Positions 1 to 64,000 of a DNA stretch of 64,000 nucleotides are shown here, one piece after another. Numbering within the stretch: position 1 is the first letter of the stretch; the number at the start of each line of letters is the position of its first letter. The translations under genes were made by a program, and so were the position numbers. The notes under the pieces are model-generated. The model did no database searches and had not been told where the DNA came from. It was given only the letters and a program-made list of their open reading frames with translations. This DNA comes from an uncultured delta proteobacterium (GTDB taxonomy: Bacteria; Desulfobacterota; RBG-13-43-22), in assembly GCA_963790475.1 (NCBI GenBank), contig CAWBOS010000010.1, positions 320,001 through 384,000 of the forward strand, given 5' to 3'.

Positions 1-1
1 G

Positions 2-724
2 GGTTTCCTGGGCGGAAGGAAATTCCGCCCCCGCCCTATTGACCAAGTCGTCGAAGAAATGGCCGCTATTCCCAATAATCGCCTGTTCATTGTTGACAAC
101 TCTCTGGCTCAGGACCGTCAATGGTTATTAGATCTGTTCTCGGCCATGATTCCTCTGAAAAAAAAGTGGGTTTCCCATCCCATTCTGGACGACGACCGGG
201 TCCTGGCCCTGGCGGCCGAAGCCGGTTCCTGGTATGTGTACCAAGCTATTTTTGACACCTCGGAGGTGATCCGCACCCGGGTTAAAAGACTGAAAGACCA
301 TGGTATCGGCATTGAAGGCACCATTCTTCTCGGAACCGACGAACAGGACGAGGATTATATTAAGAGATTGATCGATTTCCTGTTGGAGATCGGGATTGAT
401 ATGGCGGAATTTACCATCCTGACGCCCTTCCCCCATTCCCCCATACGGGAACGCCTTGAAAGAGAGGGTCGGATACTAAGCAACAACTGGCTCGACTATA
501 CAGCGGACAAGGTCGTCTTTCAGCCAAAGCGCATGACTCCAGAGAAATTACGGGAAATGTTTCTTTATGCCTGGGACACCTTTTATCAGGGCGGGGGCTA
601 CCAGATCAAGATGGGTGAGCTATTCAAAAAAATCATTCGCCGGGAAATTGATGACGGGACCTACCGGCGATACGATATCAGAAAGAAGCGCTCTTTCAAG
701 ATCAAGGCCGGAGAAAATGAGTAG
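2..724 (+). CDS. B12-binding radical SAM protein, C-terminal part (5' truncated by window)
   Basis: Frame is open from position 2 (GFLGGRKFRPRPIDQVVEEM...). It carries FIVDNSL and ILTPFPHSP motifs typical of the class B radical SAM C-terminal half. Confidence 0.75.
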   Translation, partial: GFLGGRKFRPRPIDQVVEEMAAIPNNRLFIVDNSLAQDRQWLLDLFSAMIPLKKKWVSHPILDDDRVLALAAEAGSWYVYQAIFDTSEVIRTRVKRLKDHGIGIEGTILLGTDEQDEDYIKRLIDFLLEIGIDMAEFTILTPFPHSPIRERLEREGRILSNNWLDYTADKVVFQPKRMTPEKLREMFLYAWDTFYQGGGYQIKMGELFKKIIRREIDDGTYRRYDIRKKRSFKIKAGENE

Positions 725-2114
725 GATATTTCTTCTTTCTACCAATACCATGATCGAACCCTATCCGGTATTCCCCCTGGGGATGGCTGTGGTGGCTTCG
801 GCCCTGATCTCGGCCGGGCATACGGTCCGGCAGTTTGATCTTCTAACGGAAGACCGATCCGTTAAAAGGCTTATTGAAGCCCTCCTCGCCTTCAGCCCGG
901 ATTTTGTCGGAATATCCATGCGAAATATCGACACGGTGGATTATTTTACGTCGGAGGAGTCCTGGGCGTTGCAACCGGATCGGGAGATCATCCGCAAGAT
1001 CAAAGAGAATAGCAAGGTCCCGGTGATCCTGGGCGGATCGGCCTTTTCGATCATGCCGGAGGAAATACTGAACTATGTGGGGGGCGATTACGGGATTGTC
1101 GGGGATGGGGGGATGCTTTTTAATCACTGGATTGAAAGAGTCAAGCAGGGGGAAAAGGTTCCCTTGATTTTAAGAGAAGACAACCTCCTTGAATCCGGAG
1201 ATATCTCTCTGCGTCCTTTTTGGAATGAGACCATCTTGCAACATTATACCGATCAGGGCGGCCTAATCGGTTTGCGGACCAAGTGCGGGTGCCCGCATCA
1301 TTGTGCCTATTGCACCTATCCGGCCTTGGAAGGAACGAGATTCCGACACCGGGAAGCCGGGGAGGTGATCGAGGATATCCGGCAACTGCAGAAAGACTAT
1401 CAGATCGAGTCCCTTTTTTTTGTGGACTCGGTATTCAACGACCTCAAGGGTCACTATCTGGAGATTGCCGAAGGACTCATTAGCCGGGAAATCCGTATTC
1501 GCTGGTCTGCTTTTTTTCAACCGGCAGGGATTGAAACCGAACAGTTAAGACTATTGAAACGATCCGGCCTCTTTGCTGTGGAAGCCGGTACGGATGCTGC
1601 CAGCGACACCACGCTGAGGGGGCTCAACAAGCACTTTGGGTTTGACGATGTGGTGAGGTTCAATGAGGCCTGTTTGAAAGAGGAAATCCCTTGCGCCCAT
1701 TATGTGATGTTCGGTGGACCCGGAGAGACCTCCTTCACCGTCCAGGAAGGATTGCTCAATATGGACCGGTTGCAAAACTGCGTCGTCCTGGCCTTCTCCG
1801 GGGTGCGTATTTTCCCTGGTACGCTGCTTCACCGCAAGGCGGTGGAAGACGGGATCGTGGGTGAAAAGGACTCCCTTTTAAAGCCCGTTTTCTATTTTTC
1901 TCCGGATATTAACCCTGAAACCATGAACAGAACCCTTGAGGAGTCTTTTAAAAATCACAGACAAAGGATTTTTCCTCCCGCTTCCTGCCAGAAAATAACG
2001 AATGTCATGAGACGATTCGGCTACAAGGGTCCTTTGTGGGATACCTTGATATCCTTTAAAAATAAAAGACCTCCGGATGTGGGGATGGGGAGGAAAGGAC
2101 CGGATGGGGTCTGA
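717..2114 (+). CDS. Lipid-biosynthesis B12-binding/radical SAM protein
   Basis: Likely ATG at 717 (MSRIFLL, overlapping the upstream stop). PYPVFPLGM B12-domain start, GISMRNID, CPHHCAYC (CxxxCxxC). Context is ACP/KS. Confidence 0.85.
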   Translation: MSRIFLLSTNTMIEPYPVFPLGMAVVASALISAGHTVRQFDLLTEDRSVKRLIEALLAFSPDFVGISMRNIDTVDYFTSEESWALQPDREIIRKIKENSKVPVILGGSAFSIMPEEILNYVGGDYGIVGDGGMLFNHWIERVKQGEKVPLILREDNLLESGDISLRPFWNETILQHYTDQGGLIGLRTKCGCPHHCAYCTYPALEGTRFRHREAGEVIEDIRQLQKDYQIESLFFVDSVFNDLKGHYLEIAEGLISREIRIRWSAFFQPAGIETEQLRLLKRSGLFAVEAGTDAASDTTLRGLNKHFGFDDVVRFNEACLKEEIPCAHYVMFGGPGETSFTVQEGLLNMDRLQNCVVLAFSGVRIFPGTLLHRKAVEDGIVGEKDSLLKPVFYFSPDINPETMNRTLEESFKNHRQRIFPPASCQKITNVMRRFGYKGPLWDTLISFKNKRPPDVGMGRKGPDGV

Positions 2115-3267
2115 AAAGATAAAAGTCATCCTGGTCATCCCCGTATATAATCATGGAAAAGACCTTACGTGGAGTGGTGCAAAGGGCCTTGAAAACAGGG
2201 GCCGAGGTCCTGGTGGTGGACGACGGAAGTACGGACGGAGGTCTGGAAACGCTTTCCGGGTTGAGCCATAAAGTCATCCGCCATCCGAAAAACCAAGGGA
2301 AAGGCGCTGCCATCATTGACCGCAGCTAAGGAGGCCGAAAGACTGGGGATGACGCACATCGTCACCATCGATGCCGACGGGCAGCATGACCCGGCCGATT
2401 TCTTGCGTTTTCTCCCGCTGATTCAGGAAAATCCTCTGGCCCTGGTGGTGGGGATCAGGGTCTTTGATAAAAAGGCTTCACCCCTGTTATCCAGGTTCGG
2501 CCGGAGTTTCTCCAATTTTTGGTTCCGGGTCCAGACCAGCAGTTCCGTGAAGGATACTCAGAGCGGATTCCGGGCCTACCCTTTGGCCGTTCTTACCTGG
2601 CTAAAGGTTCACGATCAACGATTTTCTTTTGAAGTGGAGGTCTTGGTGAAAGCGGCCTGGGCCGGGATTGAAATCAAGGAGGTGGATATTTCGGTTTTTT
2701 ATCCCCCTTCCCGGGAACGGGTTTCTCATTTTCATCTTATCAAAGATAATCTGGCCCTTTCTCTGCTCAACACCCGCCTGACTATGAGAGCCGTCCTTCC
2801 CCTGCCGCTATAAGCAGTTCAGACCCGCCCAAGACGGGTTGGAGGATATGTCGATTTTCCACCCTTTGAAATCTTTAAAAATTCTCAGTAAGAATACCTC
2901 CCCGGCACTGCTGGCGGTATCGGCCGGGATGGGCGTTTTTATCGGAACCCTTCCGCTGGTCGGTTTCTGGACTCTGGCTGTCCTTATTACGGCTAATTAT
3001 TTCGGTCTCAGCAAAATTGCCGCTTTGAGTTCCAATCAGTTGTGCAATCACCCTATTGTACCGGCCCTGTGCATTGAATTGGGGTATTTTTTCCGACACG
3101 GGAGCTTTCTTACGGAATTTTCCCTAAATACTCTGGGATATCAGGGACTGCAAAGAATTCTTGAATGGCTGATTGGGTCCCTGGTCCTGGCCCCCGTCTT
3201 TGGCTTGTTGACCGGCGGGCTGGTCTTTGTCCTGGCCTGGTCCATAATCCGGGAAAAGAAGGCTTGA
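2104..3267 (+). pseudogene. GT2 glycosyltransferase-DUF2062 fusion, broken by three +1 frameshifts (assembly error or pseudogene)
   Basis: VIPVYNHG / VLVVDDGSTDG / NQGKGAA / TIDADGQH / DTQSGFRAY lie in successive frames. Shifts are at ~2160, ~2316 and ~2808; the last links to the hydrophobic DUF2062-like ORF 2839-3267. Confidence 0.75.
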
Positions 3268-3472
3268 AAGAGGATCCCGGGTCGTCAGCGAATTTGATAT
3301 TAAAAAAAGGTTGAACCTCTCGCCTATCTATGTCAACCTTATTAAAGGGATTAAAAAGCAGGGCTGTTACCAGGATCATGGGTCTGGAAGGATAACCTCC
3401 CGGCCAGGTTCTTAATTTTTTCAAGAAGTGAAAGCAGAAGGGGACGTAATCTAAAAAGAGGAAGGTTAACCT

Positions 3473-3727
3473 ATGACCATTAAAGAAAAACTGAAAAAAA
3501 TGATTGTGGAAGAACTTAATCTGGAAGAGATTCAACCCGAGGAAATCGAGGATGATGCTCCTTTGTTCGGGGAGGGGTTGGGTCTCGATTCATTAGACGC
3601 CGTCGAACTCGTTGTTCTTGTTGAAAAGCATTTCGGCGTTGAAATCAAAAACCTCGATAAAGGTCGGATCGCCTTTCAGTCGATCAATTCACTGGCCGCC
3701 TTTATAGAGGAAAGAAACACACCATGA
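3473..3727 (+). CDS. Acyl carrier protein
   Basis: 84 aa acidic protein with GLGLDSLDAVEL phosphopantetheine motif. Confidence 0.95.
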   Translation: MTIKEKLKKMIVEELNLEEIQPEEIEDDAPLFGEGLGLDSLDAVELVVLVEKHFGVEIKNLDKGRIAFQSINSLAAFIEERNTP

Positions 3728-4928
3728 ACTCCTCTTCACCCGTCTCCATAACCGGAATGGGCTGTCTGTGCGCCCCGGGGCCTACTCTGGCTCTATGCTT
3801 AGAGTCTCTTTTCGGAGGGGATCGGAATCCGTTGCCACCCAGGAGATTCACGTCCAATCACCCTGTGGCCTATCCGGTTTTTGAAGTTGCCGACGACCTG
3901 GCTTCATTAAGGATCAAAGGGATCCCCGATATCTCACGCACGGCCAAGCTGGCATTGACCGCCGCCTGGGAGGCCATCGGCAATGCCGGACTGGACAGGG
4001 AAATGCTTCAATCAAAGCGAGTGGGGGTCTGCTTGGGACCAGCGTGGGCAGTGCCATGAACAATGAGGCTTTTTATCGCCAATACCGACTGGACGAGAAG
4101 CCGGATGTGTCCCCCATTACCCGGTATCTCAATAGTAATCCGGCGGACGTCCTGGCCAGGGAATTTGGGACAAACGGGCCCTGTCAGACCGTGGTCAATG
4201 CCTGTTCTTCCGGGACGGATGCTGTGGGCCTCGGAGCCCTCTGGATTCAATCGGGAGTATGCGATATCGTGCTGGCCGGGGGAGCCGATGAACTGTGCCA
4301 TGTCACCTATAATGGCTTTATTTCGCTTATGGTTACAGATGATTCACCCTGCAAACCCTTTGATAAAGAACGGAAAGGTCTGAATTTGGGAGAAGGAGCA
4401 GCCGTGCTGGTTCTGGAATCCGAAGAATCAAGAAGGGGCAGGGATAAACAGGCCCGGGCTTTTGTCAGGGGGTATGGGGCGTCCTGCGATGCCTTTCACC
4501 TGACCGCCCCTCATCCGCAGGGCCGTGGCCTAAGGCGAGCGATAGAGGAGGCGATGCGTTTAAGCGGCATTTCGACTAAAGATATTGGCTTCATCAATGC
4601 CCATGGCACAGGGACCAAGGATAATGACCGGGTCGAGTCCCAGGTCTTAATGGACCTATTGCCGGAAATTCCCTTTCTCTCCACCAAGGGGTATACGGGT
4701 CACACCCTGGGTGCGGCCGGTGCCATTGAAGCGGCCTTCACCGTGGCCTGTCTGGAAGAGGGGAGGATACCGAAAAATGCCGGTTTCACAACCCCTGATC
4801 CGGAACTGCCGTCCTTTCCAGTCGACAGCGAAAGGCCAGTCAAAGGAACGGTCGCCCTGTCAGAGTCCCTGGCCTTTGGCGGTCATAACGCAGTTCTGGT
4901 TATCGGGATAGAAAGAGGTTTGTTATGA
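3724..4928 (+). CDS. Beta-ketoacyl-ACP synthase (FabF-like), one frameshift at ~4036
   Basis: ITGMGC N-terminus, NACSSG catalytic Cys, INAHGTGT, KGYTGHTLGAAG. One G is missing in the ttggg run (expected LGTSVGSAM). Confidence 0.9.
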
Positions 4929-6055
4929 GGCTGGCGATTCAAGGGGTTGGGATCTTGGGCGGTTTCGGTTGTGGGATAGAGGCCTTAAGGAATTCACTCA
5001 TCGATCAAACCTGTCGGGTCCAAAGTGTTTCCATCAAAACAGCCCAGGGACTCCGAGACCAGCCTGCCTTCCTGGCGGATACGGACAAGCTGGACGATTT
5101 TGTGAACAAGAAGGCCCTGCGCCGGGTGGACCACTTTTCAAAAATGGCCCTTTTAGGATCTTTCCTGGCCCTTGAGGATGCCGGGCAGTTGGAGGGAGAC
5201 CGTCAAAGGATGGGCATGGTCATAGCCACCGGTTATGGGGCCAGCCGGACCACTTTTGCTTTTCTCGATTCTTTTATCAATGACGGAGACCAATTGTCCT
5301 CGCCGACTCATTTTTCCAATTCCGTCCACAACGCTGCCGGGGCCAATATCTCCATGCTCCTGAACATAACCGGGCCTGCTCTGACGGTCAGCCAGTTCGA
5401 GATGTCCGTCCCGTCGGCCCTTCTCGCCGCCGGAACCTGGCTGGAGGAAGGACGGGTCGATTCGGTACTTTTGGGAGGGGTTGACGAATATAGCGAAATC
5501 CTTGGCTATTGCTACAATCGTTTTTTCGGGAACCAGGGGATGGGTGTGAAGAATTTGAATCCGTTGACCTTCCATCTACAGAGCGCCATTCCGGGGGAAG
5601 GTGCGGCTTTCTTTTTGCTGACCAGGTCAGAGGAGGAAGGTCGATCCCCCTATGGATTAATCGAGAACACGGAATTGGAGAGATTCGCTGGGGACAAGTT
5701 GAAAATCTCGGAAGAGACCTTACTGTTTATCGGTGCCGATGGGCATAAACGCTGCGGTAGTCACTATGCCCATTATCTTCCTGAAAAAGCGAGCATGGCC
5801 TGTTACACGCCCCTTTACGGAAGCCTTCCGGTCGGCCCGGCCTTTGATCTGGCCATTGCTGCTTTATCCCTAAAAAACAAAAAGGTTTTCCCTTCTCCTT
5901 GCGGCCGCGAGATTCCTGAGAAAAGGATCATCCGTGAAGAGGCTGATCTTCATTGGGAAAAAATTTGCTGCCTAAAATTAGGAAAAGATGGTGAATTGGG
6001 AAGGATTACCTTGAACCCTTCCTCGTCAAACCGTCTTAACAAGGGTCTCAAATAG
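4925..6055 (+). CDS. Ketosynthase-like chain-length factor (non-catalytic KS partner)
   Basis: LRRVDHFSKMA, SPTHFSNSVHNAAG, VLLGGVDE and PGEGAAF are present; the catalytic Cys motif is absent. Confidence 0.85.
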   Translation: MRLAIQGVGILGGFGCGIEALRNSLIDQTCRVQSVSIKTAQGLRDQPAFLADTDKLDDFVNKKALRRVDHFSKMALLGSFLALEDAGQLEGDRQRMGMVIATGYGASRTTFAFLDSFINDGDQLSSPTHFSNSVHNAAGANISMLLNITGPALTVSQFEMSVPSALLAAGTWLEEGRVDSVLLGGVDEYSEILGYCYNRFFGNQGMGVKNLNPLTFHLQSAIPGEGAAFFLLTRSEEEGRSPYGLIENTELERFAGDKLKISEETLLFIGADGHKRCGSHYAHYLPEKASMACYTPLYGSLPVGPAFDLAIAALSLKNKKVFPSPCGREIPEKRIIREEADLHWEKICCLKLGKDGELGRITLNPSSSNRLNKGLK

Positions 6056-6438
6056 TGAAGACTCAATGCGGGCAAAAAAATCCATCTAATTCGTGATTAT
6101 TTTTTTCAGACATGAGGTTCCTCTAAGCCGGATTTTTTATTAGTTCGGATGGGGGAAAACTTGCGAGGGCCAACTTTTGAGACCGGTCCCAGTCCGTTGA
6201 TAATAACCAGGATAGCCTACCTTACTCAGGAATAGGATTCAATCCCCTTCTTGGGGGGAATCCCTTTTTCCCCTTGACCCCTCTCCGGAATTATTTTATA
6301 CATTTCCGATTGCTAAGCCGTTTTCGGTCATATTGAAATCGGCCTCTGACTAAGTCATTCGTTTCAGATTGGATTCCTAATAACCAGAAAGTGGGAGAGC
6401 TGCGTTTTGCTTTCAGTTGAGACCAAGGATAAAATCAG

Positions 6439-7203
6439 GTGAGAGAAAAGGGACCTTCCAACGAAATCATGCTCGAGGCTCGAGATCTGGTCAAATTCTA
6501 CCGGAAGGGTGCCCGGCCGGCTTTGAACGGACTTAGCGTCTCAATCAAGGAAAGGGAAGTTTTCGGTCTCCTGGGACCCAACGGGGCCGGAAAGACTACG
6601 GCCCTCTCGATTATGAACACGCTGCTCAAGCCTACCAGCGGCAGCATTTCGGTTTGCGGAATCGATGCCCTCCGATCACCGGCCCAGGTCAGGGGGCTCA
6701 TCGGATTTGTTCCCCAGGAGATCGCCCTTTATCAGAACCTCACGGTTCGTGAGAACCTCCACTTCTTTGGGCGGATATACGGTCTGCGGGGAAAAGAACT
6801 GGCTAAGAGGATTTCGGAATTTCTTGAACTGGTCGGTCTTGAGGAAAGTGCCGGGCAGCGTGTCTTTGCCTGTTCCGGGGGGATGAAGCGCCGGGCCAAC
6901 CTGGCGGCGGGCATTCTTCACCGGCCGAAACTCCTTTTTCTGGATGAGCCGACGGTAGGGATCGATCCCCAATCCAGGAATCTGATCCTGGAGAGACTTT
7001 CGGCCATGAAAGAAAGAACTACCATGGTTTATACCACCCATTATATGGAAGAAGCGGAATCGCTTTGTTCCTATGTGGCCATCATGGACGCCGGGCACAT
7101 CATTGCCGAGGGATCACCGGAAGAGTTGATTGGGTGCCCTCCCGGATATGCCGACCTGGAGGCTCTTTTTCTGGTCCTTACCGGGAAACAACTCAGAGAT
7201 TGA
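6439..7203 (+). CDS. ABC transporter ATP-binding protein
   Basis: GPNGAGKT Walker A, CSGGMKRR signature, LLFLDEPTVGID. Confidence 0.95.
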   Translation: MREKGPSNEIMLEARDLVKFYRKGARPALNGLSVSIKEREVFGLLGPNGAGKTTALSIMNTLLKPTSGSISVCGIDALRSPAQVRGLIGFVPQEIALYQNLTVRENLHFFGRIYGLRGKELAKRISEFLELVGLEESAGQRVFACSGGMKRRANLAAGILHRPKLLFLDEPTVGIDPQSRNLILERLSAMKERTTMVYTTHYMEEAESLCSYVAIMDAGHIIAEGSPEELIGCPPGYADLEALFLVLTGKQLRD

Positions 7204-7212
7204 AAGGGTCTC

Positions 7213-8565
7213 ATGCTTAAACTGTGGTCCTGTATCCAGAAAGAACTCCTTCTCCTTTACCGTGATTTTTCGGGTTTGATGGTTTTGTTTGTCATGCCAG
7301 TGGCCCTGGTGATTGTGGTCACGTTAGTTCAAGAGAATGTTCTCAAAGCTATGGGTGAAACCCGGACCGGCGTGCTGTTAGTCGACCTTGACCGGAAAAC
7401 GGTAGCTCAGCGGATTGAAGACTCTTTAAGAAAGTCCGGGTCGGTCAAGATCATAAAGGAAATTAATGGAAAGCCCATCGATATTGAAACAGCCCAAAAA
7501 GCCGTAGCCAGGGGAGAATTTCAAGTCGGGATTGTTATCCCCCAGGGGATTTCCGACGCCTTCAGAAAAACCGCCAGACAAAGGGTGAAAGATTCTATAT
7601 CTTTCGAAGGGACCGAGAAAAAGAAGCGCATTGCCGACCAGGAACCGATCCCTGGAATTCTGGTTTATTTTGATCCAACCCTGCGGGAAAACTTCCGGGC
7701 CGGGGTGGTCAGCTCCCTGGAAAAGGTCATCCTGGGCCTGGATGTTAAAGAAAGGCTCGACCTCTTGTTCCAGCTCCTTCCGGGAGAAACGGAAGTGGTG
7801 GCCAAAAAAGCGGCCGGCCCTATGTGGTCGGAGGAATTTAAAAAAAGAATTCCCAAAGTTCAGATCGACTGGGATGATACCCCCCTCATGACGGTAAAGG
7901 AGAAGGTGGCCCGCTATGGTAAGGAAGCCATCATCCCCAATACCGTCCAACAAAATATTCCGGCTTGGACCCTCTTCGGGATGTTCTTTATAGTCGTCCC
8001 TCTGGGCGGATCGATTATCAGGGAAAGACAGGATGGGATGCTGTCCCGCCTGCTGACCATGCCTACCTCCTACCTGACCATAATCTCCGGCAAGATTACC
8101 GCCTATGTGATGATCTGTTTGGTCCAGTTTGTGCTTATTATGGCCTTAGGAAGATTATTACTTCCTCTCCTCGGGGCCCCTGTCCTGGATTTGGGATCAT
8201 CCCCGGCGGCCCTTATACTCATCGTGATAAGTGCGGCCCTGGCCGCCTCCGGCTACGGCATTCTCCTGGGGACCATCGCCAGGACCTATGAGCAGGCCTC
8301 TATGTTCGGGGCCGTCTCCGTGGTCATTGCCGCGGCCCTGGGCGGAATCATGGTGCCGGTCTTTGTCATGCCCAGGATTATGCAAGTCATCAGTGAATTT
8401 TCCCCTCTGGCCTGGGGCCTTAACGCCTTTTTAAACGTCTTTGTCCGTAACGGCGATGTGCAGTCGATTCTTCCTCAGACGACCCGGCTGCTGATCTTCT
8501 TTGTTTCGACCACGGTTCTGGCCTGGTTCTTTATGTCTCAGAGGGGTCGTTTCCGCATCAGATAA
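7213..8565 (+). CDS. ABC-2 type exporter permease
   Basis: KELLLLYRD...LFVMP N-terminal TM, a large periplasmic loop, then five TMs (QQNIPAWTLFGMFF, GGIMVP). Resembles permeases in polyene/lipid clusters. Confidence 0.9.
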   Translation: MLKLWSCIQKELLLLYRDFSGLMVLFVMPVALVIVVTLVQENVLKAMGETRTGVLLVDLDRKTVAQRIEDSLRKSGSVKIIKEINGKPIDIETAQKAVARGEFQVGIVIPQGISDAFRKTARQRVKDSISFEGTEKKKRIADQEPIPGILVYFDPTLRENFRAGVVSSLEKVILGLDVKERLDLLFQLLPGETEVVAKKAAGPMWSEEFKKRIPKVQIDWDDTPLMTVKEKVARYGKEAIIPNTVQQNIPAWTLFGMFFIVVPLGGSIIRERQDGMLSRLLTMPTSYLTIISGKITAYVMICLVQFVLIMALGRLLLPLLGAPVLDLGSSPAALILIVISAALAASGYGILLGTIARTYEQASMFGAVSVVIAAALGGIMVPVFVMPRIMQVISEFSPLAWGLNAFLNVFVRNGDVQSILPQTTRLLIFFVSTTVLAWFFMSQRGRFRIR

Positions 8566-8773
8566 CAGCCGGAACCGATTTACCCTGCCCGCAAGAAAGC
8601 CCCTTAATTAGTCGTTGCTCTTCGTTTTACAAAAAACCCTGAACGGACTGGAGAGCAGTGGTGGAGAATTGTTCAGGGATTCGGATTTTATTTCTTTTTC
8701 CATTCTTTTCTGATAAATATCCTCATCATCAACCAGCCTTAATCGATATTCCCCAAAGAAGATAGGAAATAAA

Positions 8774-10219
8774 ATGGATTTTTCGCCCAATGGTCTTGAG
8801 ACCCTTTTTTCACCTCAATCGGTAGCTGTCATCGGGGCCTCCGACAGTTTTAGAAAATGGGGGTTTAGTGTATTCAGTCGTATCCTTAAGGGCAATGGAC
8901 CTTACCGGATCTATCCGGTCAATCGAAACGCGGCAGAGGTCCTCGGCATCAAGGCCTACCAGCGAGTGAGCGATATTCCAGACCAGGTCGAATTGGCCGT
9001 ATTGGTCATCCCTCCTTCTTTCGTTCCGGAAGCCATGAACGATTGTGTGCGAAAAGGGGTCAAGACCGCTCTGGTTATAACGGCTGGTTTCCGAGAAACA
9101 GGTCCCGAGGGGGCCTCTCTGGAAGCCGAGATGGTTCGGGTAGCAAAACAGGGCGGGATCAGGGTAGTGGGGCCCAATTGTAATGGCCACTTCCATACGG
9201 CCGCAAAACTGTTTACAGCGGGCGGGCTGGAGATTAATCCCGGACCGATCAGTCTGATATCCCAGAGCGGCAATTTCGGAGGTTTCATCGTCAGCCAGGG
9301 GACCCAAAAAGGGATCGGCTTTGACAAGTATGTGAGCAGCGGAAACGAGGCCGATCTGACGTTCGAGGATTATCTGGAATATCTGGGTGAAGATAAGGGA
9401 ACCAGGATCATTTGCGGTTATGTAGAAGGGTTTAAGGATGGAAAGCGTTTTTTCCGTTTGACCAAAGAAATTTCACGAAAGAAGCCGATTATTATTTTGA
9501 AGGCCGGGCGGAGCCCGGAAGGGGCCGGTGCCGCCAAGTCGCATACGGGCTCCTTGAGCGGTTCGGCTCCTATTCACGACGCGGTGTTCAGACAAACAGG
9601 GGTTATTCAGGTAGAGAAGGTGGACGAAATGCTGGATGTGGCTTCAGCTCTGATTCATCAACCTCTGCCAAAGGGTAAACGGGTGGGCATCGTCACTGCC
9701 GGTGGGGGTTTCGGGGTCGTGGCCGCCGATGCCTGTCGCCGTCTGGGACTGGAGGTGCCGACCCTGTCCCAGGAGACCATTGAAGGTCTGGATCGATTTA
9801 TGGAATCACGTTGGTCCCACTCCAATCCTGTGGACATGGCCGGAGACGCTTATCTTTCCACCCCGACTCTGGGAACTATGTTGAAGAGCAACGATGTCGA
9901 CGCCGTACTGGCCGTGAGTTGTTTAGGCTTTGTCTCCTCCTCCCCGGACAGTGTTCCGAAACAATACCGAGAAGAGTTTGTTCAATATCAGCAACAGATG
10001 GTTGAGGGCGAGAAGGGCCTGATGGAGGGTTTGATACAACGCGTTGAAAAATACCAAAAACCCCTCATTGTGGCCGCGGTAAGCGACCCCTCCCGATCAG
10101 GAGCCATAGCCCAATTGATTGCCAAGGGCATATACCCCTATCGAACTCCCGAAGACGGGGCCAAGGTCCTTGCTTATTTAGTCCAATATGCCGACTACCT
10201 GGCCCAGCAGGGGAGATAA
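8774..10219 (+). CDS. Acyl-CoA synthetase (NDP-forming), alpha/CoA-binding subunit
   Basis: SVAVIGAS, GPNC, SQSG, SGNEAD, SHTGSL phospho-His, NPVD. Confidence 0.9.
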   Translation: MDFSPNGLETLFSPQSVAVIGASDSFRKWGFSVFSRILKGNGPYRIYPVNRNAAEVLGIKAYQRVSDIPDQVELAVLVIPPSFVPEAMNDCVRKGVKTALVITAGFRETGPEGASLEAEMVRVAKQGGIRVVGPNCNGHFHTAAKLFTAGGLEINPGPISLISQSGNFGGFIVSQGTQKGIGFDKYVSSGNEADLTFEDYLEYLGEDKGTRIICGYVEGFKDGKRFFRLTKEISRKKPIIILKAGRSPEGAGAAKSHTGSLSGSAPIHDAVFRQTGVIQVEKVDEMLDVASALIHQPLPKGKRVGIVTAGGGFGVVAADACRRLGLEVPTLSQETIEGLDRFMESRWSHSNPVDMAGDAYLSTPTLGTMLKSNDVDAVLAVSCLGFVSSSPDSVPKQYREEFVQYQQQMVEGEKGLMEGLIQRVEKYQKPLIVAAVSDPSRSGAIAQLIAKGIYPYRTPEDGAKVLAYLVQYADYLAQQGR

Positions 10220-10504
10220 GGCAACACCTAGGGGACAATATCTATTCCTTTCAGCCGGGATACAATTCCTGGGAATGGGTATCTATCACAATCAAACAAG
10301 ATAGCTGAGAAAGTTTCATTTGTGCGCGAACCCAAGAAGAAATCCCCTAAATAATACTCTAAGAACCTCAACCTGTTCATTCATTGAAAAGAAGAACTAT
10401 CTGCTATGGAAGAAAAATTTTTTTTTAAATTATTACTCATAATTTGTCACAAAAAAATGCTTGACATCATAGTCATAATAAAGTAAATAAACTACGCCTT
10501 AAAA

Positions 10505-10522
10505 AATGAACATTCATTCATT
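10505..10522. promoter_or_regulatory. Putative TetR operator AATGAA-N6-TTCATT, downstream of TTGACA at 10461
   Basis: Inverted repeat directly upstream of the TetR gene. A related half-site (tcattcatt) lies at ~11171, upstream of the RND operon. Confidence 0.5.
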
Positions 10523-10539
10523 AATGAAGGGATTGAATC

Positions 10540-11115
10540 ATAAAAAGTTTAGTTAAGCGAGGAAACATCCTGCAAGCGGCCCTGGAACTCATTACCAAAC
10601 AGGGTTTTCATGGCGCCCCGATGGCCGATATCGCCAAAAAGGCAGGCGTGGCCGCCGGAACGATCTACCGCTTCTTCGAGAGCAAGGACGTCCTAATCAC
10701 CGAATTGCATCGGGAATTAACAGACAAAATAAAAGTGGTTCTCCAGGAAGGCTATCCTTCCGGAAAGCCTCTTCGGGAAAAATTCCTCTACCTATTCAGG
10801 GAACTTCTCCAGTATTTTATAACGAATCCCGTTCACTTCCGTTACTTAGAGCAGTACTTCAACTCTCCCTACGGCATCTCCTTACGCAGAGATAGGCTTA
10901 TTAGCGAGTCCAGTAACCAGGATATCATGATGGATATTTTTAACCAGGGGATCGAGCAGCAGATTCTCAAAGAGTTACCCAAGGCGGTGCTGGTTTCCCT
11001 GGCCTTCGGTCCCCTGACTTTTCTGGTACGTGAACAATCCCTCGGTTTTGTCAACTTTGACGAAACTCTGATTAAGCAGACCGCGGAAGCCTGTTGGGAC
11101 ACCATCAAAAGGTGA
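10540..11115 (+). CDS. TetR/AcrR family regulator
   Basis: KRGNILQAALELITKQGFHGAPMADIAKKAGVAAGTIYRFFESK HTH begins upstream of the called Met at 10621. An in-frame stop at 10534 bounds the start. Confidence 0.9.
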   Translation: MKSLVKRGNILQAALELITKQGFHGAPMADIAKKAGVAAGTIYRFFESKDVLITELHRELTDKIKVVLQEGYPSGKPLREKFLYLFRELLQYFITNPVHFRYLEQYFNSPYGISLRRDRLISESSNQDIMMDIFNQGIEQQILKELPKAVLVSLAFGPLTFLVREQSLGFVNFDETLIKQTAEACWDTIKR

Positions 11116-11282
11116 CCCCGGCTATTTTATGGAGGAAGACGGGTTTATTTCTAATATAAAGAATATTCTCTCATTCATTTGTGTTTCGAATTTATTCTTA
11201 AATTGTTTACTCATGAGCAAAACACCATCATCCAGCCGTGATCGATGATGGGTCGGTAAATTTTATATGACAGAGGTGTCGC

Positions 11283-12491
11283 ATGCATATTTATGACAGG
11301 GCTAAACTAGTTGCCGCCGGGGGGGTTCTCGCCGGACTTTTGATCCTGGGCGGTTGCGGGCAAAAAACCGTCACCGGCGGACCGCCGATAGGCCGAACTC
11401 CCGAAGTTGCCGTAGTGACGATGCAACCGCAGCGGTTGGTAATAACGACCGAATTGGCCGGGCGGACGTCCCCCAATCTGGTGGCTGAAGTGCGTCCCCA
11501 GGTAGGCGGTATCATTCAGAAACGCCTGTTTGTGGAAGGCTCTGATGTCAAGGCCGGCCAGGTGCTCTACCAAATCGATCCGGCTCCCTATCAGGCGGTG
11601 CTGGACAATGCCAAGGCCGCCCTGAGCCGGTCGGAGGCCAATCTGCCGGCGATCCGGTTGAAGACGGACCGCCTGCGGGAATTGCTGCCCGATAAAGCAG
11701 TCAGCCAGCAGGACTATGACGATGCGGCTGCGGCAATGAAACAGACGGAAGCTGACATCCAGTATTGGAAGGCCATGGTTGAGACGGCCCGTATCAATCT
11801 GAAATACACCTCCGTCAATGCCCCGATCTCCGGCCGGATCGGAAGATCCATTGTAACGGAGGGCGCCCTGGTAATGTCCAACCAACCCACAGCCCTGTCT
11901 ACCATTCAGCGACTGGATCCCATGTATGTGGATGTGCCCCAATCCACGACCGAACTGCTGCGATTCCGACGACACCTGGAGGAAGGCCGCCTCAGTCGCA
12001 ACGGGCAGATCCGGAACAAGGTACGTCTCCTCCTGGAAGACGGGACTAAATATCCCCTGGAAGGGGCGCTTCAATTCCGCGACGTCACGGTAGATCCGAC
12101 GACCGGATCGGTCATTCTGCGGATTGTCTTTCCTAATCCGAAGGACGTTCTGCTGCCGGGTATGTTCGTCCGGGCAGTCGTGGAAGAGGGTCTTAATCCG
12201 AAGGCCCTCCTGATTCCTCAACAGGGGGTTTCACGCAACCCCAAGGGAGATCCCCTGGCTTTGATCGTGGATGCCGAGGGAAAGGTCCAACAACGGACGC
12301 TGACACTCGATCGGGCCGTCGGCGATGCCTGGCTGGTTTCATCCGGTCTGGCGCCCGGTGATCGGGTGATCGTGGAGGGGAGTCAGAAGGTGAGACCCGG
12401 TGCACCCGTGAAGGCTGTTCCTTTTGAAACCGGTAACGAAAATAAAAACGGGGAACAAAAGTCTGCGGCACCGCCGGCAAAATCGAACTGA
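11283..12491 (+). CDS. acrA: RND efflux membrane fusion lipoprotein (AcrA/MexA-like)
   Basis: Lipobox LGGC, EVRPQVGGII, VNAPISGRIG, VDPTTG. Confidence 0.92.
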   Translation: MHIYDRAKLVAAGGVLAGLLILGGCGQKTVTGGPPIGRTPEVAVVTMQPQRLVITTELAGRTSPNLVAEVRPQVGGIIQKRLFVEGSDVKAGQVLYQIDPAPYQAVLDNAKAALSRSEANLPAIRLKTDRLRELLPDKAVSQQDYDDAAAAMKQTEADIQYWKAMVETARINLKYTSVNAPISGRIGRSIVTEGALVMSNQPTALSTIQRLDPMYVDVPQSTTELLRFRRHLEEGRLSRNGQIRNKVRLLLEDGTKYPLEGALQFRDVTVDPTTGSVILRIVFPNPKDVLLPGMFVRAVVEEGLNPKALLIPQQGVSRNPKGDPLALIVDAEGKVQQRTLTLDRAVGDAWLVSSGLAPGDRVIVEGSQKVRPGAPVKAVPFETGNENKNGEQKSAAPPAKSN

Positions 12492-12503
12492 GGGAGGGGC
12501 CTG

Positions 12504-15500
12504 ATGTTATCAAAATTTTTCCTGGATCGGCCAGTCTTTGCCTGGGTCATCGCCATCATCATCATGCTGGGGGGCGGTCTGGCCATTTATAATCTCCCTA
12601 TATCGCAGTATCCGCCCATTGCACCCCCGTCGATCTATATTGCCTCCAACTACCCCGGTGGTTCGGCAGAGACCGTGGAAAACAGCGTTACCCAGGTCAT
12701 CGAGCAGAAGATGACCGGTCTCGACAAAATGATCTATCTTTCCGCTACCAGCGATTCGGCCGGCAACTCCCGCATCGAGTTGACTTTTGCTCCGGGGACC
12801 GACCCGGATCTGGCCTGGGCCAAAGTACAGAACAAGCTCCAGCTGGCCATGGCCAGCCTGCCTCAAGTCGTCCAACTGAGGGGTATCACGGTCGGCAAGG
12901 CCACCAGAAATTACCTGATGATGATAGGCCTGATATCGGAAGACGGCAGCATGGACGGCATCGACCTGAGGGATTATGCCCAGTCCAATCTGGAGAAGGT
13001 CTTGTCCCGGGTGCCGGGGGTTGGCGAGGTGGAAATGTTCGGGTCCCAGTATGCCATGCGTATCTGGCTGAACCCCGACAGGCTGGTTGATTACCAGTTG
13101 ACAATGGATGATGTTATTGGTGCCCTCAAGTCTTATAATGTCGAAATCTCCGCCGGCCAGTTCGGCGGGGCTCCGGCGGTAAAAGGTCAACGGCTGAATA
13201 CTTCGATTGTCGTCCAGAGCCTGCTCAAAACCCCGGCTGAGTTTGCCTCCATTCCCCTCCGGGTCAATCCGGACGGCTCCATTGTGCGCATCAAGGACGT
13301 GGGACGAACGGAACTGGGAACGGACGCTTATAATGTCGACGTCCTTTTCAATGGAAAGCCCGCCGCCGGTATGGCCATCCGGCAGATGGCCGGCGCCAAT
13401 GCCCTGGATACGGCCGATGCGGTTAAAGCCAGACTGAAAGATATGAGCCGCTACTTCCCTCCGGGAATGAAGGCCGTCTATCCCTTCGACACCACCCCTT
13501 TTATCAGGGTAGCCATTTATGAGGTGGTCAAGACCTTATTGGAAGCCATTCTGCTGGTTTTCCTGGTCATGTGGCTTTTTATGGGGAACATCCGAGCCAC
13601 CCTGATCCCGACTATCGCCGTGCCGGTGGTCCTTCTGGGGACCTTCGCGGTGATGGGCTTATTCGGGTTCTCCATCAATATGCTGACCATGTTCGCCATG
13701 GTGCTGTCCATAGGTCTTCTGGTGGACGATGCCATCGTGGTGGTGGAAAATGTGGAGCGGATCATGAGCGAGGAAGGGCTCCCTCCCAAGGCGGCCACCC
13801 GGAAATCGATGTTGCAGATTACCAGCGCCCTGATCGGCATCGGCCTGGTGCTCTCGGCCGTCTTCGGCCCCATGGCCTTCTTCGGCGGCTCTACGGGCGT
13901 CATCTATCGCCAGTTTTCCGTAACCCTTATGGCCGCCATGCTCCTGTCCGTGGTGGTGGCCTTGATCCTGACACCGGTCCTGTGCGCCTCCCTTCTCAAA
14001 CCGGTAAAGGCCGGACATGAACCGGCGGAGAATGCCATTTCCTTCCTCCGCCCTTTCTTTTCCTGGTTTGACCGCTTCTTTTTCCGGACCAGGGACCGGT
14101 TTGTTAGAACGGTCGAGCGCTCCCAGTCGAGGAAGCTGCGCTATATTATCGTTTATGTCGTGATCGTGGCGGCGGTGGGGGTCCTCTTTTTTCGGATGCC
14201 AACCGGTTATCTTCCTGATGAAGACCAGGGGTCCATGATGTCCCAGGTCATCCTGCCGACAGGCTCAACACTTGAGCAGACCAATGTAGTCTTAGAAAAG
14301 ATGCGGAGTTATTTCATGGAAAGCGAAAAGGAGGCCGTCAAATCCTGTATGACGATTTCCGGCTCCGGCTTTTCCGGAACGGCCCAGAATAATGGCATGA
14401 TATTTGTCATGCTCAAAGACTGGGAACTCCGCAACCGGGCCGATCTCAGGGTCAAGGCCGTGGCCGAACGGGCCACGAAGGCCTTTTCTCGCTTTCGCAA
14501 CAGTATGGCCTTCGCCTTTCCGCCGCCTCCGGTAGTCGAGCTGGGTACCGCCACGGGGTTTGACTTCCAGTTGCTGGACCGGGGAGGACTCGGGCATGGC
14601 AAGCTGATGGCCGCCCGCAACCAGCTTCTCGGCCTGGCTTCAAGGGATCCGCGTCTCACCAAGGTCAGACCCAATGGCCTGGAAGATGTGCCCGAATACC
14701 GGGTTGATGTGGATTGGGACAAGGCCGGCGCCCTGGGGGTCCCCATAGACTCGATCCATGACACCATCGTCGCGGCCTTCGGGAGCGCCTACGTGAATGA
14801 CTTTATTCAGGGGGGCCGGATCAAGCGTGTTTTTGTTCAGGCGGACGCACCCTACCGGATGTTGCCCAAGGATATTGATAATCTTTACGTACGAAATAAT
14901 ACGGGGAAGATGGTGCCTTTTTCATCCTTTGCTTCAGGCCACTGGACATCGGGTTCCCCCCGGCTGGAGCGTTTTAACGGCTTTCCCTCCATGAACATTC
15001 AAGGCGAGGCGCCGGCGCGGAGAAGTACCGGTGAAGCCATGCAGGCCATGGAAGAGATCGTGACCAAGCTGCCCAAGGGCATCGGTTTTGAATGGACCGG
15101 CCTGTCCTATCAGGAGAAAATGTCCAGTTCTCAGGGGCCCCTGCTCTATGCCTTTTCCATCATCGTCATTTTCCTCTGCCTGGCCGCGCTTTATGAAAGC
15201 TGGACGATCCCGATCTCGATCATGCTGGTTTTGCCCCTGGGGGTTATCGGGGCGGCATTGGCCACCTGGTCCCGGGGGATGTACAATGGCGTCTACTTCC
15301 AGATCGGATTTCTCACCACCCTCGGTCTGACGACCAAGAACGCCATTCTGGTCGTTCAGTTTGCCAAGGAACAGATGGCCCGGGGGGCCGGGCTGATCGA
15401 GGCCACAGTGGAGGCGGCGAAATTACGGTTTCGTCCCATCATCATGACCTCTTTGGCCTTTTTCTTTGGGGTCTTGCCTTTGGCCATTGCCACAGGCGCG

Positions 15501-15710
15501 GGCGCCGGGGCCATGAAGGCCATAGGTACCGCGGTGGCCGGCGGGATGCTTACGGCGACAGTCATTGCCATTTTCTTCATTCCGCTCTTCTTTGTCCTCA
15601 TCTCCCGCATATTCAAGAGAAAACAACCCTCCCGGGAACTTGACAACGGCCTCAATTCCACCCCTTCACCGGAGGACCAACCCGATACCATGAATTCTCC
15701 AGAGGAATAA
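12504..15710 (+). CDS. acrB: HAE1 family RND permease (AcrB/MexB-like)
   Basis: FFLDRPVFAWVI, IGLLVDDAIVVVENVER, KNAILVV, RFRPIIMTS. Confidence 0.95.
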   Translation: MLSKFFLDRPVFAWVIAIIIMLGGGLAIYNLPISQYPPIAPPSIYIASNYPGGSAETVENSVTQVIEQKMTGLDKMIYLSATSDSAGNSRIELTFAPGTDPDLAWAKVQNKLQLAMASLPQVVQLRGITVGKATRNYLMMIGLISEDGSMDGIDLRDYAQSNLEKVLSRVPGVGEVEMFGSQYAMRIWLNPDRLVDYQLTMDDVIGALKSYNVEISAGQFGGAPAVKGQRLNTSIVVQSLLKTPAEFASIPLRVNPDGSIVRIKDVGRTELGTDAYNVDVLFNGKPAAGMAIRQMAGANALDTADAVKARLKDMSRYFPPGMKAVYPFDTTPFIRVAIYEVVKTLLEAILLVFLVMWLFMGNIRATLIPTIAVPVVLLGTFAVMGLFGFSINMLTMFAMVLSIGLLVDDAIVVVENVERIMSEEGLPPKAATRKSMLQITSALIGIGLVLSAVFGPMAFFGGSTGVIYRQFSVTLMAAMLLSVVVALILTPVLCASLLKPVKAGHEPAENAISFLRPFFSWFDRFFFRTRDRFVRTVERSQSRKLRYIIVYVVIVAAVGVLFFRMPTGYLPDEDQGSMMSQVILPTGSTLEQTNVVLEKMRSYFMESEKEAVKSCMTISGSGFSGTAQNNGMIFVMLKDWELRNRADLRVKAVAERATKAFSRFRNSMAFAFPPPPVVELGTATGFDFQLLDRGGLGHGKLMAARNQLLGLASRDPRLTKVRPNGLEDVPEYRVDVDWDKAGALGVPIDSIHDTIVAAFGSAYVNDFIQGGRIKRVFVQADAPYRMLPKDIDNLYVRNNTGKMVPFSSFASGHWTSGSPRLERFNGFPSMNIQGEAPARRSTGEAMQAMEEIVTKLPKGIGFEWTGLSYQEKMSSSQGPLLYAFSIIVIFLCLAALYESWTIPISIMLVLPLGVIGAALATWSRGMYNGVYFQIGFLTTLGLTTKNAILVVQFAKEQMARGAGLIEATVEAAKLRFRPIIMTSLAFFFGVLPLAIATGAGAGAMKAIGTAVAGGMLTATVIAIFFIPLFFVLISRIFKRKQPSRELDNGLNSTPSPEDQPDTMNSPEE

Positions 15711-15714
15711 TGTT

Positions 15715-17136
15715 ATGACAGGAAAGAAAATATTCATTACCCTGGCCGCCCTTTCTCTGGCGGCCTGTACCATGACCCCGAAATATACCCGGCCAACGGC
15801 GCCTGTTCCCAAAAACTGGCCGACCGGTGCGGCCTACCAGGAAACACAGCCGGGCGAGTCGGCGCCAAAAGTATCGGAGTTGCCCTGGCGGGAATTCTTC
15901 ACCGACGAACGACTGCAAAAAATTATCGAGACGGCCTTGAACAACAACGGCGATCTGCGGCTGGCGGCTTTGAATGTCGAGAGAGCAGCGGCCCTTTACG
16001 GCATTCAGCGGGCCGAACTTCTTCCGTCGGTCTATGGGACCATCAGCGGGAGTAGAACCCATGAGCCCATCTCTATTTTCGGGAGTCTTGCCGGAAATCT
16101 CGGGGGATCGATCACGATTGAACAATACGATGTCAATCTGGGTATTCTCTCCTGGGAGATTGATTTCTTCGGCCGTATCCGCAGCCTGAAGGATCAGGCG
16201 CTGGAGGAGTACCTGGCCACGGATCAGATCCGCCGAGGCGCACAGACCATGCTGGTGTCGGCGGTGGCGGTCGCCTATCTTAGCCGGGCCGCGGACCAGG
16301 AAAACCTCAAGCTGGTGACCTCCACCCTGGAGACGCAAGAAACCTACTACCAGTTGATCCAAAAACGTTATAAGGTCGGTCTCGTCTCCGAGTTGGACCT
16401 GCGAAGAGCCCAAAGCCAGGTGGAGACGGCCAGGGGTGATGTGGCCCGCTATAGGCAAATGGTGGCGCTGGATGAAAATGCCTTGAACCTTCTGGTCGGG
16501 TCTCCGGTGCCGGTCAATCTCTTGCCAGCCGATCTGGACAGCGTCGGCCCACCCAAAGAGATTTCGCCCGGGGTTTCCTCCGAGGTGCTCCTGAGCCGGC
16601 CTGACATTCTGGCGGCAGAGCATCAACTCAAGGCGGCCTACGCCAACATCGGCGCAGCTCGGGCGGCGCTATTTCCCCGCATTTCCCTGACCGCCGTTGC
16701 CGGGACCGCCAGCAGCGATCTCTCCGGCCTGTTCAAGAGCGGCTCCGATGCCTGGACCTATTCAGGGCAGATTTTGGCGCCGATTTTTGACGCCCGTATC
16801 TGGCCGGCGTTGCGAGTAACCAAAGTGCAAAAAGAAATCGCCGTGACCCAATATCTGAAGACTATACAGACCGCCTTCAGGGAAGTGGCTGATGCCCTGG
16901 CTGTTCGGGGCACGGTAAACCAACAGATCACTGCCCAGCAATCCCTGGTCGACGCTGTTACCGAAACCTACCGCCTCTCCCAGGCGCGCTATACCAAGGG
17001 CATCGACAGCTACCTGGGCGTCCTCGATGCCCAACGTTCCCTCTATGGGGCGCAACAGGGACTGATTGGGCTCCGCCTGGCCCGTCTGGTCAATCGGGTG
17101 ACGCTCTATAAGGTTCTGGACTCGGGGAGTAATTGA
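15715..17136 (+). CDS. oprM: Outer membrane efflux lipoprotein (OprM/NodT-like)
   Basis: Lipobox LAAC, SWEIDFFGR, RPDILAAEHQL, AFREVADAL. Confidence 0.9.
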   Translation: MTGKKIFITLAALSLAACTMTPKYTRPTAPVPKNWPTGAAYQETQPGESAPKVSELPWREFFTDERLQKIIETALNNNGDLRLAALNVERAAALYGIQRAELLPSVYGTISGSRTHEPISIFGSLAGNLGGSITIEQYDVNLGILSWEIDFFGRIRSLKDQALEEYLATDQIRRGAQTMLVSAVAVAYLSRAADQENLKLVTSTLETQETYYQLIQKRYKVGLVSELDLRRAQSQVETARGDVARYRQMVALDENALNLLVGSPVPVNLLPADLDSVGPPKEISPGVSSEVLLSRPDILAAEHQLKAAYANIGAARAALFPRISLTAVAGTASSDLSGLFKSGSDAWTYSGQILAPIFDARIWPALRVTKVQKEIAVTQYLKTIQTAFREVADALAVRGTVNQQITAQQSLVDAVTETYRLSQARYTKGIDSYLGVLDAQRSLYGAQQGLIGLRLARLVNRVTLYKVLDSGSN

Positions 17137-17301
17137 GAGAAACCGGTTACGGCCTTGGATGTGATTAATAAATGCTCAAACTGATGTCGAGGTTATTTAT
17201 CAATACTGGGTAAAGAATATTTCCGATGTTGAACGAGGACATTTTCCCATTGTCTCCCACCTATGTCGGGCAAGGAAGACGAATTTAAGCCCGGATGTTT
17301 A

Positions 17302-17334
17302 AAAGGGCAGGGATGGATTTTGGCCATCCCTGCC
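17302..17334 (-). terminator. Rho-independent terminator of hbd
   Basis: 11-bp stem GGCAGGGATGG/CCATCCCTGCC, followed by a short U-tract on the minus strand. Confidence 0.6.
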
Positions 17335-17356
17335 AAGGGAATTATTTTATTCTTCC

Positions 17357-18229
17357 TTATTTCTTGGTGTAGTCGTACCACCCTTTTCCGGTTTTCTGCC
17401 CAAAATTTCCCTTGACGTATTTTTCGGTTACGCTCGGGAAGGGAAGGTCGGCCGGATTTCCGCTTTTCTTGAAGCGCTCGGTAGCCATGATATAAGCGAG
17501 GTCGATGCCGGTCAGATCCATAAGCCGGAAGGGCCCCATGGGATGGCCGGCCCCATAGACGCAGGCCTTGTCAATATCTTCCGCCGTGGCAATGCCCATC
17601 TCCAGCATCCACAAGGCCTCATGACTGATTACACCGAAAATTCGGTTCAATAAAAACCCATCGACTTCCTTTTTAATCAAGACAGGGACTTTTTCCAATT
17701 TTGTAGAAAGGTCCATGGTAATCTGGGCGGTGTCATCGGAGACATGAGGCCCTTTGACGACCTCGACCAGTTTCATCACCAGGGCCGGATTGAAAAAATG
17801 CATATTCACGACTTTATCGGGCCTTTTGGTGGCATCGGCAATTCGGGAACTGACGATGGCTGAACTGTTCGTGGCCAAGATGGCCTTAGGTGGCGTAAAA
17901 CGATCGAGATCGGCAAAGACCTTCCTTTTGATATCAAGCACTTCTATAGCGGCTTCGATGACATAATCGGCGTCTTTAGCCGCCGCTTCCAGACTGGGGG
18001 TAAAGGAAATATTTTTCCGGGCGGCCTCAGCCTGCTCTTTGGTCAATCTCCCTTTCTCTACTCGTCCGGGCAGATAGGTATTTACAAAGCTTTCCGCCTT
18101 TTTCAATGCTTCGGGCACCACATCGGTACAGGTGGTCTTGTACCCATAAATGGCGCAAAGAAGGGAAATCTGATGGCCCATATTGCCGGCCCCTACAACA
18201 CATACATTTTTAATGTCGTTAACGTTCAT
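17357..18229 (-). CDS. hbd: 3-hydroxyacyl-CoA (3-hydroxybutyryl-CoA) dehydrogenase
   Basis: VVGAGNMG, EAAIE, TNSS, MHFFNP, GFLLNR, HPMGP. Confidence 0.9.
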   Translation of the reverse strand: MNVNDIKNVCVVGAGNMGHQISLLCAIYGYKTTCTDVVPEALKKAESFVNTYLPGRVEKGRLTKEQAEAARKNISFTPSLEAAAKDADYVIEAAIEVLDIKRKVFADLDRFTPPKAILATNSSAIVSSRIADATKRPDKVVNMHFFNPALVMKLVEVVKGPHVSDDTAQITMDLSTKLEKVPVLIKKEVDGFLLNRIFGVISHEALWMLEMGIATAEDIDKACVYGAGHPMGPFRLMDLTGIDLAYIMATERFKKSGNPADLPFPSVTEKYVKGNFGQKTGKGWYDYTKK

Positions 18230-18564
18230 AATTTTTCTCCTTTTCTAAGATGGTAGAATGTAGATAGTGAATGGGTCAGTTTCATTATAATAGTATAGTC
18301 TTTTTAAATTATCTTTACAATTTCTTTTAATGCAGTCAATCCCAGGAAACCCGCAATCCAGATAAAAAATATCGGATCAAGATCAATTCCGGAAGGATTT
18401 GATTGTAAAGGCACCGTTGATACAATACAATAGCAAACGTTTAAAAACGGTCAACCCCTTGGGAGAGCTATCCAGTAATAAAATTTTGCATCATTGGAAG
18501 AGGCCGGTTTTAACTCGGCCTTCAAAAAAAATTTAACCCTTAAGATTATTTTGGAGCCATTGTC

Positions 18565-20436
18565 TTGGAAACTTATTATACCGATCTGCTTTGCATTGGG
18601 GCGGGGTTGGCCGGTGAACGGGTCGCGGTGGAGGCGGCCTCTCAAGGCTTTAAGAGCCTTTGCCTGAGTCTCGTGCCCCCCCGGCAATCCCACTCATCGG
18701 CCGCCCAGGGCGGCATGCAGGCCGCCCTGGGGAATTGCGCCATGGGCGCAGGCGATTGTCCGGATATTCATTTTGCAGATACCGTCAAGGGATCGGACTG
18801 GGGATGCGATCAGGAAGTGGCCCGTCTCTATACCGAGCAGGCGCCGATTGCCGTCCGTGAAATGGCCTTTTGGGGGGTGCCCTGGAACAGGGTCGTGGCA
18901 GGAAAAAGCACCTATTATAAAGGCGGAAAGGAATATGAAAAGATTGAGCCTAAAGAAAATGAGGGATTGATAACGGGTCGGGAATTCGGTGGCATATCCA
19001 AATGGCGGGGTTGTTATACCTCCGACGGGACCGGTCACACCCTTCTTTATACCATGGATAACGTTTGCGTACAAATGGGCGTACCGGTTCACGACCGGGT
19101 TGAAGCCATCGCCCTGATTCATGATGGGGTGAATTGTTTGGGCGTAGTGGCCCGCTGTTTAAAAACAGGCAGACTCCGCGTCTACTTAGCCAAAGCCACG
19201 GTGATCGCCACCGGAGGGTACGGCCGCCTTTACCGGGAGACGACCAATGCCGTCATCAATGAGGGCAACGGGGCCATCATTGCCCTGAATACCGGTATCG
19301 TTCCCCTGGGAAATATGGAGGCCGTCCAATTTCATCCCACCGGTATTGTGCCGCCCAACATATTGGTTACTGAAAGTTGTCGCGGGGATGGGGGGACTTT
19401 AAAGGATGTCAATGAAGATCGGTTTATGCCCGCCTATGAGCCGGTCAAACAGGAACTGGCCTCCAGGGATGTGGTTTCCCGCTGGATGACGCATCATATC
19501 CGTCAAGGCCTGGGGGTGAAGAGCCCTTACGGAGATTATTTGTGGCTGGACATCCGTCATTTGGGCCGGGCCCATATCAATTCCCATCTCCGGGAGGTGG
19601 AGGAAATCTGCAAAAAATTTTTAGGTATCGATCCGGCCGAAAAAATGATACCGGTGCGGCCGGCCCAACATTATAGTATGGGCGGCATCCGGGTGAATAA
19701 GTTCGGAGAGGCCTATGGACTGAGCGGTCTTTTCGTGGCCGGAGAAGCGGCCTGCTGGGATCTGCATGGCTTTAACCGCCTGGCCGGAAATTCCCTGGGT
19801 GAGACGATAGTTACCGGAAGGATTGTAGGTAAGAAAGTGGTTGAGTTTCTTTCAGGCCGGGAGGTCCATTTCAACACCCAGGTGGTCAAGGCCGCCTATC
19901 AAAAAGAGGAAGAGACCATTGAAAAGATTATTCGTGGCGGAAAGGGCCGGGAAAAAGTTTTTGAATTGAGAAAGATCCTGCAGGATGAGCTCATGGATCG
20001 GGTGTCCATCTTCCGGAACGGGAAGGACCTCCAAAGGGCGGTGGACAAATTACAGGAACTTTTGGATCGGTCCGACCGCATCGGACTCCATTCGGCCGGC
20101 TGGGGGGTCAATCCGGAATTGACTTTGGCCATCCGATTTAAAGGGATGGTCCGTTTGGCCCTCTGTGTGGCCTATGGGGCCTTGATGCGCGCGGAAAGCC
20201 GGGGTTGTCATGCCCGGGAAGATTATCCCGAAAGAAATGACCGGGATTGGCTGAAACGAACGCTGGCCACCTGGCAGGAGGGTCAAAGCCTTCCCCTTTT
20301 GACTTATGAACCCAACTCAAAGGTCTGGGAGCTGCCTCCGGGTGATCGGGGCTACGGCTCCACAAAAATCATTTGCTCCGAGGATGCCTCGGTCTGCGGA
20401 ACAGTGGAACAGACCCAATTGGATTATGAGGAATAA
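18565..20436 (+). CDS. frdA: Fumarate reductase/succinate dehydrogenase flavoprotein
   Basis: GAGLAG, SHSSAAQGG covalent-FAD His, QFHPT, ELASRD, HYSMGG, HGFNRL, RAESRGCH. Confidence 0.93.
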   Translation: METYYTDLLCIGAGLAGERVAVEAASQGFKSLCLSLVPPRQSHSSAAQGGMQAALGNCAMGAGDCPDIHFADTVKGSDWGCDQEVARLYTEQAPIAVREMAFWGVPWNRVVAGKSTYYKGGKEYEKIEPKENEGLITGREFGGISKWRGCYTSDGTGHTLLYTMDNVCVQMGVPVHDRVEAIALIHDGVNCLGVVARCLKTGRLRVYLAKATVIATGGYGRLYRETTNAVINEGNGAIIALNTGIVPLGNMEAVQFHPTGIVPPNILVTESCRGDGGTLKDVNEDRFMPAYEPVKQELASRDVVSRWMTHHIRQGLGVKSPYGDYLWLDIRHLGRAHINSHLREVEEICKKFLGIDPAEKMIPVRPAQHYSMGGIRVNKFGEAYGLSGLFVAGEAACWDLHGFNRLAGNSLGETIVTGRIVGKKVVEFLSGREVHFNTQVVKAAYQKEEETIEKIIRGGKGREKVFELRKILQDELMDRVSIFRNGKDLQRAVDKLQELLDRSDRIGLHSAGWGVNPELTLAIRFKGMVRLALCVAYGALMRAESRGCHAREDYPERNDRDWLKRTLATWQEGQSLPLLTYEPNSKVWELPPGDRGYGSTKIICSEDASVCGTVEQTQLDYEE

Positions 20437-20439
20437 AGA

Positions 20440-21180
20440 ATGGGAAGAGAATTAACCTTTCATATCTTTCGTTATAATCCGAAAAATTCCCAGTCCCGGC
20501 CCCATCTCCAGACTTTCCCGCTCGAAGAAACGGAAGGGATGACCCTGTTTATCGTACTAAACCGGATTCAAGAAGAGCAGGATCCCACCCTGCAGTTTGA
20601 TTTCTGCTGCCGGGCCGGAATGTGCGGGTCCTGTGCTATATTAATCAACGGCCGGCCGGATCTGGCCTGCCATACCAAGACCATGGACCTTCCGCCGGAG
20701 ATTACCCTGTTGCCCCTGCCGGTCTTTGATTTGGTGGGGGACCTGTCCGTGGACAAAGGCCAATGGTTTCGAAAGATGAATGAAAGGGTGGAATCCTGGG
20801 TCCATACCGATAAAACTTTCGATCCTGGGGCCCTGGAAGAACGCATGGATAACCGGACCGCCGTTGAAATCTATGAGTTGGAAAGGTGCATTGAGTGCGG
20901 GTGCTGCATTGCTGCCTGTGGAACGGCCAATATGCGTCCTGATTTTTTGGGAGCGGCAGCCCTTAACCGGATCGCCCGTTTTATGGTCGATCCCCGGGAT
21001 CAAAGGAAGGACCAGGATTATTTCGAGGTGGTGGGTTGCGATGAGGGGATCTTCGGCTGCATGGGTCTACTGGGTTGTGAAGATGTTTGCCCCAAGAGCC
21101 TGCCTCTTCAGGATCAATTAGGCACGATGCGCCGGAAGATGGGCTGGAGCGCGGTAAAAAGGTTGTTTGTGGCTAGATAG
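20440..21180 (+). CDS. frdB: Fumarate reductase iron-sulfur subunit
   Basis: CRAGMCGSC...C (2Fe-2S), CIECGCC..AC, CMGLLGCEDVCP. Confidence 0.93.
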   Translation: MGRELTFHIFRYNPKNSQSRPHLQTFPLEETEGMTLFIVLNRIQEEQDPTLQFDFCCRAGMCGSCAILINGRPDLACHTKTMDLPPEITLLPLPVFDLVGDLSVDKGQWFRKMNERVESWVHTDKTFDPGALEERMDNRTAVEIYELERCIECGCCIAACGTANMRPDFLGAAALNRIARFMVDPRDQRKDQDYFEVVGCDEGIFGCMGLLGCEDVCPKSLPLQDQLGTMRRKMGWSAVKRLFVAR

Positions 21181-21419
21181 CGTTTATCCTATGAATTTAG
21201 GTCTTTGAAAAAATAGTCCAATCCATAATTTTTTTTTGCCAGGGACAAGCCAGACAAAAACAGAGGAAGAATAGGCACTGATTGACAAACCGACAATCAA
21301 TGCCCCTCGTTTTTCCCCTGCGAAAGTCCGCAGGGAGATGGATTTTAAGAAAACCTATAAAGAGCAATTACCGTATCGGAATCACCGATAGAATAATGAT
21401 TAAAAAACCGGAGGGGCGG

Positions 21420-23612
21420 ATGAACCAGATCGATAAGAACGAAGAAAAAATTGTCCGCAGTATCTGCAGCAGCCACTGCGGGGGTACCTGCGAAATGAAA
21501 GTGCACGTAAAAGGGAACCGAATTGTTCGCATCGAACCCGAGGATGGGGAAGATAAACCTCGCATGTGCGCCCGAGGTCACGCCTATCGCCAGCGGGTTT
21601 ATGCCCCGGATCGGCTTCTATACCCTCTTAAACGAAGAGGACCGAGAGGGGCTGGTGAGTTTGCCAGGATTTCCTGGGACGAGGCCCTGGATACCGTGGC
21701 CGGTGAAATGAAACGAATCAAAGCCGCCTGCGGTAATGCGGCCATCCTTCACTTTTGTTCCATGTGCGATCCCCACACCCTGCATCATGTGGGCGCTTTT
21801 CATCGACTGCTTTGTCAGTTCGGAGGCTACACCGCCCCTTGGGGGTTTATCTCCCATGAAGGCGCCAGCTTTTCCTCCGGGGTGACTTACGGAATGCGGC
21901 GCCGATTCACTCAGACCGAACATAGGCCTGATGAATATCTTAACTCACGGCTGATCATCATGTGGGGCTGGAATCCGGTGACCACCGAGCAGGGGACCAA
22001 CGTTCCCCTGTATCTGGCCCGGGCCAAAGAAGGAGGAACCCGGTTTATCTGTGTCGATCCCCGATATACCGACTCCGCGGCCGTTTATGCCGATCAGTGG
22101 ATTCCGATTCGGCCGGGCACGGACGCCGCCGTTCTGATCGCCATGGCTTATATCATCATTAAGGATAATCTGTTGGACCAAAATTTCATCGAAACGTTCG
22201 TCATAGGGTTCGACCAATACAAAGATTATGTATTGGGCCTTAAGGACGGCTTGGCCAAAACCCCGGAATGGGCCGAGAAGATCAGTGCCGTTCCGGCTAC
22301 GACGATTACCGACCTGGCCCGGGCCTATGCCACTACTAAACCCGCGGCCCTGGTCACCAGTATCGGCCCGGGCCGGACGGCTTATGGGGAGCAGTACCAC
22401 CGGGCCGCAGCCGCCCTGGAGGTCATAACCGGGAATTGGCAGTTGGAGAACTGGCAACCGCCTCCATTCCGAGGTCCTAAGTATAATCCCCAGTTCTCCA
22501 GCCCGCCCAACCCGGTGGAGGCCGGGGCGCCTCCCCGCCGGAACGCCCTGCCTTACCGCGGGGCCAGTGTCAATTCCAGTGCCCGGGTCAATGTCAGCCT
22601 CTTTGCCGATGCCATTCTTAAAGGGAAGGCCGGTGGATACCCCGCCGATTACAAAATGGTCTGGCTGTCGAATACCAATTACCTTAATCAACTGGCCGAG
22701 GTCAACAAAACCGCCAGGGCCTTTCGGCAACTGGAGTTCATCCTGGTTACCGAACAGTTTATGACTCCCTCAGCCCGGTTCGCCGATATTGTCCTGCCTG
22801 TCTGTACCTTCCTGGAGCGCAATGACATCCTGGCGCCAAGGGGAGGCGGCGTTTATGGCCTTCTCAACCAGGTGATAGAACCCCTGGGGGAATCAAGGTC
22901 CCAGCTTCAAATTTGTCAGGCCCTGGCCCTGAAACTCGGTATTACCGACTATATCGAAAAGTCGGATGAGGAACTGGTGAAGGAGATTGTAAGCAAAATA
23001 TCGGAAGAGGTGGAGTTGCCGGCCCTTGAATCCCTTAGACATCAGGGCATCTACAGGGCAGGGTCAACTAAATCGGAAGGGACCGGTCCACAGGAAAAAG
23101 CACCGGCCCCATTGTTCCGCACCCCATCGGGAAAGATCGAAATCCTCTCGGAAATAGCGGCCAGGATAAACGATCCTTTGATACCTCCCCTTCCTGCCTA
23201 TATAGAGACCTGGGAGAGTCTGAACGATCCTTTGATCAAAAAATATCCCCTGCAGCTCATTACACCGCATTTCAAAAGACGGGCCCACAGCCAGTTTGAA
23301 AATCTGCCCTGGCTCCGTGAGCTCCAAGCCCAGGCCGTTACGATCAATACCGTCGATGCCGAATCCCGAGGGATCCGTCAGGGCGATATGGTTCGGGTGT
23401 TTAACGACCGGGGAGAAGTCAGAATTCCCGCCAGGGTGACTGAAAGGATTATGCCCAGTGTAGCCGCCCTTCCTCAGGGGGCCTGGTATAATCCCGATGG
23501 GAAGGGAATTGACTACGGCGGATGTGCCAATGTACTCACCAGGAACCGGATTTCCCCGGGTGGCTCCTTCACTCCGCATACGGCCCTGGTGCAGATAGAA
23601 AAGGTAGGGTGA
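21420..23612 (+). CDS. DMSO reductase family molybdopterin oxidoreductase, catalytic subunit (DmsA-like, no Tat signal)
   Basis: ATG at 21420 after ggagggg. CSSHCGGTC...C FS0 motif, RISWDEALD, PIRPGTD, ADIVLP, TPSGKIE, RAHSQ. Confidence 0.88.
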   Translation: MNQIDKNEEKIVRSICSSHCGGTCEMKVHVKGNRIVRIEPEDGEDKPRMCARGHAYRQRVYAPDRLLYPLKRRGPRGAGEFARISWDEALDTVAGEMKRIKAACGNAAILHFCSMCDPHTLHHVGAFHRLLCQFGGYTAPWGFISHEGASFSSGVTYGMRRRFTQTEHRPDEYLNSRLIIMWGWNPVTTEQGTNVPLYLARAKEGGTRFICVDPRYTDSAAVYADQWIPIRPGTDAAVLIAMAYIIIKDNLLDQNFIETFVIGFDQYKDYVLGLKDGLAKTPEWAEKISAVPATTITDLARAYATTKPAALVTSIGPGRTAYGEQYHRAAAALEVITGNWQLENWQPPPFRGPKYNPQFSSPPNPVEAGAPPRRNALPYRGASVNSSARVNVSLFADAILKGKAGGYPADYKMVWLSNTNYLNQLAEVNKTARAFRQLEFILVTEQFMTPSARFADIVLPVCTFLERNDILAPRGGGVYGLLNQVIEPLGESRSQLQICQALALKLGITDYIEKSDEELVKEIVSKISEEVELPALESLRHQGIYRAGSTKSEGTGPQEKAPAPLFRTPSGKIEILSEIAARINDPLIPPLPAYIETWESLNDPLIKKYPLQLITPHFKRRAHSQFENLPWLRELQAQAVTINTVDAESRGIRQGDMVRVFNDRGEVRIPARVTERIMPSVAALPQGAWYNPDGKGIDYGGCANVLTRNRISPGGSFTPHTALVQIEKVG

Positions 23613-23617
23613 TCGCT

Positions 23618-24217
23618 ATGCAATATGGAATTTATATCGATGAAAATCGCTGTATGGGTTGTTTTGCCTGTGTGGTGGCCTGCAAAGACTGGCATGATGT
23701 TCCTGCCGGAACGGCCAGTTGGCTGAGGGTGAAAACCGTGGAAAAAGGCAGGTATCCCAGTCTCTTTGTCGCCTTTTTCCCCGTTACCTGCAACCATTGC
23801 ATCCATCCGGCTTGCATTCCGGTCTGCCCGGTGGAGGCCATCAGCAAACGGGAGGAGGACGGTATTGTTATCGTGGACCGGGAGGCCTGCCTGGGGAAGG
23901 ACCAATGCGGACAGTGTCTGGAAGCTTGTCCTTATGATGCTCCCCAGTTTGGAGAAGACGCCGATGCCCGAATGCAAAAGTGCGACTTTTGTCTGGACCG
24001 ATTGGCCAGCGGAGAAAAACCGATCTGTGTGGTCAGTTGTCCTATGGAGGCCATAGAAATAGGGCCTCTGGATGAATTACGGGAAAAATATGGAGACCTT
24101 CGGGAGACCGAAGGGTTCACATACCTGGAAGAACTGGAACCGGCGGTAATCTTCAAACCCAAGATAGACCCCGAAAATCTTGCCCTCCGGAAGGTCGATA
24201 CCGTGCCCGGGAATTGA
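23618..24217 (+). CDS. 4Fe-4S dicluster subunit (DmsB-like)
   Basis: CMGCFACVVAC, CNHCIHPAC..VCP, CGQCLEACP, KCDFC...C...CP. Confidence 0.88.
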   Translation: MQYGIYIDENRCMGCFACVVACKDWHDVPAGTASWLRVKTVEKGRYPSLFVAFFPVTCNHCIHPACIPVCPVEAISKREEDGIVIVDREACLGKDQCGQCLEACPYDAPQFGEDADARMQKCDFCLDRLASGEKPICVVSCPMEAIEIGPLDELREKYGDLRETEGFTYLEELEPAVIFKPKIDPENLALRKVDTVPGN

Positions 24218-24401
24218 TTGAGCAAAAGACTATGAATCGGACAAGGAGAGAAAATAAGTTGATTTGGAATCAACGTTAAGTTCAGAGAGTAAGGAATGTT
24301 TACCTATAGGATGGGACCCTAAGATAAAATGGATGGCCAAGCGATTGGTGATAACAATCCGGCGTCAGGCCGGACATTGAAAACCGGATAGGAGGAGAAA
24401 A

Positions 24402-24839
24402 ATGGAAAAATTGTCCTTTGAATTCGTGAATCCGGGGGATGTCCTTCCCCCATTCATCCGATCCGTCAGTCAGGAAACCTTTTGGAAATACGCCGTAGCC
24501 TCTTTCGATTATAACCCTGTCCACAATGATCCTGAATGGGTCAAAACGGCCCAACCCTTTAAAATACCTTTTACGGTGGGACATGGTATGATGACTATGT
24601 CTTTTATGACCTCTCTGGTTACCAACTGGGCCTTGCCCTCCATGCTTCAGATTCGAAAGATTGTTTCAAAATTTACCCGGCCGGTTGAACAGGGATGGAA
24701 AATTATCTGCACTGGAGTTGTTTCGGAAAAGCACTTTATCTCCAAAGGTAAAAACTATGTGGTGGTGGATGTCAAAGCTGAAAACCGGCAGGGAGACTTG
24801 CTGGCCCTCAGTGAAATCGAAGTGGTCTTTCCCGATTGA
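24402..24839 (+). CDS. MaoC-like hot-dog dehydratase
   Basis: SFDYNPVHND (D-x4-H) and VGHGM. Confidence 0.85.
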   Translation: MEKLSFEFVNPGDVLPPFIRSVSQETFWKYAVASFDYNPVHNDPEWVKTAQPFKIPFTVGHGMMTMSFMTSLVTNWALPSMLQIRKIVSKFTRPVEQGWKIICTGVVSEKHFISKGKNYVVVDVKAENRQGDLLALSEIEVVFPD

Positions 24840-24896
24840 GGCCGGGAGTTTTATCGATTGGATCAATATCGAGATTCAAAGAAAGGAGAATGAACC

Positions 24897-25475
24897 ATGA
24901 GTCATGCCGACTTAGCCAAATATTTCAAAACAGAAAAGCAGCTCAAATTCAGCACCGATTTTTTTACCGATGCCGAGAAGTATGAAGTTTGGGATGAAAT
25001 TGATTTTTCCGATCTACAAGAAGTTGAAGGTGAAAACACCTTTGAAATAAAGGCCGAAGACATCACCTTTTACGCCGAAGGAGGCCTTGATGACAACCCG
25101 TTGATGAATGACGAGGAATATGCCAAGAAATCACCTTACGGCGGGCTGGTGGCCCACCCGATTTTTATAACCTCCATCTGTTTTTGGTGTGTAGGCGTCG
25201 AGGGGAAGGGGAATTGGATCAGAACGCCCGGGGCGAGAAACCCTGGTCAGGTTTTGGAAATCTATGAATATTTCAAAGTCGGAGAGACCATCCATGTAAA
25301 AATGAAGCCTCATGACCGCTATATCAAACGGGGTAAATGTTATCTCCAGTATCAAATGAACGCCTATAACCAGGACAATGTCTTGAAGTGCAGAATGTAT
25401 GCCACCCTGATCCTACCTCGGACACGACAGGATATAAGGAAATTTCTTAAAGGCGTCCGCGGACTGAGTGATTAG
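24897..25475 (+). CDS. MaoC/FAS1-like hot-dog protein (likely non-catalytic partner)
   Basis: DDNPL..DEEYAKKSPYGGLVAHP and YNQDNV; the catalytic His is absent. Confidence 0.75.
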   Translation: MSHADLAKYFKTEKQLKFSTDFFTDAEKYEVWDEIDFSDLQEVEGENTFEIKAEDITFYAEGGLDDNPLMNDEEYAKKSPYGGLVAHPIFITSICFWCVGVEGKGNWIRTPGARNPGQVLEIYEYFKVGETIHVKMKPHDRYIKRGKCYLQYQMNAYNQDNVLKCRMYATLILPRTRQDIRKFLKGVRGLSD

Positions 25476-25589
25476 CTAAGAAACCGATTTGAACTTGGTG
25501 CCAGGATGCAGCTGTTCCGACAAGACCCGATTTTTTTAAAAGCAGATGGGGTTTTTGGACTAGATCTGTTCAAAAAGAAAGGGAATGAT

Positions 25590-25820
25590 ATGAAACACTG
25601 GGAACACCGTCCGGAAAAGTCCTGGAAAGAGTTTACTATAAACCAACCCTATGCCAAGGGGCTGGAAAGGCTCCGGGAGGAGGTGCTGGCAAAAACCGAT
25701 TTCGATCCGGCAACCCTCTGGCGGGCCACCGATGAAGAAGGACAGGCCTGGGAAAGGTACACCGCCCAATTGGAAGCAAAGGCTCTGCGGATCGCCGTCG
25801 ACGGCAAAAAGGAAAAATAG
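25590..25820 (+). CDS. Small hypothetical protein, possibly a gene remnant
   Basis: 76 aa ORF from the ATG after aaggga, between the MaoC pair and ybaK. Confidence 0.35.
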   Translation: MKHWEHRPEKSWKEFTINQPYAKGLERLREEVLAKTDFDPATLWRATDEEGQAWERYTAQLEAKALRIAVDGKKEK

Positions 25821-25833
25821 GGGCGAGCTTGTC

Positions 25834-26322
25834 GTGGAAAAAACCGGTAATCTTAATACACCGGCAGTGCGTTATCTTGGGGCAAAGAAAATTCATTTCA
25901 AGTCTCATCTTTACCCCTATGAAGAACATGGCGGTACTCGCCATGCGGCTGAGGTGCTTAAGATTCCCGAGCATGCCGTTATCAAGACATTGGTCATGGA
26001 GTCGGAGGCCGGCCGACCCTTTATCGTTTTGGAACATGGAGATTATCAGGTCTCTACTAAACAGCTAGCCCGAATCCTGGGGGTAAAACGGATCACCCCC
26101 TGTGTCGAGGAGAAGGCCCAAAAACACACCGGATATCAAGTCGGGGGGATAAGCCCTTTCGGAACAAGAAAAAGCATGGCGATCTATGTTGAAAAAAGTA
26201 TCCTTAGCCTTGATACCTTGTATATTAACGGAGGGAAACGAGGGTTTTTGATGGAGATAACCCCTGATGATCTGGTGCAGGCCTTGAAGGTGGAAGAGGT
26301 TGAAGCGAAGTTTAAACAATAA
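25834..26322 (+). CDS. ybaK: Cys-tRNA(Pro) deacylase YbaK/EbsC
   Basis: TPAVRYL, VIKTLV, TGYQVGGISPFG, INGGKRG. Confidence 0.9.
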   Translation: MEKTGNLNTPAVRYLGAKKIHFKSHLYPYEEHGGTRHAAEVLKIPEHAVIKTLVMESEAGRPFIVLEHGDYQVSTKQLARILGVKRITPCVEEKAQKHTGYQVGGISPFGTRKSMAIYVEKSILSLDTLYINGGKRGFLMEITPDDLVQALKVEEVEAKFKQ

Positions 26323-26348
26323 AAAAATCAAAAAGTACGCTCCAGACT

Positions 26349-27365
26349 ATGAGCGAAGGATTACAAGAAGCGCAAAATATGATCAGCCTGATATCTCGTG
26401 GATCAAAATTTAAAACGATCGCTTGTTTCACTCTGATGGCCTTTTCTCTGCTGACCATGACTTCTTGCGTTCACTTTAAGGTAAATCAGGTCGCCATCAA
26501 ATCCAATGCGGAACAACCATCCATTTCAATGAAGGCTTATCTGAAAGCACCCGAAGAGGGACAGGAGGACGCCGTTTACGAAGGAGTGGGGACGAGTCTC
26601 TTTTTTCAGCAGGAAAATGGCACTTTTTCCCTGGTGGCTTCTTCCCGGAAGGGAAGTTGGGTTCTAAGAAACTCTCCGGCAGGAAACTACCGGATTGCGA
26701 TTGACCGGACTGTGGTGATCGATGGGGAGGCAGAAACTCTCGAAGGGTCTCTGACGAAGAACTTCACTTTAAAGCCTGGAGAGCGAGCAGAAATCACCCT
26801 TGTTCTGAAAAAGGTTCCGGTCGGTGTGATTGTGCTGATGTCTGTGCTCATTGTCGGATTGATTATCCTGATAATCTTAGCCAGAGACAACAGATTACCG
26901 AAACTGAGAGACTTCCCTCACCCCCCGATCCCGCACTCGCTCGGCGTACCCCACCCCAGGGCTTTATTAATACCGCTGGTAATCTTCTCCCCGCCGGGGC
27001 GACTATTCCCGGGACCTACCCCGATTTTCATCGACGGTGGTTTCTACTATGATCAAGGCTCCTCTTTGAACTGGGAATCCTCAATTGAAACAACCCCCCA
27101 TTATGGGCAGCTCCAGGAGTATCCGGCATCATCTATACCGCAGTTACAGGCTGAAAAGCTCTTTGTTTATCCCCGTAAAGGTCAAAGCGAAGAGCAACAG
27201 GCCAAAGATCGTTACGAGTGTCACACATGGGTAGTAGGCCAGATAGGTTGGGACCCGACTCGGCCGACAGGAGTTGTGCCTGAATCTCAGATAAACCAGA
27301 AGCGTGCGGACTATAAACGGGCGATGGGCGCCTGCCTCGATGCCCATGACTATACCGTGAAGTAG
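26349..27365 (+). CDS. Hypothetical membrane/lipoprotein with C-terminal VYP..GQS.EQQ.KD.YEC domain
   Basis: Lipobox-like MTSC, one TM, a Pro-rich linker, and a C-terminal two-Cys domain ending ACL...YTVK. Confidence 0.55.
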   Translation: MSEGLQEAQNMISLISRGSKFKTIACFTLMAFSLLTMTSCVHFKVNQVAIKSNAEQPSISMKAYLKAPEEGQEDAVYEGVGTSLFFQQENGTFSLVASSRKGSWVLRNSPAGNYRIAIDRTVVIDGEAETLEGSLTKNFTLKPGERAEITLVLKKVPVGVIVLMSVLIVGLIILIILARDNRLPKLRDFPHPPIPHSLGVPHPRALLIPLVIFSPPGRLFPGPTPIFIDGGFYYDQGSSLNWESSIETTPHYGQLQEYPASSIPQLQAEKLFVYPRKGQSEEQQAKDRYECHTWVVGQIGWDPTRPTGVVPESQINQKRADYKRAMGACLDAHDYTVK

Positions 27366-27811
27366 CCACACACCATCATCTATATCCACAAACCCCGACG
27401 AAGAATAGGCGCCAAACTAATTTGGTGGTTATTTCCTGTAACCCGCAAATCTCTATAATAGGAAAAATTGAAGAGTACAAACCGATATTCGTTGATTGCG
27501 TAATTTATCAACATTGACCCATAAGCACGAACAAAATGATCAGGTGACAGTAGATTGAGGTAAATAAATTGCCCGGAGATCCGTCTTTCCCCTTGACATT
27601 TCTTACCATGGCTTCCCCCAAAAATCTCAATTATCCCAATTATCCCAATTGTTTTTGGTTATTCCTCGCAATTAATTAAAAGAATTAGACTTTTTTTCTC
27701 AGCAGTGCCATAAACTTACACCTTCTATGAATTATTGAGCAAAAATTCCAACTTAATCTCAACCTATCTGGAACGGGATATGAAGTGGGAACCTCAGAAA
27801 GTACCGATATG

Positions 27812-27853
27812 AAGCCTCCAGAGAGGGAATTAAATCTTTCTGGAGGCTTTTTT
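27812..27853 (+). terminator. Terminator-like hairpin upstream of secreted-protein gene
   Basis: AAGCCTCCAGA...TCTGGAGGCTT stem followed by a T-tract. Confidence 0.6.
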
Positions 27854-27927
27854 GAATCATTTAGTCTTGAAGCTTGGAAGAAATACTTTTTGATTTAATT
27901 TCTTAAACTAAAAGAAGGGGTTATAAA

Positions 27928-28575
27928 ATGAAAAAACTATCAATTGTCGAAGTTGTCGCAGTAATTTTTGTTTTTTGCAGTCTCTTAATAATGGGAGGAC
28001 AGGCGGTAGCAGCGCCTGATCGTTTGAATTGGGGAAGTCAAGTAAATGCATCACAGTGCGGGTCCCCGCCAAATAATCTCGTCATTAACGTTAACCAGCA
28101 TATAACAGGGGATATTGATTCGGGTTGTGCTGGCAACTATTGGGCATACGATGAATACAATAAACATGTACAAGTTTGGCAGATAGGAGATGGCTCCTTC
28201 TGCGTTGACGTCCGTTATGTGGGTTCATTTACAACAGTCGCTGGGCAAAGCCCTGGAACCGGGTGTGGAGGCAGCGCAGCAATATTAACATCAGGTATTG
28301 AAGGGACTTATGAAGGTGGGTACACAGCCAATGTTATAGGGACCCTTAGAGTTGCTCCTTCAAAGAAAACAAAGGGGAATATTGGATCAATTGATTTTGG
28401 CTGTGATACATCGACGGGAGAATGCCCGGGTTATGCTAGCTGGTTATCATACTATTTCGATACGGGCTATAATTTTTCATATACCTGGTGGGGATGGATT
28501 TACCATGGTGGAAATAATGGAACGTGGGTAAATACAGTGCCCCCGACCGGCAACTCAGGAGATATTATCCCTTAG
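27928..28575 (+). CDS. Secreted Cys/Trp/Gly-rich hypothetical protein
   Basis: Sec signal (AVA|A), 6 Cys in the mature part, WWGWIYHGGNNGTWVN C-terminus, lower GC. Confidence 0.7.
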   Translation: MKKLSIVEVVAVIFVFCSLLIMGGQAVAAPDRLNWGSQVNASQCGSPPNNLVINVNQHITGDIDSGCAGNYWAYDEYNKHVQVWQIGDGSFCVDVRYVGSFTTVAGQSPGTGCGGSAAILTSGIEGTYEGGYTANVIGTLRVAPSKKTKGNIGSIDFGCDTSTGECPGYASWLSYYFDTGYNFSYTWWGWIYHGGNNGTWVNTVPPTGNSGDIIP

Positions 28576-28711
28576 TGTGATGAAATGAGATATTGCCTAA
28601 TTTAGTCGCAAAGAACCAGGCAGGGTCAAATGGCGAGCCGATAGCTTAACGTGTTGAAAAAGTACTTCACCTCTATCCCCCTACGAGGTAGAATCTGGTA
28701 GGGGGATTTTT

Positions 28712-30303
28712 TTGATCAAAGGACCAAACCAGCTCGATGAACGTGTCCCGATAGAAGTCGGCGGGATTCAGGTCAACTTCTGCAAGAATCCACAGTGCCA
28801 GAACTTCGGAGTTCCGGCAAGTACCAAGAGACAGCCCAGAGGGAAAGGAGCAGAGGAACGTGGCCGGGATACTTATAATGTAGTTGGTTCAGGCCGGGGC
28901 ACGCCCATGCTACGGTGCTGTTTTTGCGGCCAATATCCAACGATAAAGAGTAACAAAGCCATTCATGAAGAGCTGAGCCGCTTTTGGAAGCCTTTTGAAC
29001 CCACGGCGATCCCGACCTGCCCAAACCAAGACTGCCCGAACCACCATATAGATACCGAGAAAGGCAAGACTCACTACCACTCATTCGGACGGACCAAAGC
29101 AGGATCTATACGCTATCGTTGCAAGGCCTGCGGCAGAACATTCATTACCGCTTCATCACCGACAATCCGGCACCGGAAACCCCACAAGAATGCTGTCATT
29201 TTCCGTCTTCTGGTCAACAAGGTACCTTTCCGTCGTACCTGCGAGGTGGAAGGGATCTCCATGCCGACTCTTTATCGGAAGATTGATTTTATTCATCGGC
29301 AGTGCCTTTCCTTTGCGGCTGAGCGGGAACGCAATCTTCCCACCATGCCTCTCGCCCGCCTTTATATCGGAGTTGATCGGCAAGACTATATGATCAACTG
29401 GTCGGACGCCAAGGACCGGAGGAACATCATTTTCCGGGCTGTCGGCAGTGCTGACAACACGACCGGTTATGTGCTCGGAGTGCATCTCAACTTTGATCCC
29501 TTAATGGATCCGGATCTTATAGAAAGGGATGCGATTGCCTCGGGTGATTACGAAGTAAAGCCGTCCTATAGACGATATGCCCGCCTGTGGCTCCGGCGCG
29601 ATTACCTAGAGGCCATCAAGAAGGCCCGAGCCCAAAGGTTTGGTGCCCATACAGGATCCTTGAGGGACAACATAGCTGCCACCTATCGGGATGCCGAAAA
29701 TAGGGATGATGTCGAAGTGTTCGAAAGGAGGGACGCTGCGACGCTTTTTATGTGCGGATCAACTCCGAGGCAACCATTGATAAAAAACGCCAGATCCTGG
29801 CAGATAATCGACGCCACATGGAGGCCATGAAGCACCAGAATCCTGACCTGAAGGATTGGCAGGTAAAACTTCTCATGATAAAAGAGAAGATGGCCCAGGT
29901 GGTCAACATTGGCACCTGGCAGGATCGCTGGGTGGAACACCCCTTCCCGAATATGGGAGAGCCCGATAAGGCCATGTGCTATCTGACGGATATCCAGGGG
30001 TATGATGAGGACCATCTCGCCTGGCTCTACAACAAGGCCAGCCTCCACGCTATTGACTGCTTCTTTATGCAGGTCCGGAGGAGATTGTCTTTGCTGGAGC
30101 GACCGATCAGCAGTTCGGCCAGCCCGGGTCGTCGTTGGTTTGGTTATGGCCCTTACAAACCGGTTATAGTCGGCAAACTACTGGACATCTTTCGTGTTTT
30201 CTATAATTATGTGGAAGTGGGGAAGAACAAACAAACCCCAGCTATGCGGCTGGGGCTGGCAAAGGGCAAGATAACTGTTGAGGACATTATCTATTACCAG
30301 TAA
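28712..30303 (+). pseudogene. Large IS1-like transposase with multiple zinc ribbons, split into two ORFs (probable internal deletion near 29740)
   Basis: CKNPQC, CCFC, CPNQDC, and InsA-like GRTKAGSIRYRCKAC plus HTH. C-terminal YNY...TPAMRLGL. The frame changes at gacgct-gc-gacgct. Confidence 0.7.
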
Positions 30304-30358
30304 TAAGGCTGCTCAGAATTTTTCGGTCATGTCTCCTTGCGGAAGATTTCTTTTTAAA

Positions 30359-30395
30359 AAAAAGGACCGTTGATATTGAATCAACTGTCCTTTTT
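30359..30395. terminator. Bidirectional terminator inside the IS right end
   Basis: AAAAAGGAC.GTTGAT / ATCAAC.GTCCTTTTT stem with A and T tracts. Confidence 0.6.
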
Positions 30396-30482
30396 ACTTT
30401 TCTTCAACACGTTAAGCTATCGGCTCGTCTAATTTGGCTCTGCCTTTTTTTATGCACATTTTCGAATGATAATTAACCTATG

Positions 30483-31119
30483 GTAAACCCCCGGCTGTGC
30501 CGGGGGACTCACAAAAGTTTGACAATTACGGGAATATATGAAAGCCCCTCTAACGTGAACCGCTCAAAATTCACAGAAAGAGAGGCTTTCAATGAGAAGC
30601 ACACAGAGTTTAAGTCATACGAAGTGGGAATGCAAATATCATTTAACCTGGATACCAAAATTTCGGAAAAAGGATTTATATGGGGAGCTTCGGAAACATT
30701 TAGGAGAAGCGATCCGAGAAATGGCACGGTAGAAGCGGAAGTGAAGTATTAGAAGGACATCTTATGTCGGATCATGTCCATATGCTTGTTTCGATTCCGC
30801 CCAAATATGCTGTTTCGCAAGTAGTGGGTTACATCAAGGGGAAAAGCGCAATTCATATTGCGAGAGAATTATTTGGGAAGAAAAGGAATTTCACTGGCGA
30901 AGAATTTTGGGCCAGAGGATACTATGTCAGCACAATAGGTAAGGATGAAGAGGCTATCCGTAAGTATATCAAAGAGCAGGAAAAAGAAGATCAGCGAATT
31001 GATCAATTAACGATGTTCTAAGTAAAGAGCCGCCACCTTTGAGGTGGCCCATAGGTTTTTCAACCGCTTTGAGCGGTTCACATATTTCAAGCCTCCGGCT
31101 TTGCCGGAGGTCTGGTGAC
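30483..31119 (+). mobile_element. IS200-type element (tnpA only), degenerate copy
   Basis: Left hairpin CCCCCGGC-TGT-GCCGGGGG. Right end CAAG + CCTCCGGC-TTT-GCCGGAGG + TCTGGTGAC. Homologous to 35189-35811. Confidence 0.9.
30592..31021 (+). pseudogene. tnpA: IS200/IS605 Y1 transposase TnpA with premature stop and frameshift
   Basis: SHTKWECKYH..WIPK then TAG at ~30730. DHVH (HUH), FWARGY and YIKEQ lie in a shifted frame. Confidence 0.88.
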
Positions 31120-33279
31120 GTGCGCCTGGCATGATGCACTGGCCGACCTTCCAGGAATGAACCTGGAAGTAAAACATCCACCGTTACCGGACGGAAGGAT
31201 AACGCCAACAAGGCAAGGGCATTCTCAGAAATGAGGAGTCCGGAGGAAGCATGAGGCAGAATCTGTGTACGTAGCGAACAGCGAACCGACTATATGGCCG
31301 TGGGGAGGAGGTCGAGTTGACGTGACTAAACGAGACCGGATATCCGGTGAACCGAACCGCTGTGAAGTTGGACGGGATACAGGGAGGTTGGTGCATCTTA
31401 CCCAGGGAAGCCCTCCTGCACTGGAACCTAATTGGCGTCAAGGATTTCATAAAACCGAACCGCGAAGGCGAACCCGAAGCGGGGTAGGGTGCAAAGGGTG
31501 GCAGATTCACGGGTAGTACTGAGGACTCAGGGCCGATGAAGCCTGGTAACAGAGCGAAGGATAAAACCCTGACGACCGGGAGAAGGAAAAGAAGGGAAGG
31601 AATCCGATAGAGAACCCACCGCTGGCGATGGTAAACAAACAACTTAAGGACCTATCCTGAAGCCTGGGCAGCCCAAAGATCGTCCTTGGGATGCGGGAAG
31701 CCGTGGACGAGAGGCGATGGAGACGACATTAGAGAGCCGACTTAGAGTTACGATGGTACAAGAAGGGACCAGAAAACCGAAGGGGGATGAACGAAACCCG
31801 CAAGAGGGTACCGGACGGGAAGAGACTTGGACGGTCAACAGGCATCCGGTCCCCAGCCCAAAGGGCTGCTCGTAACCCGGCAATCTTTAATGGAAGAGCA
31901 AGTCACGGAGGAAGTTGGAAGTGAAGGTTAGGGAAGCACTGGAAAGGGTCTACGAACCGAGACGACTGCGGGAGGCATGGCACCAGATTAAACGAAACGC
32001 CGGAGCAGCGGGAATAGACCGGATGACGGTAGAGGAGTTCGAAAAGCGAGAAAGAGAGCTTTTGCAGCTCATCGGCGAGAAGCTGAAAGCGGGCACCTAC
32101 CGTTTCAAACCTGCCAGAAGAGTTCTGATTCCCAAGGAAGGCAGTAATAAGATGCGTCCCCTTGGGATACCGGTGGTCATGGATCGAATAATCAGCCAGA
32201 GTATCAATTTGGTATTTGAGGGGTTGTTCGACCCGGCTTTTACGAAGTCCAATTTTGGATTTCGTCGAGGCCACAGCCAGCATCAGGCGATTAGACATGT
32301 TCAGGGGATAGTGGAAGATGGATATGAATGGGCGGCATCGATAGACTTGAAGAGTTTCTTTGATGAAATCCCGCATGAACTGATATTAACACTTATACGG
32401 CGGAAGATAGCCGATGAGAGGCTGGTAACGCTGATTGCAAGAGCGTTAAGGGCCGGTATCGTTATTGATGGAGAATATCAGGAAACACCCAAGGGATGTC
32501 CACAAGGATCTCCGCTCTCCCCGATGCTATCGAACATTGTTTTGAATGAACTGGACTGGGAATTGGAAAAGAGAGGGCACCGGTACGGTCGATGGGCTGA
32601 TGACTTCCTGATTTTACTTAAATCAGAAAGAGCGGCTGAACGGATCATGGAGGGAATAACGGCGTACCTGGAAGGGAAGCTGAGACTTCCGGTTAACCGG
32701 AAAAAGAGCCAAGTAGCTCCGATTAAAGACATTCCTTTCCTGGGGTTTCAAATACTCAGGGGGAAAATCCGAGTCAGCGACAAGGCCCGGGTTAAATTTA
32801 AGAATAGGATACGAGAACTAACCCGGAGAAACAATCCCTTATCTATGAACCAGGTGATCCAGGAACTCAATGAATACTTACGAGGGTGGATAGCCTACTT
32901 TCGGGTCCAAGAGTTTAGCAAACCATTAGTGGAACTCGATGGCTGGATTCGGAGTCGGCTCAGATCCATGCAACTAAAGAAATGGAAAAACCCCCGCAAA
33001 TTTCAAAGGATGCTAAACCGGTCCGACTATACAGGCCGGGAAACGAACCGAGTCTGGGTCAAGATGAACAAATGGCAATCGGTCAATCGACGGGAGGTTC
33101 GTTGTGTTATGAATCTCCAATGGTTCAGAAGGCAAAGGTTGACCTTTCTAGGTGACTTCATCCAGAGGCAACTACCTCTTGAACTGAAATTCAGTCGCTA
33201 ATCGAAGAGCGGCTTACCTGGCCGGTACGAGCCGTTCTGTTGGGAGGGGGTAGGCCTTCTCGGCTACCTCCTACCAGAT
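31120..33279 (+). mobile_element. Group II intron (IIC-like 5' end, no endonuclease domain)
   Basis: 5' GTGCGCCTGGCATG. Domain V AGAGCGGCT-TACC-TGGCC-GGTA-CG-AGCCGTTCT at ~33206-33238. DVI GGGAGGGGGTAG...CTACCTCCTACCAGAT gives the 3' end. RT ORF inside. Confidence 0.92.
31915..33201 (+). CDS. ltrA: Group II intron reverse transcriptase/maturase
   Basis: GAAGIDRMT, RPLGIP..DR, SNFGFR, IDLKSFFD, GCPQGSPLSP, WADD, FLGF, LRGWIAYF (X domain). No HNH. Confidence 0.95.
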   Translation: MEVKVREALERVYEPRRLREAWHQIKRNAGAAGIDRMTVEEFEKRERELLQLIGEKLKAGTYRFKPARRVLIPKEGSNKMRPLGIPVVMDRIISQSINLVFEGLFDPAFTKSNFGFRRGHSQHQAIRHVQGIVEDGYEWAASIDLKSFFDEIPHELILTLIRRKIADERLVTLIARALRAGIVIDGEYQETPKGCPQGSPLSPMLSNIVLNELDWELEKRGHRYGRWADDFLILLKSERAAERIMEGITAYLEGKLRLPVNRKKSQVAPIKDIPFLGFQILRGKIRVSDKARVKFKNRIRELTRRNNPLSMNQVIQELNEYLRGWIAYFRVQEFSKPLVELDGWIRSRLRSMQLKKWKNPRKFQRMLNRSDYTGRETNRVWVKMNKWQSVNRREVRCVMNLQWFRRQRLTFLGDFIQRQLPLELKFSR

Positions 33280-33390
33280 TCTTAATTTTTGGGACTGGCA
33301 AATTAAAACATTAGTAGGTGTACTCGCAGATTTTCGATAGGAACACATTTTGAAATATCCGTGAGGGAGGATTTTGTTTAGTTGATTTAG

Positions 33391-34067
33391 AAACCCCCGC
33401 CCTAAGGGCGGGGTCATGTGGACTGGCTATGCCGGTCCCGAATGGGCTTGGCTGAAAGCCCACCCACTGCTATTTTTTCCATCGAGTTGTTGCCGCAACA
33501 TCGAAAGAAAGGAGATAGCAGTGAGTAGATTCCGAAAATTATCACATACCATATGGCATTGTCAGTATCATATTGTCTGGGTTCCGAAATATCGCTATCA
33601 GATATTGGCTGGGAACATCGGGGAAACGATGGCCAGCGGGATCCAAGCGATTTGCGGGTATGCGGGTTGTGAAGTTAACGAGTTGAATGTTCAAAAGGAT
33701 CATATTCATCTGGTAGCCATGGTTCCGCCCGAAGTATCGATATCGGACTTGATGGGGCGGGTCAAGGGTCAGACATCGATGAAAATGTTTAACCAGTATC
33801 GGCAGTTGCGGAAGAAGCCGTATTGGGGTAATCATTTTTGGACCCCGGGGTATTGTGTGGATACCGTTGGAATGGATGAGGAACTGATCCGGAAGTATGT
33901 CCGGTATCAAGAGGAAAAAGAAAAACAGTTCGAACAATTGCACTTGAATTTGTAGATCATCCATAACGCGGCACAACTCGGAAGCCCTGCCTCCTCAGGG
34001 GGCAGGGCCATTGCCCCCCTATGGGGGGCCCAGTTAAAGCCACGCCCTATGGGCGTGGATTATTTAC
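33391..34067 (+). mobile_element. IS200-type element (second type)
   Basis: TTAG|AAAC + left hairpin CCCCGCCC-TAA-GGGCGGGG. Right end AAAG + CCACGCCC-TAT-GGGCGTGG + ATTATTTAC. Left boundary could alternatively be 33382. Confidence 0.85.
33521..33955 (+). CDS. tnpA: IS200/IS605 Y1 transposase TnpA
   Basis: GTG start after aaggag. SHTIWHCQYHIVWVPKYR, DHIH, HFWTPGY, YVRYQ. Confidence 0.93.
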   Translation: MSRFRKLSHTIWHCQYHIVWVPKYRYQILAGNIGETMASGIQAICGYAGCEVNELNVQKDHIHLVAMVPPEVSISDLMGRVKGQTSMKMFNQYRQLRKKPYWGNHFWTPGYCVDTVGMDEELIRKYVRYQEEKEKQFEQLHLNL

Positions 34068-34231
34068 TCCTTCCTGAAAGTTTCGCATGATAAGTTCCAC
34101 AAAAAAACACCTATTCCCCGATGGAGCTTCATATGACCCTGACCTAAATCATAAGTCCAACCCCCGCCTCATCATAATTTTTAGTTGCAAATTTTTCTCT
34201 TTAAAGCGATGATTATTGCTTGGAGAGTCCA

Positions 34232-35092
34232 ATGGCTATTTTAATCGACAGAAGAAACCATCCAAGATACCCGATTAACCTTCCTGTTTTTATCTTCTAC
34301 GCAGAAAAGAGGGCTGTGGCCCACACTCTGGATGTGGGACTGGGAGGAATGAAAATATATACTGACAAGGTTTTCCCTTCCCGACGAGGTTTTTTATTTC
34401 ATTTAGTTCTGCAACGAAAAACCATTTGGGTTACGGGACGATTCATTTTCAAACAAACCCAGCCCGAATTGGTGAATTTCTCCTGTATTAAGTTTGAAGA
34501 TATTACGAAAGAATGCTTTCTTGATCTGAAGGAATTTCTCTCGCACTCGCAAAATTTATTGAAGAAAGAGTCCCTTGATATGGAGGTTCGAATCAGGGAA
34601 AAGGAGACTGCATTGGCGAAAGCCAATGAATTGCTGAAGGTTGAAACTGAAAGAAGGAAGAGAGAGGAGCAGGTTATCAAGGAGGTGGGGGAGCGACTTG
34701 GGTATTTATTATCGCTATTTTCGGATGATCGAGAAAAAAGAATAAGAATGACCGTCCGAGGGCTTGATGACCGTATTGAGGCCTTGCTATTGGCGATCAC
34801 TAATGGGCTTAAAAATCTTTACCTCCTTTTGAAGGAGGGGAATGTTGCTGGCCAGATCTCTTTTGAGCAGATCATTTTCAGCATTCAAAACAATTATAAA
34901 GAGATCCGGAGGGTTCTGGAGAACTTAGGGCCATCCATTTTGGATGAGCTCGGAATATTGGGAACTATTGGCTTGCAATGCCAGGAGCTTCAGAATATTT
35001 ATTATGGAATCCAGAACGAAAAGGAAGAGGATGTCCTGGAAGATACCGGGTCCGGGAAAATTCTATATATACAAGGCCGAAAAGCCACATGA
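34232..35092 (+). CDS. PilZ domain protein with coiled coil and degenerate NarX-type kinase remnant
   Basis: RRNHPRYP (RxxxR) and DVGLGG. ERRKREE coiled coil. EIRRVLENLGPSILDELGI is HisKA_3-like. No His box and no ATPase domain. Confidence 0.7.
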   Translation: MAILIDRRNHPRYPINLPVFIFYAEKRAVAHTLDVGLGGMKIYTDKVFPSRRGFLFHLVLQRKTIWVTGRFIFKQTQPELVNFSCIKFEDITKECFLDLKEFLSHSQNLLKKESLDMEVRIREKETALAKANELLKVETERRKREEQVIKEVGERLGYLLSLFSDDREKRIRMTVRGLDDRIEALLLAITNGLKNLYLLLKEGNVAGQISFEQIIFSIQNNYKEIRRVLENLGPSILDELGILGTIGLQCQELQNIYYGIQNEKEEDVLEDTGSGKILYIQGRKAT

Positions 35093-35188
35093 CTACTTTC
35101 TGAACGCCTAAAGCCTCATCTTTTTAAATAATAAAAGACTTTAAGTGGTAGTCAACGCAAGTGGTTTAATTTTCATAATTTCTTTTAG

Positions 35189-35811
35189 GTAAACCCCCGG
35201 CTCGGCCGGGGGACTCCCAGAGTTTGACAATTCCGGGAGAATAAGAAAGCCTCCAACCTGTGAACCGCTCAAGTTTACAGAGGAGGAGGCTTTCCATGAA
35301 AAAGGAACAAAGTTTAACCCATACGAAGTGGGAATGCAAATACCATATTGTCTGGATACCGAAGTATCGGAAGAAAAAATTATACGGGCAAGTACGAAAA
35401 TATTTAGGGGCGCTATTCAAGGACTTGGCCATCCAGCGTGAATGTACGATTATCGAAGGGCATTTACAACCGGACCATGTCCACATTTTAATCTCGATAC
35501 CTCCGAAATATGCTGTTTCGCAAGTAGTTGGGTATCTCAAAGGCAAAAGCGCCATTCAAGTAGCCCGAGCCTATTTGGGGCGAAGAAAGAATTTCAGTGG
35601 CCAGAATTTTTGGGCTCGGGGTTATTTTGTTTCAACCGTGGGCAAAGACGAAGATGAAACACGGTTATATATAAAGACTCAAGAAAAGGAAGATCAACGT
35701 CTCGATCAACTCCTTTTGTTCGATGAAGAACCACCTTCAGGTGGTCAATAAATAATCCGCTTTGAGCGGTTCACAATTTCAAGCCTCCGGCTTTGCCGGA
35801 GGTCTGGTGAC
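35189..35811 (+). mobile_element. IS200-type element (intact relative of 30483-31119)
   Basis: TTAG|GTAAAC + left hairpin. The right end TTTCAAGCCTCCGGCTTTGCCGGAGGTCTGGTGAC is identical to that of the first copy. Confidence 0.92.
35296..35751 (+). CDS. tnpA: IS200/IS605 Y1 transposase TnpA
   Basis: THTKWECKYHIVWIPKYR, DHVH, FWARGYF, YIKTQ. Confidence 0.93.
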   Translation: MKKEQSLTHTKWECKYHIVWIPKYRKKKLYGQVRKYLGALFKDLAIQRECTIIEGHLQPDHVHILISIPPKYAVSQVVGYLKGKSAIQVARAYLGRRKNFSGQNFWARGYFVSTVGKDEDETRLYIKTQEKEDQRLDQLLLFDEEPPSGGQ

Positions 35812-35999
35812 TTTTTACCAATCAAACGGTATGAATTTTATAGGAAACTAATAAATATAGGACGCAATAAAATTTAACTAGGCGGGATTTTGGGTGAGCC
35901 TGATAACCTCTCGGCTATCTAAATCTCCCAGCACTAATCCGAACCAAAGTTTGGCTATCATATTTTTTTAAGAGGAACTGATCTATTTAGGAGGACGTT

Positions 36000-37439
36000 A
36001 TGGAAAAACACGACGAAGGGATGGAGAAGCTTTTAACTATTGAAAAAACCATAACCGGAATGATTGAGTTACACAGTCTGGTTGTTGAATTGAAGGAATT
36101 GGAATCTCAGCAACAGAGGATCATTGAAGACCTTCAGAGGAATGTTAACAAATACAGGACCTTTCTCCAAAATATTCCTATAAGACTCTTTATCAAGAAT
36201 ATGGATCTATCCTATATATACTGCAATCAGATTTATGCGGATGACCTAAAAAAACAACCCGAAGAAATTGCCGGAAACACGGATCGGGACTTCTTCCCGT
36301 CCGATGTGGCTGTAAAATTCATAGGAGACGACAAAAGGGTTCTCGAATCCGGTGAGATTAAAAATATCGAAGACAAATATCTCATAGGGGGTCAGGAGTC
36401 TATCGTTCATATGGTCAAATCTCCTCTCCGGGATGAAAACGGGAACATTGTTGGCTTGATGGGCATATTCTGGGATATCACAGAAGAGAAACACAAAGAA
36501 GAAGAAGCCATGAAATCCCATGCTCTTCTCGAAGGTCTTTTATCCAACCGAACAGATGAACTGGAAAAAACAACCCAGCGACTTCAATTGGAAAATTCAG
36601 AACGCCAACAAGTGGAGGAGAGGCTCAGACAAACGGATGAAATCCGTCAGACCATTTTTGAAGGGACGGGTGCAGCCCTCGCCGTCCTCAGTGAAGAGGA
36701 CATGATCATACTGCAGGCCAACAATAAACTTGAGGAAGTCCTGGGAATCTATCGGGAAGAGATGGAAAACAAGAAATCCCTGTGGGAATTCATCGCCGAT
36801 GGTGATTTAGAAAGAATAAAGGAGCAGTGTCTGATCGTCAGATCGGGTTCGGATGCCAATCCCGGGGGCAGGGAATATCGGTTCGTTGACCAGCAAGGGA
36901 ATGGGAAAGTCATCTTTGTGACCATGGCCCTGATTCCGGGTACCAGGAGAATTACGGCCTCTTTTCTCGATGTCACTGAACGCAACCATATGCAGAAGGC
37001 CCTCCAGCGGTCGGAAGAAAAACATCGATGGTTGGTCGAAAAGGCCCCTGTGGCCATCGGCGTGATTCAGAAGGGTGTATTTAAATTTATCAACCTCAAG
37101 GTCATTGAGATATTCGGATATTCACAAGAGGAGCTCGCTTCACGGCCAGTGTTGGAATTCATTCATACCGATGACAGGGGGATGGACAAACTCCTGTTCA
37201 AAGAATCAAACGATGGGGAACTTCCTCACCTCTTTTTCTTCAAGATCGTCCACAAGGATGGAACTATCCGATGGGTTGAGGATAGGGTGGACTTGATTCA
37301 TTGGGAAGGAAGCCCAGCGACCATAAATTTTTTCACTGATATCACTTTACGAAAGCAGGCCGAGGACGAATTGCTAAGTTCCATCCAGCCCTTTCGCGCC
37401 CTGATTGAAAAGGCACAAAGGGTCATGACTACTGAGTAA
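36000..37439 (+). CDS. Stand-alone multi-PAS sensor protein (3 PAS/PAC, no output domain)
   Basis: PAC ends WDITEEK, LDVTERN and TDITLRK. The ORF ends ~25 aa after the last PAC. Confidence 0.85.
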   Translation: MEKHDEGMEKLLTIEKTITGMIELHSLVVELKELESQQQRIIEDLQRNVNKYRTFLQNIPIRLFIKNMDLSYIYCNQIYADDLKKQPEEIAGNTDRDFFPSDVAVKFIGDDKRVLESGEIKNIEDKYLIGGQESIVHMVKSPLRDENGNIVGLMGIFWDITEEKHKEEEAMKSHALLEGLLSNRTDELEKTTQRLQLENSERQQVEERLRQTDEIRQTIFEGTGAALAVLSEEDMIILQANNKLEEVLGIYREEMENKKSLWEFIADGDLERIKEQCLIVRSGSDANPGGREYRFVDQQGNGKVIFVTMALIPGTRRITASFLDVTERNHMQKALQRSEEKHRWLVEKAPVAIGVIQKGVFKFINLKVIEIFGYSQEELASRPVLEFIHTDDRGMDKLLFKESNDGELPHLFFFKIVHKDGTIRWVEDRVDLIHWEGSPATINFFTDITLRKQAEDELLSSIQPFRALIEKAQRVMTTE

Positions 37440-37895
37440 TACCTTGGGCTTTTTTATCAGTTTGTCCGCTTAAGTGCCCTACCTCTATAAATTGATGGAA
37501 AAATCGTGCACATTAATTGGGTAGGCCAACCATTTCTTCCATCTTCTATGCCTAATCATTAATTTTCAGGACTCCCTTTTTGCATGAATTGCAGGTGAAG
37601 TCGCAAAAAGGGTTATCTTGACAAGGGACATTGTGGGATTGGGGTCACCCGTTAGAAGGCCACCTTGCAAGAGAAAAAAGTTTTCCGTATGCAAGAAAGA
37701 ACAATTTTCTTGTAGTGCAGGGACGTGTTAGAACTGCCTTCCGGTTTCCCACGTCTTCACCCTTGCTTAAATTTCAAATCTTCATTCCCTTCCTGCATCA
37801 AGTGTGATATAATCTGTGGCAAGATTCAGGTGATAAGGCTCGTAAAACATTCGCTCCTGGAAAAAATTATATTATTGTGAAAATTCGGAGGTAAC

Positions 37896-39395
37896 ATGTC
37901 AAAAGATCCATCTTTAAATTTAAACGAATTATTCTACCCTAAAAGCCTGGCCGTGGTGGGGGCTTCTCCCAAAAGAGGGTACCTGAACCGATGGGGCGGG
38001 AACACCTTTATTGAAGGAGCGATCAATCTCAACTTTCAGGGGAACATCTATCCGGTCCACCCCAAAGCGGAAACCATCCTTGGTATCAAGGCTTATAAAA
38101 GTGTCCGGGATATCCCGGGTGAGATCGATCTCGTGATATTCAGTATTCCCTTCTCGGCCGTGCTGCCGGTTATGGAAGACTGCGTGGCCAAAAAAGTCAA
38201 GTTCGTGCATCTTTTTACGGCCGGGTTCAGCGAGACCGGTCGGCCGGAGCTGGCGGAAATTGAAAGGAAATTGATCGCCCTGGCCAAGGAAGGCGGGATC
38301 AGGATAATCGGACCTAACTGCATGGGTCTTTATTGCCCCGAGGGGGGACTGGCCTGGACCAGCGAATTCCCAAGAACACCCGGATCCATTGGCTTTGTTT
38401 CTCAGAGCGGACAGTTGGCCGGGCATTTTGTTCAGGAAGGCGGGGACCAGCGCCTGCGTTTCAGTAAAGTAGTCAGTTTCGGGAATGCTGCCGATCTCAA
38501 AGCCCATGATTTTCTGGAATATCTGGCTGATGATGATAAGACCGATATCATCGGGGCCTATATCGAGGGCCTGAAAGACGGGCGTGCTTTTTTCGAAGTG
38601 GCCGGGAAAATAACCCGAAAAAAACCAATGGTAGTCTGGAAAGGCGGTCAGACCGAAGGCGGCGCCAGGGCCACCCAGTCCCACACCGGCTCCCTGGCCG
38701 GATCCATGCAAATTTGGAAGGCCCTCTGCCGGCAGACGGGTATCATCTCCGTCAATTCGTTGGAGGAGCTTATCGCCACGATCGGGGCGATACAGAGACT
38801 GCCCCTGCCCACCGGCTTGAACGTCGCCATCCTGGGCGGGGCTGGCGGCGGCTCGGTGACCATGACCGATTTGGCTGAAAAAGAAGGATTAAAGGTCCCC
38901 CACCTGACCGATAAGACCATTAGTGCCCTTGAGGAGTTCGTACCGGTTCAGGGAAACAGTGCCAAAAATCCTCTCGATATTTTGGGGGCCCTGCTTGGTG
39001 GAGGAGCAAAGGTATTTGGAAGGCTATTTGAACTTCTGCGGGATGATCCCAATATCGACGCCCTCATCTTCTCTCAAAATATCGATATGTTTTTCAGAAG
39101 ACTCGACCGTTCCTTCCTTGATGATTTTATTAGAATGACGGTTACCGGCATGACCCAATTGGGAAAACCCCTTTATCTCGTCCTGGGAAAATCCCGGTCC
39201 CTGGAAGGAGAAGCTTTGCGCCAGGATGTGGAAACAAGGTATCACCATTATAAAATGGCGACCTTTTCCTCTTTTACCTTGGCCGCCCGCGTATACCATA
39301 ACATGAAAATTTACAAGGATTTTCTTTCTTCCCATAACATTCCCATTCCCGAGTTTCCTCTCAAACCGGACCTCTGGGTTGACCTGCCCGAATAA
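37896..39395 (+). CDS. Acyl-CoA synthetase (NDP-forming), alpha/CoA-binding subunit
   Basis: LAVVGAS, GPNCMG, SQSG, FGNAAD, SHTGSL, NPLD. Confidence 0.9.
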   Translation: MSKDPSLNLNELFYPKSLAVVGASPKRGYLNRWGGNTFIEGAINLNFQGNIYPVHPKAETILGIKAYKSVRDIPGEIDLVIFSIPFSAVLPVMEDCVAKKVKFVHLFTAGFSETGRPELAEIERKLIALAKEGGIRIIGPNCMGLYCPEGGLAWTSEFPRTPGSIGFVSQSGQLAGHFVQEGGDQRLRFSKVVSFGNAADLKAHDFLEYLADDDKTDIIGAYIEGLKDGRAFFEVAGKITRKKPMVVWKGGQTEGGARATQSHTGSLAGSMQIWKALCRQTGIISVNSLEELIATIGAIQRLPLPTGLNVAILGGAGGGSVTMTDLAEKEGLKVPHLTDKTISALEEFVPVQGNSAKNPLDILGALLGGGAKVFGRLFELLRDDPNIDALIFSQNIDMFFRRLDRSFLDDFIRMTVTGMTQLGKPLYLVLGKSRSLEGEALRQDVETRYHHYKMATFSSFTLAARVYHNMKIYKDFLSSHNIPIPEFPLKPDLWVDLPE

Positions 39396-39423
39396 ATTTA
39401 GGAAAAAAGGCCTGTTATTGATC

Positions 39424-41889
39424 TTATCCTTTTGGAACTGCTTTATGAAGTCTTAGGGTGTTTCCAATGACCGTCAGACTGCTGGCAAACATGGCCAGAA
39501 CGGCAATCAAAGGATTTAAGAGCCCGCTCACAGCCAAAGGGATTGCGAGTATATTATAGAAAAAGGCAAACCCCAAATTTTGTCTAATAATAATCAGAGT
39601 CCGTTGGGAAAGATCAATCACTTCCTGGATCTTCAGGGGGTCATCGGCTAACAGGGTGATATCCGAAGCCTCCGTCAAAATTCCGGCCCTTATCCCCAGG
39701 GCAAAACCGACATCCGCCTGAGCCAGGGCCGCCGCATCATTAAATCCGTCCCCGATCATACCGACCTGATGCCCCCGGCTCTGAAGTTCTTTGATGAAGT
39801 GTGCCTTGTCCTGAGGCAAGGCCTGTCCGAGAAAAGAGGTTATGCCCAGCTGGCGGGCGATGGCCGCGGTGGTCTCCTCTGAATCTCCGGAAAGCATCCA
39901 GAGTTGAAAGCCTTTTTGCCGAAGACCTGAAAGGGCTTCCAGGGCCGATTCCTTCAAAACATCTCCAAAGATCAATAATCCTTTAACCCATTCTTCCCAA
40001 CCAAAAAACGCGACGGTCATTCCTTCGCCTTCGTCGGTACTGGCTTGGGACTCGAGGATTTTGGGAATATTCAGGCCCCGGGACTGCATCCAGTTCCGAT
40101 TGCCTATAACCACCTCACAGCCGGCTACGAAACCTTTGATCCCCAAACCGGGCAGCATTTGGAAATCTGTTACCGCTTCCAGACTCAGAGAGGATTCCCG
40201 GGCTTGGTCTTGAATGGCCCGGGCCAAAAAGTGATCGGACAAGGATTCTAAGGATGCGATTCTTTGCCAGGCCTCTTGATCACTACATCCTATAGTGACT
40301 ATTTTACGCAGGCCATATCGTCCTTCGGTCAAGGTGCCGGTCTTATCAAAGGCCAAGACATCCAGCCCCCTGATTTTTTCCAAAGCGGCAGGGTCCCGGA
40401 AAAGGAAACCTTTGGTCCGACCCACACCAATGGCCGCCACTTTGGCCAGAGGAATAGCGATCCCGAGGGTGCAGGGACAGGAGATTACCAGTATCGTTAT
40501 GGCCCGTAGCAGGCTTGTCTCCAGCGAATAACCGCGAAAAATAAGATAGAAGGCCGCCCCTGGGGCCAGGACCAGGAGGCAGGGGACGACCCAGCGGGTC
40601 AGCCGATCGGCGAACAGCTCAACGGCGGTCTTCCGGGACAACCCTTCTTGCATCATGGTAATGAGCTGACCGATAGAACTGTCAGTTCCTACACGGGTGG
40701 CCCTGATCCTCAATTGTCCGTCAAGGAGTAAAGAGCCGGCCCGAACCTCATCATCCGGACCTTTTTGAATTGGGCGTGATTCACCGGTTAAAGAGGATTC
40801 GTCCAGACCGGCCTGTCCCCAGAGGATCCGTCCGTCAACGGCCACTCTCTCTCCGGACAAAACCTCAAATTCATCTCCGGGTCGAACGTCTTCAGCGGCC
40901 AGCCAATTTTCCCTGCCATCAATAAGGAAACGCACCTTCTGGTTGGCCAAAAGGTAGATTTCGGTAAGACCCCGGGATATCCTTTCTTTAGCCCGGGACT
41001 CCAGATGCTTTCCCAGCAGGACCAGGACGATCAGCATGGCGGCCGTATCAAAATAGAGGTGAAGACTACCCCTTCCCAGCTGGAAGAGGCTGTAGCCGTA
41101 AGCGGACAAGGCACCGATGGCAATAAGAACTTCCATATTGGGATTTCCGTGGCCCAATCCGATCAAAGCCTTTTTGAAAATGGGGTATCCTCCGTAGAGA
41201 AGAACCGGTGTTGCCAGAACCCACAAAGGGTAAGATAAGTAACCGACGGCCTCGGCACCCAGGTCCTGAAAGAAGCCGGCATAGAGGGCCAGGGAGATCA
41301 TCATGATGTGAAAGGTCAAAATGGCGGAAATTCCCAGACGCAGCTGGGCATTTTTTTTCTCCTTAACCGATGCGGATGTTTCCTGAAGGGGAGAAGGACG
41401 ATATCCTAATTGGGAGATCCGTTCCTGAATATCTTCCAGAGTCACCTGATGGGGAAGGTATCTTATCCTTACCAAATCGGAGAAGAATTGGGCCTCAACC
41501 TTTATCACGCCGCAGGATCGGCTCAGGACCTCTTCAATCAACCAGGAGCAGGCGCTGCACCACATCCCCTCCACCTTGAGAATCAATTCCCTGGTTAGGG
41601 GATCTTCCGCTTCAGAACCCTCTGAGGCATTCGGATCCGGACTTTGAATTTCTCCCTCACCCTTCCCGCGGGTATCAACCCTTTTCCCGATCAGTTCGGA
41701 GGCCTCGCTGAAACGGTAGAGGGTGGTATTTTTAAAGTCATCCGGCAACCCTCCCGGAAGACCGGAGAGGATTTTAAAGACCTGTCGGCAGCCGAAACAG
41801 CAAAAGTGGAGGTCCTTTTCCCCCTGCTTTTCCCTCAGGCCGGAATTTCCGACCGGCAGTCCACATAAGGTACACTCAAGAAGGCTCAT
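39424..41889 (-). CDS. ccoI: CcoI/FixI-like Cu-translocating P1B ATPase
   Basis: N-terminal CTLC...FCCFGC, GMWCSAC HMA, LTGES, ISCPC, DKTGT, GDGFND, YN...MFASS. Lies downstream of the cco genes. Confidence 0.88.
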   Translation of the reverse strand: MSLLECTLCGLPVGNSGLREKQGEKDLHFCCFGCRQVFKILSGLPGGLPDDFKNTTLYRFSEASELIGKRVDTRGKGEGEIQSPDPNASEGSEAEDPLTRELILKVEGMWCSACSWLIEEVLSRSCGVIKVEAQFFSDLVRIRYLPHQVTLEDIQERISQLGYRPSPLQETSASVKEKKNAQLRLGISAILTFHIMMISLALYAGFFQDLGAEAVGYLSYPLWVLATPVLLYGGYPIFKKALIGLGHGNPNMEVLIAIGALSAYGYSLFQLGRGSLHLYFDTAAMLIVLVLLGKHLESRAKERISRGLTEIYLLANQKVRFLIDGRENWLAAEDVRPGDEFEVLSGERVAVDGRILWGQAGLDESSLTGESRPIQKGPDDEVRAGSLLLDGQLRIRATRVGTDSSIGQLITMMQEGLSRKTAVELFADRLTRWVVPCLLVLAPGAAFYLIFRGYSLETSLLRAITILVISCPCTLGIAIPLAKVAAIGVGRTKGFLFRDPAALEKIRGLDVLAFDKTGTLTEGRYGLRKIVTIGCSDQEAWQRIASLESLSDHFLARAIQDQARESSLSLEAVTDFQMLPGLGIKGFVAGCEVVIGNRNWMQSRGLNIPKILESQASTDEGEGMTVAFFGWEEWVKGLLIFGDVLKESALEALSGLRQKGFQLWMLSGDSEETTAAIARQLGITSFLGQALPQDKAHFIKELQSRGHQVGMIGDGFNDAAALAQADVGFALGIRAGILTEASDITLLADDPLKIQEVIDLSQRTLIIIRQNLGFAFFYNILAIPLAVSGLLNPLIAVLAMFASSLTVIGNTLRLHKAVPKG

Positions 41890-41963
41890 GATTGATCAAC
41901 AAGAAAGACCTTTATTGGGTTATCGCAAAGAAATCTTTCGATGAAATAATTCCAAATTGTGTT

Positions 41964-42096
41964 TGACAAGTTTGTTAAAAGTCGCTGAAATCCAAGTTGC
42001 GTCATTCCGGTGAAAGCCGGAATCCAGTATTGTTAAGCAGTTAAAAATTCTGGACCCCGGTTTTCACCGGGGCGACGACTTTTTACGAATCCATCA
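41964..42096. repeat. MITE-like unit carrying a REP-type palindrome pair
   Basis: GTCATTCCGG-TGAAAG-CCGGAATCCAG ... CTGGACCCCGG-TTTTCA-CCGGGGCGAC, inside imperfect 21-bp inverted ends (15/21 match). Confidence 0.7.
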
Positions 42097-42250
42097 TATT
42101 TATTAAGGGCTTCAATATACTATTGACCAAATTTTGCTGCCGGGGACCGGGTATTCTTCTTTTCCAGAATTATCATAGATTTTTTCTACACGGGATTGGG
42201 CTCCTTTCCGCCCCCATTATAAATTAGTTTCTGATTTGGGGGAAAGGGTT

Positions 42251-42973
42251 TCAATGACATTGGACCAAAGGGAATAGCAGGAGTTTGGCTCCTTTGAACA
42301 TTAAGAACAAACCCATGGCTATGACCGAAAGGGCAGCCACCCGTTCCCCAATGACCCTGATCCTCAGAGTCAGCAGGGAAGCTGAAACTCCCACGGTCAA
42401 CAAGGCTGGAACTGTGCCCAAACCAAAGGCCAGCATGGTCATAGCTCCTTGGGCTACATTTTCCGTTATGGCCGCCCTGATAAGCATGGAAGAGGTAAGG
42501 GAACAGGGCAGGAGTCCGCAGGCAGCCCCAATGGCCATTTTAGAAATGGAACCCGGCCTTTGCCACAGGGAGGGAAGAAAACGGTCCCAAAGGGATCGGA
42601 AGGGCATTGAATAGCGGGTCAAAAAGGCGGGCAAGGGGAAAACTTTCAGGAAAACAAGTCCCAGGAGAGTGATCAGGGCTCCTCCACCCAGGAGGAGGCC
42701 ACCGCGGATATTCAGATAAAGATTAAGACCAACTATAGCAAAAAGACCTGCGACCAGGGCCCCCAATATTCCATAAGTGATGATCCTTCCAGAATGAAAG
42801 GCCAGATGGTGAAAAACCCCTTTGCTCCAGGAAAAGGGATTCGGATTCCCGATTGGTAGTTGAGCCTTTTTTATGTTCAGGGAGTAAGCCATGACCAAAG
42901 GACCGCACATCCCCAGGCAATGAAGGCTGCCCAACAATCCGATCAGGAAAGGGGCCACCAGTTCGACGCTCAT
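42251..42973 (-). CDS. DsbD_2/TauE-like cbb3 maturation membrane protein
   Basis: GSLHCLGMCGP, GRIITY, GLLPC, AFGLGTVP. Confidence 0.88.
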   Translation of the reverse strand: MSVELVAPFLIGLLGSLHCLGMCGPLVMAYSLNIKKAQLPIGNPNPFSWSKGVFHHLAFHSGRIITYGILGALVAGLFAIVGLNLYLNIRGGLLLGGGALITLLGLVFLKVFPLPAFLTRYSMPFRSLWDRFLPSLWQRPGSISKMAIGAACGLLPCSLTSSMLIRAAITENVAQGAMTMLAFGLGTVPALLTVGVSASLLTLRIRVIGERVAALSVIAMGLFLMFKGAKLLLFPLVQCH

Positions 42974-43509
42974 CGGGGGGGCTTCCCTTCATCTTTATTT
43001 TCGGCTATGGCCCGAAGATAGTTGATGATGGCCCAGCGGTCTTCCGCTGCGACGGTGGCAAATAAAGGGGGTTGTCTTTTATTGCCCAGGCTGATTTTGT
43101 AAAACAGTTCTCCGTCCGTCTGGGCCTGCACCTTGGGGTCTAAAAGATACGTGGGCAAAGGATAGAAACTTTGCCCCACAGTGGCCTTCCCATCGAGCCC
43201 GGGACCATGACACTGTACACAGTAATATAGATAGCTTTGCCTTCCCTGGTCTATTATCGCTTGGGTCATCGGCAAGGGGTTGATCAATTTTTTGGGGTTT
43301 GATCTTCTCAAGGTCTCGATCCCCCCGCCCTGCGGGATGGTTCCTTTGGGCATGATCGGAAAGGAAATTTGATAAGTATTGATGGCCTCATCATCCCGCA
43401 TCCGGCCGTAGTAGTTGCTGACCAGGATGGAAAGGAAAAAGAGAAAAAAGGCCAAAAGCCCCACACCCAGACCGGAGAGGATAAAGATTTTTTTCCAGGA
43501 CATAGTCAC
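42970..43509 (-). CDS. Membrane-anchored monoheme cytochrome c (ActE-like)
   Basis: N-terminal TM, MPKGTIP, NPLP, CVQCHG, DGELFYKI, DRWAIINY. Confidence 0.8.
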   Translation of the reverse strand: MTMSWKKIFILSGLGVGLLAFFLFFLSILVSNYYGRMRDDEAINTYQISFPIMPKGTIPQGGGIETLRRSNPKKLINPLPMTQAIIDQGRQSYLYYCVQCHGPGLDGKATVGQSFYPLPTYLLDPKVQAQTDGELFYKISLGNKRQPPLFATVAAEDRWAIINYLRAIAENKDEGKPPR

Positions 43510-43847
43510 CGTCCTCCCTGATGAGTGGATTTTTCGCCCCCCAGGGTTTTGCCCATCACATGTTGCTGCCGAATCTTTTCCCCTTCTTCCAGCGGGGCCG
43601 TGCCAGCCTGTTTTTCGGCCCCACGGACCGAATAAATTGACTGGCCGGGCACATCGTCAATGGTGCCGTAGCGCCAGGGAGGCGGCCAACTGACCCCAAC
43701 GGTATAAAAAATAAATAGCCCCCAGAATAAAAAGGCTATGGCCACGACCAGCACGATACTCCAGCTCATGGCCATTGATCCCTCATTTTCAGGAGCAACT
43801 TTTCCCCGTTTTTTGTTGTTCAGGTTTTTTGATTCCATTCTACCCAA
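43506..43847 (-). CDS. Small membrane protein in cco cluster
   Basis: Single TM followed by WRYGTIDDVPGQS; coupled to its neighbours. Confidence 0.6.
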   Translation of the reverse strand: MGRMESKNLNNKKRGKVAPENEGSMAMSWSIVLVVAIAFLFWGLFIFYTVGVSWPPPWRYGTIDDVPGQSIYSVRGAEKQAGTAPLEEGEKIRQQHVMGKTLGGEKSTHQGGR

Positions 43848-44124
43848 TGGCCTTTACCCTGAGCCCGACCAGGATCAAGTAGGCCAGGGCCCAGACGATG
43901 ACACCGACATAAACAATAATAAGAAACGGCGGCATGGGATTATTCGGCTTCTTCTGTTCCTCCTCGGACCCAACCCCCTCGGGCTTTTTGATATCCTCTC
44001 CGCTTATCTCCGGAGGGGTTTTTGGATAAAAGGCCCAGGCGACATAGAGAAGGACCAAAGTCCCCAGCCCCAAAAAAAAGGCCAGGGCCATTTCCTGCAA
44101 GGTGGTCAAGGGGAAAAAAGGCAT
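43840..44124 (-). CDS. Small two-TM protein (CcoQ/CcoP N-terminus-like)
   Basis: Two TMs, with NNPMPPF resembling the CcoP N-terminal DNPLP motif. Confidence 0.55.
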   Translation of the reverse strand: MPFFPLTTLQEMALAFFLGLGTLVLLYVAWAFYPKTPPEISGEDIKKPEGVGSEEEQKKPNNPMPPFLIIVYVGVIVWALAYLILVGLRVKAIG

Positions 44125-44132
44125 GGCCTACC

Positions 44133-44387
44133 TTACCCTTTTAAAGCCAAAAATAAAGAGCCCGTTAAACCCACGACCATCAAAAGTCCGATAAACATTA
44201 AGACATAAACCTCCATGGCCAGCCTGGCCGGATCTTTGACCATGGGCTGGGGGAGGATGTCCCGCAGGGGCAGGTAGCGGGCCCGGTCCTGATCGGAAAA
44301 CTGTCCGCTCTGGAGCCCCCACAAAAAGGCCACCACCGAGACCCACAGGCCGAAAGCGATCAAAATCATCCAGGCTGAAAAATACAT
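44133..44387 (-). CDS. ccoS: cbb3 oxidase maturation protein CcoS
   Basis: AFLWGLQSGQFSD motif. Confidence 0.85.
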   Translation of the reverse strand: MYFSAWMILIAFGLWVSVVAFLWGLQSGQFSDQDRARYLPLRDILPQPMVKDPARLAMEVYVLMFIGLLMVVGLTGSLFLALKG

Positions 44388-44388
44388 C

Positions 44389-45369
44389 CTATTTCTCCTT
44401 CTCCCTGCTCAAGGCCTTGGACAGGGGCTCATTCCCAGGGGGTTCGTAGGCGGCATCGATCCCTTTGGGTTCCTTATGGGCGTCACTTTGGCCGATGAAA
44501 TAAACGGCCACATAATTCCCCACTTCCCAGATCTTGGCGGATTCCAACTCCTTTTTAAAATAAGGCATGGCCGTACCGGTGATTCCGTTCATAACCTGAT
44601 GGTACAAAATACCTCCGGAAACCCCCCGCTGGTTCAACAGAGTAAAGTTGAGGGGCGGGGGAGAGAGATAGGGTTCGGCTGGCCCCATACCGTCGCCGAT
44701 CGGACCGTGGCAGCCGATACAAAAGCCCTGATAAATCTTATGTCCCCGTTCCAGACCGGCCTCGGTGGTCGGGTAGGGGTTGGTCAGCTTTCTCCAGGGC
44801 TCAGGGACCATTTGGTGCAGCCACTTAATATTCTCATCAGGCCCGGTCTCGTAAGCTTTAATGGCCTTGGCCTTCCATACTTTCTGCCTCTGAACCCGGA
44901 AGTCGGCCATACGGAATCCCAGGCTTTGTTTATAGGCGATCAGGGCCTTGATATTTTCCTTTCCCAGAAATTTCCAGGAGGGCATGATCGATTCCGGACG
45001 GACAAACCTGGGGTTGGTAAAGTGGGCCCAATGCCAGTCATCCGGGTGTTCCCCTCCTTCCTGGGAGAGATCCGGACCGGTTCGCTCCGTACCTACCAGA
45101 TGAGGCTGATCTTGGACATAATCGCCGGAGAGGGCGATTCGCTCGGAACCGATGTCCCAGTCCATATCCCGGACAAACTGGGTATGGCAAAAGGTGCATC
45201 CGTTTCGCACATAGACTTCCCGACCCAGAGCCTCTAGGGGGGATCGGGTCCGAAAGATTTCCGAAGGCTGTTCGCTGATGGTCGTCCAGGGTAGGATAAC
45301 GGCGACAAAGAGTACCGAGGCGAAGATGATCAGGCCCCCGAAAACAATGATCCTCAGGTTCATCTTCAT
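44389..45369 (-). CDS. ccoO: cbb3 oxidase subunit II CcoO fused to a second cytochrome c domain
   Basis: GREVYVRNGCTFCHTQFVR, GTERTGPDL, SIMP; second heme CIGCHG...GTAMP. Confidence 0.88.
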   Translation of the reverse strand: MKMNLRIIVFGGLIIFASVLFVAVILPWTTISEQPSEIFRTRSPLEALGREVYVRNGCTFCHTQFVRDMDWDIGSERIALSGDYVQDQPHLVGTERTGPDLSQEGGEHPDDWHWAHFTNPRFVRPESIMPSWKFLGKENIKALIAYKQSLGFRMADFRVQRQKVWKAKAIKAYETGPDENIKWLHQMVPEPWRKLTNPYPTTEAGLERGHKIYQGFCIGCHGPIGDGMGPAEPYLSPPPLNFTLLNQRGVSGGILYHQVMNGITGTAMPYFKKELESAKIWEVGNYVAVYFIGQSDAHKEPKGIDAAYEPPGNEPLSKALSREKEK

Positions 45370-46748
45370 GGGGCTTCCCCCTTCCAATCCGTGGAGGACT
45401 CATTAACCCCGTAAATGCTCTTGTAGATGTTGATCAGTCCCAGGACCGCCCCGCCGACGATCAACAGACCGATGGAGGCCCGAAGGATCATGTAAACATG
45501 GATCTCGGGCAGAATCTTGTAAACCACCTGACCGTTCAACCAGCCATGCCCCTGGACCAAACCGGCCGCGGTCAGGACGGTAAAGAAGCCGGTCATGCCG
45601 ATAAGCACCAGCCAATACTGGATATCGGCCCAACGACGGTTGTAGAGGGGACGACCGGTTACCCGGGGCAGGATAAAATAAATTCCCCCCAGGGCAATGG
45701 TTCCGGAAAATCCCAGAACGCCCATGTGGGCATGGGCTACCACCCAGTTGGTCAAATGGGTTACGCGCTGGAGCATGGGCAGTGACTGCAGTGGACCCTG
45801 AATGCAGGTAAAAACATACCAGACCAGACCGGCCATAACAAACTTGCCCCCGATGTCGGCATGGATCAGACCCAGACGGCCGCGCATGGTCAGCCAGAGA
45901 TTGATCAACACGGTCAAAACCGGGATAAACATCCCTAAACTGCCAGTGATGGCCACCACCTTCAACCAGGTGGGCACCGGCGTCTGCAGAAGATGGTGGG
46001 CCCCTATGTGGGTGTAAAGCACCAGGATGCTCCAGAACCCGACCAGGGACAGGGAGTGGCTGTAAAGCGGAGACCGGCAGACAATGGGGATGATGTAATA
46101 AGCAAGGGCAACCGCCAGAGGAGTCAGGAATAATCCCACCACCCCATGGCCGTAAAACCAGGCCAGGACGGCATCGGGCAGGCCGGTAATGGCTCCAGTA
46201 GAAGGGTTCCAGACCGCATTGCCGAAAAAATAGATCAGAAAGATGTAGACCAGACCGGCAAAGATATACCAGATGGACACATACAAGGTCTTTTCCTGGC
46301 GCCTTCCGGCCGTCCGAAAAAGATTATAAAAAAACAGAGAGAAACACAACAAGACCCCTATATCGACCGGCCAGATCCATTCGGCATATTCCCGGCCCTG
46401 GGAATAGCCCAGGGCCAGGGTGACGGTCCCGGAGGCGATAGTCAGATTCCAGATCCACAGGGAAAACTTTCCCAATCGTTCGCTGTACAGAGGACTTCGC
46501 AACAAAGTAGGCACCAGGTAAAAAGCCGAGCCTAACAAGGCGGTGCCGACAAAACCGAAGATGACCACATTGGTGTGCATGGGCCGGGTCCGGCCGAAGA
46601 CCAGCCAGGAGATGTTTCCCAAAAGGTCGGGGGCGACCAGATGGGTGGCATCGATGAAGCCGATCGCTGGACCGATGACAAACCAAACGGCCGCGCTTAA
46701 AAAAAAGGCCTTGACGGTCCCGTAGGATTCCTCTTTCAAAAATTGCAC
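45366..46748 (-). CDS. ccoN: cbb3-type heme-copper oxidase subunit I
   Basis: FGRTRPMHTN, REYAE, WFYGH, LYTHIGAHHL, VAHAHMG. Confidence 0.9.
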   Translation of the reverse strand: MQFLKEESYGTVKAFFLSAAVWFVIGPAIGFIDATHLVAPDLLGNISWLVFGRTRPMHTNVVIFGFVGTALLGSAFYLVPTLLRSPLYSERLGKFSLWIWNLTIASGTVTLALGYSQGREYAEWIWPVDIGVLLCFSLFFYNLFRTAGRRQEKTLYVSIWYIFAGLVYIFLIYFFGNAVWNPSTGAITGLPDAVLAWFYGHGVVGLFLTPLAVALAYYIIPIVCRSPLYSHSLSLVGFWSILVLYTHIGAHHLLQTPVPTWLKVVAITGSLGMFIPVLTVLINLWLTMRGRLGLIHADIGGKFVMAGLVWYVFTCIQGPLQSLPMLQRVTHLTNWVVAHAHMGVLGFSGTIALGGIYFILPRVTGRPLYNRRWADIQYWLVLIGMTGFFTVLTAAGLVQGHGWLNGQVVYKILPEIHVYMILRASIGLLIVGGAVLGLINIYKSIYGVNESSTDWKGEAP

Positions 46749-46827
46749 TTGGTTAACCCCTGTTTTTTGACAATCTCAAAACCAACAAATCATAAATTTT
46801 GAAAATTGATGCAAAAAGCCCCTCTGC

Positions 46828-47053
46828 GTCATTCCGGCGAAGAGGCTGTGTCGCAATTGTATTTATGTCATTCCGTGCAAGCGAAGCGAGACATGGAATC
46901 CAGTATTTCCAATAAGTTCTGGATACCGGCTTTCGCCGGTAAGACGCCTTTGATGGCACTTCCAGTAATTGTGACACAGCCTCGAAAGCCGGAATCCAGA
47001 ATAAAAAAGATTTCCATGAAGCTATACCTCGGCTTTCGCCAGAAGGGGTGACG
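46828..47053. repeat. REP-type palindrome interrupted by a 142-bp MITE (46842-46983) that itself carries a REP pair
   Basis: GTCATTCCGGC-GAA-[GAGGCTGTGTCGCAATT...AATTGTGACACAGCCTC]-GAA-AGCCGGAATCCAG. Confidence 0.85.
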
Positions 47054-47080
47054 ATCTTACTCCAAAGCGATACTCCCATC

Positions 47081-47115
47081 CCTTGTACCTTATACCTTGT
47101 ACCATGTACCTTACC
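47081..47115. repeat. Degenerate heptamer tandem repeat (CCTTGTA)x5
   Basis: ccttgta ccttata ccttgta ccatgta ccttacc. Confidence 0.75.
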
Positions 47116-47121
47116 CCTTTT

Positions 47122-47673
47122 TTAATGGTGACAGGCCAGCCAGCAATCCAGTTGGGCCTTTTTTAATTTATGGCAGTCAATACAAAATTTCATCTTAAAT
47201 TTCTTTTTTTGCAGCCGGTCCATCCGCTCCACTTCCCCGTGGCAGTCACGGCAATCCAGTTTTCCGAAGCGCAAATGCGGCTGATGCCTGAACTTGACGA
47301 AATCGGGGACATAGAAGATGCGCACCCAGGGCACCGGCCTCCCGCTGTCATAATGCTCCTTTTCTTTAAGGAGCATGGGATGGGTGGGGATGATGTATTT
47401 ATGGCAGAAAAAACATTTTTCCATTTCCGGGAGTCCGGCATGTTCCGACCTCTCCACGTAGGGGTGACAAAACCGGCAGTTGATGGCCTTGACCCCGGCA
47501 TGAACCCGGTGGCTGAAAGGAACGGGCTGTCTGGGTCCGACCCCCTCACCGGGGTAAACATAATAAAAATAGAGCATCAGGGCCATCAGCAAAACTCCTA
47601 AGGAAAACCACTTTTTCCATGACGGCCCCTGCCCATTTTTTTTTGGTCGATCTTCAGCCATGGAGTTCATCAC
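47122..47673 (-). CDS. actA: Membrane-anchored pentaheme cytochrome c (ActA/QrcA-like)
   Basis: QPVPFSHRVH, CRFCH, CFFCH, F.HQPH, CRDCH, MKFCIDCH, CWLACH. Confidence 0.85.
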   Translation of the reverse strand: MMNSMAEDRPKKNGQGPSWKKWFSLGVLLMALMLYFYYVYPGEGVGPRQPVPFSHRVHAGVKAINCRFCHPYVERSEHAGLPEMEKCFFCHKYIIPTHPMLLKEKEHYDSGRPVPWVRIFYVPDFVKFRHQPHLRFGKLDCRDCHGEVERMDRLQKKKFKMKFCIDCHKLKKAQLDCWLACHH

Positions 47674-48914
47674 CGGCCTTCCTCATGGTCCGCATTCAGG
47701 GTGTCTAAAAATATGGGGTCCGTCAAGGGGAGCAAGGGGAACCGTTTAAAAAACCATTGGAGGCTCAAGGCCATGAGGCCTAAGAAACCGAGGCTGATCA
47801 AAAATTCCGAAAAACCCAAAGGGAGTCCCGGTCTTTTCCACAGGGAGGGGGCCACCAGCAGAAAACGCTCCAGCCACATCCCGATAAGGATGAGACCGGT
47901 CAGAATCAGCATGGGCCCCTGTTTCATTTTGACCTTTTTGCTCAACAGGGTGCCGAAGGGCACAATAAAAAAGAGGATCAGCACGGTCCAGGCCAGGAAA
48001 TTCCAGGGAGGAAAATTGACCCGGCTGATCACGAACCTGCTCTCTTCCGGCAGGTTCCCATACCAGATCACCAGGAATTGGGAAAAGAAAAAATCACCGT
48101 TGGTCAGACAAAAGGCCAGGAGCAACTTTCCAAGATCATGAAACTGGCTTTTTTGGATGAAATTTCCCAAGTCAAAGGTCTTGACCGAAATGATGGAAAG
48201 AAAGATCAAGGCGGCCAGGGCGCTGTAAAAGGCACCGGTGAAAAAATACATCCCGAAAAGGGTGCTGTACCAGTGGGGGGATAAAGACATGACCAGGTCA
48301 AAGCCGATCAGGCTGAGGGTCAGGGCATAAAGGATGGCCAGGATGGGCGCCAGGATGGCTTGTTTACGCAAGTTTTCTTTTCCTCGGTCCCGGAATCTTT
48401 CCCAGGCTTCAATCCCTTGGGAGGAAACTTCTTTTTCGCCCCGAACCGAAAAATAAACCAGGCCCAGAGAGACGGCCGTCAGCATGAAGAGGAAAATTCC
48501 GTCCCGGGCAAAGAGAAAGCCGATATTCAACCAGGCGGCCTTGAGGGGCAACGGGTGCTGAATCCAGGGGAAAAGTCTTTCCCGGCCTAAAAAAAGGACC
48601 CAGAAAAGCAGGAAGGCCAAGGGCAGAAAGACGACCGGGGCCTCGGCCAGGCGTTTTACCGGTCTTCCCCAACGAGCCTTGGTAATCACCAGGGTGGCGG
48701 AAAAAAGGACCGAGCCGAAGGCCATTCCGGACCAGAAAAGATAATTGATCAAAAAGATCTGCCAGGCCCTTTCCGGCTGTGGTCCCAAGACGCAGAACAA
48801 AAAGACGGCCCCGCCGACCAGGACCGCGGCCAGGAAGACCACGGACCAGCCGTTAGAGCCGGTGTTCTGGCCGGCGGCCTTCATCACTTGGCAGATTTCA
48901 TCCCGCGTAGTCAT
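47670..48914 (-). CDS. actF: Alternative complex III subunit ActF
   Basis: ARWGRPVKRLAE, DLVMSLSPHWYSTLFG, HDLGKLL, SQFLVIWYGNLPEE. Confidence 0.88.
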   Translation of the reverse strand: MTTRDEICQVMKAAGQNTGSNGWSVVFLAAVLVGGAVFLFCVLGPQPERAWQIFLINYLFWSGMAFGSVLFSATLVITKARWGRPVKRLAEAPVVFLPLAFLLFWVLFLGRERLFPWIQHPLPLKAAWLNIGFLFARDGIFLFMLTAVSLGLVYFSVRGEKEVSSQGIEAWERFRDRGKENLRKQAILAPILAILYALTLSLIGFDLVMSLSPHWYSTLFGMYFFTGAFYSALAALIFLSIISVKTFDLGNFIQKSQFHDLGKLLLAFCLTNGDFFFSQFLVIWYGNLPEESRFVISRVNFPPWNFLAWTVLILFFIVPFGTLLSKKVKMKQGPMLILTGLILIGMWLERFLLVAPSLWKRPGLPLGFSEFLISLGFLGLMALSLQWFFKRFPLLPLTDPIFLDTLNADHEEGR

Positions 48915-49437
48915 GGATCTCCTCGGCACCGGCCTCCTTGAGCAGAGCAGCGATTTTTTCCCGTTCCATGGGTGGGCAATAAATCAGCAGGCCGAAACGA
49001 TCATCGGAAAAGCGGGGGTCATAATGGGCCGGCAGATGCAACCGGGGCAGACGGGTGTGGATGAGCATTCCGGCAAAGGAAATAAGGACCCCGCACAAAA
49101 TCAGAAACTCAAAGCCGATGATGACAAAGGGGATCCAGGGGATGATCGGCTTACCGCTGACGATAAACCGCCACTGTAAGACCGTGTAGACGGCCAGGAA
49201 AAAACCGGAAACCAGGCCGAAGAGGCCGCCAAAAAGGGTGTAATAGCGCACCGGGCTTGGCCCCTTATCCAAGGCTTCCTGGACCTCTGGGGCAGCCGAA
49301 GGGCTAAAGACGGTAAAATCCAGGTTGGCCTTTCCGACGGCCTTTAAGGCCCCCAACAGATCGTCCAAATAGATAAAGATCCCCATCAAGGCCGGCCTGG
49401 CCATCGCCCTTTCCGTTTTATTCATGGGCTTATTCAT
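48898..49437 (-). CDS. actD: Alternative complex III subunit ActD (DUF3341)
   Basis: VSGKP...FVIIGFE, YDPRFSDDRFG, LKEAGA. Confidence 0.85.
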   Translation of the reverse strand: MNKPMNKTERAMARPALMGIFIYLDDLLGALKAVGKANLDFTVFSPSAAPEVQEALDKGPSPVRYYTLFGGLFGLVSGFFLAVYTVLQWRFIVSGKPIIPWIPFVIIGFEFLILCGVLISFAGMLIHTRLPRLHLPAHYDPRFSDDRFGLLIYCPPMEREKIAALLKEAGAEEIHDYAG

Positions 49438-50758
49438 GGGCCGTCCTTTCCCGCCGGGGAGGTTTGACCTCTTCCTTGACTTCGGCGATGGACAGGGTGG
49501 GCAAAAATTTGGAAAACAAAAAGAAGAAAAAGAAAAAGATACTGAAGGCCCCGAAAAGGATCCCGTATTCCACCCAGGTGGGACCGGGATAATGCCTCCA
49601 GATATACGGATCATAGGCATGGGCCGGAGAGCCGATGATGATCACATAACGCTCATACCACATGCCCACGACCACCATAACGGCAATCACATACAAGGTG
49701 ATGGTGTTGGTTCGAATTTTTTTGATAAAGTAAAACAGGGGGGCGACGGAATTACCGAAGACCATCAACCAGAACCATTCTTTATAATAGCCGACCATGC
49801 GCCAGTAAAAGTTGTCCTTTTCCGTGTTATCCCCGCTGTACCAGGAGATGAAGTGCTCGGTCAGATAGGAATAGCCCATGATCAAGCCGGTCAGGATGAT
49901 GGTTTTGGCGATATTTTCCAGGGTTTCCATGGTGATGATATTTTCGAATTTATAAATGCGCCGCAAGGGGATCAACAAGATGAGTACCATGGCCAGCCCG
50001 GAATGGATGGCCCCGGCCACAAAGTAGGGGGCGAAGATGGTGCTGTGCCAGCCGGGTAGAATGGACAGGGCAAAATCCCAGGAAACCACGCTATGGACGG
50101 AGATGACCAAAGGGGTGGCTAGGGCGGCCAGAAGGACAACCGCGCCACCATAATGACGCCACTGCCAGTGGGACCCGGTCCAGTTTAAAGAAAAAAAGCC
50201 GTACACCTTGCGCCGCAGCCCTTGGGACCGATCACGGATGGCCGCCAGGTCGGGAATAAGACCGGTATACCAAAACAGGACACTGACGGTAAGATAGGTG
50301 GAAATGGCGATCACATCAAAAACCAGGGGGGATTGAAAATCAGGCCAGAGAGTGCGCTGGTTGGGATAAGGAAGAATCCAATAAACCACCCAAACCCGAC
50401 CCAGGTGAATAAAAGGAAAAAGGCCGGCCACCATAACGGCGAATACTGTCATGGCCTCGGAGCTGCGCGATATGGCCGTGCGCCAGCGGGCCCGAAATAA
50501 ATAAAGGATGGCTGAGATCAAGGTACCCGAATGAGCCAGACCGACGAAAAAAACAAAATTAACTAGATAGGTGCCCCAGGCGATGGGGTGATTGGGTCCG
50601 GCTACTCCGATGCCCATGAGGATCTGGTAGGCCCAGCAGCCGGCCCCCACCAGAATGCCGCAGAACCAGAAGGCCACGATGCCCAGGTAGAGATTTCCCG
50701 GAGGGGACATGGCCCGTAAAACTTCCTGATTGACGGTGCTGTAGTTAAGGTCTTGCAT
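49430..50758 (-). CDS. actC: Alternative complex III subunit ActC (NrfD family)
   Basis: WGTYLVNFVFFVGLAHSGTLISA, HLGR, SPLVFD, SVHSVVSWDFA, GWHSTIFAPYFVAGA, WYER. Confidence 0.92.
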   Translation of the reverse strand: MQDLNYSTVNQEVLRAMSPPGNLYLGIVAFWFCGILVGAGCWAYQILMGIGVAGPNHPIAWGTYLVNFVFFVGLAHSGTLISAILYLFRARWRTAISRSSEAMTVFAVMVAGLFPFIHLGRVWVVYWILPYPNQRTLWPDFQSPLVFDVIAISTYLTVSVLFWYTGLIPDLAAIRDRSQGLRRKVYGFFSLNWTGSHWQWRHYGGAVVLLAALATPLVISVHSVVSWDFALSILPGWHSTIFAPYFVAGAIHSGLAMVLILLIPLRRIYKFENIITMETLENIAKTIILTGLIMGYSYLTEHFISWYSGDNTEKDNFYWRMVGYYKEWFWLMVFGNSVAPLFYFIKKIRTNTITLYVIAVMVVVGMWYERYVIIIGSPAHAYDPYIWRHYPGPTWVEYGILFGAFSIFFFFFFLFSKFLPTLSIAEVKEEVKPPRRERTAHE

Positions 50759-50774
50759 AGTTCAAACTAAAATA

Positions 50775-50873
50775 GGGGTCGAGGATTCAAGGGTTCGATG
50801 GTACAAGGTTTAAGGTACAAGGTATACGGTATACGATTTTTTCTAACCTTGAACCTTATACCTTGTACCGTCC
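50775..50873. repeat. Octamer/heptamer tandem repeats with inverted block (hairpin)
   Basis: (GGRKTCRA)x3, (GGTACAA-like)x5, then an inverted (ACCTTGT-like)x4. Confidence 0.7.
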
Positions 50874-50874
50874 A

Positions 50875-53838
50875 TTACGTTTCCAAAATGTGCGTTATCC
50901 TCTTGAGATAAATGACCGCCGGCTTGGTATTCAGATAACCCAGGACCTGATAACGGCGTTTGTCATCGATCAATCGGGAAACACGGCTTTCCGGGTCGAG
51001 GAGATTTCCAAAAATTAACGTGTCGGTCGGACAGGTCTGGGCGCAGGCCGTGGTGAATTCTCCGTCTCTTACTTTTCGGCCTTCGGCCCGGGCCTGAATC
51101 TTGGCCCCGATGATCCGCTGGACACAAAAAGAGCATTTTTCCATGACTCCTTTCTGGCGGACCGTCACATCGGGGTTGAGCTGCCAGTCCAGGGGACTGG
51201 GACGGGTATAGTTAAACCAGTTGAACCGCCGTACTTTATAGGGGTCGTTTTGCAGACAAAAACGGGTGCCGATACAACGGTTGTAGGTCTGGTTGTTCAG
51301 GCCTTCCGGGTTATGGACCGGGGCATAGACCGGGCAGACCGATTCACAGGGGGCAAAGTCGCAGTGCTGGCAGAGCATGGGCAACCAGCGGGCCATTCCA
51401 TCCTTTGGGTCAAAGTAACGCTGAATCCGGATCCAGGCCATCTCCCGGCCGTTGAGGACTTGCTGTTTTTCCACCACGGCCAGGTTGTTTTCCGCATAAC
51501 AGGCCACCACGCAGGCCGAACAGCCGATGCAGCGGTCCAGGTCGACCATCATCACCCAACGGTATTCCTTATGCTGATGGACAGGGTAAAAGTCCTTTCG
51601 CGGGTCAACCCCTTGCGGTAAAGGCAGGTCGATATAAGGGATCTCTGCGGTCTTAAGGGATTGTTGATAATCCTTCAAGGTCATGACCTGCATGAGATCC
51701 CGATCCCCCTGAAAAAAACTTCCGTCCACATGGGCCAGGGGAATTTGTTTATTTAATTTCCGGAAGCTTACTTTCTGGGTGGAGTGAAAAACCCCTCCTG
51801 AGGCTGGGTCAACGGCCGGAGAAAATAATGACAGGGGATTGACCGGATGTCCATCGGCATACCTTCCGTAATTCCAATGACCCTGACCGAGAGGCAGGGC
51901 CAATAGCCCCGGAGGGACGGTATAAATGGGATAGGCCGGTCCTTCCAGGCTTCCGTAAGGAGAGCTGATCAAAAGGATATCCCCTTTTTGGATCTCCAGG
52001 ACCTTAGCCGTTTCCGGGTGGATCTCAATCCAACCGTCCCAGGTAATCTGGGTCATAGGATCGGGAAGCTCCTGAATCCAGGGCCGGTTGGCCTCTCGGC
52101 CGTCAAAGAACTGGATAGTGGGGTAAACGGTCCATTCCATCATTGGATCGGATTTGGCGGTTTCTTTTATTTTGGAGAAGGAAAAGGATGGAGGCCTTGC
52201 CGGAAAAGCGGCTTTTTTATTTTTTGGCTCCTTCCAGATTCCCCCTTGCTCCAGGGCCTTTTGCCAAAACTCCTCCGGGTTCTGGCCGGCTTCTATTTCC
52301 TTTCCTTTTTGGATCCAATATTCCCGGAGGAATTGATAATAGTCCTTCCAGGGAAATCTATCCGGTCCGCTGACCTTTTTGCCGGATGAAATAAGGAGAT
52401 CCCCTAAAGGACGGGTTTGGAAAACCGGCCCCATGACCGGCTGCATCAACCCTGACACCCCTTCTCTGGGAGAATAGTCACCCCAGGACTCCAGAAAGGT
52501 GTGATTGGGAAGGACCAGGCCGGCCAGGGTGCTGGTCTCATCGGTATAACTGGAAAAACTGACCACTAAAGGGACCGAATTCAGACCTTGCCGAAATTCT
52601 GCCGAGAAGGGAAGGTTGAAAACCGGGTTAACCTGGCCCAGGAGCAAGAGATCGATTTCTTTTCTTTTCATCCTTTCCGTAAGTTCTTTAAGCTCGGTTA
52701 AAAGCGCTGTCCGGCCATAGGCAGTTGGGCTATTGAAATCGATTACTTCTCTCGAACCTGGCTTAAGCAGGCAGAGGAGATTGGCCGCTACGGCTGCATC
52801 CAGGGCATGGGGGCCGGAAAGGCCGAGCCCTTCGGCCAGGGCCAGAGGTTTTTGTGCCCGGCTGAACCTACGGGCCAGATCCCTGATCACTGGTATCTTG
52901 ACCCCGGTTTTTTGTTGGATCTGTTCCAGGGTAAACTCCTGCAGAGTTTTCCGGAGCCACCCTTGCTGATCAGTAGAAAGATAGTTAATCGATCCCTCGT
53001 CCAACAAAACTCGGAGCATACCCAGGCCGATGAGATACTCCTCTCCCGGAGGGACGGCAATCCACAGATCGGCATTGTTGGCTGTTAAAGAAAGTCTTGG
53101 CCCCACAAAGATAAAGGGGTTTTTCCCTTGAGGTTTCAGGGCGTGAAAGGCAGCAAATTGCCGGGCAAATTCCAGGTTGGAGATCCAGGTTTCCAAAAAA
53201 CCGGCCCCAAAAGAAATAAGGAAGTCGGCCTGGTCGATGCGGTAATGGGGTAAACCGTCATATTGAAAGACGAGCCGGTTGGCCTGGCGCAAGGGCTCAT
53301 AAGCAAAGGACTCGTAGCATAATGGGCCTTGGGAACCCATTTCCGAAAGCCAGCGATCGACTAACCCTTTTAAGCTGCCGGTTATCAATTCACTTACGAA
53401 AACAATTCGTTCGCCACGGCCCTGCCGAATAAGGTCGGTCAAGGTGCGGGCCAGCACTTCTTCACCGTGTTGCCAGGACACCGCGGTCAATTTGCCGTTT
53501 GCCTGGCGTTTAAAAGGTCCCGGGAATCGATCGGGATTATAAAGCCCCTGCAAGGAGGCCTGTCCGCGGGCGCAGAGTTTCCCTTGGCTGACAGGATGAA
53601 GAGGGTTCCCCTCCAATTTGACTACCCGTCCATCCCGGTTCTTGGCCACCAGGCCGCAACCGGCCGGACACCCCCGGCAAGTGCCGGCATACCAAACCGC
53701 CTTACCGGGGATGATATCCTCAGGGGGGAAAATATAAGGAACTAAGCGGTTGGGAGTATCGGATGAGCAACCCGTGACGGCGCTTGTTCCAGCTAACCCT
53801 ATGATCTTCAAAAAGTCCCGGCGCTTGAGATCAAACAT
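50875..53838 (-). CDS. actB: Alternative complex III subunit ActB (Tat-exported molybdopterin-fold + Fe-S fusion)
   Basis: KRRDFLK Tat plus lipobox TGC. CRGCPAGC...LCARG, WIQELPDP, CIGCSACVVAC, CQHC..APC..VCP, CIGTRFC, KCSFC. Confidence 0.92.
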   Translation of the reverse strand: MFDLKRRDFLKIIGLAGTSAVTGCSSDTPNRLVPYIFPPEDIIPGKAVWYAGTCRGCPAGCGLVAKNRDGRVVKLEGNPLHPVSQGKLCARGQASLQGLYNPDRFPGPFKRQANGKLTAVSWQHGEEVLARTLTDLIRQGRGERIVFVSELITGSLKGLVDRWLSEMGSQGPLCYESFAYEPLRQANRLVFQYDGLPHYRIDQADFLISFGAGFLETWISNLEFARQFAAFHALKPQGKNPFIFVGPRLSLTANNADLWIAVPPGEEYLIGLGMLRVLLDEGSINYLSTDQQGWLRKTLQEFTLEQIQQKTGVKIPVIRDLARRFSRAQKPLALAEGLGLSGPHALDAAVAANLLCLLKPGSREVIDFNSPTAYGRTALLTELKELTERMKRKEIDLLLLGQVNPVFNLPFSAEFRQGLNSVPLVVSFSSYTDETSTLAGLVLPNHTFLESWGDYSPREGVSGLMQPVMGPVFQTRPLGDLLISSGKKVSGPDRFPWKDYYQFLREYWIQKGKEIEAGQNPEEFWQKALEQGGIWKEPKNKKAAFPARPPSFSFSKIKETAKSDPMMEWTVYPTIQFFDGREANRPWIQELPDPMTQITWDGWIEIHPETAKVLEIQKGDILLISSPYGSLEGPAYPIYTVPPGLLALPLGQGHWNYGRYADGHPVNPLSLFSPAVDPASGGVFHSTQKVSFRKLNKQIPLAHVDGSFFQGDRDLMQVMTLKDYQQSLKTAEIPYIDLPLPQGVDPRKDFYPVHQHKEYRWVMMVDLDRCIGCSACVVACYAENNLAVVEKQQVLNGREMAWIRIQRYFDPKDGMARWLPMLCQHCDFAPCESVCPVYAPVHNPEGLNNQTYNRCIGTRFCLQNDPYKVRRFNWFNYTRPSPLDWQLNPDVTVRQKGVMEKCSFCVQRIIGAKIQARAEGRKVRDGEFTTACAQTCPTDTLIFGNLLDPESRVSRLIDDKRRYQVLGYLNTKPAVIYLKRITHILET

Positions 53839-54073
53839 GAAAAGATATCCGCGATAGCACAGAAGTCAGAACTGTTTTTGTCAATTTAGTCAGAATCAGT
53901 ATAAAGAAGGTAGAAGAAACGAGTCAAGCATAAAAAGATCCTTCCCCCATTTCAGGGAGAGACTCAAGGTGAAGAAGGGATAAAAAACTTTGGTTTTTCA
54001 GTCCCGCCTTTTTCAGAGTAAAGTCAAAAAAAATCCGTAGACCGGTGGGGCCCATTCTGTTAAAATAAAACAT

Positions 54074-54979
54074 ATGCCAAAGCTGAAATATTTTTTTGCC
54101 CTGTCCAGAACTCCCCACGGCATTCTTGACTTAGCCACCCCGGCCATAGCGGCCTTGCTCTGGTATGGGTCTATTCCCCCCCTTCAAATCCTCATCCTAG
54201 GCCTGGCAACGGCCTTTGCCGGATACACGGCGGTTTATGCTTTGAACGATTTGATGGATTATCATTTGGACCAGAAGAAACTGGAACTGGGAGGATTAGG
54301 TGACGGAGGAGGAGATTTGGATGCCCTGGTAATTCGTCATCCGTTGGCCCAGGGAGTCCTTACTTATAAAGAGGGACTGTTCTGGACAACCGCCTGGTCT
54401 TTTCTGGCCTTGATCGGCGCCTATCTGCTGAATCCTCTTTGCCTCCTTATTTTCCTGAGCGGCTGCGTCCTGGAGATGATTTACTGTCTCCTCTGGAGGA
54501 CCAGCCCGTTTCGGTCCCTTATCAGCGGTGCGGTCAAAACAGTCGGGGGTCTAGCGGCGGTTTTCGCTGTTGATCCCCATCCTTCCCCGGCCTTCCTGGT
54601 TCTCCTTTTTCTTTGGTTATTTTTTTGGGAAATCGGAGGTCAGAACATCCCCAACGACTGGATGGACATGGAGGAAGATCGGATGGTTCGAGCCAAAACC
54701 ATCCCCGTTGAGTTGGGAAAAACCTGGGCCATTTCGATTATTTTTACTTCTCTCCTTTTGGTCGTTGGTTTGAATGGAGTCCTTATGCGGTTTTCACCCT
54801 TGGGGGGGGAATTGAGCGCCGTCGTTGCTTCCCTGGGCCTGGGGATTTATTTGCTCCTTCTGCCCGGCTACCAGCTTATCAAGACGAAAGCCCGTCCTCA
54901 AGCCGTCATTTTATTTAATCGAGCCAGCTATTATCCCTTGGCTGTGCTTACAGTCATCAGCCTGTCCCTCGTGATTTGA
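54074..54979 (+). CDS. UbiA family prenyltransferase
   Basis: Multi-TM protein with NDLMDYHLD and NDWMDMEED Asp-rich motifs. Confidence 0.88.
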   Translation: MPKLKYFFALSRTPHGILDLATPAIAALLWYGSIPPLQILILGLATAFAGYTAVYALNDLMDYHLDQKKLELGGLGDGGGDLDALVIRHPLAQGVLTYKEGLFWTTAWSFLALIGAYLLNPLCLLIFLSGCVLEMIYCLLWRTSPFRSLISGAVKTVGGLAAVFAVDPHPSPAFLVLLFLWLFFWEIGGQNIPNDWMDMEEDRMVRAKTIPVELGKTWAISIIFTSLLLVVGLNGVLMRFSPLGGELSAVVASLGLGIYLLLLPGYQLIKTKARPQAVILFNRASYYPLAVLTVISLSLVI

Positions 54980-55001
54980 ATCTGTCGCCAGGAGAATTTC
55001 C

Positions 55002-55745
55002 ATGGAAGAGATCGATCCCAAAGAACTGCCGAAATTCAACGGGAAAGACGGGAATCCGGTTTATATCGCTCATCGTGGCCGGGTTATTGATGTGAGCGCC
55101 AGCAAGTTGTGGAATACCGGCCTTCATATGAACCGACATCATGCCGGAAATGATCTCACGACTGATATCCAAGCCGCTCCTCATGGACTGGAGGTTTTGG
55201 ACCGCTACCCGCAGGTGGCGGTACTCAAGAAAGAGGCCTCGACGGAAAAGCCCATACCGAAATTTTTGGCCTCTCTACTTAAACGATTTCCCATGCTCCG
55301 GCGACATCCCCATCCCATGACCATCCATTTTCCTATTGTCTTTTTGTTTGCCGCCCCCGTATTCACGATTCTTTTCCTTCTAACCGGAAGCCGGAGTTTT
55401 GAAACAACGGCCTGTCATTGTTTGGGGGCCGGCCTCTTTTTTACTCCGATAGCCATGGGTACCGGTTATTACACCTGGTGGCTGAATTATCGGGCTAGAT
55501 CCCTTAGACCGGTGAGGATCAAGAAAAAGGTTTCCGTGATCCTTCTGGGGATTGCCGTGATCGCCATGGGCTGGCGTATTTTGGATCAGGCTATTCTGAT
55601 TTCTCTGAGGCCGATCAGCTGGATTTATTTGATTCTTGTTTTTTCCCTGCTCCCCTTGGTCTCGGTCATGGGCTGGTTCGGCGCTCAGTTAACCTTTCCG
55701 ATTGAAAAGGAAATTCCCGCCGAAGATGAGAAGGGGAAGAGTTAA
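55002..55745 (+). CDS. Cytochrome b5-like heme-binding domain fused to DUF2231-like membrane domain
   Basis: FNGKDG.PVYIA..G.VIDVS...W..G.H...HHAG.DLT...APHG, then HPMTIHFPI and 4 TMs. Confidence 0.85.
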   Translation: MEEIDPKELPKFNGKDGNPVYIAHRGRVIDVSASKLWNTGLHMNRHHAGNDLTTDIQAAPHGLEVLDRYPQVAVLKKEASTEKPIPKFLASLLKRFPMLRRHPHPMTIHFPIVFLFAAPVFTILFLLTGSRSFETTACHCLGAGLFFTPIAMGTGYYTWWLNYRARSLRPVRIKKKVSVILLGIAVIAMGWRILDQAILISLRPISWIYLILVFSLLPLVSVMGWFGAQLTFPIEKEIPAEDEKGKS

Positions 55746-56032
55746 GCCCCTGACCTTCAGTTAAGATGGAATCGGCCGCGGAGGCAGGGAAACCTTGGGG
55801 CGGAAGCTTTACTTTTCTCTTCAGAGATATACAGTATTTTGATTTGACAAATACTATCCTTCCTGTATTCCTTTCAGATTTTTATTGAGTAAAATTAGTC
55901 CTAAAAAAATAGTGCTCCCTGAATGGAAGGAATGCGTTTCGCCCTTTTCCGCCTAAGAAAAGGGAGTGGCCTATAACCAAGTAAAATTTTGAATATTGAT
56001 CCGGATTATATGGAATGAAGGAGGATATAACC

Positions 56033-56395
56033 ATGAAAAACAAGAACGGTTCACGAAAAAATAGCGCCTTGGCTTTATCATTTACAGCCGGTAGTTTGAT
56101 TGGAGCGGCGGCAGGTTTACTTTTGGCACCCTGGGAAGGACGTCAAGCCAGGGGAAAACTAAAAGAATTTGGGGAGGAAGTCAAGGAGACATCGATTCGC
56201 TTATCCAATAATTGGAAGGAAAAGGCCGTCGGTTTTATGGAAAAAAGAAAAAATAGTTTTCCCCCGGAAAAGGACAACCTTACGGCTGGTCATGATGCCA
56301 AAGAGGCCGAAACCGGAGTCGGAAAAGAGATTCCATTGGCTCCTGAGGGACATAGCGATGAGGATTTCCTTCATCCAGCCCCGGTCTTCGAGTAA
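56033..56395 (+). CDS. YtxH-like protein
   Basis: GSLIGAAAGLLLAP..G...R motif. Confidence 0.75.
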   Translation: MKNKNGSRKNSALALSFTAGSLIGAAAGLLLAPWEGRQARGKLKEFGEEVKETSIRLSNNWKEKAVGFMEKRKNSFPPEKDNLTAGHDAKEAETGVGKEIPLAPEGHSDEDFLHPAPVFE

Positions 56396-56488
56396 TTATA
56401 TAGAACAACCCCCGGTTTGAAACTGCTCTGGCAGGTCAAGGGGAAAGTCGGTCTACGCTTGATGGGGAATTTGATACTCTGTGCAGGG

Positions 56489-57316
56489 CTAAACAGAAGG
56501 GCTGTTTTTACAACCCCAGTGTACCACGGCAATCCCGTTGGTCAGGGGTCGATAGTTTACCTGAAGAAACCCGATTTCTTCCAGGAGACGAGTCAATTCT
56601 TTCGGCGAAGGGAAAAGCCGTATGGATTCGGGCAGGTAGGTGTAGGCCTGCCGGGATCCTCCAATAAGGAGTCCCAACAGGGGCATAATATGAAAAGAGT
56701 AAAAATCGTATAACCGGCGGAACAGTGGGTTTGTGGGGTTGGAGAATTCGAGACAGATAAATCGTCCCCCGGGTTTGAGGACCCGATGCATCTCCTTAAA
56801 GCCTTCCTCCATATGGGTCAGGTTTCGGAATCCAAAGCCGACCATGGCCGCATCAAATTGGCCGGATCCAAAGGGCAGCCGTTCTGCATCTCCCTGGGCA
56901 TAAAATATTTTCTTCCTGAACGAGGCATTGGTCGATTTTCGGCGTCCGATTTCCATCATCTTCCGATTAATATCGACTAAGACGACTTTTCCCGAACCTT
57001 TCATTCGCTTTAAGGCCAGGACGGAAAGATCACCTGTGCCGCCGCAGATGTCCAGGAGACTGTCTTCCGGCTGTAATCTTAAGAGATTGACAGTGGTACG
57101 TTTCCAGAGGTAATGAATACCGAAGCTCAGAATGGTATTCATCAAATCGTATTTTTGGGCTACCGTATCGAAATGGTCGCGCACCCAACGGACTTTTTCC
57201 TGGGTCGGGACTTTACGAAATCCGAAATGGGTCGTTTCCTGATCACCTTCCGATTTTTTGCCGGCTTTATTTTCTTCCGCTTCCGGCTTGTTTTCCGAGA
57301 ATTTATGAACAGTCAT
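56489..57316 (-). CDS. ubiE: UbiE/MenG quinone C-methyltransferase
   Basis: THFGF, FDTVAQKYDLMN..LSFGIH..WK, LDICGGTGD, GDAERLPF, RVLKPGG, AYTYLPESI. Confidence 0.92.
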   Translation of the reverse strand: MTVHKFSENKPEAEENKAGKKSEGDQETTHFGFRKVPTQEKVRWVRDHFDTVAQKYDLMNTILSFGIHYLWKRTTVNLLRLQPEDSLLDICGGTGDLSVLALKRMKGSGKVVLVDINRKMMEIGRRKSTNASFRKKIFYAQGDAERLPFGSGQFDAAMVGFGFRNLTHMEEGFKEMHRVLKPGGRFICLEFSNPTNPLFRRLYDFYSFHIMPLLGLLIGGSRQAYTYLPESIRLFPSPKELTRLLEEIGFLQVNYRPLTNGIAVVHWGCKNSPSV

Positions 57317-57329
57317 CCTTGGTTCCTCT

Positions 57330-58184
57330 TCAGGCCGGAATTTCTATAGGAAGACCGGATTCCAGGAAAATAGGTTTCAGGTATTGGAGACTGGCCTGGC
57401 CGGCTTCTTCGGGCATGTCCACATAAGGGTAAAGTTCCAGGCTGATATCGCCTTGATATCCCAGGGCAGACATGGCTTTAAAGAGCTTCAAATAGGGAAT
57501 AGCCCCTTGTCCGGCAATAAGATGCTGGTGGACCCGGCTGGGGGCAATATCCTCAAGATGAACATGACCTATCCAGGGGAAAAGATCTTCAAAAACTTTT
57601 ACCGGGTCCTCTCCGGCACAAAAAAAATGACCCATGTCAAAATTCAATCCAACGTTGGGCGAATTCACTTCCAGGATAAACGATTTAAATTGAGAGCTGT
57701 TCTCCAGCAGAAGATCAGGTTCGGGCTCGATCAGGATTTGGATCCCCAAGGACACGGCCGTGGGGATGACCTGTTCCAAACCTTGGTGGAATAATAATAA
57801 GGCCTTTTCCCGGCTCATCTCCTTCAGGGGCCCCCCGGGTGGAACCGATATATTCCTACAACCTAAAATGTCGGCAACCTTAAGACAATCCAGGGTATGA
57901 CGGATCCGCATCCCTCGTCTCTGTTCTTCGGCCTCAATCCAGGAAGGAAGATAGGTGTCTCCAACGGCGAAGAGGGTAAAGCTGTTCAGGTTGGTTATAG
58001 TCAACCCCTGGTCGGAAATAGATCTCTTGAGATGCCTCATTTCCACTTCTCCGAAATCCGGCGGATAGAGATGAGGGCGGTCACACATAATCTCCAGGCC
58101 TTTAAACCCCAAAGAAGCGATCTTGGCCACGGAATCCTCCAGGGAAAATTTGACAAAGGCATTAGTGCTGTAACCGAACTTCAT
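57330..58184 (-). CDS. Sugar phosphate isomerase/epimerase (xylose isomerase-like TIM barrel)
   Basis: GYSTNAF, EIMCDRPH, IEPEP, FDMGH, HVHLEDI, HQHL, SLELY. Confidence 0.88.
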   Translation of the reverse strand: MKFGYSTNAFVKFSLEDSVAKIASLGFKGLEIMCDRPHLYPPDFGEVEMRHLKRSISDQGLTITNLNSFTLFAVGDTYLPSWIEAEEQRRGMRIRHTLDCLKVADILGCRNISVPPGGPLKEMSREKALLLFHQGLEQVIPTAVSLGIQILIEPEPDLLLENSSQFKSFILEVNSPNVGLNFDMGHFFCAGEDPVKVFEDLFPWIGHVHLEDIAPSRVHQHLIAGQGAIPYLKLFKAMSALGYQGDISLELYPYVDMPEEAGQASLQYLKPIFLESGLPIEIPA

Positions 58185-58228
58185 TGACTCCTCAATTTCT
58201 TATCAATCGTTGATGTTTTGCAGGGATG

Positions 58229-59410
58229 CTAAGAGGTAACCGGCTTCCGGGATAGAGAGGTATCACAAACCCTTTCCAACCCATCCAGACCAAATAACTG
58301 GTCTTGAAAAGTCAAGGGGGGGTCCTTCCCAACAGGTTTCTTGAAAAAGAAACTTAGTTCCGAAATAGGCCCTGATTTTCCTGACAGATGAACAGCCGTC
58401 ATCCATCGGGCCAGATCCAATATCAAAGGGGCCGCTAAGACCGAGTCCCGTCCTTGGAAGTCCAGTCGAAGACTCATGGGCAAACCGAACAAGCCCAGGA
58501 AGTCGATAACATCCCAGGCTTCTTTGGCATCTCCGCGAGGCGGATAATAATCAATAGAGACCTTGTGTGAAACCGCTGAATACCTCTTTCCCACTTTATA
58601 CCCCAGGATTTCATCCAGGAGTTCCGTCTTATTTTTAAGTTTTCCCCGGGCCTTGTCCGGGTCGGCCAGGTTCGCCCCGTCCGCATTCCCGAGGATATTC
58701 AGGCTGTACCAGCCATCGATAAAGAGATTTCTGGCTTTGAAGGCTGAGGCCAGGACAACCTTCAAATAAGTCTGACCGGTCTTTCCGTCCCGTCCGCACC
58801 AGGGGACCCCTTTTTTAATGGCTTCCCGAAGGAGCAATGGCAGCTCCACTTCATTAGAGGTGAAATTAATTATCGGGAGTCTGCATTGGATGGCAGCTAA
58901 AACGTAAGCCATATCCGGGAAGGTCCGCGGGTCCAATTCCGAAAAGAGCTGTGACAAGGTACGACAGTGGGATAAATCAGGAGAAGCAGATGCCGGCAGA
59001 AGGTTGATAAAAACAGGACGGCTGTTGGGAAACCGGGTTTTCAATTGCCGGATTTCTTTCACCCTCTGTCCGACCCAGGATTTAAGGTCCAGGGGAGCTT
59101 CCGGGATTTCTATTATAGGAATTCGGTTTAAGACGGGGGCGTAAGGCCTCCAGATTTCTTCCGTAAGAACCCCTTGATCTCTTATGGAGTCAATAAGGCT
59201 TTTTCGACTTTTATCCCATCCGGCTATTTGGATAGCTTGAGGGGATCCAAGATAGGGGAACTTTTCGGCCGTGGTCAAGCTGGGGAGCACCAGACTTGGG
59301 TTCTGGCTTAGGGCGGACACGGCCACGGCCAGGGTGGAAGCTACAGCGCCTTTGGCACCGGCGACCAATAGTAAAATGGGAGAAAGGAAGGGATCGGAAG
59401 ATGAGGTCAT
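58229..59410 (-). CDS. Myo-inositol-1-phosphate synthase family protein
   Basis: GAKGAVAST, GRDGKTGQT, NILGNADG, RGDAKEAWD, DSVLAAPLILDL, FFFK. Confidence 0.88.
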   Translation of the reverse strand: MTSSSDPFLSPILLLVAGAKGAVASTLAVAVSALSQNPSLVLPSLTTAEKFPYLGSPQAIQIAGWDKSRKSLIDSIRDQGVLTEEIWRPYAPVLNRIPIIEIPEAPLDLKSWVGQRVKEIRQLKTRFPNSRPVFINLLPASASPDLSHCRTLSQLFSELDPRTFPDMAYVLAAIQCRLPIINFTSNEVELPLLLREAIKKGVPWCGRDGKTGQTYLKVVLASAFKARNLFIDGWYSLNILGNADGANLADPDKARGKLKNKTELLDEILGYKVGKRYSAVSHKVSIDYYPPRGDAKEAWDVIDFLGLFGLPMSLRLDFQGRDSVLAAPLILDLARWMTAVHLSGKSGPISELSFFFKKPVGKDPPLTFQDQLFGLDGLERVCDTSLSRKPVTS

Positions 59411-59684
59411 GGTTTATAATTTAATATTCCTTTGAGTATCCAATAGCATAAACAGGATAGGAAAAAAGGGCAAGGAAAAAATCTGATTTTCAATTGGCAC
59501 TTGTGGCAGCAAGTTAAAATGTTCCCTGTAAGAGTGGAGACAATCCGACCCTCAGGGGATTGATGACTACGGACTGAGGGAGGAAAGGTCTTCGAGGAGA
59601 TTGCCTTTTTAAATGAAGATGCAGCAGACTTTGTGCCGGTCAGAACCTCCGTTGTGCGGGAAAAGTCAAAACGATATGGAGCGG

Positions 59685-60478
59685 ATGATGATGAAATTTC
59701 CTTTTGAAGTTCCTTTTGAGGACGTGCAGGCTGATCTTGACCAGTATGTGACCGCGATATTTTCCTGTAAGGTTTCGTCCGTACTCTCGACCGGGATATC
59801 CGGCTGGCACCGATAACACCCCTTAAGATCAGCAGCCAGAGCGCGGTACGGCTGGATGCCTTGGTCATGACCGCATGTGAGTTCCTTAAAAAGAATGTCC
59901 CGAATGTGGCGCGGAACAAAATACATCGGCTTGACAAGGCTGATACGAGAACAGGTCTGGATGGAATAAGATCACTTGCCGATATCGGGGTTCCTTATGC
60001 CATGCTGCTGTATGAGCGGTTCCTTGGCAGACCTTTCGCGGGTCACCGAGACTCCGTGAGCGATCTTATCGGAGACAGTCTGGAATCGGCAATTGAGGAT
60101 GTGTTAAGCAAGGCAGGTATCACCTACCGGAAGACAAAAAGGGCGGAGAAAATTCAAGATTTTGATCAAACGCCGGATTTTATTATTCCCAGTGAATTCA
60201 ATCCACAGGCTATTATTGAGGCGAAAATAACCGAGGACGATGGTACGGCGCGTGACAAAGTCGCCCGCATCCAACGCCTGGGTACGCTAAGTATGAAAGG
60301 ACAGCCGGAGGGAAAGCCGAAGTACGAAGTCATCGCCTGCATTGCGGGTCGAGGTTTCGGGGTTCGGCGGGAAGACATGAAAAGGATAATCTTGGCAACA
60401 GGGGGGAAGGTGTTTACCCTACAGAATCTGGACAAGCTCGTTGAGTGTACGAAGTTGAAGGAATTTAGAACAAAGTAA
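59685..60478 (+). pseudogene. PD-(D/E)xK restriction endonuclease-like gene, 5' part disrupted
   Basis: PDFIIP...IIEAKITEDDGTARDK. The N-terminal fragment (MKFPFEVPF...) is in another frame. No methyltransferase is adjacent. Confidence 0.55.
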
Positions 60479-60599
60479 TTGTAAGACAATATCCGATAAG
60501 GAGAAAAGAAGAAGCAGACTCCTAATTTTTTATGAAACACACCCTATTATTAGGAATTAGGTGGCACATTTTTGGAGCGAATTGATCCAACACTTAAGT

Positions 60600-61307
60600 C
60601 TAAGAAGCCATCTTACAGACGCCGGATGGGCACTGTTTTCCTTTGATGTGGCCTTCAAATTCTTCTTTGAAGTTGGACAAAACCGACAGGATGATGTGGG
60701 ACACCTTGCCGGCAAAGGAGCAATAGGGGGCCTGTTTCATGAGGACTATCAGGGATTCCATTTCGGTCACGGCATTAGCCGGTGCCTGGCCGCATCTTAT
60801 GGCGGTGATTAAATCGGCCAGTCTCTGTATCCCCAGTCGGCAGGGGGCACATTTGCCGCAGGATTCATCGTAATGGAATTTGATCAGATATTCGGCGATC
60901 TCTACCATACACAAAGAGGGGTCCATGGCCATGATACAACCCGTGGCCTTTTCCCAGATCAAATCACCGCGGATGGATTGAAGCGGGTTGAGTCGCAATA
61001 AGGGGAAAACGATCTTGCCCTGTTGAACGGTTTCTTTCAGAATGGCCTCAATATGACCTTCTTTGACCTTGTGGTAGAAAACACCCAGATAAGGGAAACT
61101 TAAAAAAGCCCCATCCTGACAAGTCCCGGAACATCCGCATTTGGCCGGTTCTACGACCACCGGGATCTTCAGGCGTTCTGCTTCAGCAATAAGACCTTTA
61201 TAGATCGATTCCGCCCCGCAGGTTTTAGCCTTGGGATTGCGGCACACCGTAATCTTCGGGATGGTGGTAATTAGGGGTTCTGCGATATTTAGAGCGGTTT
61301 TAGCCAT
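60600..61307 (-). CDS. Thioredoxin-like 2Fe-2S domain fused to NuoF C-terminal 4Fe-4S domain
   Basis: VC..(CGA)..CGCSGTCQDG N-domain. C-terminal ESCGKCAPCRLG...YCSFAG...EEFEGHI...CPSGVC. Confidence 0.8.
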   Translation of the reverse strand: MAKTALNIAEPLITTIPKITVCRNPKAKTCGAESIYKGLIAEAERLKIPVVVEPAKCGCSGTCQDGAFLSFPYLGVFYHKVKEGHIEAILKETVQQGKIVFPLLRLNPLQSIRGDLIWEKATGCIMAMDPSLCMVEIAEYLIKFHYDESCGKCAPCRLGIQRLADLITAIRCGQAPANAVTEMESLIVLMKQAPYCSFAGKVSHIILSVLSNFKEEFEGHIKGKQCPSGVCKMAS

Positions 61308-61325
61308 AACCTTTATTAAACTCCG

Positions 61326-62744
61326 TTAAGATATAATCGTCTTGCAGGCCGTCCGGGCCAGATCAAGAAACCAGGCCGGCAAGGTACCCATCAAGAGTAT
61401 GGCCAGGATCAACCCGTAGTTCAATAATCGATTGGAGAAACTCAAGGTCACCGCCGGTAACCCGTCGGGGTCCTGTCCGTAGGCTGAGCGCACGATATTC
61501 AGGTAATAATAAATTGAAATCGCCGCATTCACTGCGGCAATGATCACCAAAGCCAGGTGCCCTTGATTCAAGGCGGCGGCGAAAAGAAAAAATTTTCCGG
61601 TAAATCCGGCTGTAGGTGGAATACCGGCCAGGGCGAAGGCCCCCACCGCCAAGGTAAAGGCTAATAAAGGAGAACGCCGGTACAGTCCGGAAAGGTCGCT
61701 GATGGTGACATTTTCTCCTTCGCGGGAAACGGCACATATCACCAAAAAGCAGGCCAGGTTCATTAATAAATAAGCGGAGATGTGGAATATGGCGGCAGAA
61801 AAGCCAACGGAGTTCAGGGTCAAGACCCCCATCAGGACATAACCGGCATGGGCGATACTGGAATAGGCCAGCAGGCGTTTAAGGTCTTTTTGGACCAAAG
61901 CCGCCAGGTTTCCAAAGGTCATGGAAACAATTGCCAGAAGAACCAGGACTTGAATCAAATCAACGGCCCCGTTTCCGGCCAGGCTGACTAACCGAAGCAA
62001 CAAGGCTACGGCCCCCACTTTTGGCATGGTGGCCACAAAAGACACGGTTTCATTGGCCGCCCCCTGGTAAATATCCGGGGTCCAGAAATGGAAGGGGACC
62101 ACCGCCAGCTTAAAGAAAAACCCACAGAGAACCAGGAGAAGCCCGATAACGGCTATGGGTTCCTTTAACAGCAAAGGCATCTTCTGGAGAATGTCCATCA
62201 AATAGGTGGATTGGGTGACTCCAAAGATATAACTCATGCCGAAAAGCATAACCCCGGTGGCCGCGGCCCCGAAGATAATGTATTTAATAGCCGCTTCCAT
62301 TTGGTTGCCGCCAACCTGATTGCGGATCGGGATCAGGACATAAATGGAGTAAGAAGACAGCTCCATGGCGATAAAAATGGCTAACAGCTCGACACTGCTG
62401 ACCATCAGCATCAGACCCAGGGAGCTGAGACTCAGAAACATATAAAATTCCGGTTGAAGACGTTCCTCGATGCTTTTGAGCTTCCGTCCCAGTCCAATGA
62501 CCAGGAACAGGCCGAGACTAAGCAGACATTTGAATGTTTGTGAGAACAGGTCAACCCGATAAGCCTTATAAAAGAGCTCCCCCGAGGCATTGAGGCTTAA
62601 CAGGCTAATGATTACCACGAGAGCGGAAAGGAAAAAGGCCATTCCCTGATTCAATGCAGCTGACGATTTCCACAAGGATTGGCAGAAAAAGATCAGGGCC
62701 ATTAAAAGTAGAAAGGTTTCCGGTAGAAATAACAAGAAATTCAT
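61326..62744 (-). CDS. nuoN: NADH-quinone oxidoreductase subunit N
   Basis: EAAIKY, FKLAVVPFHFWTPDIYQGA, KRLLAYSSIAHAGY, LAGIPPTAGF.GKF. Confidence 0.95.
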   Translation of the reverse strand: MNFLLFLPETFLLLMALIFFCQSLWKSSAALNQGMAFFLSALVVIISLLSLNASGELFYKAYRVDLFSQTFKCLLSLGLFLVIGLGRKLKSIEERLQPEFYMFLSLSSLGLMLMVSSVELLAIFIAMELSSYSIYVLIPIRNQVGGNQMEAAIKYIIFGAAATGVMLFGMSYIFGVTQSTYLMDILQKMPLLLKEPIAVIGLLLVLCGFFFKLAVVPFHFWTPDIYQGAANETVSFVATMPKVGAVALLLRLVSLAGNGAVDLIQVLVLLAIVSMTFGNLAALVQKDLKRLLAYSSIAHAGYVLMGVLTLNSVGFSAAIFHISAYLLMNLACFLVICAVSREGENVTISDLSGLYRRSPLLAFTLAVGAFALAGIPPTAGFTGKFFLFAAALNQGHLALVIIAAVNAAISIYYYLNIVRSAYGQDPDGLPAVTLSFSNRLLNYGLILAILLMGTLPAWFLDLARTACKTIIS

Positions 62745-62827
62745 TATAATTCGTTCCTCGGTAAAATACTCAAAGCTGAAAGCTCCAAGCTCAAACAAAA
62801 TACTTAAACAAGAAAGCGTTCAATCTT

Positions 62828-64000
62828 TTATTTCACTAAAGCCAAAGCACTTCCGGCCTGGACTTGCTGGACCAAGTGGTTCACGCTGGCATGCATGACA
62901 TCCAAAAAGGGGCCCGGTGAAAAACCAATCCACAAGACGAATATGGCCAGCGGGACCAGATAAACGATCTCCCGGGTATTCATATCTTTAAAGGAGGGGT
63001 TTCCTTCACCTCCCCAGGCGATCTTCTGCAGCAACCGGAGCATATAGGCGGCAGCCAAAACCACCCCTGGGATGGCAACGGCGCCGATCAGCTTGTTATC
63101 CAAAAAGGTGCCGATTAAAACCAGGAGCTCGCCTACAAAACTGTTGGTCCCGGGAAAGGCCATGGAAGAAAGACTGAAAAAACCTAAAAACCCGATGTAA
63201 ATGGGCATAATTTTGCTTATCCCGGAGTTGACCGTAATCAACCTGCTGTGGCTTCTCTCATAAATGATCCCTACGCAGAGAAAGAGTGCCCCGGTGGTGA
63301 TGCCGTGATTGATCATCTGCAGGATGGCCCCTTCCAGTCCGGATTTATTGAAGAGAAAGGTACCCAAGGTGACAAACCCCATGTGGGCCACGCTGGAATA
63401 GGCGATCAACCGTTTCATGTCGCTTTGCCCCAAGGCCACATACCCGCCATAAATGATGGAGATGATGGAGATCCAAAGGACATAGGGGGCAAAGTAGACA
63501 CTGGCTTGGGGGAGGATAGGCAAACAAAAGCGCACGAAACCGTAAGTCCCCATTTTCAACAGTACGCTGGCCAGGATGACACTGCCCGCGGTCGGGGCCT
63601 CCACATGCGCGGCCGGCAACCAGGTATGGAGCGGGGCCATCGGGACTTTGATGGCGAAAGCGATTCCCATGGCCAGGAAGACCCAGAATTGAAAGTTAAA
63701 GGAGTAGGTATGGGTCATCAATTCCGGGATGCTGAAGGTGCCGGTCTTTACATAAAAGGCGATCATGGCCACCAGGAGGAAGACGCTGCCGGCCATGGTG
63801 TAGATGAAGAACTTGATCGAAGCATAAACCTTGGCCGGGCCACCCCAGACGGCTATCAATAGATACATGGGGACCAGCATGGCCTCAAAGAAAATATAAA
63901 ATAGAACGAAATCCAGAGCCGAGAAAACCCCGACGCAAGCTGTTTCAATCAAAAGGAGACAGAACAGAAATTCTTTGACCCGTTTCTCGATGTATTTCCA
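62828..64000 (-). CDS. nuoM: NADH-quinone oxidoreductase subunit M (5' truncated by window)
   Basis: FYIFFE, HTWLPAAHVEAP, LLKMG.YG, IAYSSVAHMG, NHG, FVGE. Confidence 0.95.
   Translation of the reverse strand, partial: WKYIEKRVKEFLFCLLLIETACVGVFSALDFVLFYIFFEAMLVPMYLLIAVWGGPAKVYASIKFFIYTMAGSVFLLVAMIAFYVKTGTFSIPELMTHTYSFNFQFWVFLAMGIAFAIKVPMAPLHTWLPAAHVEAPTAGSVILASVLLKMGTYGFVRFCLPILPQASVYFAPYVLWISIISIIYGGYVALGQSDMKRLIAYSSVAHMGFVTLGTFLFNKSGLEGAILQMINHGITTGALFLCVGIIYERSHSRLITVNSGISKIMPIYIGFLGFFSLSSMAFPGTNSFVGELLVLIGTFLDNKLIGAVAIPGVVLAAAYMLRLLQKIAWGGEGNPSFKDMNTREIVYLVPLAIFVLWIGFSPGPFLDVMHASVNHLVQQVQAGSALALVK

Follow-up and report, generated by a model that had tools for sequence, protein, structure and literature searches.

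IS1 duplicates about 8-9 bp of target DNA upon insertion, and ISfinder includes a long IS1 subgroup, ISMhu11, with sizes of 0.9-4.6 kb, duplications of 0-10 bp, and two ORFs with a frameshift. Insertion into hairpins is known from other lineages. Passages of a report on IS1272 and TnSha1 (IS1182 family) describe staphylococcal elements whose targets are hairpins with poorly conserved primary sequence; many of these hairpins are confirmed transcription terminators (PMC4923244). In the same passages, IS1272 is reported to cut within the stem and to remove part of the hairpin without producing a duplication (PMC4923244). Other IS elements target REP/BIME palindromes (PMC1525189), and ISPpu9 of the IS110 family is a further example.

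We analysed a 64,000-nt stretch of DNA (the window). Positions 28634-30427 most probably (a probability of roughly 0.85) represent a decayed, non-autonomous copy of a ~1.98-kb IS1-related DDE insertion sequence whose insertions are targeted to hairpin apexes. The features of the locus are as follows.

27928-28575, + strand: upstream gene from the ORF list, 215 aa with a signal-peptide-like N-terminus
28618-28633, no strand: left arm of the split hairpin, AGGCAGGGTCAAAT, and 2 nt of flank adjoining the element; 14-bp stem across the element
28634-28658, + strand: left terminal inverted repeat (TIR), 25 bp, perfect, CGAGCC...GTTGAA; register from MITE duplications and relatives
28675-28714, + strand: subterminal hairpin (28675-28707) and T7 run; fold -24.3 kcal/mol, z -2.6
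28712-29734, + strand: transposase remnant, N-terminal part, equivalent to residues 1-341 of relative P0001 at 89%
29722-29728, + strand: junction of a 181-bp deletion, from protein and nucleotide alignment to relatives
29722-30303, + strand: C-terminal part of the transposase remnant, shifted to the -1 frame with respect to the N-terminal part, equivalent to residues 398-591 of P0001 at 92%
30359-30395, no strand: bidirectional terminator-like hairpin inside the right end, from repeat search and folding
30403-30427, - strand: right TIR, 25 bp, perfect, from repeat search and 0-mismatch check
30428-30451, no strand: right flank, consisting of 4 nt, the right arm ATTTGGCTCTGCC and a T7 run

The window copy, its ends and the hairpin that it splits

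A repeat search of the window recovered inverted repeat arms at 28634-28661 and 30400-30427 (28 nt, 96%). Their outer 25 nt match with 0 mismatches, as originally predicted (28634-28658 and 30403-30427, or C10:348634-348658 and 350403-350427 on the contig). A terminator-like hairpin, whose left arm lies 43 nt beyond the stop codon, follows gene 27928-28575; the element splits this hairpin, and the repeats sit between its arms. No Pfam or NCBIfam family was found for the 215-aa gene product. The left flank AGGCAGGGTCAAAT (28618-28631) and the right flank ATTTGGCTCTGCCT with its T run (30432-30451) pair in a 14-bp stem with two G-T pairs, leaving 2 and 4 unpaired nt beside the element; the flanks do rejoin as the G-U-containing hairpin first proposed. 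The nucleotides G(G/A), which the original prediction had counted as the end of the element, belong to the flank. The true ends, CGAGCC...GGCTCG, lie 2 nt further in, at 28634 and 30427, because the register is set by the duplications that flank the MITEs and the relatives.

Down to ~50% protein identity, family members retain the ends CnAGCC...GTGTTGAA. The register CnAGCC...GTGTTGA is common to 47 aligned left ends, and both ends were found at 46 of 82 loci, so the expectation that homologs keep conserved ends held. Four MITEs of 189 bp in the source genome share these ends and are flanked by 10-bp duplications. An older element-end remnant beside the MITE at C12:1019105 was unsupported by a PWM scan.

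An empty allele of the window site was sought in related genomes, metagenome contigs and public runs, and was not found. The left flank matched one of 13 other genomes at the genus level, at 71% identity, where the gene copy is decayed and no hairpin follows it, and metagenome contigs yielded no exact match to a 26-nt query. Four public runs of one study contain parts of the region, and one contig bridges the left junction (28569-28830); no contig of these runs skips the element, and no read or contig independently spans the deletion junction.

The element also carries hairpins inside its ends. The 3' arm of the left-end hairpin holds a Shine-Dalgarno-like AGGGGGA right before the TTG start at 28712, and the structure looks like an inward-facing terminator combined with a ribosome-binding-site trap. 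The position of this hairpin is the same in the 47 aligned left ends, compensatory changes occur in five of six predicted pairs, and 39 of 66 distinct left ends passed a strict test for a hairpin plus T run. At the right end, the hairpin at 30359-30395, predicted to be the element's own terminator, folds at -17.9 kcal/mol on the + strand and -17.0 kcal/mol on the - strand (z about -4) and is followed by U runs on both strands. It should be noted that the bulged end hairpins were missed by a simple terminator scanner and by a strict hairpin script, and were revealed by folding. These inward-facing structures should stop read-through from neighbouring genes. They would replace the split terminator, and the left one would also bury the ribosome-binding site.

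Decay of the window copy and fold of the transposase

Compared with three full-length relatives of 1974-1975 bp, the window copy lacks 181 bp at about 29725. Positions 1-1091/1094 and 1092-1794 of the element align to positions 1-1092 and 1273/1276-1975 of the relatives, and the window protein matches residues 1-341 and 398-591 of P0001 in two frames. The N-terminal remnant retains two Zn ribbons, the InsA-like Zn-finger/helix-turn-helix (HTH), and the first half of the RNase H core with D222. The deletion shifts the frame and takes out residues 342-397 of the relatives, including the invariant FFLDQDS with D381, which is likely the second catalytic Asp.

The window copy has two overlapping ORFs (28712-29830 and 29752-30303), which could also be read as an intact IS1-type element in which the ORFs are fused by a programmed -1 frameshift on A AAA AAC (29782-29788), as in InsAB'. 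In frame 0 the heptamer is correctly phased (ATA AAA AAC), and the -1 frame carries the second ORF. However, intact relatives have one uninterrupted ORF, in which the A run encodes IDEKRQ or IDKKRQ in the downstream frame, and a product fused at the heptamer would still be without residues 342-397 and D381. The A6C run, which lies inside the C-terminal remnant, is ordinary coding sequence (IDKKRQ) and not an IS1-type programmed frameshift, because the frame change is caused by the 181-bp deletion, which lies some 57 nt before the heptamer. Ruled out by the single-ORF relatives and the deletion, the frameshift explanation has virtually no chance of being correct, and we treat the window copy as a decayed element.

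The intact relatives encode one protein of 586-598 aa, in which two Zn ribbons are followed by an InsA-like Zn-finger/HTH module and then by an RNase H-fold core with two large insertions. Four Cys pairs are invariant among the relatives (C24/C29, C69/C72, C103/C108, and C137/C140), as is a C-terminal tail (T569-P570-A571...G575-L576), matching the several Cys-pair zinc ribbons and the TPAMRLGL tail that had been noticed in the window ORFs. A structure model (pLDDT 76, pTM 0.79) has the strand and helix order b1(D222)-b2-b3-a1...b4(D381)-a-b5...a(D509). This order is that of an RNase H-like fold, in which conserved acidic residues lie on b1, downstream of b4 and on the helix that comes next. 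D222, D381, and D509 are the likely catalytic residues. A LuxR/GerE-type HTH occupies residues 157-205 of the model.

Structural comparison with VIA-align placed the ISCth4 transposase first (Z 12.2, 242 residues, 4.0 A), with Tn5 at Z 9.7 and integrases at about Z 8; the matches at Z 7-12 were ISCth4, Tn5, retroviral integrases, TnsB, Mu, and IstA. ISCth4 and Tn5 were also the top matches in Foldseek, and the RNase H DDE fold suggested for the protein is thus recovered by structure prediction. A search of the family profile against the sequences of solved structures returned only eukaryotic C2H2 zinc fingers. Over the core and the DNA-binding part ahead of it, no structures match better than ISCth4 (IS256 family) and Tn5 (IS4 family). 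However, their sequence identity to the family is 10-11%, and a shared fold alone does not confer family membership. Among IS256 and IS4 HMMs, only a short N-terminal 4-Cys motif was matched (NF048018, 18-24 bits against a cut-off of 27).

Kinship with IS1 and extent of the family

The IS1 relationship and the InsA-like motif of the original prediction both found support in profile comparisons. The IS1 HMM NF033558 matched with an E-value of 7.5e-11; the alignment covers model positions 7-140 of 199, up to and including the first catalytic strand, and scores 42.3 bits for window ORF1 and 34.7-42.6 bits for four intact relatives, below the cut-off of 100. The family profile aligned by hhalign to E. 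coli InsA (probability 86.8%, E 4.3e-6, residues 126-191 against 21-84), and NF050000 scored 22-27 bits, slightly below its cut-off of 28. Pfam DDE_Tnp_IS1 (PF03400) gave no match to the window ORFs at E<=1 or to the four relatives at E<=0.1, and comparison of E. coli InsB with the family by hhalign and BLASTP gave nothing significant. The link to IS1 comes from the N-terminal half and from one HMM that scores under its cut-off. In the HMM searches that had been proposed, no curated NCBIfam or Pfam model reached its threshold for the window ORFs or the four intact relatives.

The family resembles IS1 in several respects. Its N-terminal Zn-finger and HTH are homologous to InsA, its 9-10-bp duplication is similar in length to the 8-9 bp of IS1, and the sequence surrounding D222, D381, and D509 looks like that at the acidic residues of InsB, a D-D-D/E correspondence drawn by eye only, since the InsB comparisons were not significant. 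The inverted repeats are similar in length to the ~23 bp of IS1, and their inner half has a motif common to both IS1A ends; the outer repeat sequence differs. However, the family element (1.98 kb) is 2.5 times longer than IS1A (768 bp) and well away from the IS1 size of about 0.77 kb. It has a single ORF of ~590 aa without a programmed frameshift, an extra N-terminal Zn ribbon and two large core insertions. Furthermore, unlike IS1, its targets are strictly hairpin apexes and some members have passenger genes.

Homologs numbered 902 at E<=1e-3, the best being single proteins of the length given above. Clustered at 50% identity, the family comprised 2460 representative clusters at E<=1e-3 and 657 at E<=1e-30, and 228 of 260 candidate stretches in reference genomes, from many phyla, were confirmed. 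Full-length relatives measure 1.93-2.05 kb; those that carry passenger genes, in some members restriction-modification and toxin-antitoxin modules, reach 4.07 kb. The transposase had been described as often left hypothetical, which is true of most plasmid copies. In the Protein Atlas, the nearest named clusters have no Pfam family; an archaeal IS1-type cluster at a score of 0.88 serves as a lead only.

Judged against the NCBIfam and Pfam models, these results very probably define a large uncurated DDE IS family with IS1 as its nearest described relative. The family may already have been catalogued, as a non-canonical IS1 subgroup or an 'unclassified' ISfinder group with its ends and targets recorded. 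A few MAG proteins (P0027 and P0041) are named 'IS1 family transposase' by NCBI, and the size range and variable duplication of ISMhu11 would fit the family, including its members with passenger genes. However, ISMhu11 has two ORFs with a frameshift, unlike the single-ORF family; all curated models scored below their cut-offs, and each of the seven top plasmid matches bears the annotation 'hypothetical protein'. The full-text literature searched contained no description of the family and no relevant paper for ISMhu11 by name. A previous record is a real possibility, though less likely than not, and we continue to regard the family as uncurated.

Target sites and their recognition

Insertion was analysed at 37 distinct sites, with a duplication taken as a perfect or near-perfect repeat of 9-10 bp. 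Duplications were found at 22 of them (9 bp, n = 14; 10 bp, n = 8). When an uninterrupted stem of at least 6 bp centred on the duplication was required, 17 of the 22 were centred on a hairpin apex, compared with 3.7% of 117,479 control positions, and 16 of the 22 lie within 150 nt of the 3' end of an ORF. The target hairpins are predicted to be transcription terminators, and the idea of terminator-centred targets, formed on one copy, extends to the family.

No duplication was found at the other 15 sites. These include the window copy, where the flanking 10-mers GGTCAAATGG and TCTAATTTGG agree at 5/10 positions; the absence of a clear duplication had been correctly noted for this copy, but does not apply to the family. 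Five of the 15 sites still lie between arms of 12-15 complementary nt. Our guess is that the duplication-less copies arose by intramolecular transposition, or by recombination between copies in related hairpins.

These complementary arms would also be expected if the hairpin belonged to the mobile unit, with long composite ends (A run, GC arm, spacer, and 25-bp repeat) and a 'terminator' that moves along. Two copies at unrelated loci of genome G061 have 27 nt outside the left repeat in common (arm plus spacer), and therefore the arm may travel with the element in some lineages. However, at the 22 duplication-bearing sites the direct repeat abuts CnAGCC/GGCTnG, and removing one duplication copy restores an ordinary short-loop hairpin. 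Copies with the same ends differ freely in their arms (L087 vs L088, L054 vs L055), and the source genome contains eight unoccupied hairpins of the same type, such as C12:917042, whose apex TCAGAAATGG is also a MITE duplication. A mobile hairpin is thus quite improbable, and insertion into pre-existing hairpins is preferred.

How the target is recognized is less clear-cut. The preference first proposed stands with respect to hairpin structure, and sites in the clade of the window copy also share the primary sequence GGCAGRG...CYCTGCC beside A/T runs. All sites of Desulfobacteraceae-type elements carry GGCAGRG / CYCTGCC adjoining such runs, and only 4 of 166 terminator-like hairpins in the source genome have that stem. 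At three of the four MITE sites only one arm is good, the right half-site being kept and the left arm poor. The clade-shared arm sequence and the rarity of such hairpins suggest that recognition may be by sequence, as a clade-specific palindromic consensus, and not by a hairpin or cruciform, the terminator association being a by-product. However, stems are unrelated across the family (GCCCCGC, GGGCGCC, GGCCGGTGAA, GGGGGATGC, and GCCCTCAG) and the duplication is still apex-centred, which favours symmetry or structure, or a fast-evolving recognition code. Recognition of sequence alone is a possibility that we take seriously but rather doubt, and hairpin symmetry remains our preferred reading.

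Like IS1272, as passages of its report describe it, the family inserts into hairpins; however, it duplicates 9-10 bp of the apex at most sites, while those passages give no duplication for IS1272. The transposases are unrelated, no IS1182 model being among the HMM matches of the window ORFs and the four intact relatives. The REP/BIME-targeting elements likewise occupy extragenic palindromes, a 'safe' intergenic niche. However, they use IS3- or IS110-family enzymes and a species-specific repeated sequence as target, whereas the family studied here has a DDE enzyme of another lineage and terminator-like hairpins whose stems vary between hosts.

In the mechanism that we propose, the transposase would join both element ends to target positions 9-10 bp apart. 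The two cuts would lie at equal distances from the dyad of a GC-rich palindrome bordered by A and T runs, that is, an intrinsic and often bidirectional terminator, and because of this symmetry the duplicated segment would be the hairpin apex. The InsA-like Zn-finger and HTH presumably read the inverted repeats, and the target might be recognized by a symmetric dimer on duplex DNA or as an extruded hairpin. Apex targeting would put the element in intergenic DNA right behind genes.

Taken together, we tentatively suggest that these elements form an essentially undescribed, widespread lineage, a deep sister of IS1, spread over the many clusters and phyla above. Its transposase may home to the apex of intrinsic terminators via the symmetric hairpin or cruciform, perhaps by means of the extra Zn ribbon. 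The element and its MITEs would supply replacement terminators and so preserve host operon structure, and longer members would ferry restriction-modification and toxin-antitoxin modules.

If true, such 'terminator-homing' would be a safe-harbour strategy, and the predicted inward terminators of the element suggest a way for mobile elements to minimise harm to the host. Insertion at the tips of terminators, guided by structure or symmetry, appears to be rare among DDE enzymes, and the one clear precedent, IS1272, behaves otherwise in the published passages. Exact ends, a duplication length and a target rule are now available for a transposase family with thousands of members, and genome annotators could delimit these elements and MITEs, now called 'hypothetical' or loosely 'IS1 family'. 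The passenger genes show that defence and addiction modules are moved by the family as well, and it offers a tractable system for studying DNA hairpin or palindrome recognition by a transposase.

The element in the window and its broken transposase gene

The inverted repeat, flanking arms and internal hairpin described in the original prediction were all present at window positions 28618-30451. The repeat arms were 28 nt long (96% identity), with the outermost 25 nt perfect.

28618-28631: left flanking arm, AGGCAGGGTCAAAT
28634-28661: left inverted-repeat arm
28675-28707: left subterminal hairpin followed by T7, between the left repeat and the TTG start (fold -24.3 kcal/mol)
28712-29830: ORF 1, 372 aa
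29752-30303: ORF 2, 183 aa, overlapping ORF 1 in the -1 frame
30359-30395: internal terminator-like hairpin
30400-30427: right inverted-repeat arm
30432-30451: right flanking arm, ATTTGGCTCTGCC, then T7
30592-31021: adjoining IS200-type Y1 transposase gene
31222-33201: group II intron

The flanking arms form a 14-bp stem, including two G-T pairs. As first noted from the sequence, there is no clear target duplication, since the 10 nt abutting the two ends (GGTCAAATGG and TCTAATTTGG) are identical at only 5 of 10 positions. On either strand, the hairpin proposed as the element's own terminator folds stably (z about -4), and U runs flank it on each side. The 3' arm of the left subterminal hairpin is the Shine-Dalgarno-like AGGGGGA.

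One gene is thus trailed by three different mobile elements side by side. The C-terminal part of the Y1 gene (30764-31021) corresponds to Y1_Tnp positions 49-121, and its N-terminal part (from 30592) is interrupted by stop codons; the gene looks frameshifted. The group II intron (Rfam RF02001 at 31222-31398, 63.5 bits) carries a reverse transcriptase/maturase ORF at 31915-33201 (RVT_1, GIIM). An increase in contig depth and many loose ends at about 31052-31119 suggest a repeat boundary.

An A AAA AAC run at 29782-29788 is in a register suitable for an IS1-type slip between the two ORFs. An IS1-type programmed frameshift is ruled out by the homologs, with their single reading frame and the 181 bp that the window copy lacks. 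The best full-length proteins among 902 homologs (E ≤ 1e-3) are 586-598 aa long and read in a single frame, and an intact relative (P0001, 593 aa) aligned with the window over residues 1-341 at 89% and residues 398-591 at 92%. DNA alignment of the 1794-bp element with three relatives of 1974-1975 bp placed the deletion after element position ~1092 (window ~29725), and the invariant FFLDQDS motif lies within the deleted segment. No read or contig across the junction was found in four public runs, so the deletion is without independent confirmation. With the gene broken and no further copy found in this 6.3-Mb assembly (20 contigs), the element is non-autonomous in this genome.

The transposase family and its link to IS1

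When 1.84 billion representatives were searched with a profile, 2460 clusters matched at E ≤ 1e-3; tightening the threshold to E ≤ 1e-30 left 657. On one-genome-per-species contigs, confirmation succeeded for 228 of the 260 candidate stretches. The 80 stretches kept for further work came from Desulfobacteraceae, Nitrospirota, Zetaproteobacteria, Gallionellaceae, Geobacteraceae, Chromatiaceae, Pseudomonas, Planctomycetota, NC10 and others. Six of 61 genomes sampled around the window's genome had a match; five of these six belong to the 20 other genomes of the same taxonomic family, and the phylum's 41 other families contributed none. Matches occurred on 133 plasmids in PLSDB. The seven best (36-53% identity) were all annotated "hypothetical protein", as had been anticipated for this family, and two MAG proteins bear the NCBI name "IS1 family transposase". 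Plasmids of Enterococcus (about 90 of them) and Staphylococcus carry more remote homologs that are still full length, with 20-21% identity across 97% of the query; these include NZ_CP014378.1 13213-15165 (locus L112), and their annotation reads "insertion element protein" or "hypothetical". The homolog gene on the S. aureus plasmid directly adjoins dfrG.

The Pfam search of the transposase gave no matches. Scores were 35-43 bits against the NCBIfam IS1 equivalog NF033558 (cut-off 100; model positions 7-140 of 199) and 22-27 bits against the IS1/IS1595 Zn domain (cut-off 28). The InsA-like motif and Cys-pair zinc ribbons seen in the sequence were recovered by profile alignment: E. coli InsA matched a profile of 21 relatives with 86.8% probability (E 4.3e-6, residues 126-191), and four invariant Cys pairs make up two Zn ribbons that share one pattern; the second alone resembles InsA. 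E. coli InsB gave no significant alignment to this profile. Two more IS1-HMM matches in the same genome (C10:1481965-1482411 and C10:1392143-1392262; 53 and 29 bits, below the cut-off) are possibly other distant IS1-like genes.

Invariant acidic residues are D222, D248, D381, D404, E477 and E523, and D509 is 90% conserved (numbering of the intact relatives). The AlphaFold model (pLDDT 76, pTM 0.79) predicts the proposed RNase H strand and helix order, with D222 in b1, D381 ending b4 and D509 opening the next long helix, and two inserted segments, roughly 95 and 80 residues long. All structural matches were DDE enzymes: VIA-align (48,161 chains) gave ISCth4 transposase (Z 12.2, 242 residues, 4.0 A), Tn5 transposase (Z 9.7) and retroviral integrases, TnsB, Hermes, Mu and IstA (Z 7-8.4), and the top Foldseek matches were ISCth4 and Tn5 (E 0.006-0.015). 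By eye, the sequence surrounding D222, D381 and D509 appears to resemble that of InsB.

The nearest described relative is IS1, but the family lacks four features that define it: a score reaching the NF033558 cut-off, a hit to the PF03400 domain, the two-ORF layout with a -1 frameshift and the ~0.77-kb size. Full-text literature searches, with ISfinder and TnPedia outside their scope, found no published description of the family, and a long IS1 subgroup in ISfinder may overlap it.

Ends, derivatives and target sites

As expected from the window copy, the homologs have conserved ends, with inverted repeats in one register throughout (C-n-A-G-C-C...A-A-n-G-T-G-T-T-G-A). Both ends were detected in 46 of 82 loci with a position matrix; being built from the family's own loci, it finds the ends and does not prove them, and the target duplications are the independent evidence. 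A short motif common to the inner repeat part and both E. coli IS1A ends is suggestive only. Elements are 1.93-2.05 kb long; for at least nine loci, a right end 0.4-2.2 kb past the gene brings the element to 2.26-4.07 kb. In longer members, passenger genes occupy the stretch from the transposase gene to the right end.

L051:4293-6319: D12 methyltransferase and NotI-like restriction enzyme
L060:4257-6234: N6/N4 methyltransferase and an unknown ORF
L105:4473-6043: HipB-like HTH protein and HipA
L047:4646-5131: PIN-domain protein

This genome also holds four intergenic 189-bp MITEs, whose similarity to the IS is limited to the repeats (0-2 mismatches). They have a strong hairpin inside, with U runs on either strand, and are flanked by 10-bp duplications (three perfect, one with a mismatch) that set the element ends at CGAGCC/GGCTCG. 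One truncated MITE end (G000:C15:13755-13779; right half only, repeat with 3 mismatches) directly follows a gene for a protein with a tyrosine-recombinase-like C-terminus. A short derivative in a relative (G014:C2:69879-70064, L026/L028) fuses the first ~32 and last ~33 transposase codons; it is an internal-deletion MITE, different in origin from the 189-bp MITEs.

The 46 two-ended elements represented 37 distinct sites, after removal of three duplicate sites and six with too-short flanks. A duplication abutted the ends at 22 sites (14 of 9 bp, 8 of 10 bp; one with a mismatch). Removing one duplication copy restored a hairpin with the duplicated segment at its apex, in line with the proposed preference for terminators: an uninterrupted apex-centred stem of ≥6 bp with a 3-8-nt loop was present at 17 of 22 sites, compared with a rate of 3.7% at 117,479 control positions from those loci, and the remaining five had bulged stems or larger loops. 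T runs followed 13 of the 22 sites and A runs preceded 14, with both at 9, which shows no orientation bias. By a crude ORF call, 16 of 22 sites lay ≤150 nt from the 3' end of an ORF (≥100 aa), and seven between convergent ORFs.

Stem sequences vary freely among hosts, yet every site of the Desulfobacteraceae-type elements has GGCAGRG / CYCTGCC, a type to which just 4 of this genome's 166 terminator-like hairpins belong; eight unoccupied hairpins of this type were counted against 0.86 expected. The enzyme may thus read structure, symmetry or clade-specific sequence at its target. IS1272/TnSha1 likewise target terminator hairpins; according to PMC4923244, part of the hairpin is deleted and no duplication is made.

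The duplication was absent at 15 of 37 sites, found in the same clades as normal ones, and at the window copy. A stem of ≥7 bp spanned the element at nine of these 15 (control 12%), and a 12-15-bp stem at five (control for ≥9 bp, 2%); those five have 6-8 unpaired nt on each side, the geometry of the duplicated sites. Our best guess for such sites is intramolecular transposition, or recombination between copies in related hairpins. Alternatively, the arms may sometimes travel with the element: in one genome (G061), two same-subfamily copies at unrelated loci (L121, L126) share 27 nt outside the left repeat, comprising an A run, a GC arm and an 8-nt spacer, which hints that a flanking arm was co-mobilised or that the hairpin itself is repeated.

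End hairpins and transcription

The left-end hairpin recurs at a fixed position in 47 aligned left ends, with compensatory changes in five of six consensus pairs, and 39 of 66 distinct left ends passed a strict hairpin plus T-run test. A TATAAT-like box lies immediately 5' of this hairpin in many members, or in its loop in the clade of the window copy. Terminator-like hairpins at the right end are less widespread (16-18 of 44). In IS10 and IS50, incoming transcripts are blocked at the ends and the element's own shorter transcript escapes. By the same logic, the end structures of this family would stop or silence transcripts from flanking genes and let the element's own shorter transcript escape, and they may also replace the terminator split by the insertion.

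What the first reader, a model, noticed from the sequence alone, without database searches (positions are those of the whole stretch)
31085..33290. Group II intron inserted precisely at the TnpA right-end cleavage site of an IS200 element, with an identical empty target 4.7 kb away
Seen: the intron 5' GTGCG (31120) directly follows TTTCAAGCCTCCGGCTTTGCCGGAGGTCTGGTGAC. The same string ends the sister IS at 35811, where it is followed by unrelated DNA, so the IS boundary and the intron insertion point coincide to the nucleotide. Established: in IS608, guide tetramers at the foot of the hairpin specify cleavage (AAAG->TTAC, GAAT->TCAA). The same pairing gives CAAG->TGnC, matching TGAC here. IIC introns home after stem-loops in ssDNA, and I recall IS605-end-targeting IIC introns being mentioned, so novelty is uncertain. 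Inference: the intron is a hyperparasite that uses IS200 right-end hairpins as multicopy safe landing pads without damaging the IS end. A candidate EBS1 GTCA (31437-31440) is complementary to TGAC.
Basis: partly seen in the sequence, partly recalled or inferred. Interest (0 to 1): 0.82.

Follow-up and report, generated by a model that had tools for sequence, protein, structure and literature searches.

The report
Group II intron targeting IS200 ends
A self-splicing mobile intron sits exactly at the last base of a small transposon, and its relatives in many other bacteria do the same, so this intron lineage appears to use the hairpin ends of IS200 transposons as its landing sites.

Summary
A 2,160-nt class-C-like group II intron (31120-33279) starts at the base after the last nucleotide (…TGAC, 31119) of an IS200 element. 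Three sister IS copies end at the same nucleotide.

The genome's only other copy of this intron sits exactly after the last base (…TTAC) of a different IS200, whose six copies all end there.

In a related genome, 7 of 9 intron 5' junctions are at IS200-type right ends. Four full-length sister ends and one miniature end there are empty, and all five have T at +1.

Across 55 unique 5' junctions of this intron clade (RT 65-100% identical):
- 25 have a same-strand Y1 transposase gene just upstream.
- 14 more have a right-end-like hairpin obeying the IS608 guide/cleavage-site pairing rule.
- 16 lie after other hairpins or after none detected.

The rule holds at 36 of 47 hairpin sites (permutation mean 7.2, maximum 18).

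I read this as a IIC lineage specialised on IS200 right ends, comparable to the IIC-attC lineage. I found no description of it in seven searches of the held papers. Mobility, splicing and any effect on the IS are untested.

The parts
30470..30473 (+). TAAT, the inferred left cleavage/target tetranucleotide (C_L) flanking IS-A
   Evidence: All IS-B copies in G000 (3) and the four uninterrupted IS-B-like left ends read in G001 (the fifth locus there, L021, is interrupted) have TAAT followed by 8 nt before GGTAAACCCCC, and unrelated DNA to the left. The 4 nt 5' of the left hairpin (TAAA) predict TAnT under the IS608 pairing rule. For single-copy IS-A this is inferred by analogy.
30474..31119 (+). 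IS-A, an IS200-group element (about 646 bp) with a frameshifted tnpA. It is about 72-73% identical to IS-B overall, but its last 35 nt are identical to IS-B.
   Evidence: blastn against IS-B copies. Y1_Tnp hit on the 30764-31018 frame, E 1.2e-22. The three-frame translation shows M at 30592, a stop at 30730-30732 and continuation in another frame. Related contigs lack one base at 30729/30730 (table 4). The left boundary is inferred.
30488..30506 (+). Left-end hairpin of IS-A (8-bp stem, 3-nt loop)
   Evidence: DNA fold. The same hairpin is present in IS-B copies.
31088..31091 (+). CAAG, the inferred right guide tetranucleotide (G_R) 5' of the hairpin foot
   Evidence: Read from the sequence. 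It pairs with TGAC under the g1:s2, g2:s1, g4:s4 rule.
31092..31110 (+). Right-end hairpin (IP_R-like): 8-bp G+C-rich stem with a TTT loop
   Evidence: DNA fold, z -3.06 for the 86-nt stretch. Identical in all IS-B copies.
31116..31119 (+). TGAC, the last 4 nt of the IS. Inferred to be the TnpA right cleavage site (C_R), and also serves as the intron's IBS1.
   Evidence: Three sister copies in G000 and 10 in G001 end here. It lies 9 nt from the hairpin foot to the junction. In IS608, C_R lies 10 nt 3' of the foot (PMC3201880, passages).
31120..33279 (+). Group II intron, class-C-like, 2,160 nt; one of two copies in the genome
   Evidence: The 3' end is placed after ...CCAGAT, which gives the usual AY terminus. 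The next base is T in 52 of 54 unique ends and is read as exon +1.
31222..31398 (+). Core of intron domain I (Rfam group-II-D1D4-3 match)
   Evidence: 63.5 bits against a gathering score of 32, E 3.8e-11, full model 1-170.
31322..31325 (+). Candidate EBS1 (GUGA), preceded by the conserved C 31321 (delta-like), in the terminal loop of the D1d-type hairpin 31310-31337
   Evidence: Position and the C-EBS1 arrangement match the E. rectale IIC structure (EBS1 A184-G187 after C183; PMC10190682, passages). The hairpin is part of the Rfam alignment. The first base is A only where exon -1 is T (3 of 3); otherwise it is G with C (51) or T (12). This is weak evidence: there is no covariation at -3 to -6.
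31915..33201 (+). Intron-encoded reverse transcriptase/maturase, 428 aa from TTG 31915 (the true start may be GTG 31921); no endonuclease domain
   Evidence: RVT_1 4.1e-33 and GIIM 2.4e-20. GsI-IIC RT 3.1e-86.
33206..33277 (+). Intron domain V (33206-33238) and domain VI (33240-33277) with a bulged A at 33273
   Evidence: RNA fold -39.7 kcal/mol, z -3.35. Conserved in relatives, with compensatory changes visible in the domain VI stems.
33280..33280 (+). T at +1 of the 3' exon, the inferred IBS3
   Evidence: T follows ...CCAGAT in 52 of 54 unique 3' ends. All 5 empty IS-B-type ends in G001 and all 3 in G000 have T here. In the E. rectale IIC complex, IBS3 is a dT paired to an A (PMC10190682, passages).
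33382..34067 (+). IS-C, a second and unrelated IS200-group element (tnpA ORF 33416-33955). It is an unoccupied copy of the IS that carries the other intron copy at C10:893438-894089.
   Evidence: Y1_Tnp 3e-38. TnpA is 36% identical to IS-B TnpA. Six copies share ends and all stop at ...GGATTATTTAC. Guide AAAG gives TTAC. Target TTAG at 33378-33381 is predicted from left guide AAAC. The end is at 34067.
35180..35811 (+). IS-B1, an intact sister IS with an empty right end (TGAC 35808-35811, T at 35812); tnpA 35296-35751
   Evidence: Y1_Tnp 6.2e-37. Three copies at 99.5-100% identity. Flanks.

Best explanation
This is a mobile class-C-like (IIC) group II intron without an endonuclease domain. It belongs to a lineage whose preferred DNA target is the right end of IS200-group insertion sequences.

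The target consists of:
- the subterminal G+C-rich hairpin (about 8 bp, 3-nt loop);
- a fixed distance of 8-9 nt from the hairpin foot to the insertion point, comprising a 4-5-nt linker and the terminal tetranucleotide T-N-A-Y, which TnpA uses as its right cleavage site;
- a T at +1 supplied by the flank.

The intron RNP reverse-splices into the single-stranded, hairpin-folded top strand exactly where TnpA would cut, that is, after the last IS base.

Recognition is inferred to work as in the solved E. rectale IIC complex:
- shape recognition of the DNA stem by the maturase and D1d/D4a;
- a short EBS1-IBS1 helix (GUGA, 31322-31325, against T-N-A-Y);
- a single EBS3-IBS3 pair with the +1 T;
- cDNA priming by the replication fork.

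Because the intron lies wholly outside the IS, all cis elements of the IS (guide, hairpin, cleavage site) stay intact. The IS should still excise without the intron. Every new IS insertion then creates a fresh empty target.

What is shown: the anatomy, the exact junctions, the multi-lineage association and the covariation that identifies the 5' exons as genuine TnpA right ends.

What is inferred: the reverse-splicing mechanism, which parts of the RNP read the hairpin, the EBS assignments, and the neutrality for the IS.
For: 1. Both genomic copies sit at exact right ends of two unrelated IS200 elements.
- One is after ...TGAC of IS-A. Three sister copies define that end.
- The other is after ...TTAC of IS-C. 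Six copies define that end.

2. In related genome G001, 9 intron 5' junctions were found.
- 6 are at full IS-B-like right ends, 1 at a TnpA-less miniature right end, and 2 after ordinary gene-end hairpins.
- Five of the occupied IS copies were checked and have unrelated left flanks. The eight G001 3'-end loci all have different 3' flanks. These are therefore independent insertions.
- 4 of 10 full ends and 1 of 2 miniature ends are empty.

3. Clade-wide, 55 unique 5' sites had at least 45 nt upstream.
- 25 have a same-strand Y1 transposase gene ending at most 260 nt upstream. Of these, 7 of 7 frames tested by Pfam are Y1_Tnp; the L104 case is only a weak fragment.
- 14 more have a hairpin and satisfy the guide/cleavage rule at all three positions.

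4. The rule g1:s2, g2:s1, g4:s4 holds at 36 of 47 hairpin sites.
- In 20,000 permutations the mean was 7.2 and the maximum 18.
- There are 12 different consistent guide/site combinations.
- g1-s2 is complementary in 38 of 47 and g4-s4 in 42 of 47.
- The foot-to-junction distance is 8 nt in 29 sites, 9 in 12, 7 in 5 and 10 in 1.

5. In the 66 unique exon/intron pairs, -2 is A in 63, -1 is C or T in 66, and -4 is T in 55 (my count from the table). T-4 and A-2 are the bases that interact within IS608 cleavage sites (PMC3201880, passages).

6. Within-genome controls.
- Only 8 of 90 G+C-rich (231 in all) unoccupied hairpin+TNAY|T sites in G000 are IS200 ends. Multicopy REP-like hairpins that fit the loose motif are unoccupied.
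- The genome's other intron family is at IS200 ends in 0 of 5 copies.

7. The RT is closest to structurally characterised IIC RTs. In the E. rectale IIC complex the target is stem-loop, spacer, 4-nt IBS1 and dT IBS3 (PMC10190682, passages).

8. Orientation. All IS and intron copies between 0 and 920 kb of contig C10 are on the + strand, where GC skew is positive. The one minus-strand IS copy lies in the negative-skew half. This fits the lagging-strand template, as reported for IIC introns (PMC8919778, passages) and for the IS200/IS605 family (PMC7923331, passages).
Against: - The preference is not exclusive. 16 of 55 unique sites show no IS200 signature. These include clear host-gene 3' ends: TPR, MFS and SLT genes.
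- The identical intron uses both kinds of site in G001.
- No lineage-specific covariation between intron domain I and exon positions -3 to -6 was found. So there is no sequence evidence that the RNA has adapted to particular IS ends.
- The EBS1 assignment rests on positional analogy and one covarying lineage.
- With GUGA, the TGAC target has a G-G mismatch at -3.
- The IS-C right end also scores as terminator-like in a loose scan. The class boundary with 'terminator' targets is therefore soft.
- The definition of the hairpin foot (outermost C:G pair) was chosen after seeing the data. A first, different definition gave only 17 of 53 full fits.
- Sites are not phylogenetically independent.
- In G000 only 2 of about 10 suitable IS ends are occupied.
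- The host IS-A is a pseudogene, so activity here may be ancient.
- No intron-less or spliced joint was seen (contigs only, so this is not informative about absence).
- G000 is reported with 9.68% contamination, although both copies lie on one 2-Mb contig.
Confidence: 0.8

Rival explanations
1. This is ordinary IIC behaviour with no specialisation. The intron inserts after any suitable DNA stem-loop followed by a short IBS1. IS200 right ends are over-represented only because they are multicopy, strongly folding, terminator-like hairpins that happen to end in T-N-A-Y.
For: - The same intron sits after gene-end hairpins (L009, L012, L048).
- 16 of 55 unique sites lack an IS signature.
- There is no covariation at -3 to -6.
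- The IS-C right end scores as terminator-like.
- IIC introns are described as lying after terminators 'or other inverted repeats' (PMC1702495, abstract).
Against: - 39 of 55 unique sites, drawn from many IS lineages (TnpA 33-100% identical to the two queries), are IS200-type.
- In G000, IS200 ends are 8 of 90 to 231 generic unoccupied candidate sites, yet they hold 2 of 2 copies. Other multicopy hairpin repeats fitting the motif are empty.
- In G001, 7 of 9 junctions are at IS200-type ends.
- The narrow 8-9-nt spacing and the 8-bp/3-nt-loop geometry recur.
Confidence: 0.15
2. The causality is reversed. The IS200 elements inserted next to pre-existing introns, because the intron's 5' exon ended in a tetranucleotide that the IS uses as its target.
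For: IS200/IS605 elements insert 3' of a specific tetranucleotide (PMC3201880, passages). The inferred IS-B target TAAT also fits T-N-A-Y. An IS landing exactly at an exon-intron junction is therefore mechanistically conceivable.
Against: - It would require a separate pre-existing intron at each of the 6+1 occupied sites in G001 and at both G000 sites.
- It would also require this for dozens of IS lineages with different targets.
- The sequence left of the occupied IS copies shows no shared hairpin or intron-type 5' exon.
- Empty and occupied IS copies are otherwise identical.
- Intron copies within a genome are 99.8-100% identical, as expected for recent intron spread.
Confidence: 0.03
3. The IS and the intron move together as one composite unit, by TnpA or by recombination, so the junction was made once and then copied.
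For: Six IS-plus-intron units occur in G001.
Against: - The intron lies outside the TnpA-defined right end.
- The sequence after the intron differs at every G001 3'-end locus and at both G000 copies.
- Two unrelated IS carry the same intron in G000.
- Many unrelated IS lineages carry diverged introns.
- The intron's own 3' end (AGAT) does not match the cleavage site predicted by the IS guide.
Confidence: 0.02

Closest known systems
Group IIC (bacterial class C) introns that insert after intrinsic terminators (B.h.I1, GsI-IIC, the E. rectale intron)
   Same: - An endonuclease-less RT/maturase of about 420-430 aa, closest to GsI-IIC and E.r. RTs.
- Small domain I, with EBS1 in the terminal D1d loop.
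- Target is a DNA stem-loop, short spacer, 3-4-nt IBS1 and a single IBS3, which is T in both (PMC10190682 and PMC1702495, passages).
- Occasional insertion after ordinary gene-end hairpins.
   Different: - The preferred stem-loop is the subterminal hairpin of IS200 right ends rather than terminators.
- The insertion point coincides with the inferred TnpA cleavage position.
- There is no T-run after the IS-A/IS-B hairpin.
- About 795 nt lie between the 5' end and the ORF, which is longer than I recall for typical IIC introns (recalled, not measured here).
IIC-attC introns (for example S.ma.I2), a IIC lineage that inserts at integron attC sites
   Same: This is a IIC sub-lineage that has switched from terminators to the structured single-stranded recombination site of another mobile-DNA system, a site that is recognised as a folded hairpin by its own recombinase (PMC4424553 passages; PMC3001079 abstract).
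   Different: The target here is the IS200 right end cut by a Y1 HUH transposase, not attC cut by an integron integrase. No integron is in the neighbourhood. Relatedness of the RTs to the attC lineage was not tested.
T. elongatus F4 group II introns inserted in ISEL1 (IS200 family)
   Same: A group II intron repeatedly occupies a conserved site of an IS200-family element (PMC2882425, one passage).
   Different: That paper describes its intron families as having diverged in DNA target specificity, and places the F4 site 'in' the element. I recall these introns as chloroplast-like IIB introns homing by long base-pairing, but I did not check that. Here the site is the outer boundary of the IS, read largely as a hairpin, and it spans many IS lineages.
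RmInt1 in ISRm2011-2, and other IS-borne group II introns
   Same: An intron uses a multicopy IS as a harmless homing site (PMC4238363 seen as a search listing and abstract only; the rest recalled).
   Different: As I recall it, RmInt1 is a IIB3/class D intron with a roughly 20-nt sequence-specific site inside the IS. That would make the target a sequence rather than a structure, and the insertion would interrupt the IS.
IStrons (group I intron fused to an IS200/IS605 element)
   Same: An intimate association of a self-splicing intron with an IS200/IS605-family element at one of its ends (PMC4227781 abstract; PMC3073962 passage).
   Different: There a group I ribozyme and the IS form one transposing unit moved by the IS machinery. 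Here a group II retroelement moves by itself and stays outside the IS.

Membership tests
Group II intron, class C / IIC | Conserved group II ribozyme core: 5' GUGYG, domain I core, domain V, domain VI with a bulged A, 3' AY | tested here: met
   GTGCG at 31120. Rfam group-II-D1D4-3, 63.5 bits. Domains V and VI fold with bulged A 33273. The 3' end is ...AT. The Rfam domain V/VI model itself gave no hit at E<=1.
Group II intron, class C / IIC | Intron-encoded RT with an X/maturase domain, lacking the En (HNH) domain, and grouping with class C proteins | tested here: met
   RVT_1 and GIIM only, 428 aa. The best solved relatives are IIC RTs: GsI-IIC 3.1e-86, E.r. 6.1e-76, against LtrA 5.6e-39. No formal phylogeny against reference classes was made.
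Group II intron, class C / IIC | No EBS2; short EBS1 in the D1d terminal loop; EBS3-IBS3 single pair | tested here: inconclusive
   Candidate EBS1 GUGA at 31322-31325, with one covarying lineage. No covariation for positions -5 and -6 that would indicate an EBS2-type pairing. T at +1 in 52 of 54 ends. EBS3 was not located.
Group II intron, class C / IIC | Inserted a few nucleotides downstream of a DNA stem-loop | tested here: met
   47 of 55 unique sites have a C:G-footed hairpin 7-10 nt upstream of the junction. Both G000 copies do.
IS200/IS605 family, IS200 group (the host elements) | Single Y1 (HUH) transposase gene and no tnpB | tested here: met
   Y1_Tnp in IS-B (6.2e-37), IS-C (3e-38) and the IS-A remnant (1.2e-22). 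The HUH-type H-V-H and C-terminal Y-I-K-x-Q motifs are visible in the translations; the motif names are recalled. TnpA ends 17-203 nt from the junction in the 25 TnpA-bearing sites, which leaves no room for tnpB.
IS200/IS605 family, IS200 group (the host elements) | Subterminal hairpins at both ends, no terminal inverted repeats, and insertion 3' of a fixed tetranucleotide without duplication | tested here: met
   Hairpins fold. All IS-B copies are preceded by TAAT and all IS-C copies by TTAG, with no flanking direct repeats seen.
IS200/IS605 family, IS200 group (the host elements) | Cleavage tetranucleotides specified by 4-nt guides 5' of each hairpin foot | tested here: met
   Right end: CAAG/TGAC and AAAG/TTAC. 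Left end: TAAA/TAAT and AAAC/TTAG. 36 of 47 relatives' sites fit. The IS608 guide and cleavage sequences come from PMC3597680 and PMC3201880 (passages). The base-by-base pairing scheme is recalled and is consistent with both IS608 ends. Actual cleavage was not tested.
IIC-attC intron lineage | Insertion into attC sites of integron cassettes | tested here: not met
   The 5' exons are IS200 right ends or gene-end hairpins. No integron features were seen around either G000 copy. I did not run a dedicated integron search.

The most novel reading that the evidence does not exclude
This is a distinct IIC lineage that has adopted the right-end transpososome substrate of IS200 elements as its homing site. 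That would be a fourth target specificity for bacterial group II introns, beside homing sites, terminators and attC.

The RNP would read the same features that TnpA's DNA architecture keeps invariant: the folded hairpin, the fixed linker, T-4, A-2 and a pyrimidine at -1. It would insert at the very phosphodiester that TnpA cuts.

The IS would then move on without the intron and keep generating new empty sites. The two elements would form a stable parasite-on-parasite pair that travels together across phyla.
Probability: 0.55. Interest if true: 0.75.

Novelty: new variant of a known kind. Interest (0 to 1): 0.68.

Why it matters
A 2015 review lists three target specificities for bacterial group II introns: homing sites, terminator motifs and attC sites (PMC4424553, passages). 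A lineage that prefers IS200 right ends would add a fourth.

It would also be a second example, after attC, of IIC introns adopting the folded single-stranded DNA site of another mobile element.

It shows two unrelated machines, an HUH transposase and an intron RNP, converging on the same hairpin, spacing and phosphodiester.

The dozens of natural IS ends with different stems, linkers and tetranucleotides form a ready-made mutational series. They could be used to work out how IIC RNPs read DNA shape.

Practically, such junctions blur IS boundaries in annotation and break metagenome assemblies. In G001, five of the nine 5' junctions lie on contigs that end inside the intron.

Tried and rejected
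1. It lies outside the domain I model match, and it is not conserved in near-identical introns with the same target.

2. A scan of all domain I 5-mers for pairing with each copy's own exon gave nothing decisive. Mutual information between exon positions -1 to -6 and 345 intron positions gave no Watson-Crick-consistent signal.

3. My first automatic hairpin-foot definition over-extended the stems and gave only 17 of 53 full rule fits. I replaced it with 'outermost C:G pair'. This choice was made after seeing the data. One site (G000a) still had to be set by hand.

4. The outgroup control failed. The Paenibacillus-type relatives (RT 36-38% identical) have no recognisable 5' motif by my regular expression. 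I therefore have no within-study control from other IIC clades and rely on the literature for that.

5. The empty-site search did not help. Synteny with a same-genus genome stops at window 30428, before the IS, so no pre-insertion sequence was obtained.

6. Laying public runs used contigs only. There was no joint across 31119/33280, no spliced form, and no intron at 35811. These absences say nothing either way. RNA-library contigs 90-95% alike cover the ribozyme parts, but this does not show transcription of this copy.

Supplementary files were not consulted. Supplements of the group II intron surveys could list insertion sites that bear on novelty.

8. Four papers were not held:
- Robart 2007, under PMC1871835.
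- Mohr 2018, under PMC6082379.
- Simon 2008, under PMC2525955.
- The database papers, for which I made no look-up.
Any of these could mention IS200-type inverted repeats. The novelty claim rests on searches of the held library only.

9. I did not run structure prediction, complex prediction, or the large protein searches, because they would not change the reading.

Full report
**What is in the window**

Reading 30200-36100 confirms the finding. The 35-nt string occurs at 31085-31119 and at 35777-35811 and nowhere else in the window. GTGCG starts at 31120, and unrelated sequence follows 35811.

The region holds three IS200-group elements within 5.4 kb, all on the + strand:
- IS-A (30474-31119), whose tnpA is frameshifted. 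M is at 30592 and a stop at 30730-30732, and the reading continues in another frame. Related contigs lack one base at 30729/30730.
- IS-C (33382-34067).
- IS-B1 (35180-35811), with an intact 151-aa Y1 transposase.

Between IS-A and IS-C lies a group II intron:
- An Rfam domain I match at 31222-31398 (63.5 bits).
- A 428-aa RVT_1+GIIM ORF with no endonuclease domain.
- Domains V and VI with a bulged A.

Its RT is closest to the structurally studied IIC enzymes: GsI-IIC 3.1e-86 and E. rectale 6.1e-76.

**Boundaries**

The window is C10:320001-384000 of a 6.3-Mb, 20-contig assembly.

The intron has exactly two copies, which are 99.8% identical over 2,161 nt. Their flanks diverge immediately before GTGCG and after ...CCAGATT.

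IS-B has three copies at 99.5-100% identity, all ending at ...GGTCTGGTGAC and followed by different DNA. IS-A is only about 72-73% identical to them overall but shares the terminal 35 nt.

The second intron copy lies directly after ...GGATTATTTAC. That is the shared last base of six copies of IS-C, whose TnpA is 36% identical to that of IS-B.

So 2 of 2 copies sit at the exact right end of two unrelated IS200 elements.

The base after ...CCAGAT is T in 52 of 54 unique 3' ends of the clade (56 pattern matches, 2 of them spurious). The next position is not conserved. All empty IS-B-type ends also carry T at +1.

I therefore place the intron's end at 33279 (an AY terminus) and read T 33280 as the exon's IBS3. 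This matches the E. rectale complex, where IBS3 is a dT (PMC10190682, passages).

**Relatives**

RT-based scans returned 60 loci from genomes and 80 from metagenomes (203 relatives were found and the best 80 kept).

An nhmmer profile of the intron's first 330 nt located 100 hits. After adding the two G000 copies, there were 82 junctions with the model starting at position 1-2.

In the same-genus genome G001/G019, 9 intron 5' ends were found:
- 6 follow full IS-B-like right ends.
- 1 follows a TnpA-less miniature right end.
- 2 follow hairpins at the 3' ends of a TPR gene and an MFS gene.

Five of the occupied IS copies were checked and have unrelated left flanks. The eight G001 3'-end loci all have different 3' flanks. 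Four of 10 full ends and 1 of 2 miniature ends are empty.

After removing duplicates, and sites with under 45 nt of 5' exon, 55 unique sites remain:
- 25 have a same-strand Y1 transposase gene ending at most 260 nt upstream (tblastn). Of these, 7 of 7 frames tested are Pfam Y1_Tnp. Two further frames were dropped because of a stop codon, and L104 is only a weak fragment.
- 14 have a right-end-like hairpin that obeys the guide rule. Six of these have too little upstream sequence to look for tnpA. Eight have at least 300 nt upstream and no tnpA.
- 9 have a hairpin that does not obey the rule.
- 7 have no C:G-footed hairpin by my definition.

One more degenerate copy (L017) also abuts an IS200 right end with tnpA; it is not in the count.

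**The guide rule**

In IS608 the cleavage tetranucleotides are specified by 4-nt guides 5' of each hairpin foot. These are C_L TTAC, 19 nt 5' of the left hairpin, and C_R TCAA, 10 nt 3' of the right hairpin. The guides are G_L AAAG and G_R GAAT (PMC3201880 and PMC3597680, passages).

The pairing scheme g1:s2, g2:s1, g4:s4 is my recollection of the crystal-structure work, and it fits both IS608 ends.

Applied here it gives CAAG/TGAC for IS-A and IS-B and AAAG/TTAC for IS-C. At the left ends it gives TAAA/TAAT and AAAC/TTAG, which are exactly the tetranucleotides that precede all copies.

Over the 47 unique hairpin sites:
- 36 fit at all three positions. In 20,000 permutations the mean was 7.2 and the maximum 18.
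- 12 distinct consistent guide/site pairs occur, for example CATA/TGAT, GATG/TCAC, TAAG/TAAC, AATA/TTAT and AGGA/CTAT.
- The foot-to-junction distance is 8 or 9 nt in 41 of 47.

This covariation independently marks the 5' exons as genuine TnpA right ends. It shows that the intron begins at the predicted cleavage bond in many IS lineages.

Two caveats apply. The foot definition was fixed after a first definition performed poorly. The sites are also not phylogenetically independent.

**How the intron may read the site**

By position the EBS1 should be the terminal loop of the D1d-type hairpin 31310-31337. A conserved C (31321) is followed there by GUGA (31322-31325). This is the same arrangement as C183 and A184-G187 in the E. 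rectale intron (PMC10190682, passages).

GUGA can pair with Y-1, A-2 and T-4. Among 66 unique exon/intron pairs, -1 is C or T in 66, -2 is A in 63 and -4 is T in 55. The first EBS1 base is A only where -1 is T (3 of 3). Otherwise it is G, with C in 51 and with T in 12 (my count).

Positions -3 to -6 show no covariation. Specificity must therefore come largely from the hairpin and its spacing, as in the solved IIC complex.

T-4 and A-2 are also the bases that interact within IS608 cleavage sites (PMC3201880, passages). This would explain why IS200 ends as a class fit one short EBS1.

**Controls within the genome**

A loose scan for unoccupied perfect hairpin (at least 7 bp) + 7-10 nt + TNAY|T sites finds 231, of which 90 have G+C-rich stems. 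Only 8 of these are IS200 ends, and several multicopy REP-like hairpins that fit are unoccupied.

The genome's other group II intron family (5 copies, RT 33% identical) is at IS200 ends in 0 of 5 copies.

GC skew of contig C10 is positive from 0 to about 920 kb and negative beyond. Both intron copies, and all the IS-A/B/C copies that lie below about 920 kb, are on the + strand. One further + strand IS-C copy lies at 971 kb, where the skew is near zero. The single minus-strand IS-B copy is in the negative half. This is consistent with the lagging-strand template.

**Evidence against, and limits**

- The preference is not exclusive: 16 of 55 sites show no IS signature.
- The IS-C right end also scores as terminator-like in a loose scan, whereas the IS-A/B hairpin does not.
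- No empty orthologous site was found.
- Laid public contigs show no spliced or intron-less joint. One 783-nt contig bridges the junction, possibly from the source sample.
- Only 5 of 21 genomes of the order, all in one genus, carry the intron.
- Nothing here shows current activity.
- G000 is listed with 9.68% contamination.

**Comparison and novelty**

IIC introns are known to insert after terminators or other inverted repeats, and one lineage inserts at attC sites (PMC1702495 abstract; PMC4424553, PMC8643678 and PMC8919778 passages). A 2015 review counts three target specificities (PMC4424553).

Group II introns inside IS elements are known:
- T. elongatus F4 introns in an IS200-family element (PMC2882425, one passage).
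- A P. putida intron at REP sequences in 2 of 9 copies (PMC1525189, table).

Seven full-text searches found no description of IIC introns at IS200 right ends. Key subscription papers and all supplements were not available.

I rate it a new variant of a known kind.

**Verdict**

- The main interpretation is supported at the level of pattern.
- The EBS1 detail is rejected.
- The fitness claims are untested.
- Interest: 0.68.

Noticed in passing
window 30592-31021: The tnpA of IS-A is broken by a frameshift near 30729-30730, with a stop at 30730-32. Its ends (left hairpin, guide, right hairpin, TGAC) are intact and match those of the intact IS-B, so it could be moved in trans.
   Followed up: partly
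window 30474-35811: Three IS200-group elements of two unrelated types plus the intron lie within 5.4 kb, all on the same strand. A PilZ-domain gene (34220-35092) sits between IS-C and IS-B1.
   Followed up: partly
G000 C10:476944-477244, C1:91671-92015, C15:6438-6740, C13:12948-13197, C11:181125-181189: These are short elements with IS-B-like left and right ends but no tnpA (miniature, PATE-like derivatives). Two of them present empty TGAC|T targets.
   Followed up: partly
G000 C10:896435-898417 and four other copies (C13, C15): A second, unrelated group II intron family has five copies at over 99.9% identity (RT 33% identical). Their 5' flanks share a short sequence rather than a hairpin. One copy lies 185 nt downstream of intron copy 2.
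   Followed up: partly
L124:989-2101: Tandem arrangement: IS200 right end, then a short ORF-less intron copy, then a second full intron. The second intron is inserted right after the domain VI hairpin and ...CCAGAT of the first, so an intron 3' end is used as a target.
   Followed up: no
L017:3484-4100; G021 C159 (L158); run X3 joint 31271/33198: These are internally deleted intron derivatives. L017 keeps about 45 nt of the 5' end fused into the RT ORF and still abuts an IS200 right end. Another keeps 143 nt of the 5' end. A metagenome contig skips 1,926 nt, removing the ORF.
   Followed up: no
L140:1100-1168: One relative is inserted 9 nt after a hairpin that looks like an IS-B left-end hairpin (GGTAAACCCCCGGC...), not a right end. 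The guide rule is not met there.
   Followed up: no
L021:1244-2795 (same place as L064): In G001 one IS-B-like tnpA is itself interrupted by about 1.5 kb of inserted DNA. The IS still carries the intron at its right end.
   Followed up: no
G000, many sites, e.g. C10:1132340, C15:586353, C12:1405463: Two families of multicopy REP-like hairpin repeats are present, one with an ATTCCGGC...GCCGGAAT stem and one with a CCCGCA...TGCGGG stem. Both fit the loose hairpin+TNAY|T motif, but none is occupied by the intron.
   Followed up: no
G000 contig C10, about 920 kb: GC skew changes sign near 920 kb of the 2.0-Mb contig, like a replication terminus or origin. Intron copy 2 (894 kb) lies close to it.
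   Followed up: no

Follow-up and report, generated by a model that had tools for sequence, protein, structure and literature searches.

The window analysed here is a stretch of 64,000 nucleotides from a metagenome-assembled genome (estimated contamination 9.68%) of an uncultured member of the Desulfobacterota, and the whole region of interest lies on a single 2.02-Mb contig. Profile searches with Pfam, and for the nuo genes with Pfam and NCBIfam, gave the following features.

44389-53838, minus strand: ACIII and cbb3 context (Pfam)
44389-45387, minus strand: fused ccoO/P (FixO + cytochrome c; Pfam)
45366-46748, minus strand: ccoN (COX1-type; Pfam)
50875-53838, minus strand: actB (Pfam)
54074-54979, plus strand: UbiA (Pfam PF01040)
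55002-55745, plus strand: b5/DUF2231 membrane protein (Pfam DUF2231 + Cyt-b5)
56015-56395, plus strand: YtxH-like small protein (Pfam YtxH, 43.5 bits)
56489-57316, minus strand: UbiE (Pfam Ubie_methyltran, PF01209)
57330-58184, minus strand: TIM barrel (Pfam AP_endonuc_2)
58229-59410, minus strand: MIPS-like (Pfam Inos-1-P_synth + NAD_binding_5)
59407-59937, minus strand: 176-aa ORF (no family matched)
61326-63952: nuoN + nuoM (Pfam/NCBIfam)

The open reading frames lie exactly as a preliminary description of this DNA had stated. The MIPS-like, TIM-barrel and UbiE genes form a minus-strand run, with gaps of 44 bp (MIPS–TIM) and 13 bp (TIM–UbiE), that converges on the UbiA–b5/DUF2231 unit, and UbiA is divergent from actB, 235 bp away. 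The ACIII genes encode ActB, two NrfD-type subunits, ActD and a multihaem c protein, and the cbb3 genes then follow. That description was silent on two small ORFs. The YtxH-like ORF separates the convergent units, lying after b5/DUF2231 and ahead of the 3' end of UbiE; it is present only in G011 among the loci compared, and is probably outside the module described below. The 176-aa ORF shares 4 bp with the start of MIPS; it matched no Pfam or NCBIfam family, and tblastn gave no match to it in 80 MIPS loci or in relatives.

The MIPS-like protein matches PF01658 (Inos-1-P_synth) at 102 bits and PF07994 (NAD_binding_5) at 60 bits, and its top profile match in the PDB is 7nwr (217.8 bits, profile positions 1-362). 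Its motifs GrDGKTGQT, ilGN.DG, PPrGDaKeAwD, rDSilAAP and fyFKkP align with their counterparts in the MIPS of A. fulgidus (1u1i). It shares ~27% identity with the canonical MIPS of the genome (C10:747618-748766; 424.6 bits on TIGR03450), and itself reaches just 26.5 bits on TIGR03450 against a cut-off of 638. By these matches it is a divergent paralog, predicted to be a MIPS-family cyclitol-phosphate synthase, in a family with 1973 scored relatives and at least 569 loci in species-representative genomes. The possibility that MIPS partners a CDP-alcohol transferase, which had been raised as a caveat, applies to the canonical copy, whose next gene encodes CDP-OH_P_transf. The inositol-phospholipid operon of MIPS and CDP-alcohol phosphatidyltransferase thus shares a MIPS-family first step with the window, but is a separate copy in the same genome; the window's paralog pairs with the TIM barrel instead.

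In 75 of 80 loci the TIM gene immediately follows MIPS, all five misses being MIPS genes at a contig end, and the two are a fixed pair. The TIM barrel (AP_endonuc_2, 131.5 bits) has as its best PDB profile matches MJ1311 (3wqo, 75.4 bits), Art22 (41.4) and AsbF (3dx5, 35.9), and scores 40 bits on IolE against a cut-off of 290. Across 24 sequences, residues E153, D183, H186 and L251 do not vary, and H209 and E250 hardly do. We take it to be a xylose-isomerase-like, presumably metal-dependent, partner of the MIPS-like gene.

The second pair begins with UbiA (PF01040, 103.6 bits), in which both Asp-rich motifs (NDxxDxxxD and DxxxD) and LSRTPHG are kept in 19 sequences; the ‘ALSRTPHG’ motif is genuine, with a consensus of LALSRTPHG across 19 sequences. 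The best NCBIfam match, TIGR01475, gives 71 bits where 180.8 would be required, and no equivalog cut-off is reached: MqnP models give 22–28 bits, and the NCBIfam search returned no MenA match. Assignment of the protein as a MenA, MqnP or UbiA equivalog was ruled out, as profile scores group it with none of them. It appears to be a UbiA-superfamily prenyltransferase of an unnamed clade, which is found in 25 of the 251 genomes of the phylum that we sampled. The adjacent membrane protein has an N-terminal cytochrome-b5-like domain (Cyt-b5, 23.2 bits, slightly below its cut-off of 23.7) and a DUF2231 domain (60.7 bits); H42, H46, APHG (H61), RRHPHP (H102, H104) and H109 are invariant, and its ~2020 relatives are for the most part from Thermodesulfobacteriota. 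The two genes are adjacent in 14/24 and 4/5 loci (at least 18/29), and in G223 too.

UbiE (PF01209, 249 bits) is the sole UbiE/MenG of the genome, the runner-up scoring 69 bits. It lies above the cut-offs of NF001244 (236 bits, cut-off 216) and TIGR01934 (256, cut-off 158), and below those of MpqE (277.6, cut-off 335) and UbiE NF001242 (277.1, cut-off 351). In the UbiE tree, all module-linked UbiEs fall in one 27-row clade (100/99 support) together with UQ-like UbiEs, which excludes the 13 ordinary MenG-type sequences; MpqE is the top NCBIfam match of the module-linked proteins (272–287 bits). UbiE is therefore probably a C-methyltransferase of the benzoquinone-type (UbiE/MpqE-like) clade, a type that would fit a benzoquinone. 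It is accompanied in most other lineages by a second methyltransferase, a small SAM enzyme here named MT3; the window's genome holds no MT3 ortholog.

Twenty-nine of the 251 sampled genomes carry the UbiA clade or the window's MIPS clade. UbiE of the distinct clade connects both pairs in six or more families of the phylum, where MIPS–TIM–UbiE(–MT3) is arranged like an operon, its genes overlapping or separated by 13 to ~75 bp. Of the 11 sampled genomes holding the window's MIPS clade, nine have UbiE next to MIPS (G000, G014, G044, G084, G119, G161, G181, G223 and G249), and this linked state is spread over the MIPS tree, because at least three changes are needed there. The set of UbiA, b5/DUF2231, MIPS, TIM and UbiE, in convergent units as in the window, is found again in G017 and, with MT3 added, in G223 of another family. 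All five closed genomes with MIPS–TIM in other contexts have the UbiA clade elsewhere, against a sample rate of 25/251. Synteny, whose conservation had been in question, thus extends well beyond close kin, and the gene arrangement is far commoner than chance neighbourhood would give. We conclude that the window contains one copy of a conserved Desulfobacterota module in which a methyltransferase connects two fixed pairs, and whose gene families have their catalytic motifs intact.

The module is tied to one cbb3 clade at the genome level, in agreement with the earlier proposal of a link to the O2-reducing branch. Window-type ccoN (≥ 49% identity) is present in 20/29 module genomes and 3/222 others; counted by family, the figures are 7/6/2/78 (Fisher p = 5.7e-6), and when all 42 ccoN matches (E <= 1e-60) are taken they become 21/29 and 21/222. 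actB and the UbiA clade are divergently placed in 6/24 loci, from two families, and in G161 the ACIII, cbb3, MIPS, TIM and UbiE genes are all on the same strand within 14 kb. In ~10/78 loci, cbb3/CcoI genes stand immediately upstream of MIPS–TIM.

The genes might be no more than co-regulated neighbours in an oxygen- or stress-responsive respiratory neighbourhood, with no single pathway among them. UbiE would be an ordinary (demethyl)menaquinone methyltransferase, UbiA–b5/DUF2231 would make or modify something unrelated for the membrane or the oxidase, and MIPS–TIM would yield a soluble protectant derived from inositol, for example a compatible solute or an antioxidant. UbiE follows MIPS–TIM in only 10 of 80 loci; in the other 70 the pair lies among stress genes or transporters, next to Lon/Hsp20/Usp, FtrD-like genes with a MacB-type ABC system, peroxiredoxin, rubrerythrin, Crp-type regulators, NUDIX and cupin genes, or cbb3. 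UbiE itself is single-copy in nearly all of the 218 sampled genomes that have one. It is kept beside nuoN in G006 and G007, which have lost MIPS–TIM. In G011 and G012, the closest relatives of the window, it has Usp genes on its flanks, and MIPS–TIM was not found there even when TIM itself was searched for. Because UbiE is the genome's only UbiE/MenG, it is not established as a dedicated enzyme, and its position may just reflect the clustering of respiratory genes. Nevertheless, the recurrence of the operon-like order across the MIPS tree, the co-occurrence of the UbiA clade with MIPS–TIM in closed genomes against a 10% background, and the separation of module-linked UbiEs from ordinary MenG all argue against mere neighbourhood, which we consider unlikely, if worth serious attention.

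The late steps of menaquinone synthesis (MenA/MqnP with MenG/UbiE) resemble the module in combining a prenyltransferase with a sole UbiE/MenG near nuo and quinol-oxidising complexes. They differ in that the module UbiA fails the MenA and MqnP models, and in the content of the genomes. Some genomes hold the module together with complete futalosine genes: G044, G084, G119 and G161 have MqnA/D, and an MqnP-like UbiA (139–180 bits) beside a UbiD-like (MqnL) gene, with the module UbiA (93–98 bits) separate. Since a separate MqnP-like UbiA is present in these futalosine-pathway genomes, the module UbiA is an extra enzyme. MqnA/D and MenD were absent from all 21 genomes of the window's class. The module is thus distinct from MenA/MqnP, as it is from the inositol-lipid operon and from ebo clusters (see below).

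The affinity of UbiE raises the possibility of a high-potential benzoquinone of the UQ, PQ or methyl-plastoquinone kind, derived from 4-hydroxybenzoate by a core of UbiA, UbiB, UbiE and MT3 resembling MpqA/B/E, with MIPS–TIM uninvolved in ring supply. Such pathways likewise bring together a prenyltransferase of the UbiA family and a UbiE-type C-methyltransferase, and accompany high-affinity oxidases in otherwise anaerobic lineages; the UQ pathway is reported, with such oxidases, in the Desulfobacterota class GWC2-55-46 (PMC13386864). For methyl-plastoquinone in Nitrospirota, the conserved core is reported to be mpqA, mpqB and mpqE, with mpqD/X missing in Nitrospira and Leptospirillum (PMC11874023), and UbiB is described as able to stand in for UbiD/X decarboxylation (10.64898/2026.03.05.709815). 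The window's genome has one UbiB/ABC1 gene, although its surroundings are uninformative. Counting against such an origin, a search of this genome for UbiD gave no match, and just one chorismate-binding enzyme was found. A 4-hydroxybenzoate origin would account for the UbiA-clade genomes without MIPS–TIM. However, the module UbiA is not orthologous by score to the UbiA/MpqA type, reaching merely 35 bits on TIGR01474 and 28–34 bits on other 4-hydroxybenzoate prenyltransferase models; no sampled genome with a UQ-like UbiE gave a match to the window-type UbiA query (E <= 1e-50), and the MIPS–TIM–UbiE operons are left unaccounted for. We regard this origin as improbable.

The locus had also been likened to ebo clusters. 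Those of the thallusin type (eboA-F; PMC12904256) do combine, as the module does, a UbiA-family prenyltransferase with a sugar-phosphate cyclase and a TIM barrel of the xylose-isomerase-like kind, and by that logic UbiA could alkylate a cyclitol-phosphate hydroxyl, as DGGGP synthase does, to give a non-quinone prenyl-cyclitol lipid with a head group decorated by the methyltransferases. The best equivalog-type matches of UbiA are indeed DGGGP-synthase-like (PRK12884, 59 bits; PRK12883, 40 bits), and the module contains no phosphatase, so that the cyclitol could remain phosphorylated; dehydrogenase and hydroxylase genes are likewise absent from it. The likeness fails in the genes themselves. With 24.2 and 22.9 bits the TIM barrel stays far below the EboE cut-off of 250 and is not that protein, and G009 carries a genuine EboE at another locus in addition to its module TIM; no EboC name occurs among UbiA's 15 NCBIfam matches, and TatD (EboB), EboF and EboA are absent near the window's module, TatD and EboF from the window as a whole. 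The module, for its part, adds UbiE, MT3 and the b5/DUF2231 protein and is tied to cbb3/ACIII, not to secondary metabolism. With a bona fide UbiE, the only one in the genome, a non-quinone lipid seems to us very unlikely.

We tentatively favour, short of confidence, a reading in which the module makes a second methylated prenyl-quinol-type membrane lipid, other than menaquinone, that is used with ACIII–cbb3 as an electron carrier or membrane antioxidant. UbiA would prenylate the ring, UbiE would C-methylate it, MT3 would add a second methyl group where present, and b5/DUF2231 would supply or remove electrons. Counting against this reading are the lack of phosphatase, dehydrogenase and hydroxylase genes in the module, the missing MT3 ortholog and the estimated contamination of the genome, even though the region lies on one contig; moreover, ACIII–cbb3 respiration operates without a special quinone in many menaquinone-only bacteria. 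The ring itself might, with less assurance, come from MIPS–TIM where present: glucose-6-phosphate would be cyclised to an inositol or inosose phosphate, which the TIM barrel would dehydrate and aromatise. AsbF and IolE, of the same TIM superfamily, carry out comparable carbocycle chemistry. A precedent is the ino1-ino3 form of ebo in Actinomycetota, in which Ino1 and two isomerase/dehydratase genes are proposed to replace EboD, and the UbiA-type EboC to prenylate the resulting cyclitol-derived aromatic compound (10.64898/2026.05.21.724671). We found no published description of MIPS–TIM and b5/DUF2231 within a quinone pathway.

The interpretation offered in the preliminary description is partly supported. 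Its dedicated carrier or lipid gains from the extra UbiA and the cbb3 tie, and loses from UbiE being the only one in the genome. Its inositol-derived ring is plausible but weak, because a search for MIPS–TIM gave nothing in 18 of the 25 sampled genomes with the UbiA clade; all three f37 genomes, which are among the 18, have UbiA–b5–MT3–UbiE beside ACIII–cbb3, and neither they nor G011 and G012 show a candidate replacement upstream of UbiE.

The region thus presents a conserved, hitherto undescribed gene set beside the O2-reducing genes of an uncultured relative of sulfate reducers. If the favoured reading is correct, a second prenylated redox lipid would serve these anaerobes when they meet oxygen.

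The window lies on a 2.02 Mb contig of a 6.34 Mb MAG, for which marker genes indicate 100% completeness and contamination is estimated at 9.68%. The names of close homologues point to Thermodesulfobacteriota/Desulfobacterota. A run of MIPS-like, TIM barrel and UbiE genes converges there on a UbiA gene and a gene encoding a b5/DUF2231 protein, beside genes for alternative complex III (ACIII) and a cbb3 oxidase. ORF listing, Pfam and NCBIfam reproduced all the open reading frames, strands, gene families and the 44 and 13 bp gaps of the preliminary description; two frames absent from it are included below.

Features of the module and its surroundings (window positions)
44389-53838: ACIII, then the cbb3 oxidase (Pfam)
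50875-53838, minus strand: actB, divergent from UbiA
54074-54979, plus strand: UbiA (Pfam, NCBIfam)
55002-55745, plus strand: b5/DUF2231, downstream of UbiA
56015-56395: YtxH-like ORF, absent from the preliminary description
56489-57316, minus strand: UbiE, end of the MIPS-TIM-UbiE run
57330-58184, minus strand: TIM barrel, 13 bp gap to UbiE
58229-59410, minus strand: MIPS-like, 44 bp gap to the TIM barrel
59407-59937, minus strand: 176-aa ORF overlapping the MIPS start by 4 bp, absent from the preliminary description
Opposite side of the module from ACIII-cbb3: nuoN and nuoM

The 176-aa ORF has no family match and no homologue across 80 related loci, and may be spurious or lineage-specific. 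After nuoN, a 235-aa ORF (60600-61307, minus strand) contains only the C-terminal NADH_4Fe-4S domain of NuoF; it has no tblastn match in the related genomes G003 and G009, where nuoN is within about 400 bp of MIPS. A promoter scan gave promoter-like sites at the level of shuffled sequence. Terminator-like matches (20, versus 11.1 +/- 3.6 in shuffles) were above that level, yet carried no usable signal.

The MIPS paralog family to which the window protein belongs has 1973 scored relatives, and is found at 569 or more loci among species-representative genomes, 569 of the 599 matches listed being confirmed as MIPS-like stretches. Eighty such loci were fetched by alignment of the MIPS-like protein. 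The TIM barrel gene directly follows MIPS in 75 of them, and in the other five MIPS is at a contig end. UbiE follows the TIM barrel in 10/80, and a window-type UbiA lies within 10 kb in 5/80. From the side of UbiA, 28 neighbourhoods of its clade were examined, 24 of which had a called clade member. The b5/DUF2231 gene is adjacent to UbiA in 14 of these 24, and in 4/5 further loci; UbiE is nearby in at least 11, the TIM barrel and/or MIPS in seven, and actB is divergent from UbiA in six. MT3, a class I methyltransferase of about 200 aa, is near UbiA in 12/24.

All five genes, in units that converge as in the window, occur in G017, which belongs to the same family but a different genus, and, together with MT3, in G223, from a different family; clustering had missed G223, which was added by tblastn as a UbiA and b5/DUF2231 locus. 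In G161, a single strand carries the ACIII, cbb3, MIPS, TIM barrel and UbiE genes within a 14 kb stretch. The UbiE-linked state requires five changes on the MIPS tree, at least three of them forced by well-supported branches. The single UbiE adjoins MIPS in 9 of the 11 genomes of the phylum sample described below that carry the MIPS clade, and all five closed genomes with MIPS-TIM in other contexts have a member of the UbiA clade elsewhere. We conclude that the arrangement is conserved as two fixed pairs, MIPS-TIM and UbiA-b5/DUF2231, with UbiE as the connector.

Most MIPS-TIM loci are in stress or oxygen contexts and lack UbiE. Over all 80 MIPS-TIM loci (L024-L103), the recurring upstream partners follow the MIPS tree. 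They are a MacB-type ABC system together with an FtrD-like membrane Fe-S protein at 17 loci, NUDIX and cupin genes at 11 loci of one clade, a cbb3/CcoI cluster at 10 and Usp/Hsp20/Lon genes at seven. At two loci (L022, G006:C46; L023, G007:C303), a MIPS-like remnant covering residues ~36-91 remains between nuoN and ubiE and the TIM barrel gene is gone; it looks as if the pair was lost recently.

Co-occurrence was measured in one sample of 251 genomes of the phylum, used for all searches, and the figures are indicative only because related genomes are not independent. The UbiA clade is present in 25 genomes and the MIPS clade in 11, the two together in seven. A ccoN match at E <= 1e-60 was found in 42 genomes; 23 of the 42 are close to the window ccoN (at least 49% identity, a threshold picked after the list was seen). 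This window-type ccoN is present in 20/29 genomes with either the UbiA or the MIPS clade, versus 3/222 others; counted by family, the association is 7/6/2/78 (Fisher p = 5.7e-6), and when no identity threshold is applied the counts are 21/29 versus 21/222. No MIPS-TIM is seen in 18 of the 25 UbiA-clade genomes. These include G011, G012 and family f37, in which UbiA, b5/DUF2231, MT3 and UbiE lie beside ACIII-cbb3 without the pair.

The MIPS-like protein belongs to the MIPS family by Pfam (PF01658, 102.3 bits; PF07994, 60.2 bits), and its closest solved structure by profile is 7nwr (217.8 bits, profile positions 1-362). Its Lys/Asp motifs, which we take to be the catalytic residues of the family, align with those of 7nwr and of the A. 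fulgidus MIPS, 1u1i. The protein is a full-length, divergent paralog within the family and a predicted cyclitol-phosphate synthase. It scores 26.5 bits against the equivalog TIGR03450 (cut-off 638). The canonical MIPS of the same genome (C10:747618-748766; TIGR03450, 424.6 bits) is ~27% identical to it and is directly followed by a CDP-alcohol phosphatidyltransferase gene. Inositol-phospholipid operons combine MIPS with such a transferase; none adjoins the window MIPS, and we reject the view that the module is an operon of this kind. The pairing of MIPS with a CDP-alcohol transferase elsewhere, which the preliminary description had raised against its own reading, is true of the canonical paralog only, and the window MIPS pairs with the TIM barrel.

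In the TIM barrel, E153, D183 and H186 are invariant and H209 and E250 nearly so; acidic and histidine residues like these bind metal in such a fold, and metal binding is predicted. Among solved structures the protein is closest to MJ1311, which is uncharacterised, followed by Art22 and AsbF; a literature search on MJ1311 and Art22 gave nothing useful. Scores rule out both EboE and IolE. Against the EboE model (NF035939, cut-off 250) the protein scores 24.2 / 22.9 bits, and a search of the genome with that model returned no match besides it. At G009:C33:3842-4912, a genome of the same genus that also has the module TIM barrel encodes a true EboE, which passes the cut-off with 406 bits, so the two families are distinct and able to coexist. 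An ebo cluster also has a DHQS-like cyclase, EboD, in place of which a MIPS family member is found here. A Pfam scan of 20 neighbouring ORFs found neither a DHQS-like gene nor EboA, EboB (TatD hydrolase) or EboF (phosphatase family). On the TIM barrel, the cyclase and the missing eboA/B/F neighbours, we reject the identification of the module as an ebo cluster.

The window UbiA belongs to its superfamily (PF01040, 103.6 bits; cut-off 34.2) and keeps both Asp-rich motifs, N58, D59, D66, D195 and D202 being invariant and D62 and D198 nearly invariant. In the NCBIfam search it reached no equivalog cut-off: there was no match to the MenA model TIGR00751, and scores were 22-28 bits against the MqnP models NF041584/5 (cut-offs 375-420) and 35 bits against the 4-HB model TIGR01474 (cut-off 275). 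Its partner has invariant H42, H46 and H61 in the b5-like domain and, further along in the DUF2231 part, an invariant RRHPHP...H motif. In the Protein Atlas, a homologue of this protein returned only its own family, and a literature search on DUF2231 found no functional paper. Elsewhere in the genome, two MenA-like paralogs (C12:951033-951953 and C12:72179-73144; TIGR00751, 106.5 and 105.4 bits versus 102.15) occur in the absence of MenD and MqnA/D, and a 584-aa frame (C6:523266-525020) matches the UbiA family in its C-terminal part and appears IspH-like by eye in its N-terminal part.

UbiE is the sole strong UbiE/MenG protein of the genome (249 bits; next match 69 bits). It exceeds the cut-offs of TIGR01934 (256.1 bits; 158.35) and NF001244 (236 bits; 216), and its top NCBIfam match is MpqE (NF052510), at 277.6 bits and under the cut-off of 335; MpqE is likewise the top match of the other module UbiEs, at 272-287 bits and also under 335. 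In a 40-row tree, rooted at the midpoint only, two groups are parted by a branch supported at 100/99: 13 ordinary MenG-type proteins of Desulfobacterota, drawn from genomes with the futalosine pathway, the men pathway and neither, and a 27-row clade. The latter holds every module-linked UbiE and four UQ-like UbiEs, whose exact placement within it is poorly supported. This clade and the MpqE match are consistent with, and do not prove, a predicted role in benzoquinol methylation. MT3 has no specific NCBIfam family.

The module could be a menaquinone pathway, or replace a missing one. The first view is rejected because the module UbiA falls short of the models for MenA and MqnP; in four futalosine-pathway genomes that carry the module (G044, G084, G119 and G161), another UbiA, MqnP-like and with a higher score, adjoins a UbiD-like gene, and the first three have exactly two UbiA-family genes each. 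The second is rejected because MqnA/D accompanies MIPS-TIM in 5/11 MIPS genomes, and because the search for a separate mqn or men pathway, proposed in the preliminary description, found neither MqnA/D nor MenD in the window's class (21/21 genomes, with or without MIPS-TIM). In the genome under study the best MenD match is 95 bits (cut-off 244). A MenB-like gene on contig C1 (324 bits) is discounted as a men gene, its neighbours being CoA-transferase and butyrate-kinase genes. UbiD was not found in this genome; one UbiB/ABC1 gene is present, with uninformative neighbours. Across the sample, MqnA/D is found in 122/251 genomes, MenD in 11 and the UbiD family in 183; ~119/251 have neither MqnA/D nor MenD, yet UbiE/MenG, nearly always in one copy, is present in 218. 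Families f12, f13 and f16 score 0/8 each for both. Some genomes without either menaquinone pathway are also reported in PMC13386864. Such genomes obtain the ring either through an unrecognised pathway or by salvage.

These genes form a genuine, conserved module that is as yet undescribed and goes with one cbb3 clade; any product, and any role for MIPS-TIM, are putative. A literature search found no paper on this gene combination. On the most economical reading, which we hold tentatively, the module may make a second quinol-type lipid, prenylated and methylated and linked to ACIII-cbb3.

A narrower proposal, which we consider unlikely, is that this lipid is a methylated polyprenyl benzoquinol, with glucose-6-phosphate as the direct source of the carbons and oxygens of its ring. 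Cyclisation of the sugar phosphate would fall to the MIPS-like enzyme, the TIM barrel would dehydrate and aromatise the product to hydroxy-hydroquinone, UbiA would prenylate it, MT3 and UbiE would carry out the methylation steps, and b5/DUF2231 would provide a redox step. Because the ring oxygens would derive from the sugar, neither a hydroxylase nor a decarboxylase would be needed, and the route would be independent of chorismate, decarboxylase and O2-dependent hydroxylase. These sugar-derived oxygens, the lack of UbiD in the genome and a precedent, the Ino1 bypass proposed for Actinomycetota ebo clusters in a preprint (10.64898/2026.05.21.724671), make a cyclitol-derived ring attractive. It is undermined by the 18/25 UbiA-clade genomes that lack MIPS-TIM, genes upstream of UbiE in such genomes including no substitute for the pair. 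It is also weakened by another preprint (10.64898/2026.03.05.709815), which reports that UbiB is able to decarboxylate in place of UbiD/X, so that a 4-HB route may still operate. The MIPS-TIM pair may be an optional ring supply, a modifier or an independent protectant. The preliminary observation is thereby strengthened as well as reproduced. Of the interpretation in the preliminary description, the conserved synteny, the distinctness of UbiA from MenA and MqnP and the tie to cbb3 are retained, and the ebo-like identity is abandoned.

If a second prenylated redox lipid is made, it would represent an undescribed quinone-type pathway in a phylum thought to use menaquinone and, in one class, ubiquinone, and it bears on the gap presented by genomes with UbiE/MenG but neither MqnA/D nor MenD. 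Such a lipid would be linked to oxygen respiration or oxygen survival in 'strict' anaerobes, and both DUF2231 and a large family of MIPS paralogs would gain functions. Should the ring prove to be sugar-derived, respiratory quinone rings would have a third origin, and strict anaerobes would have a higher-potential quinone dedicated to ACIII-cbb3.
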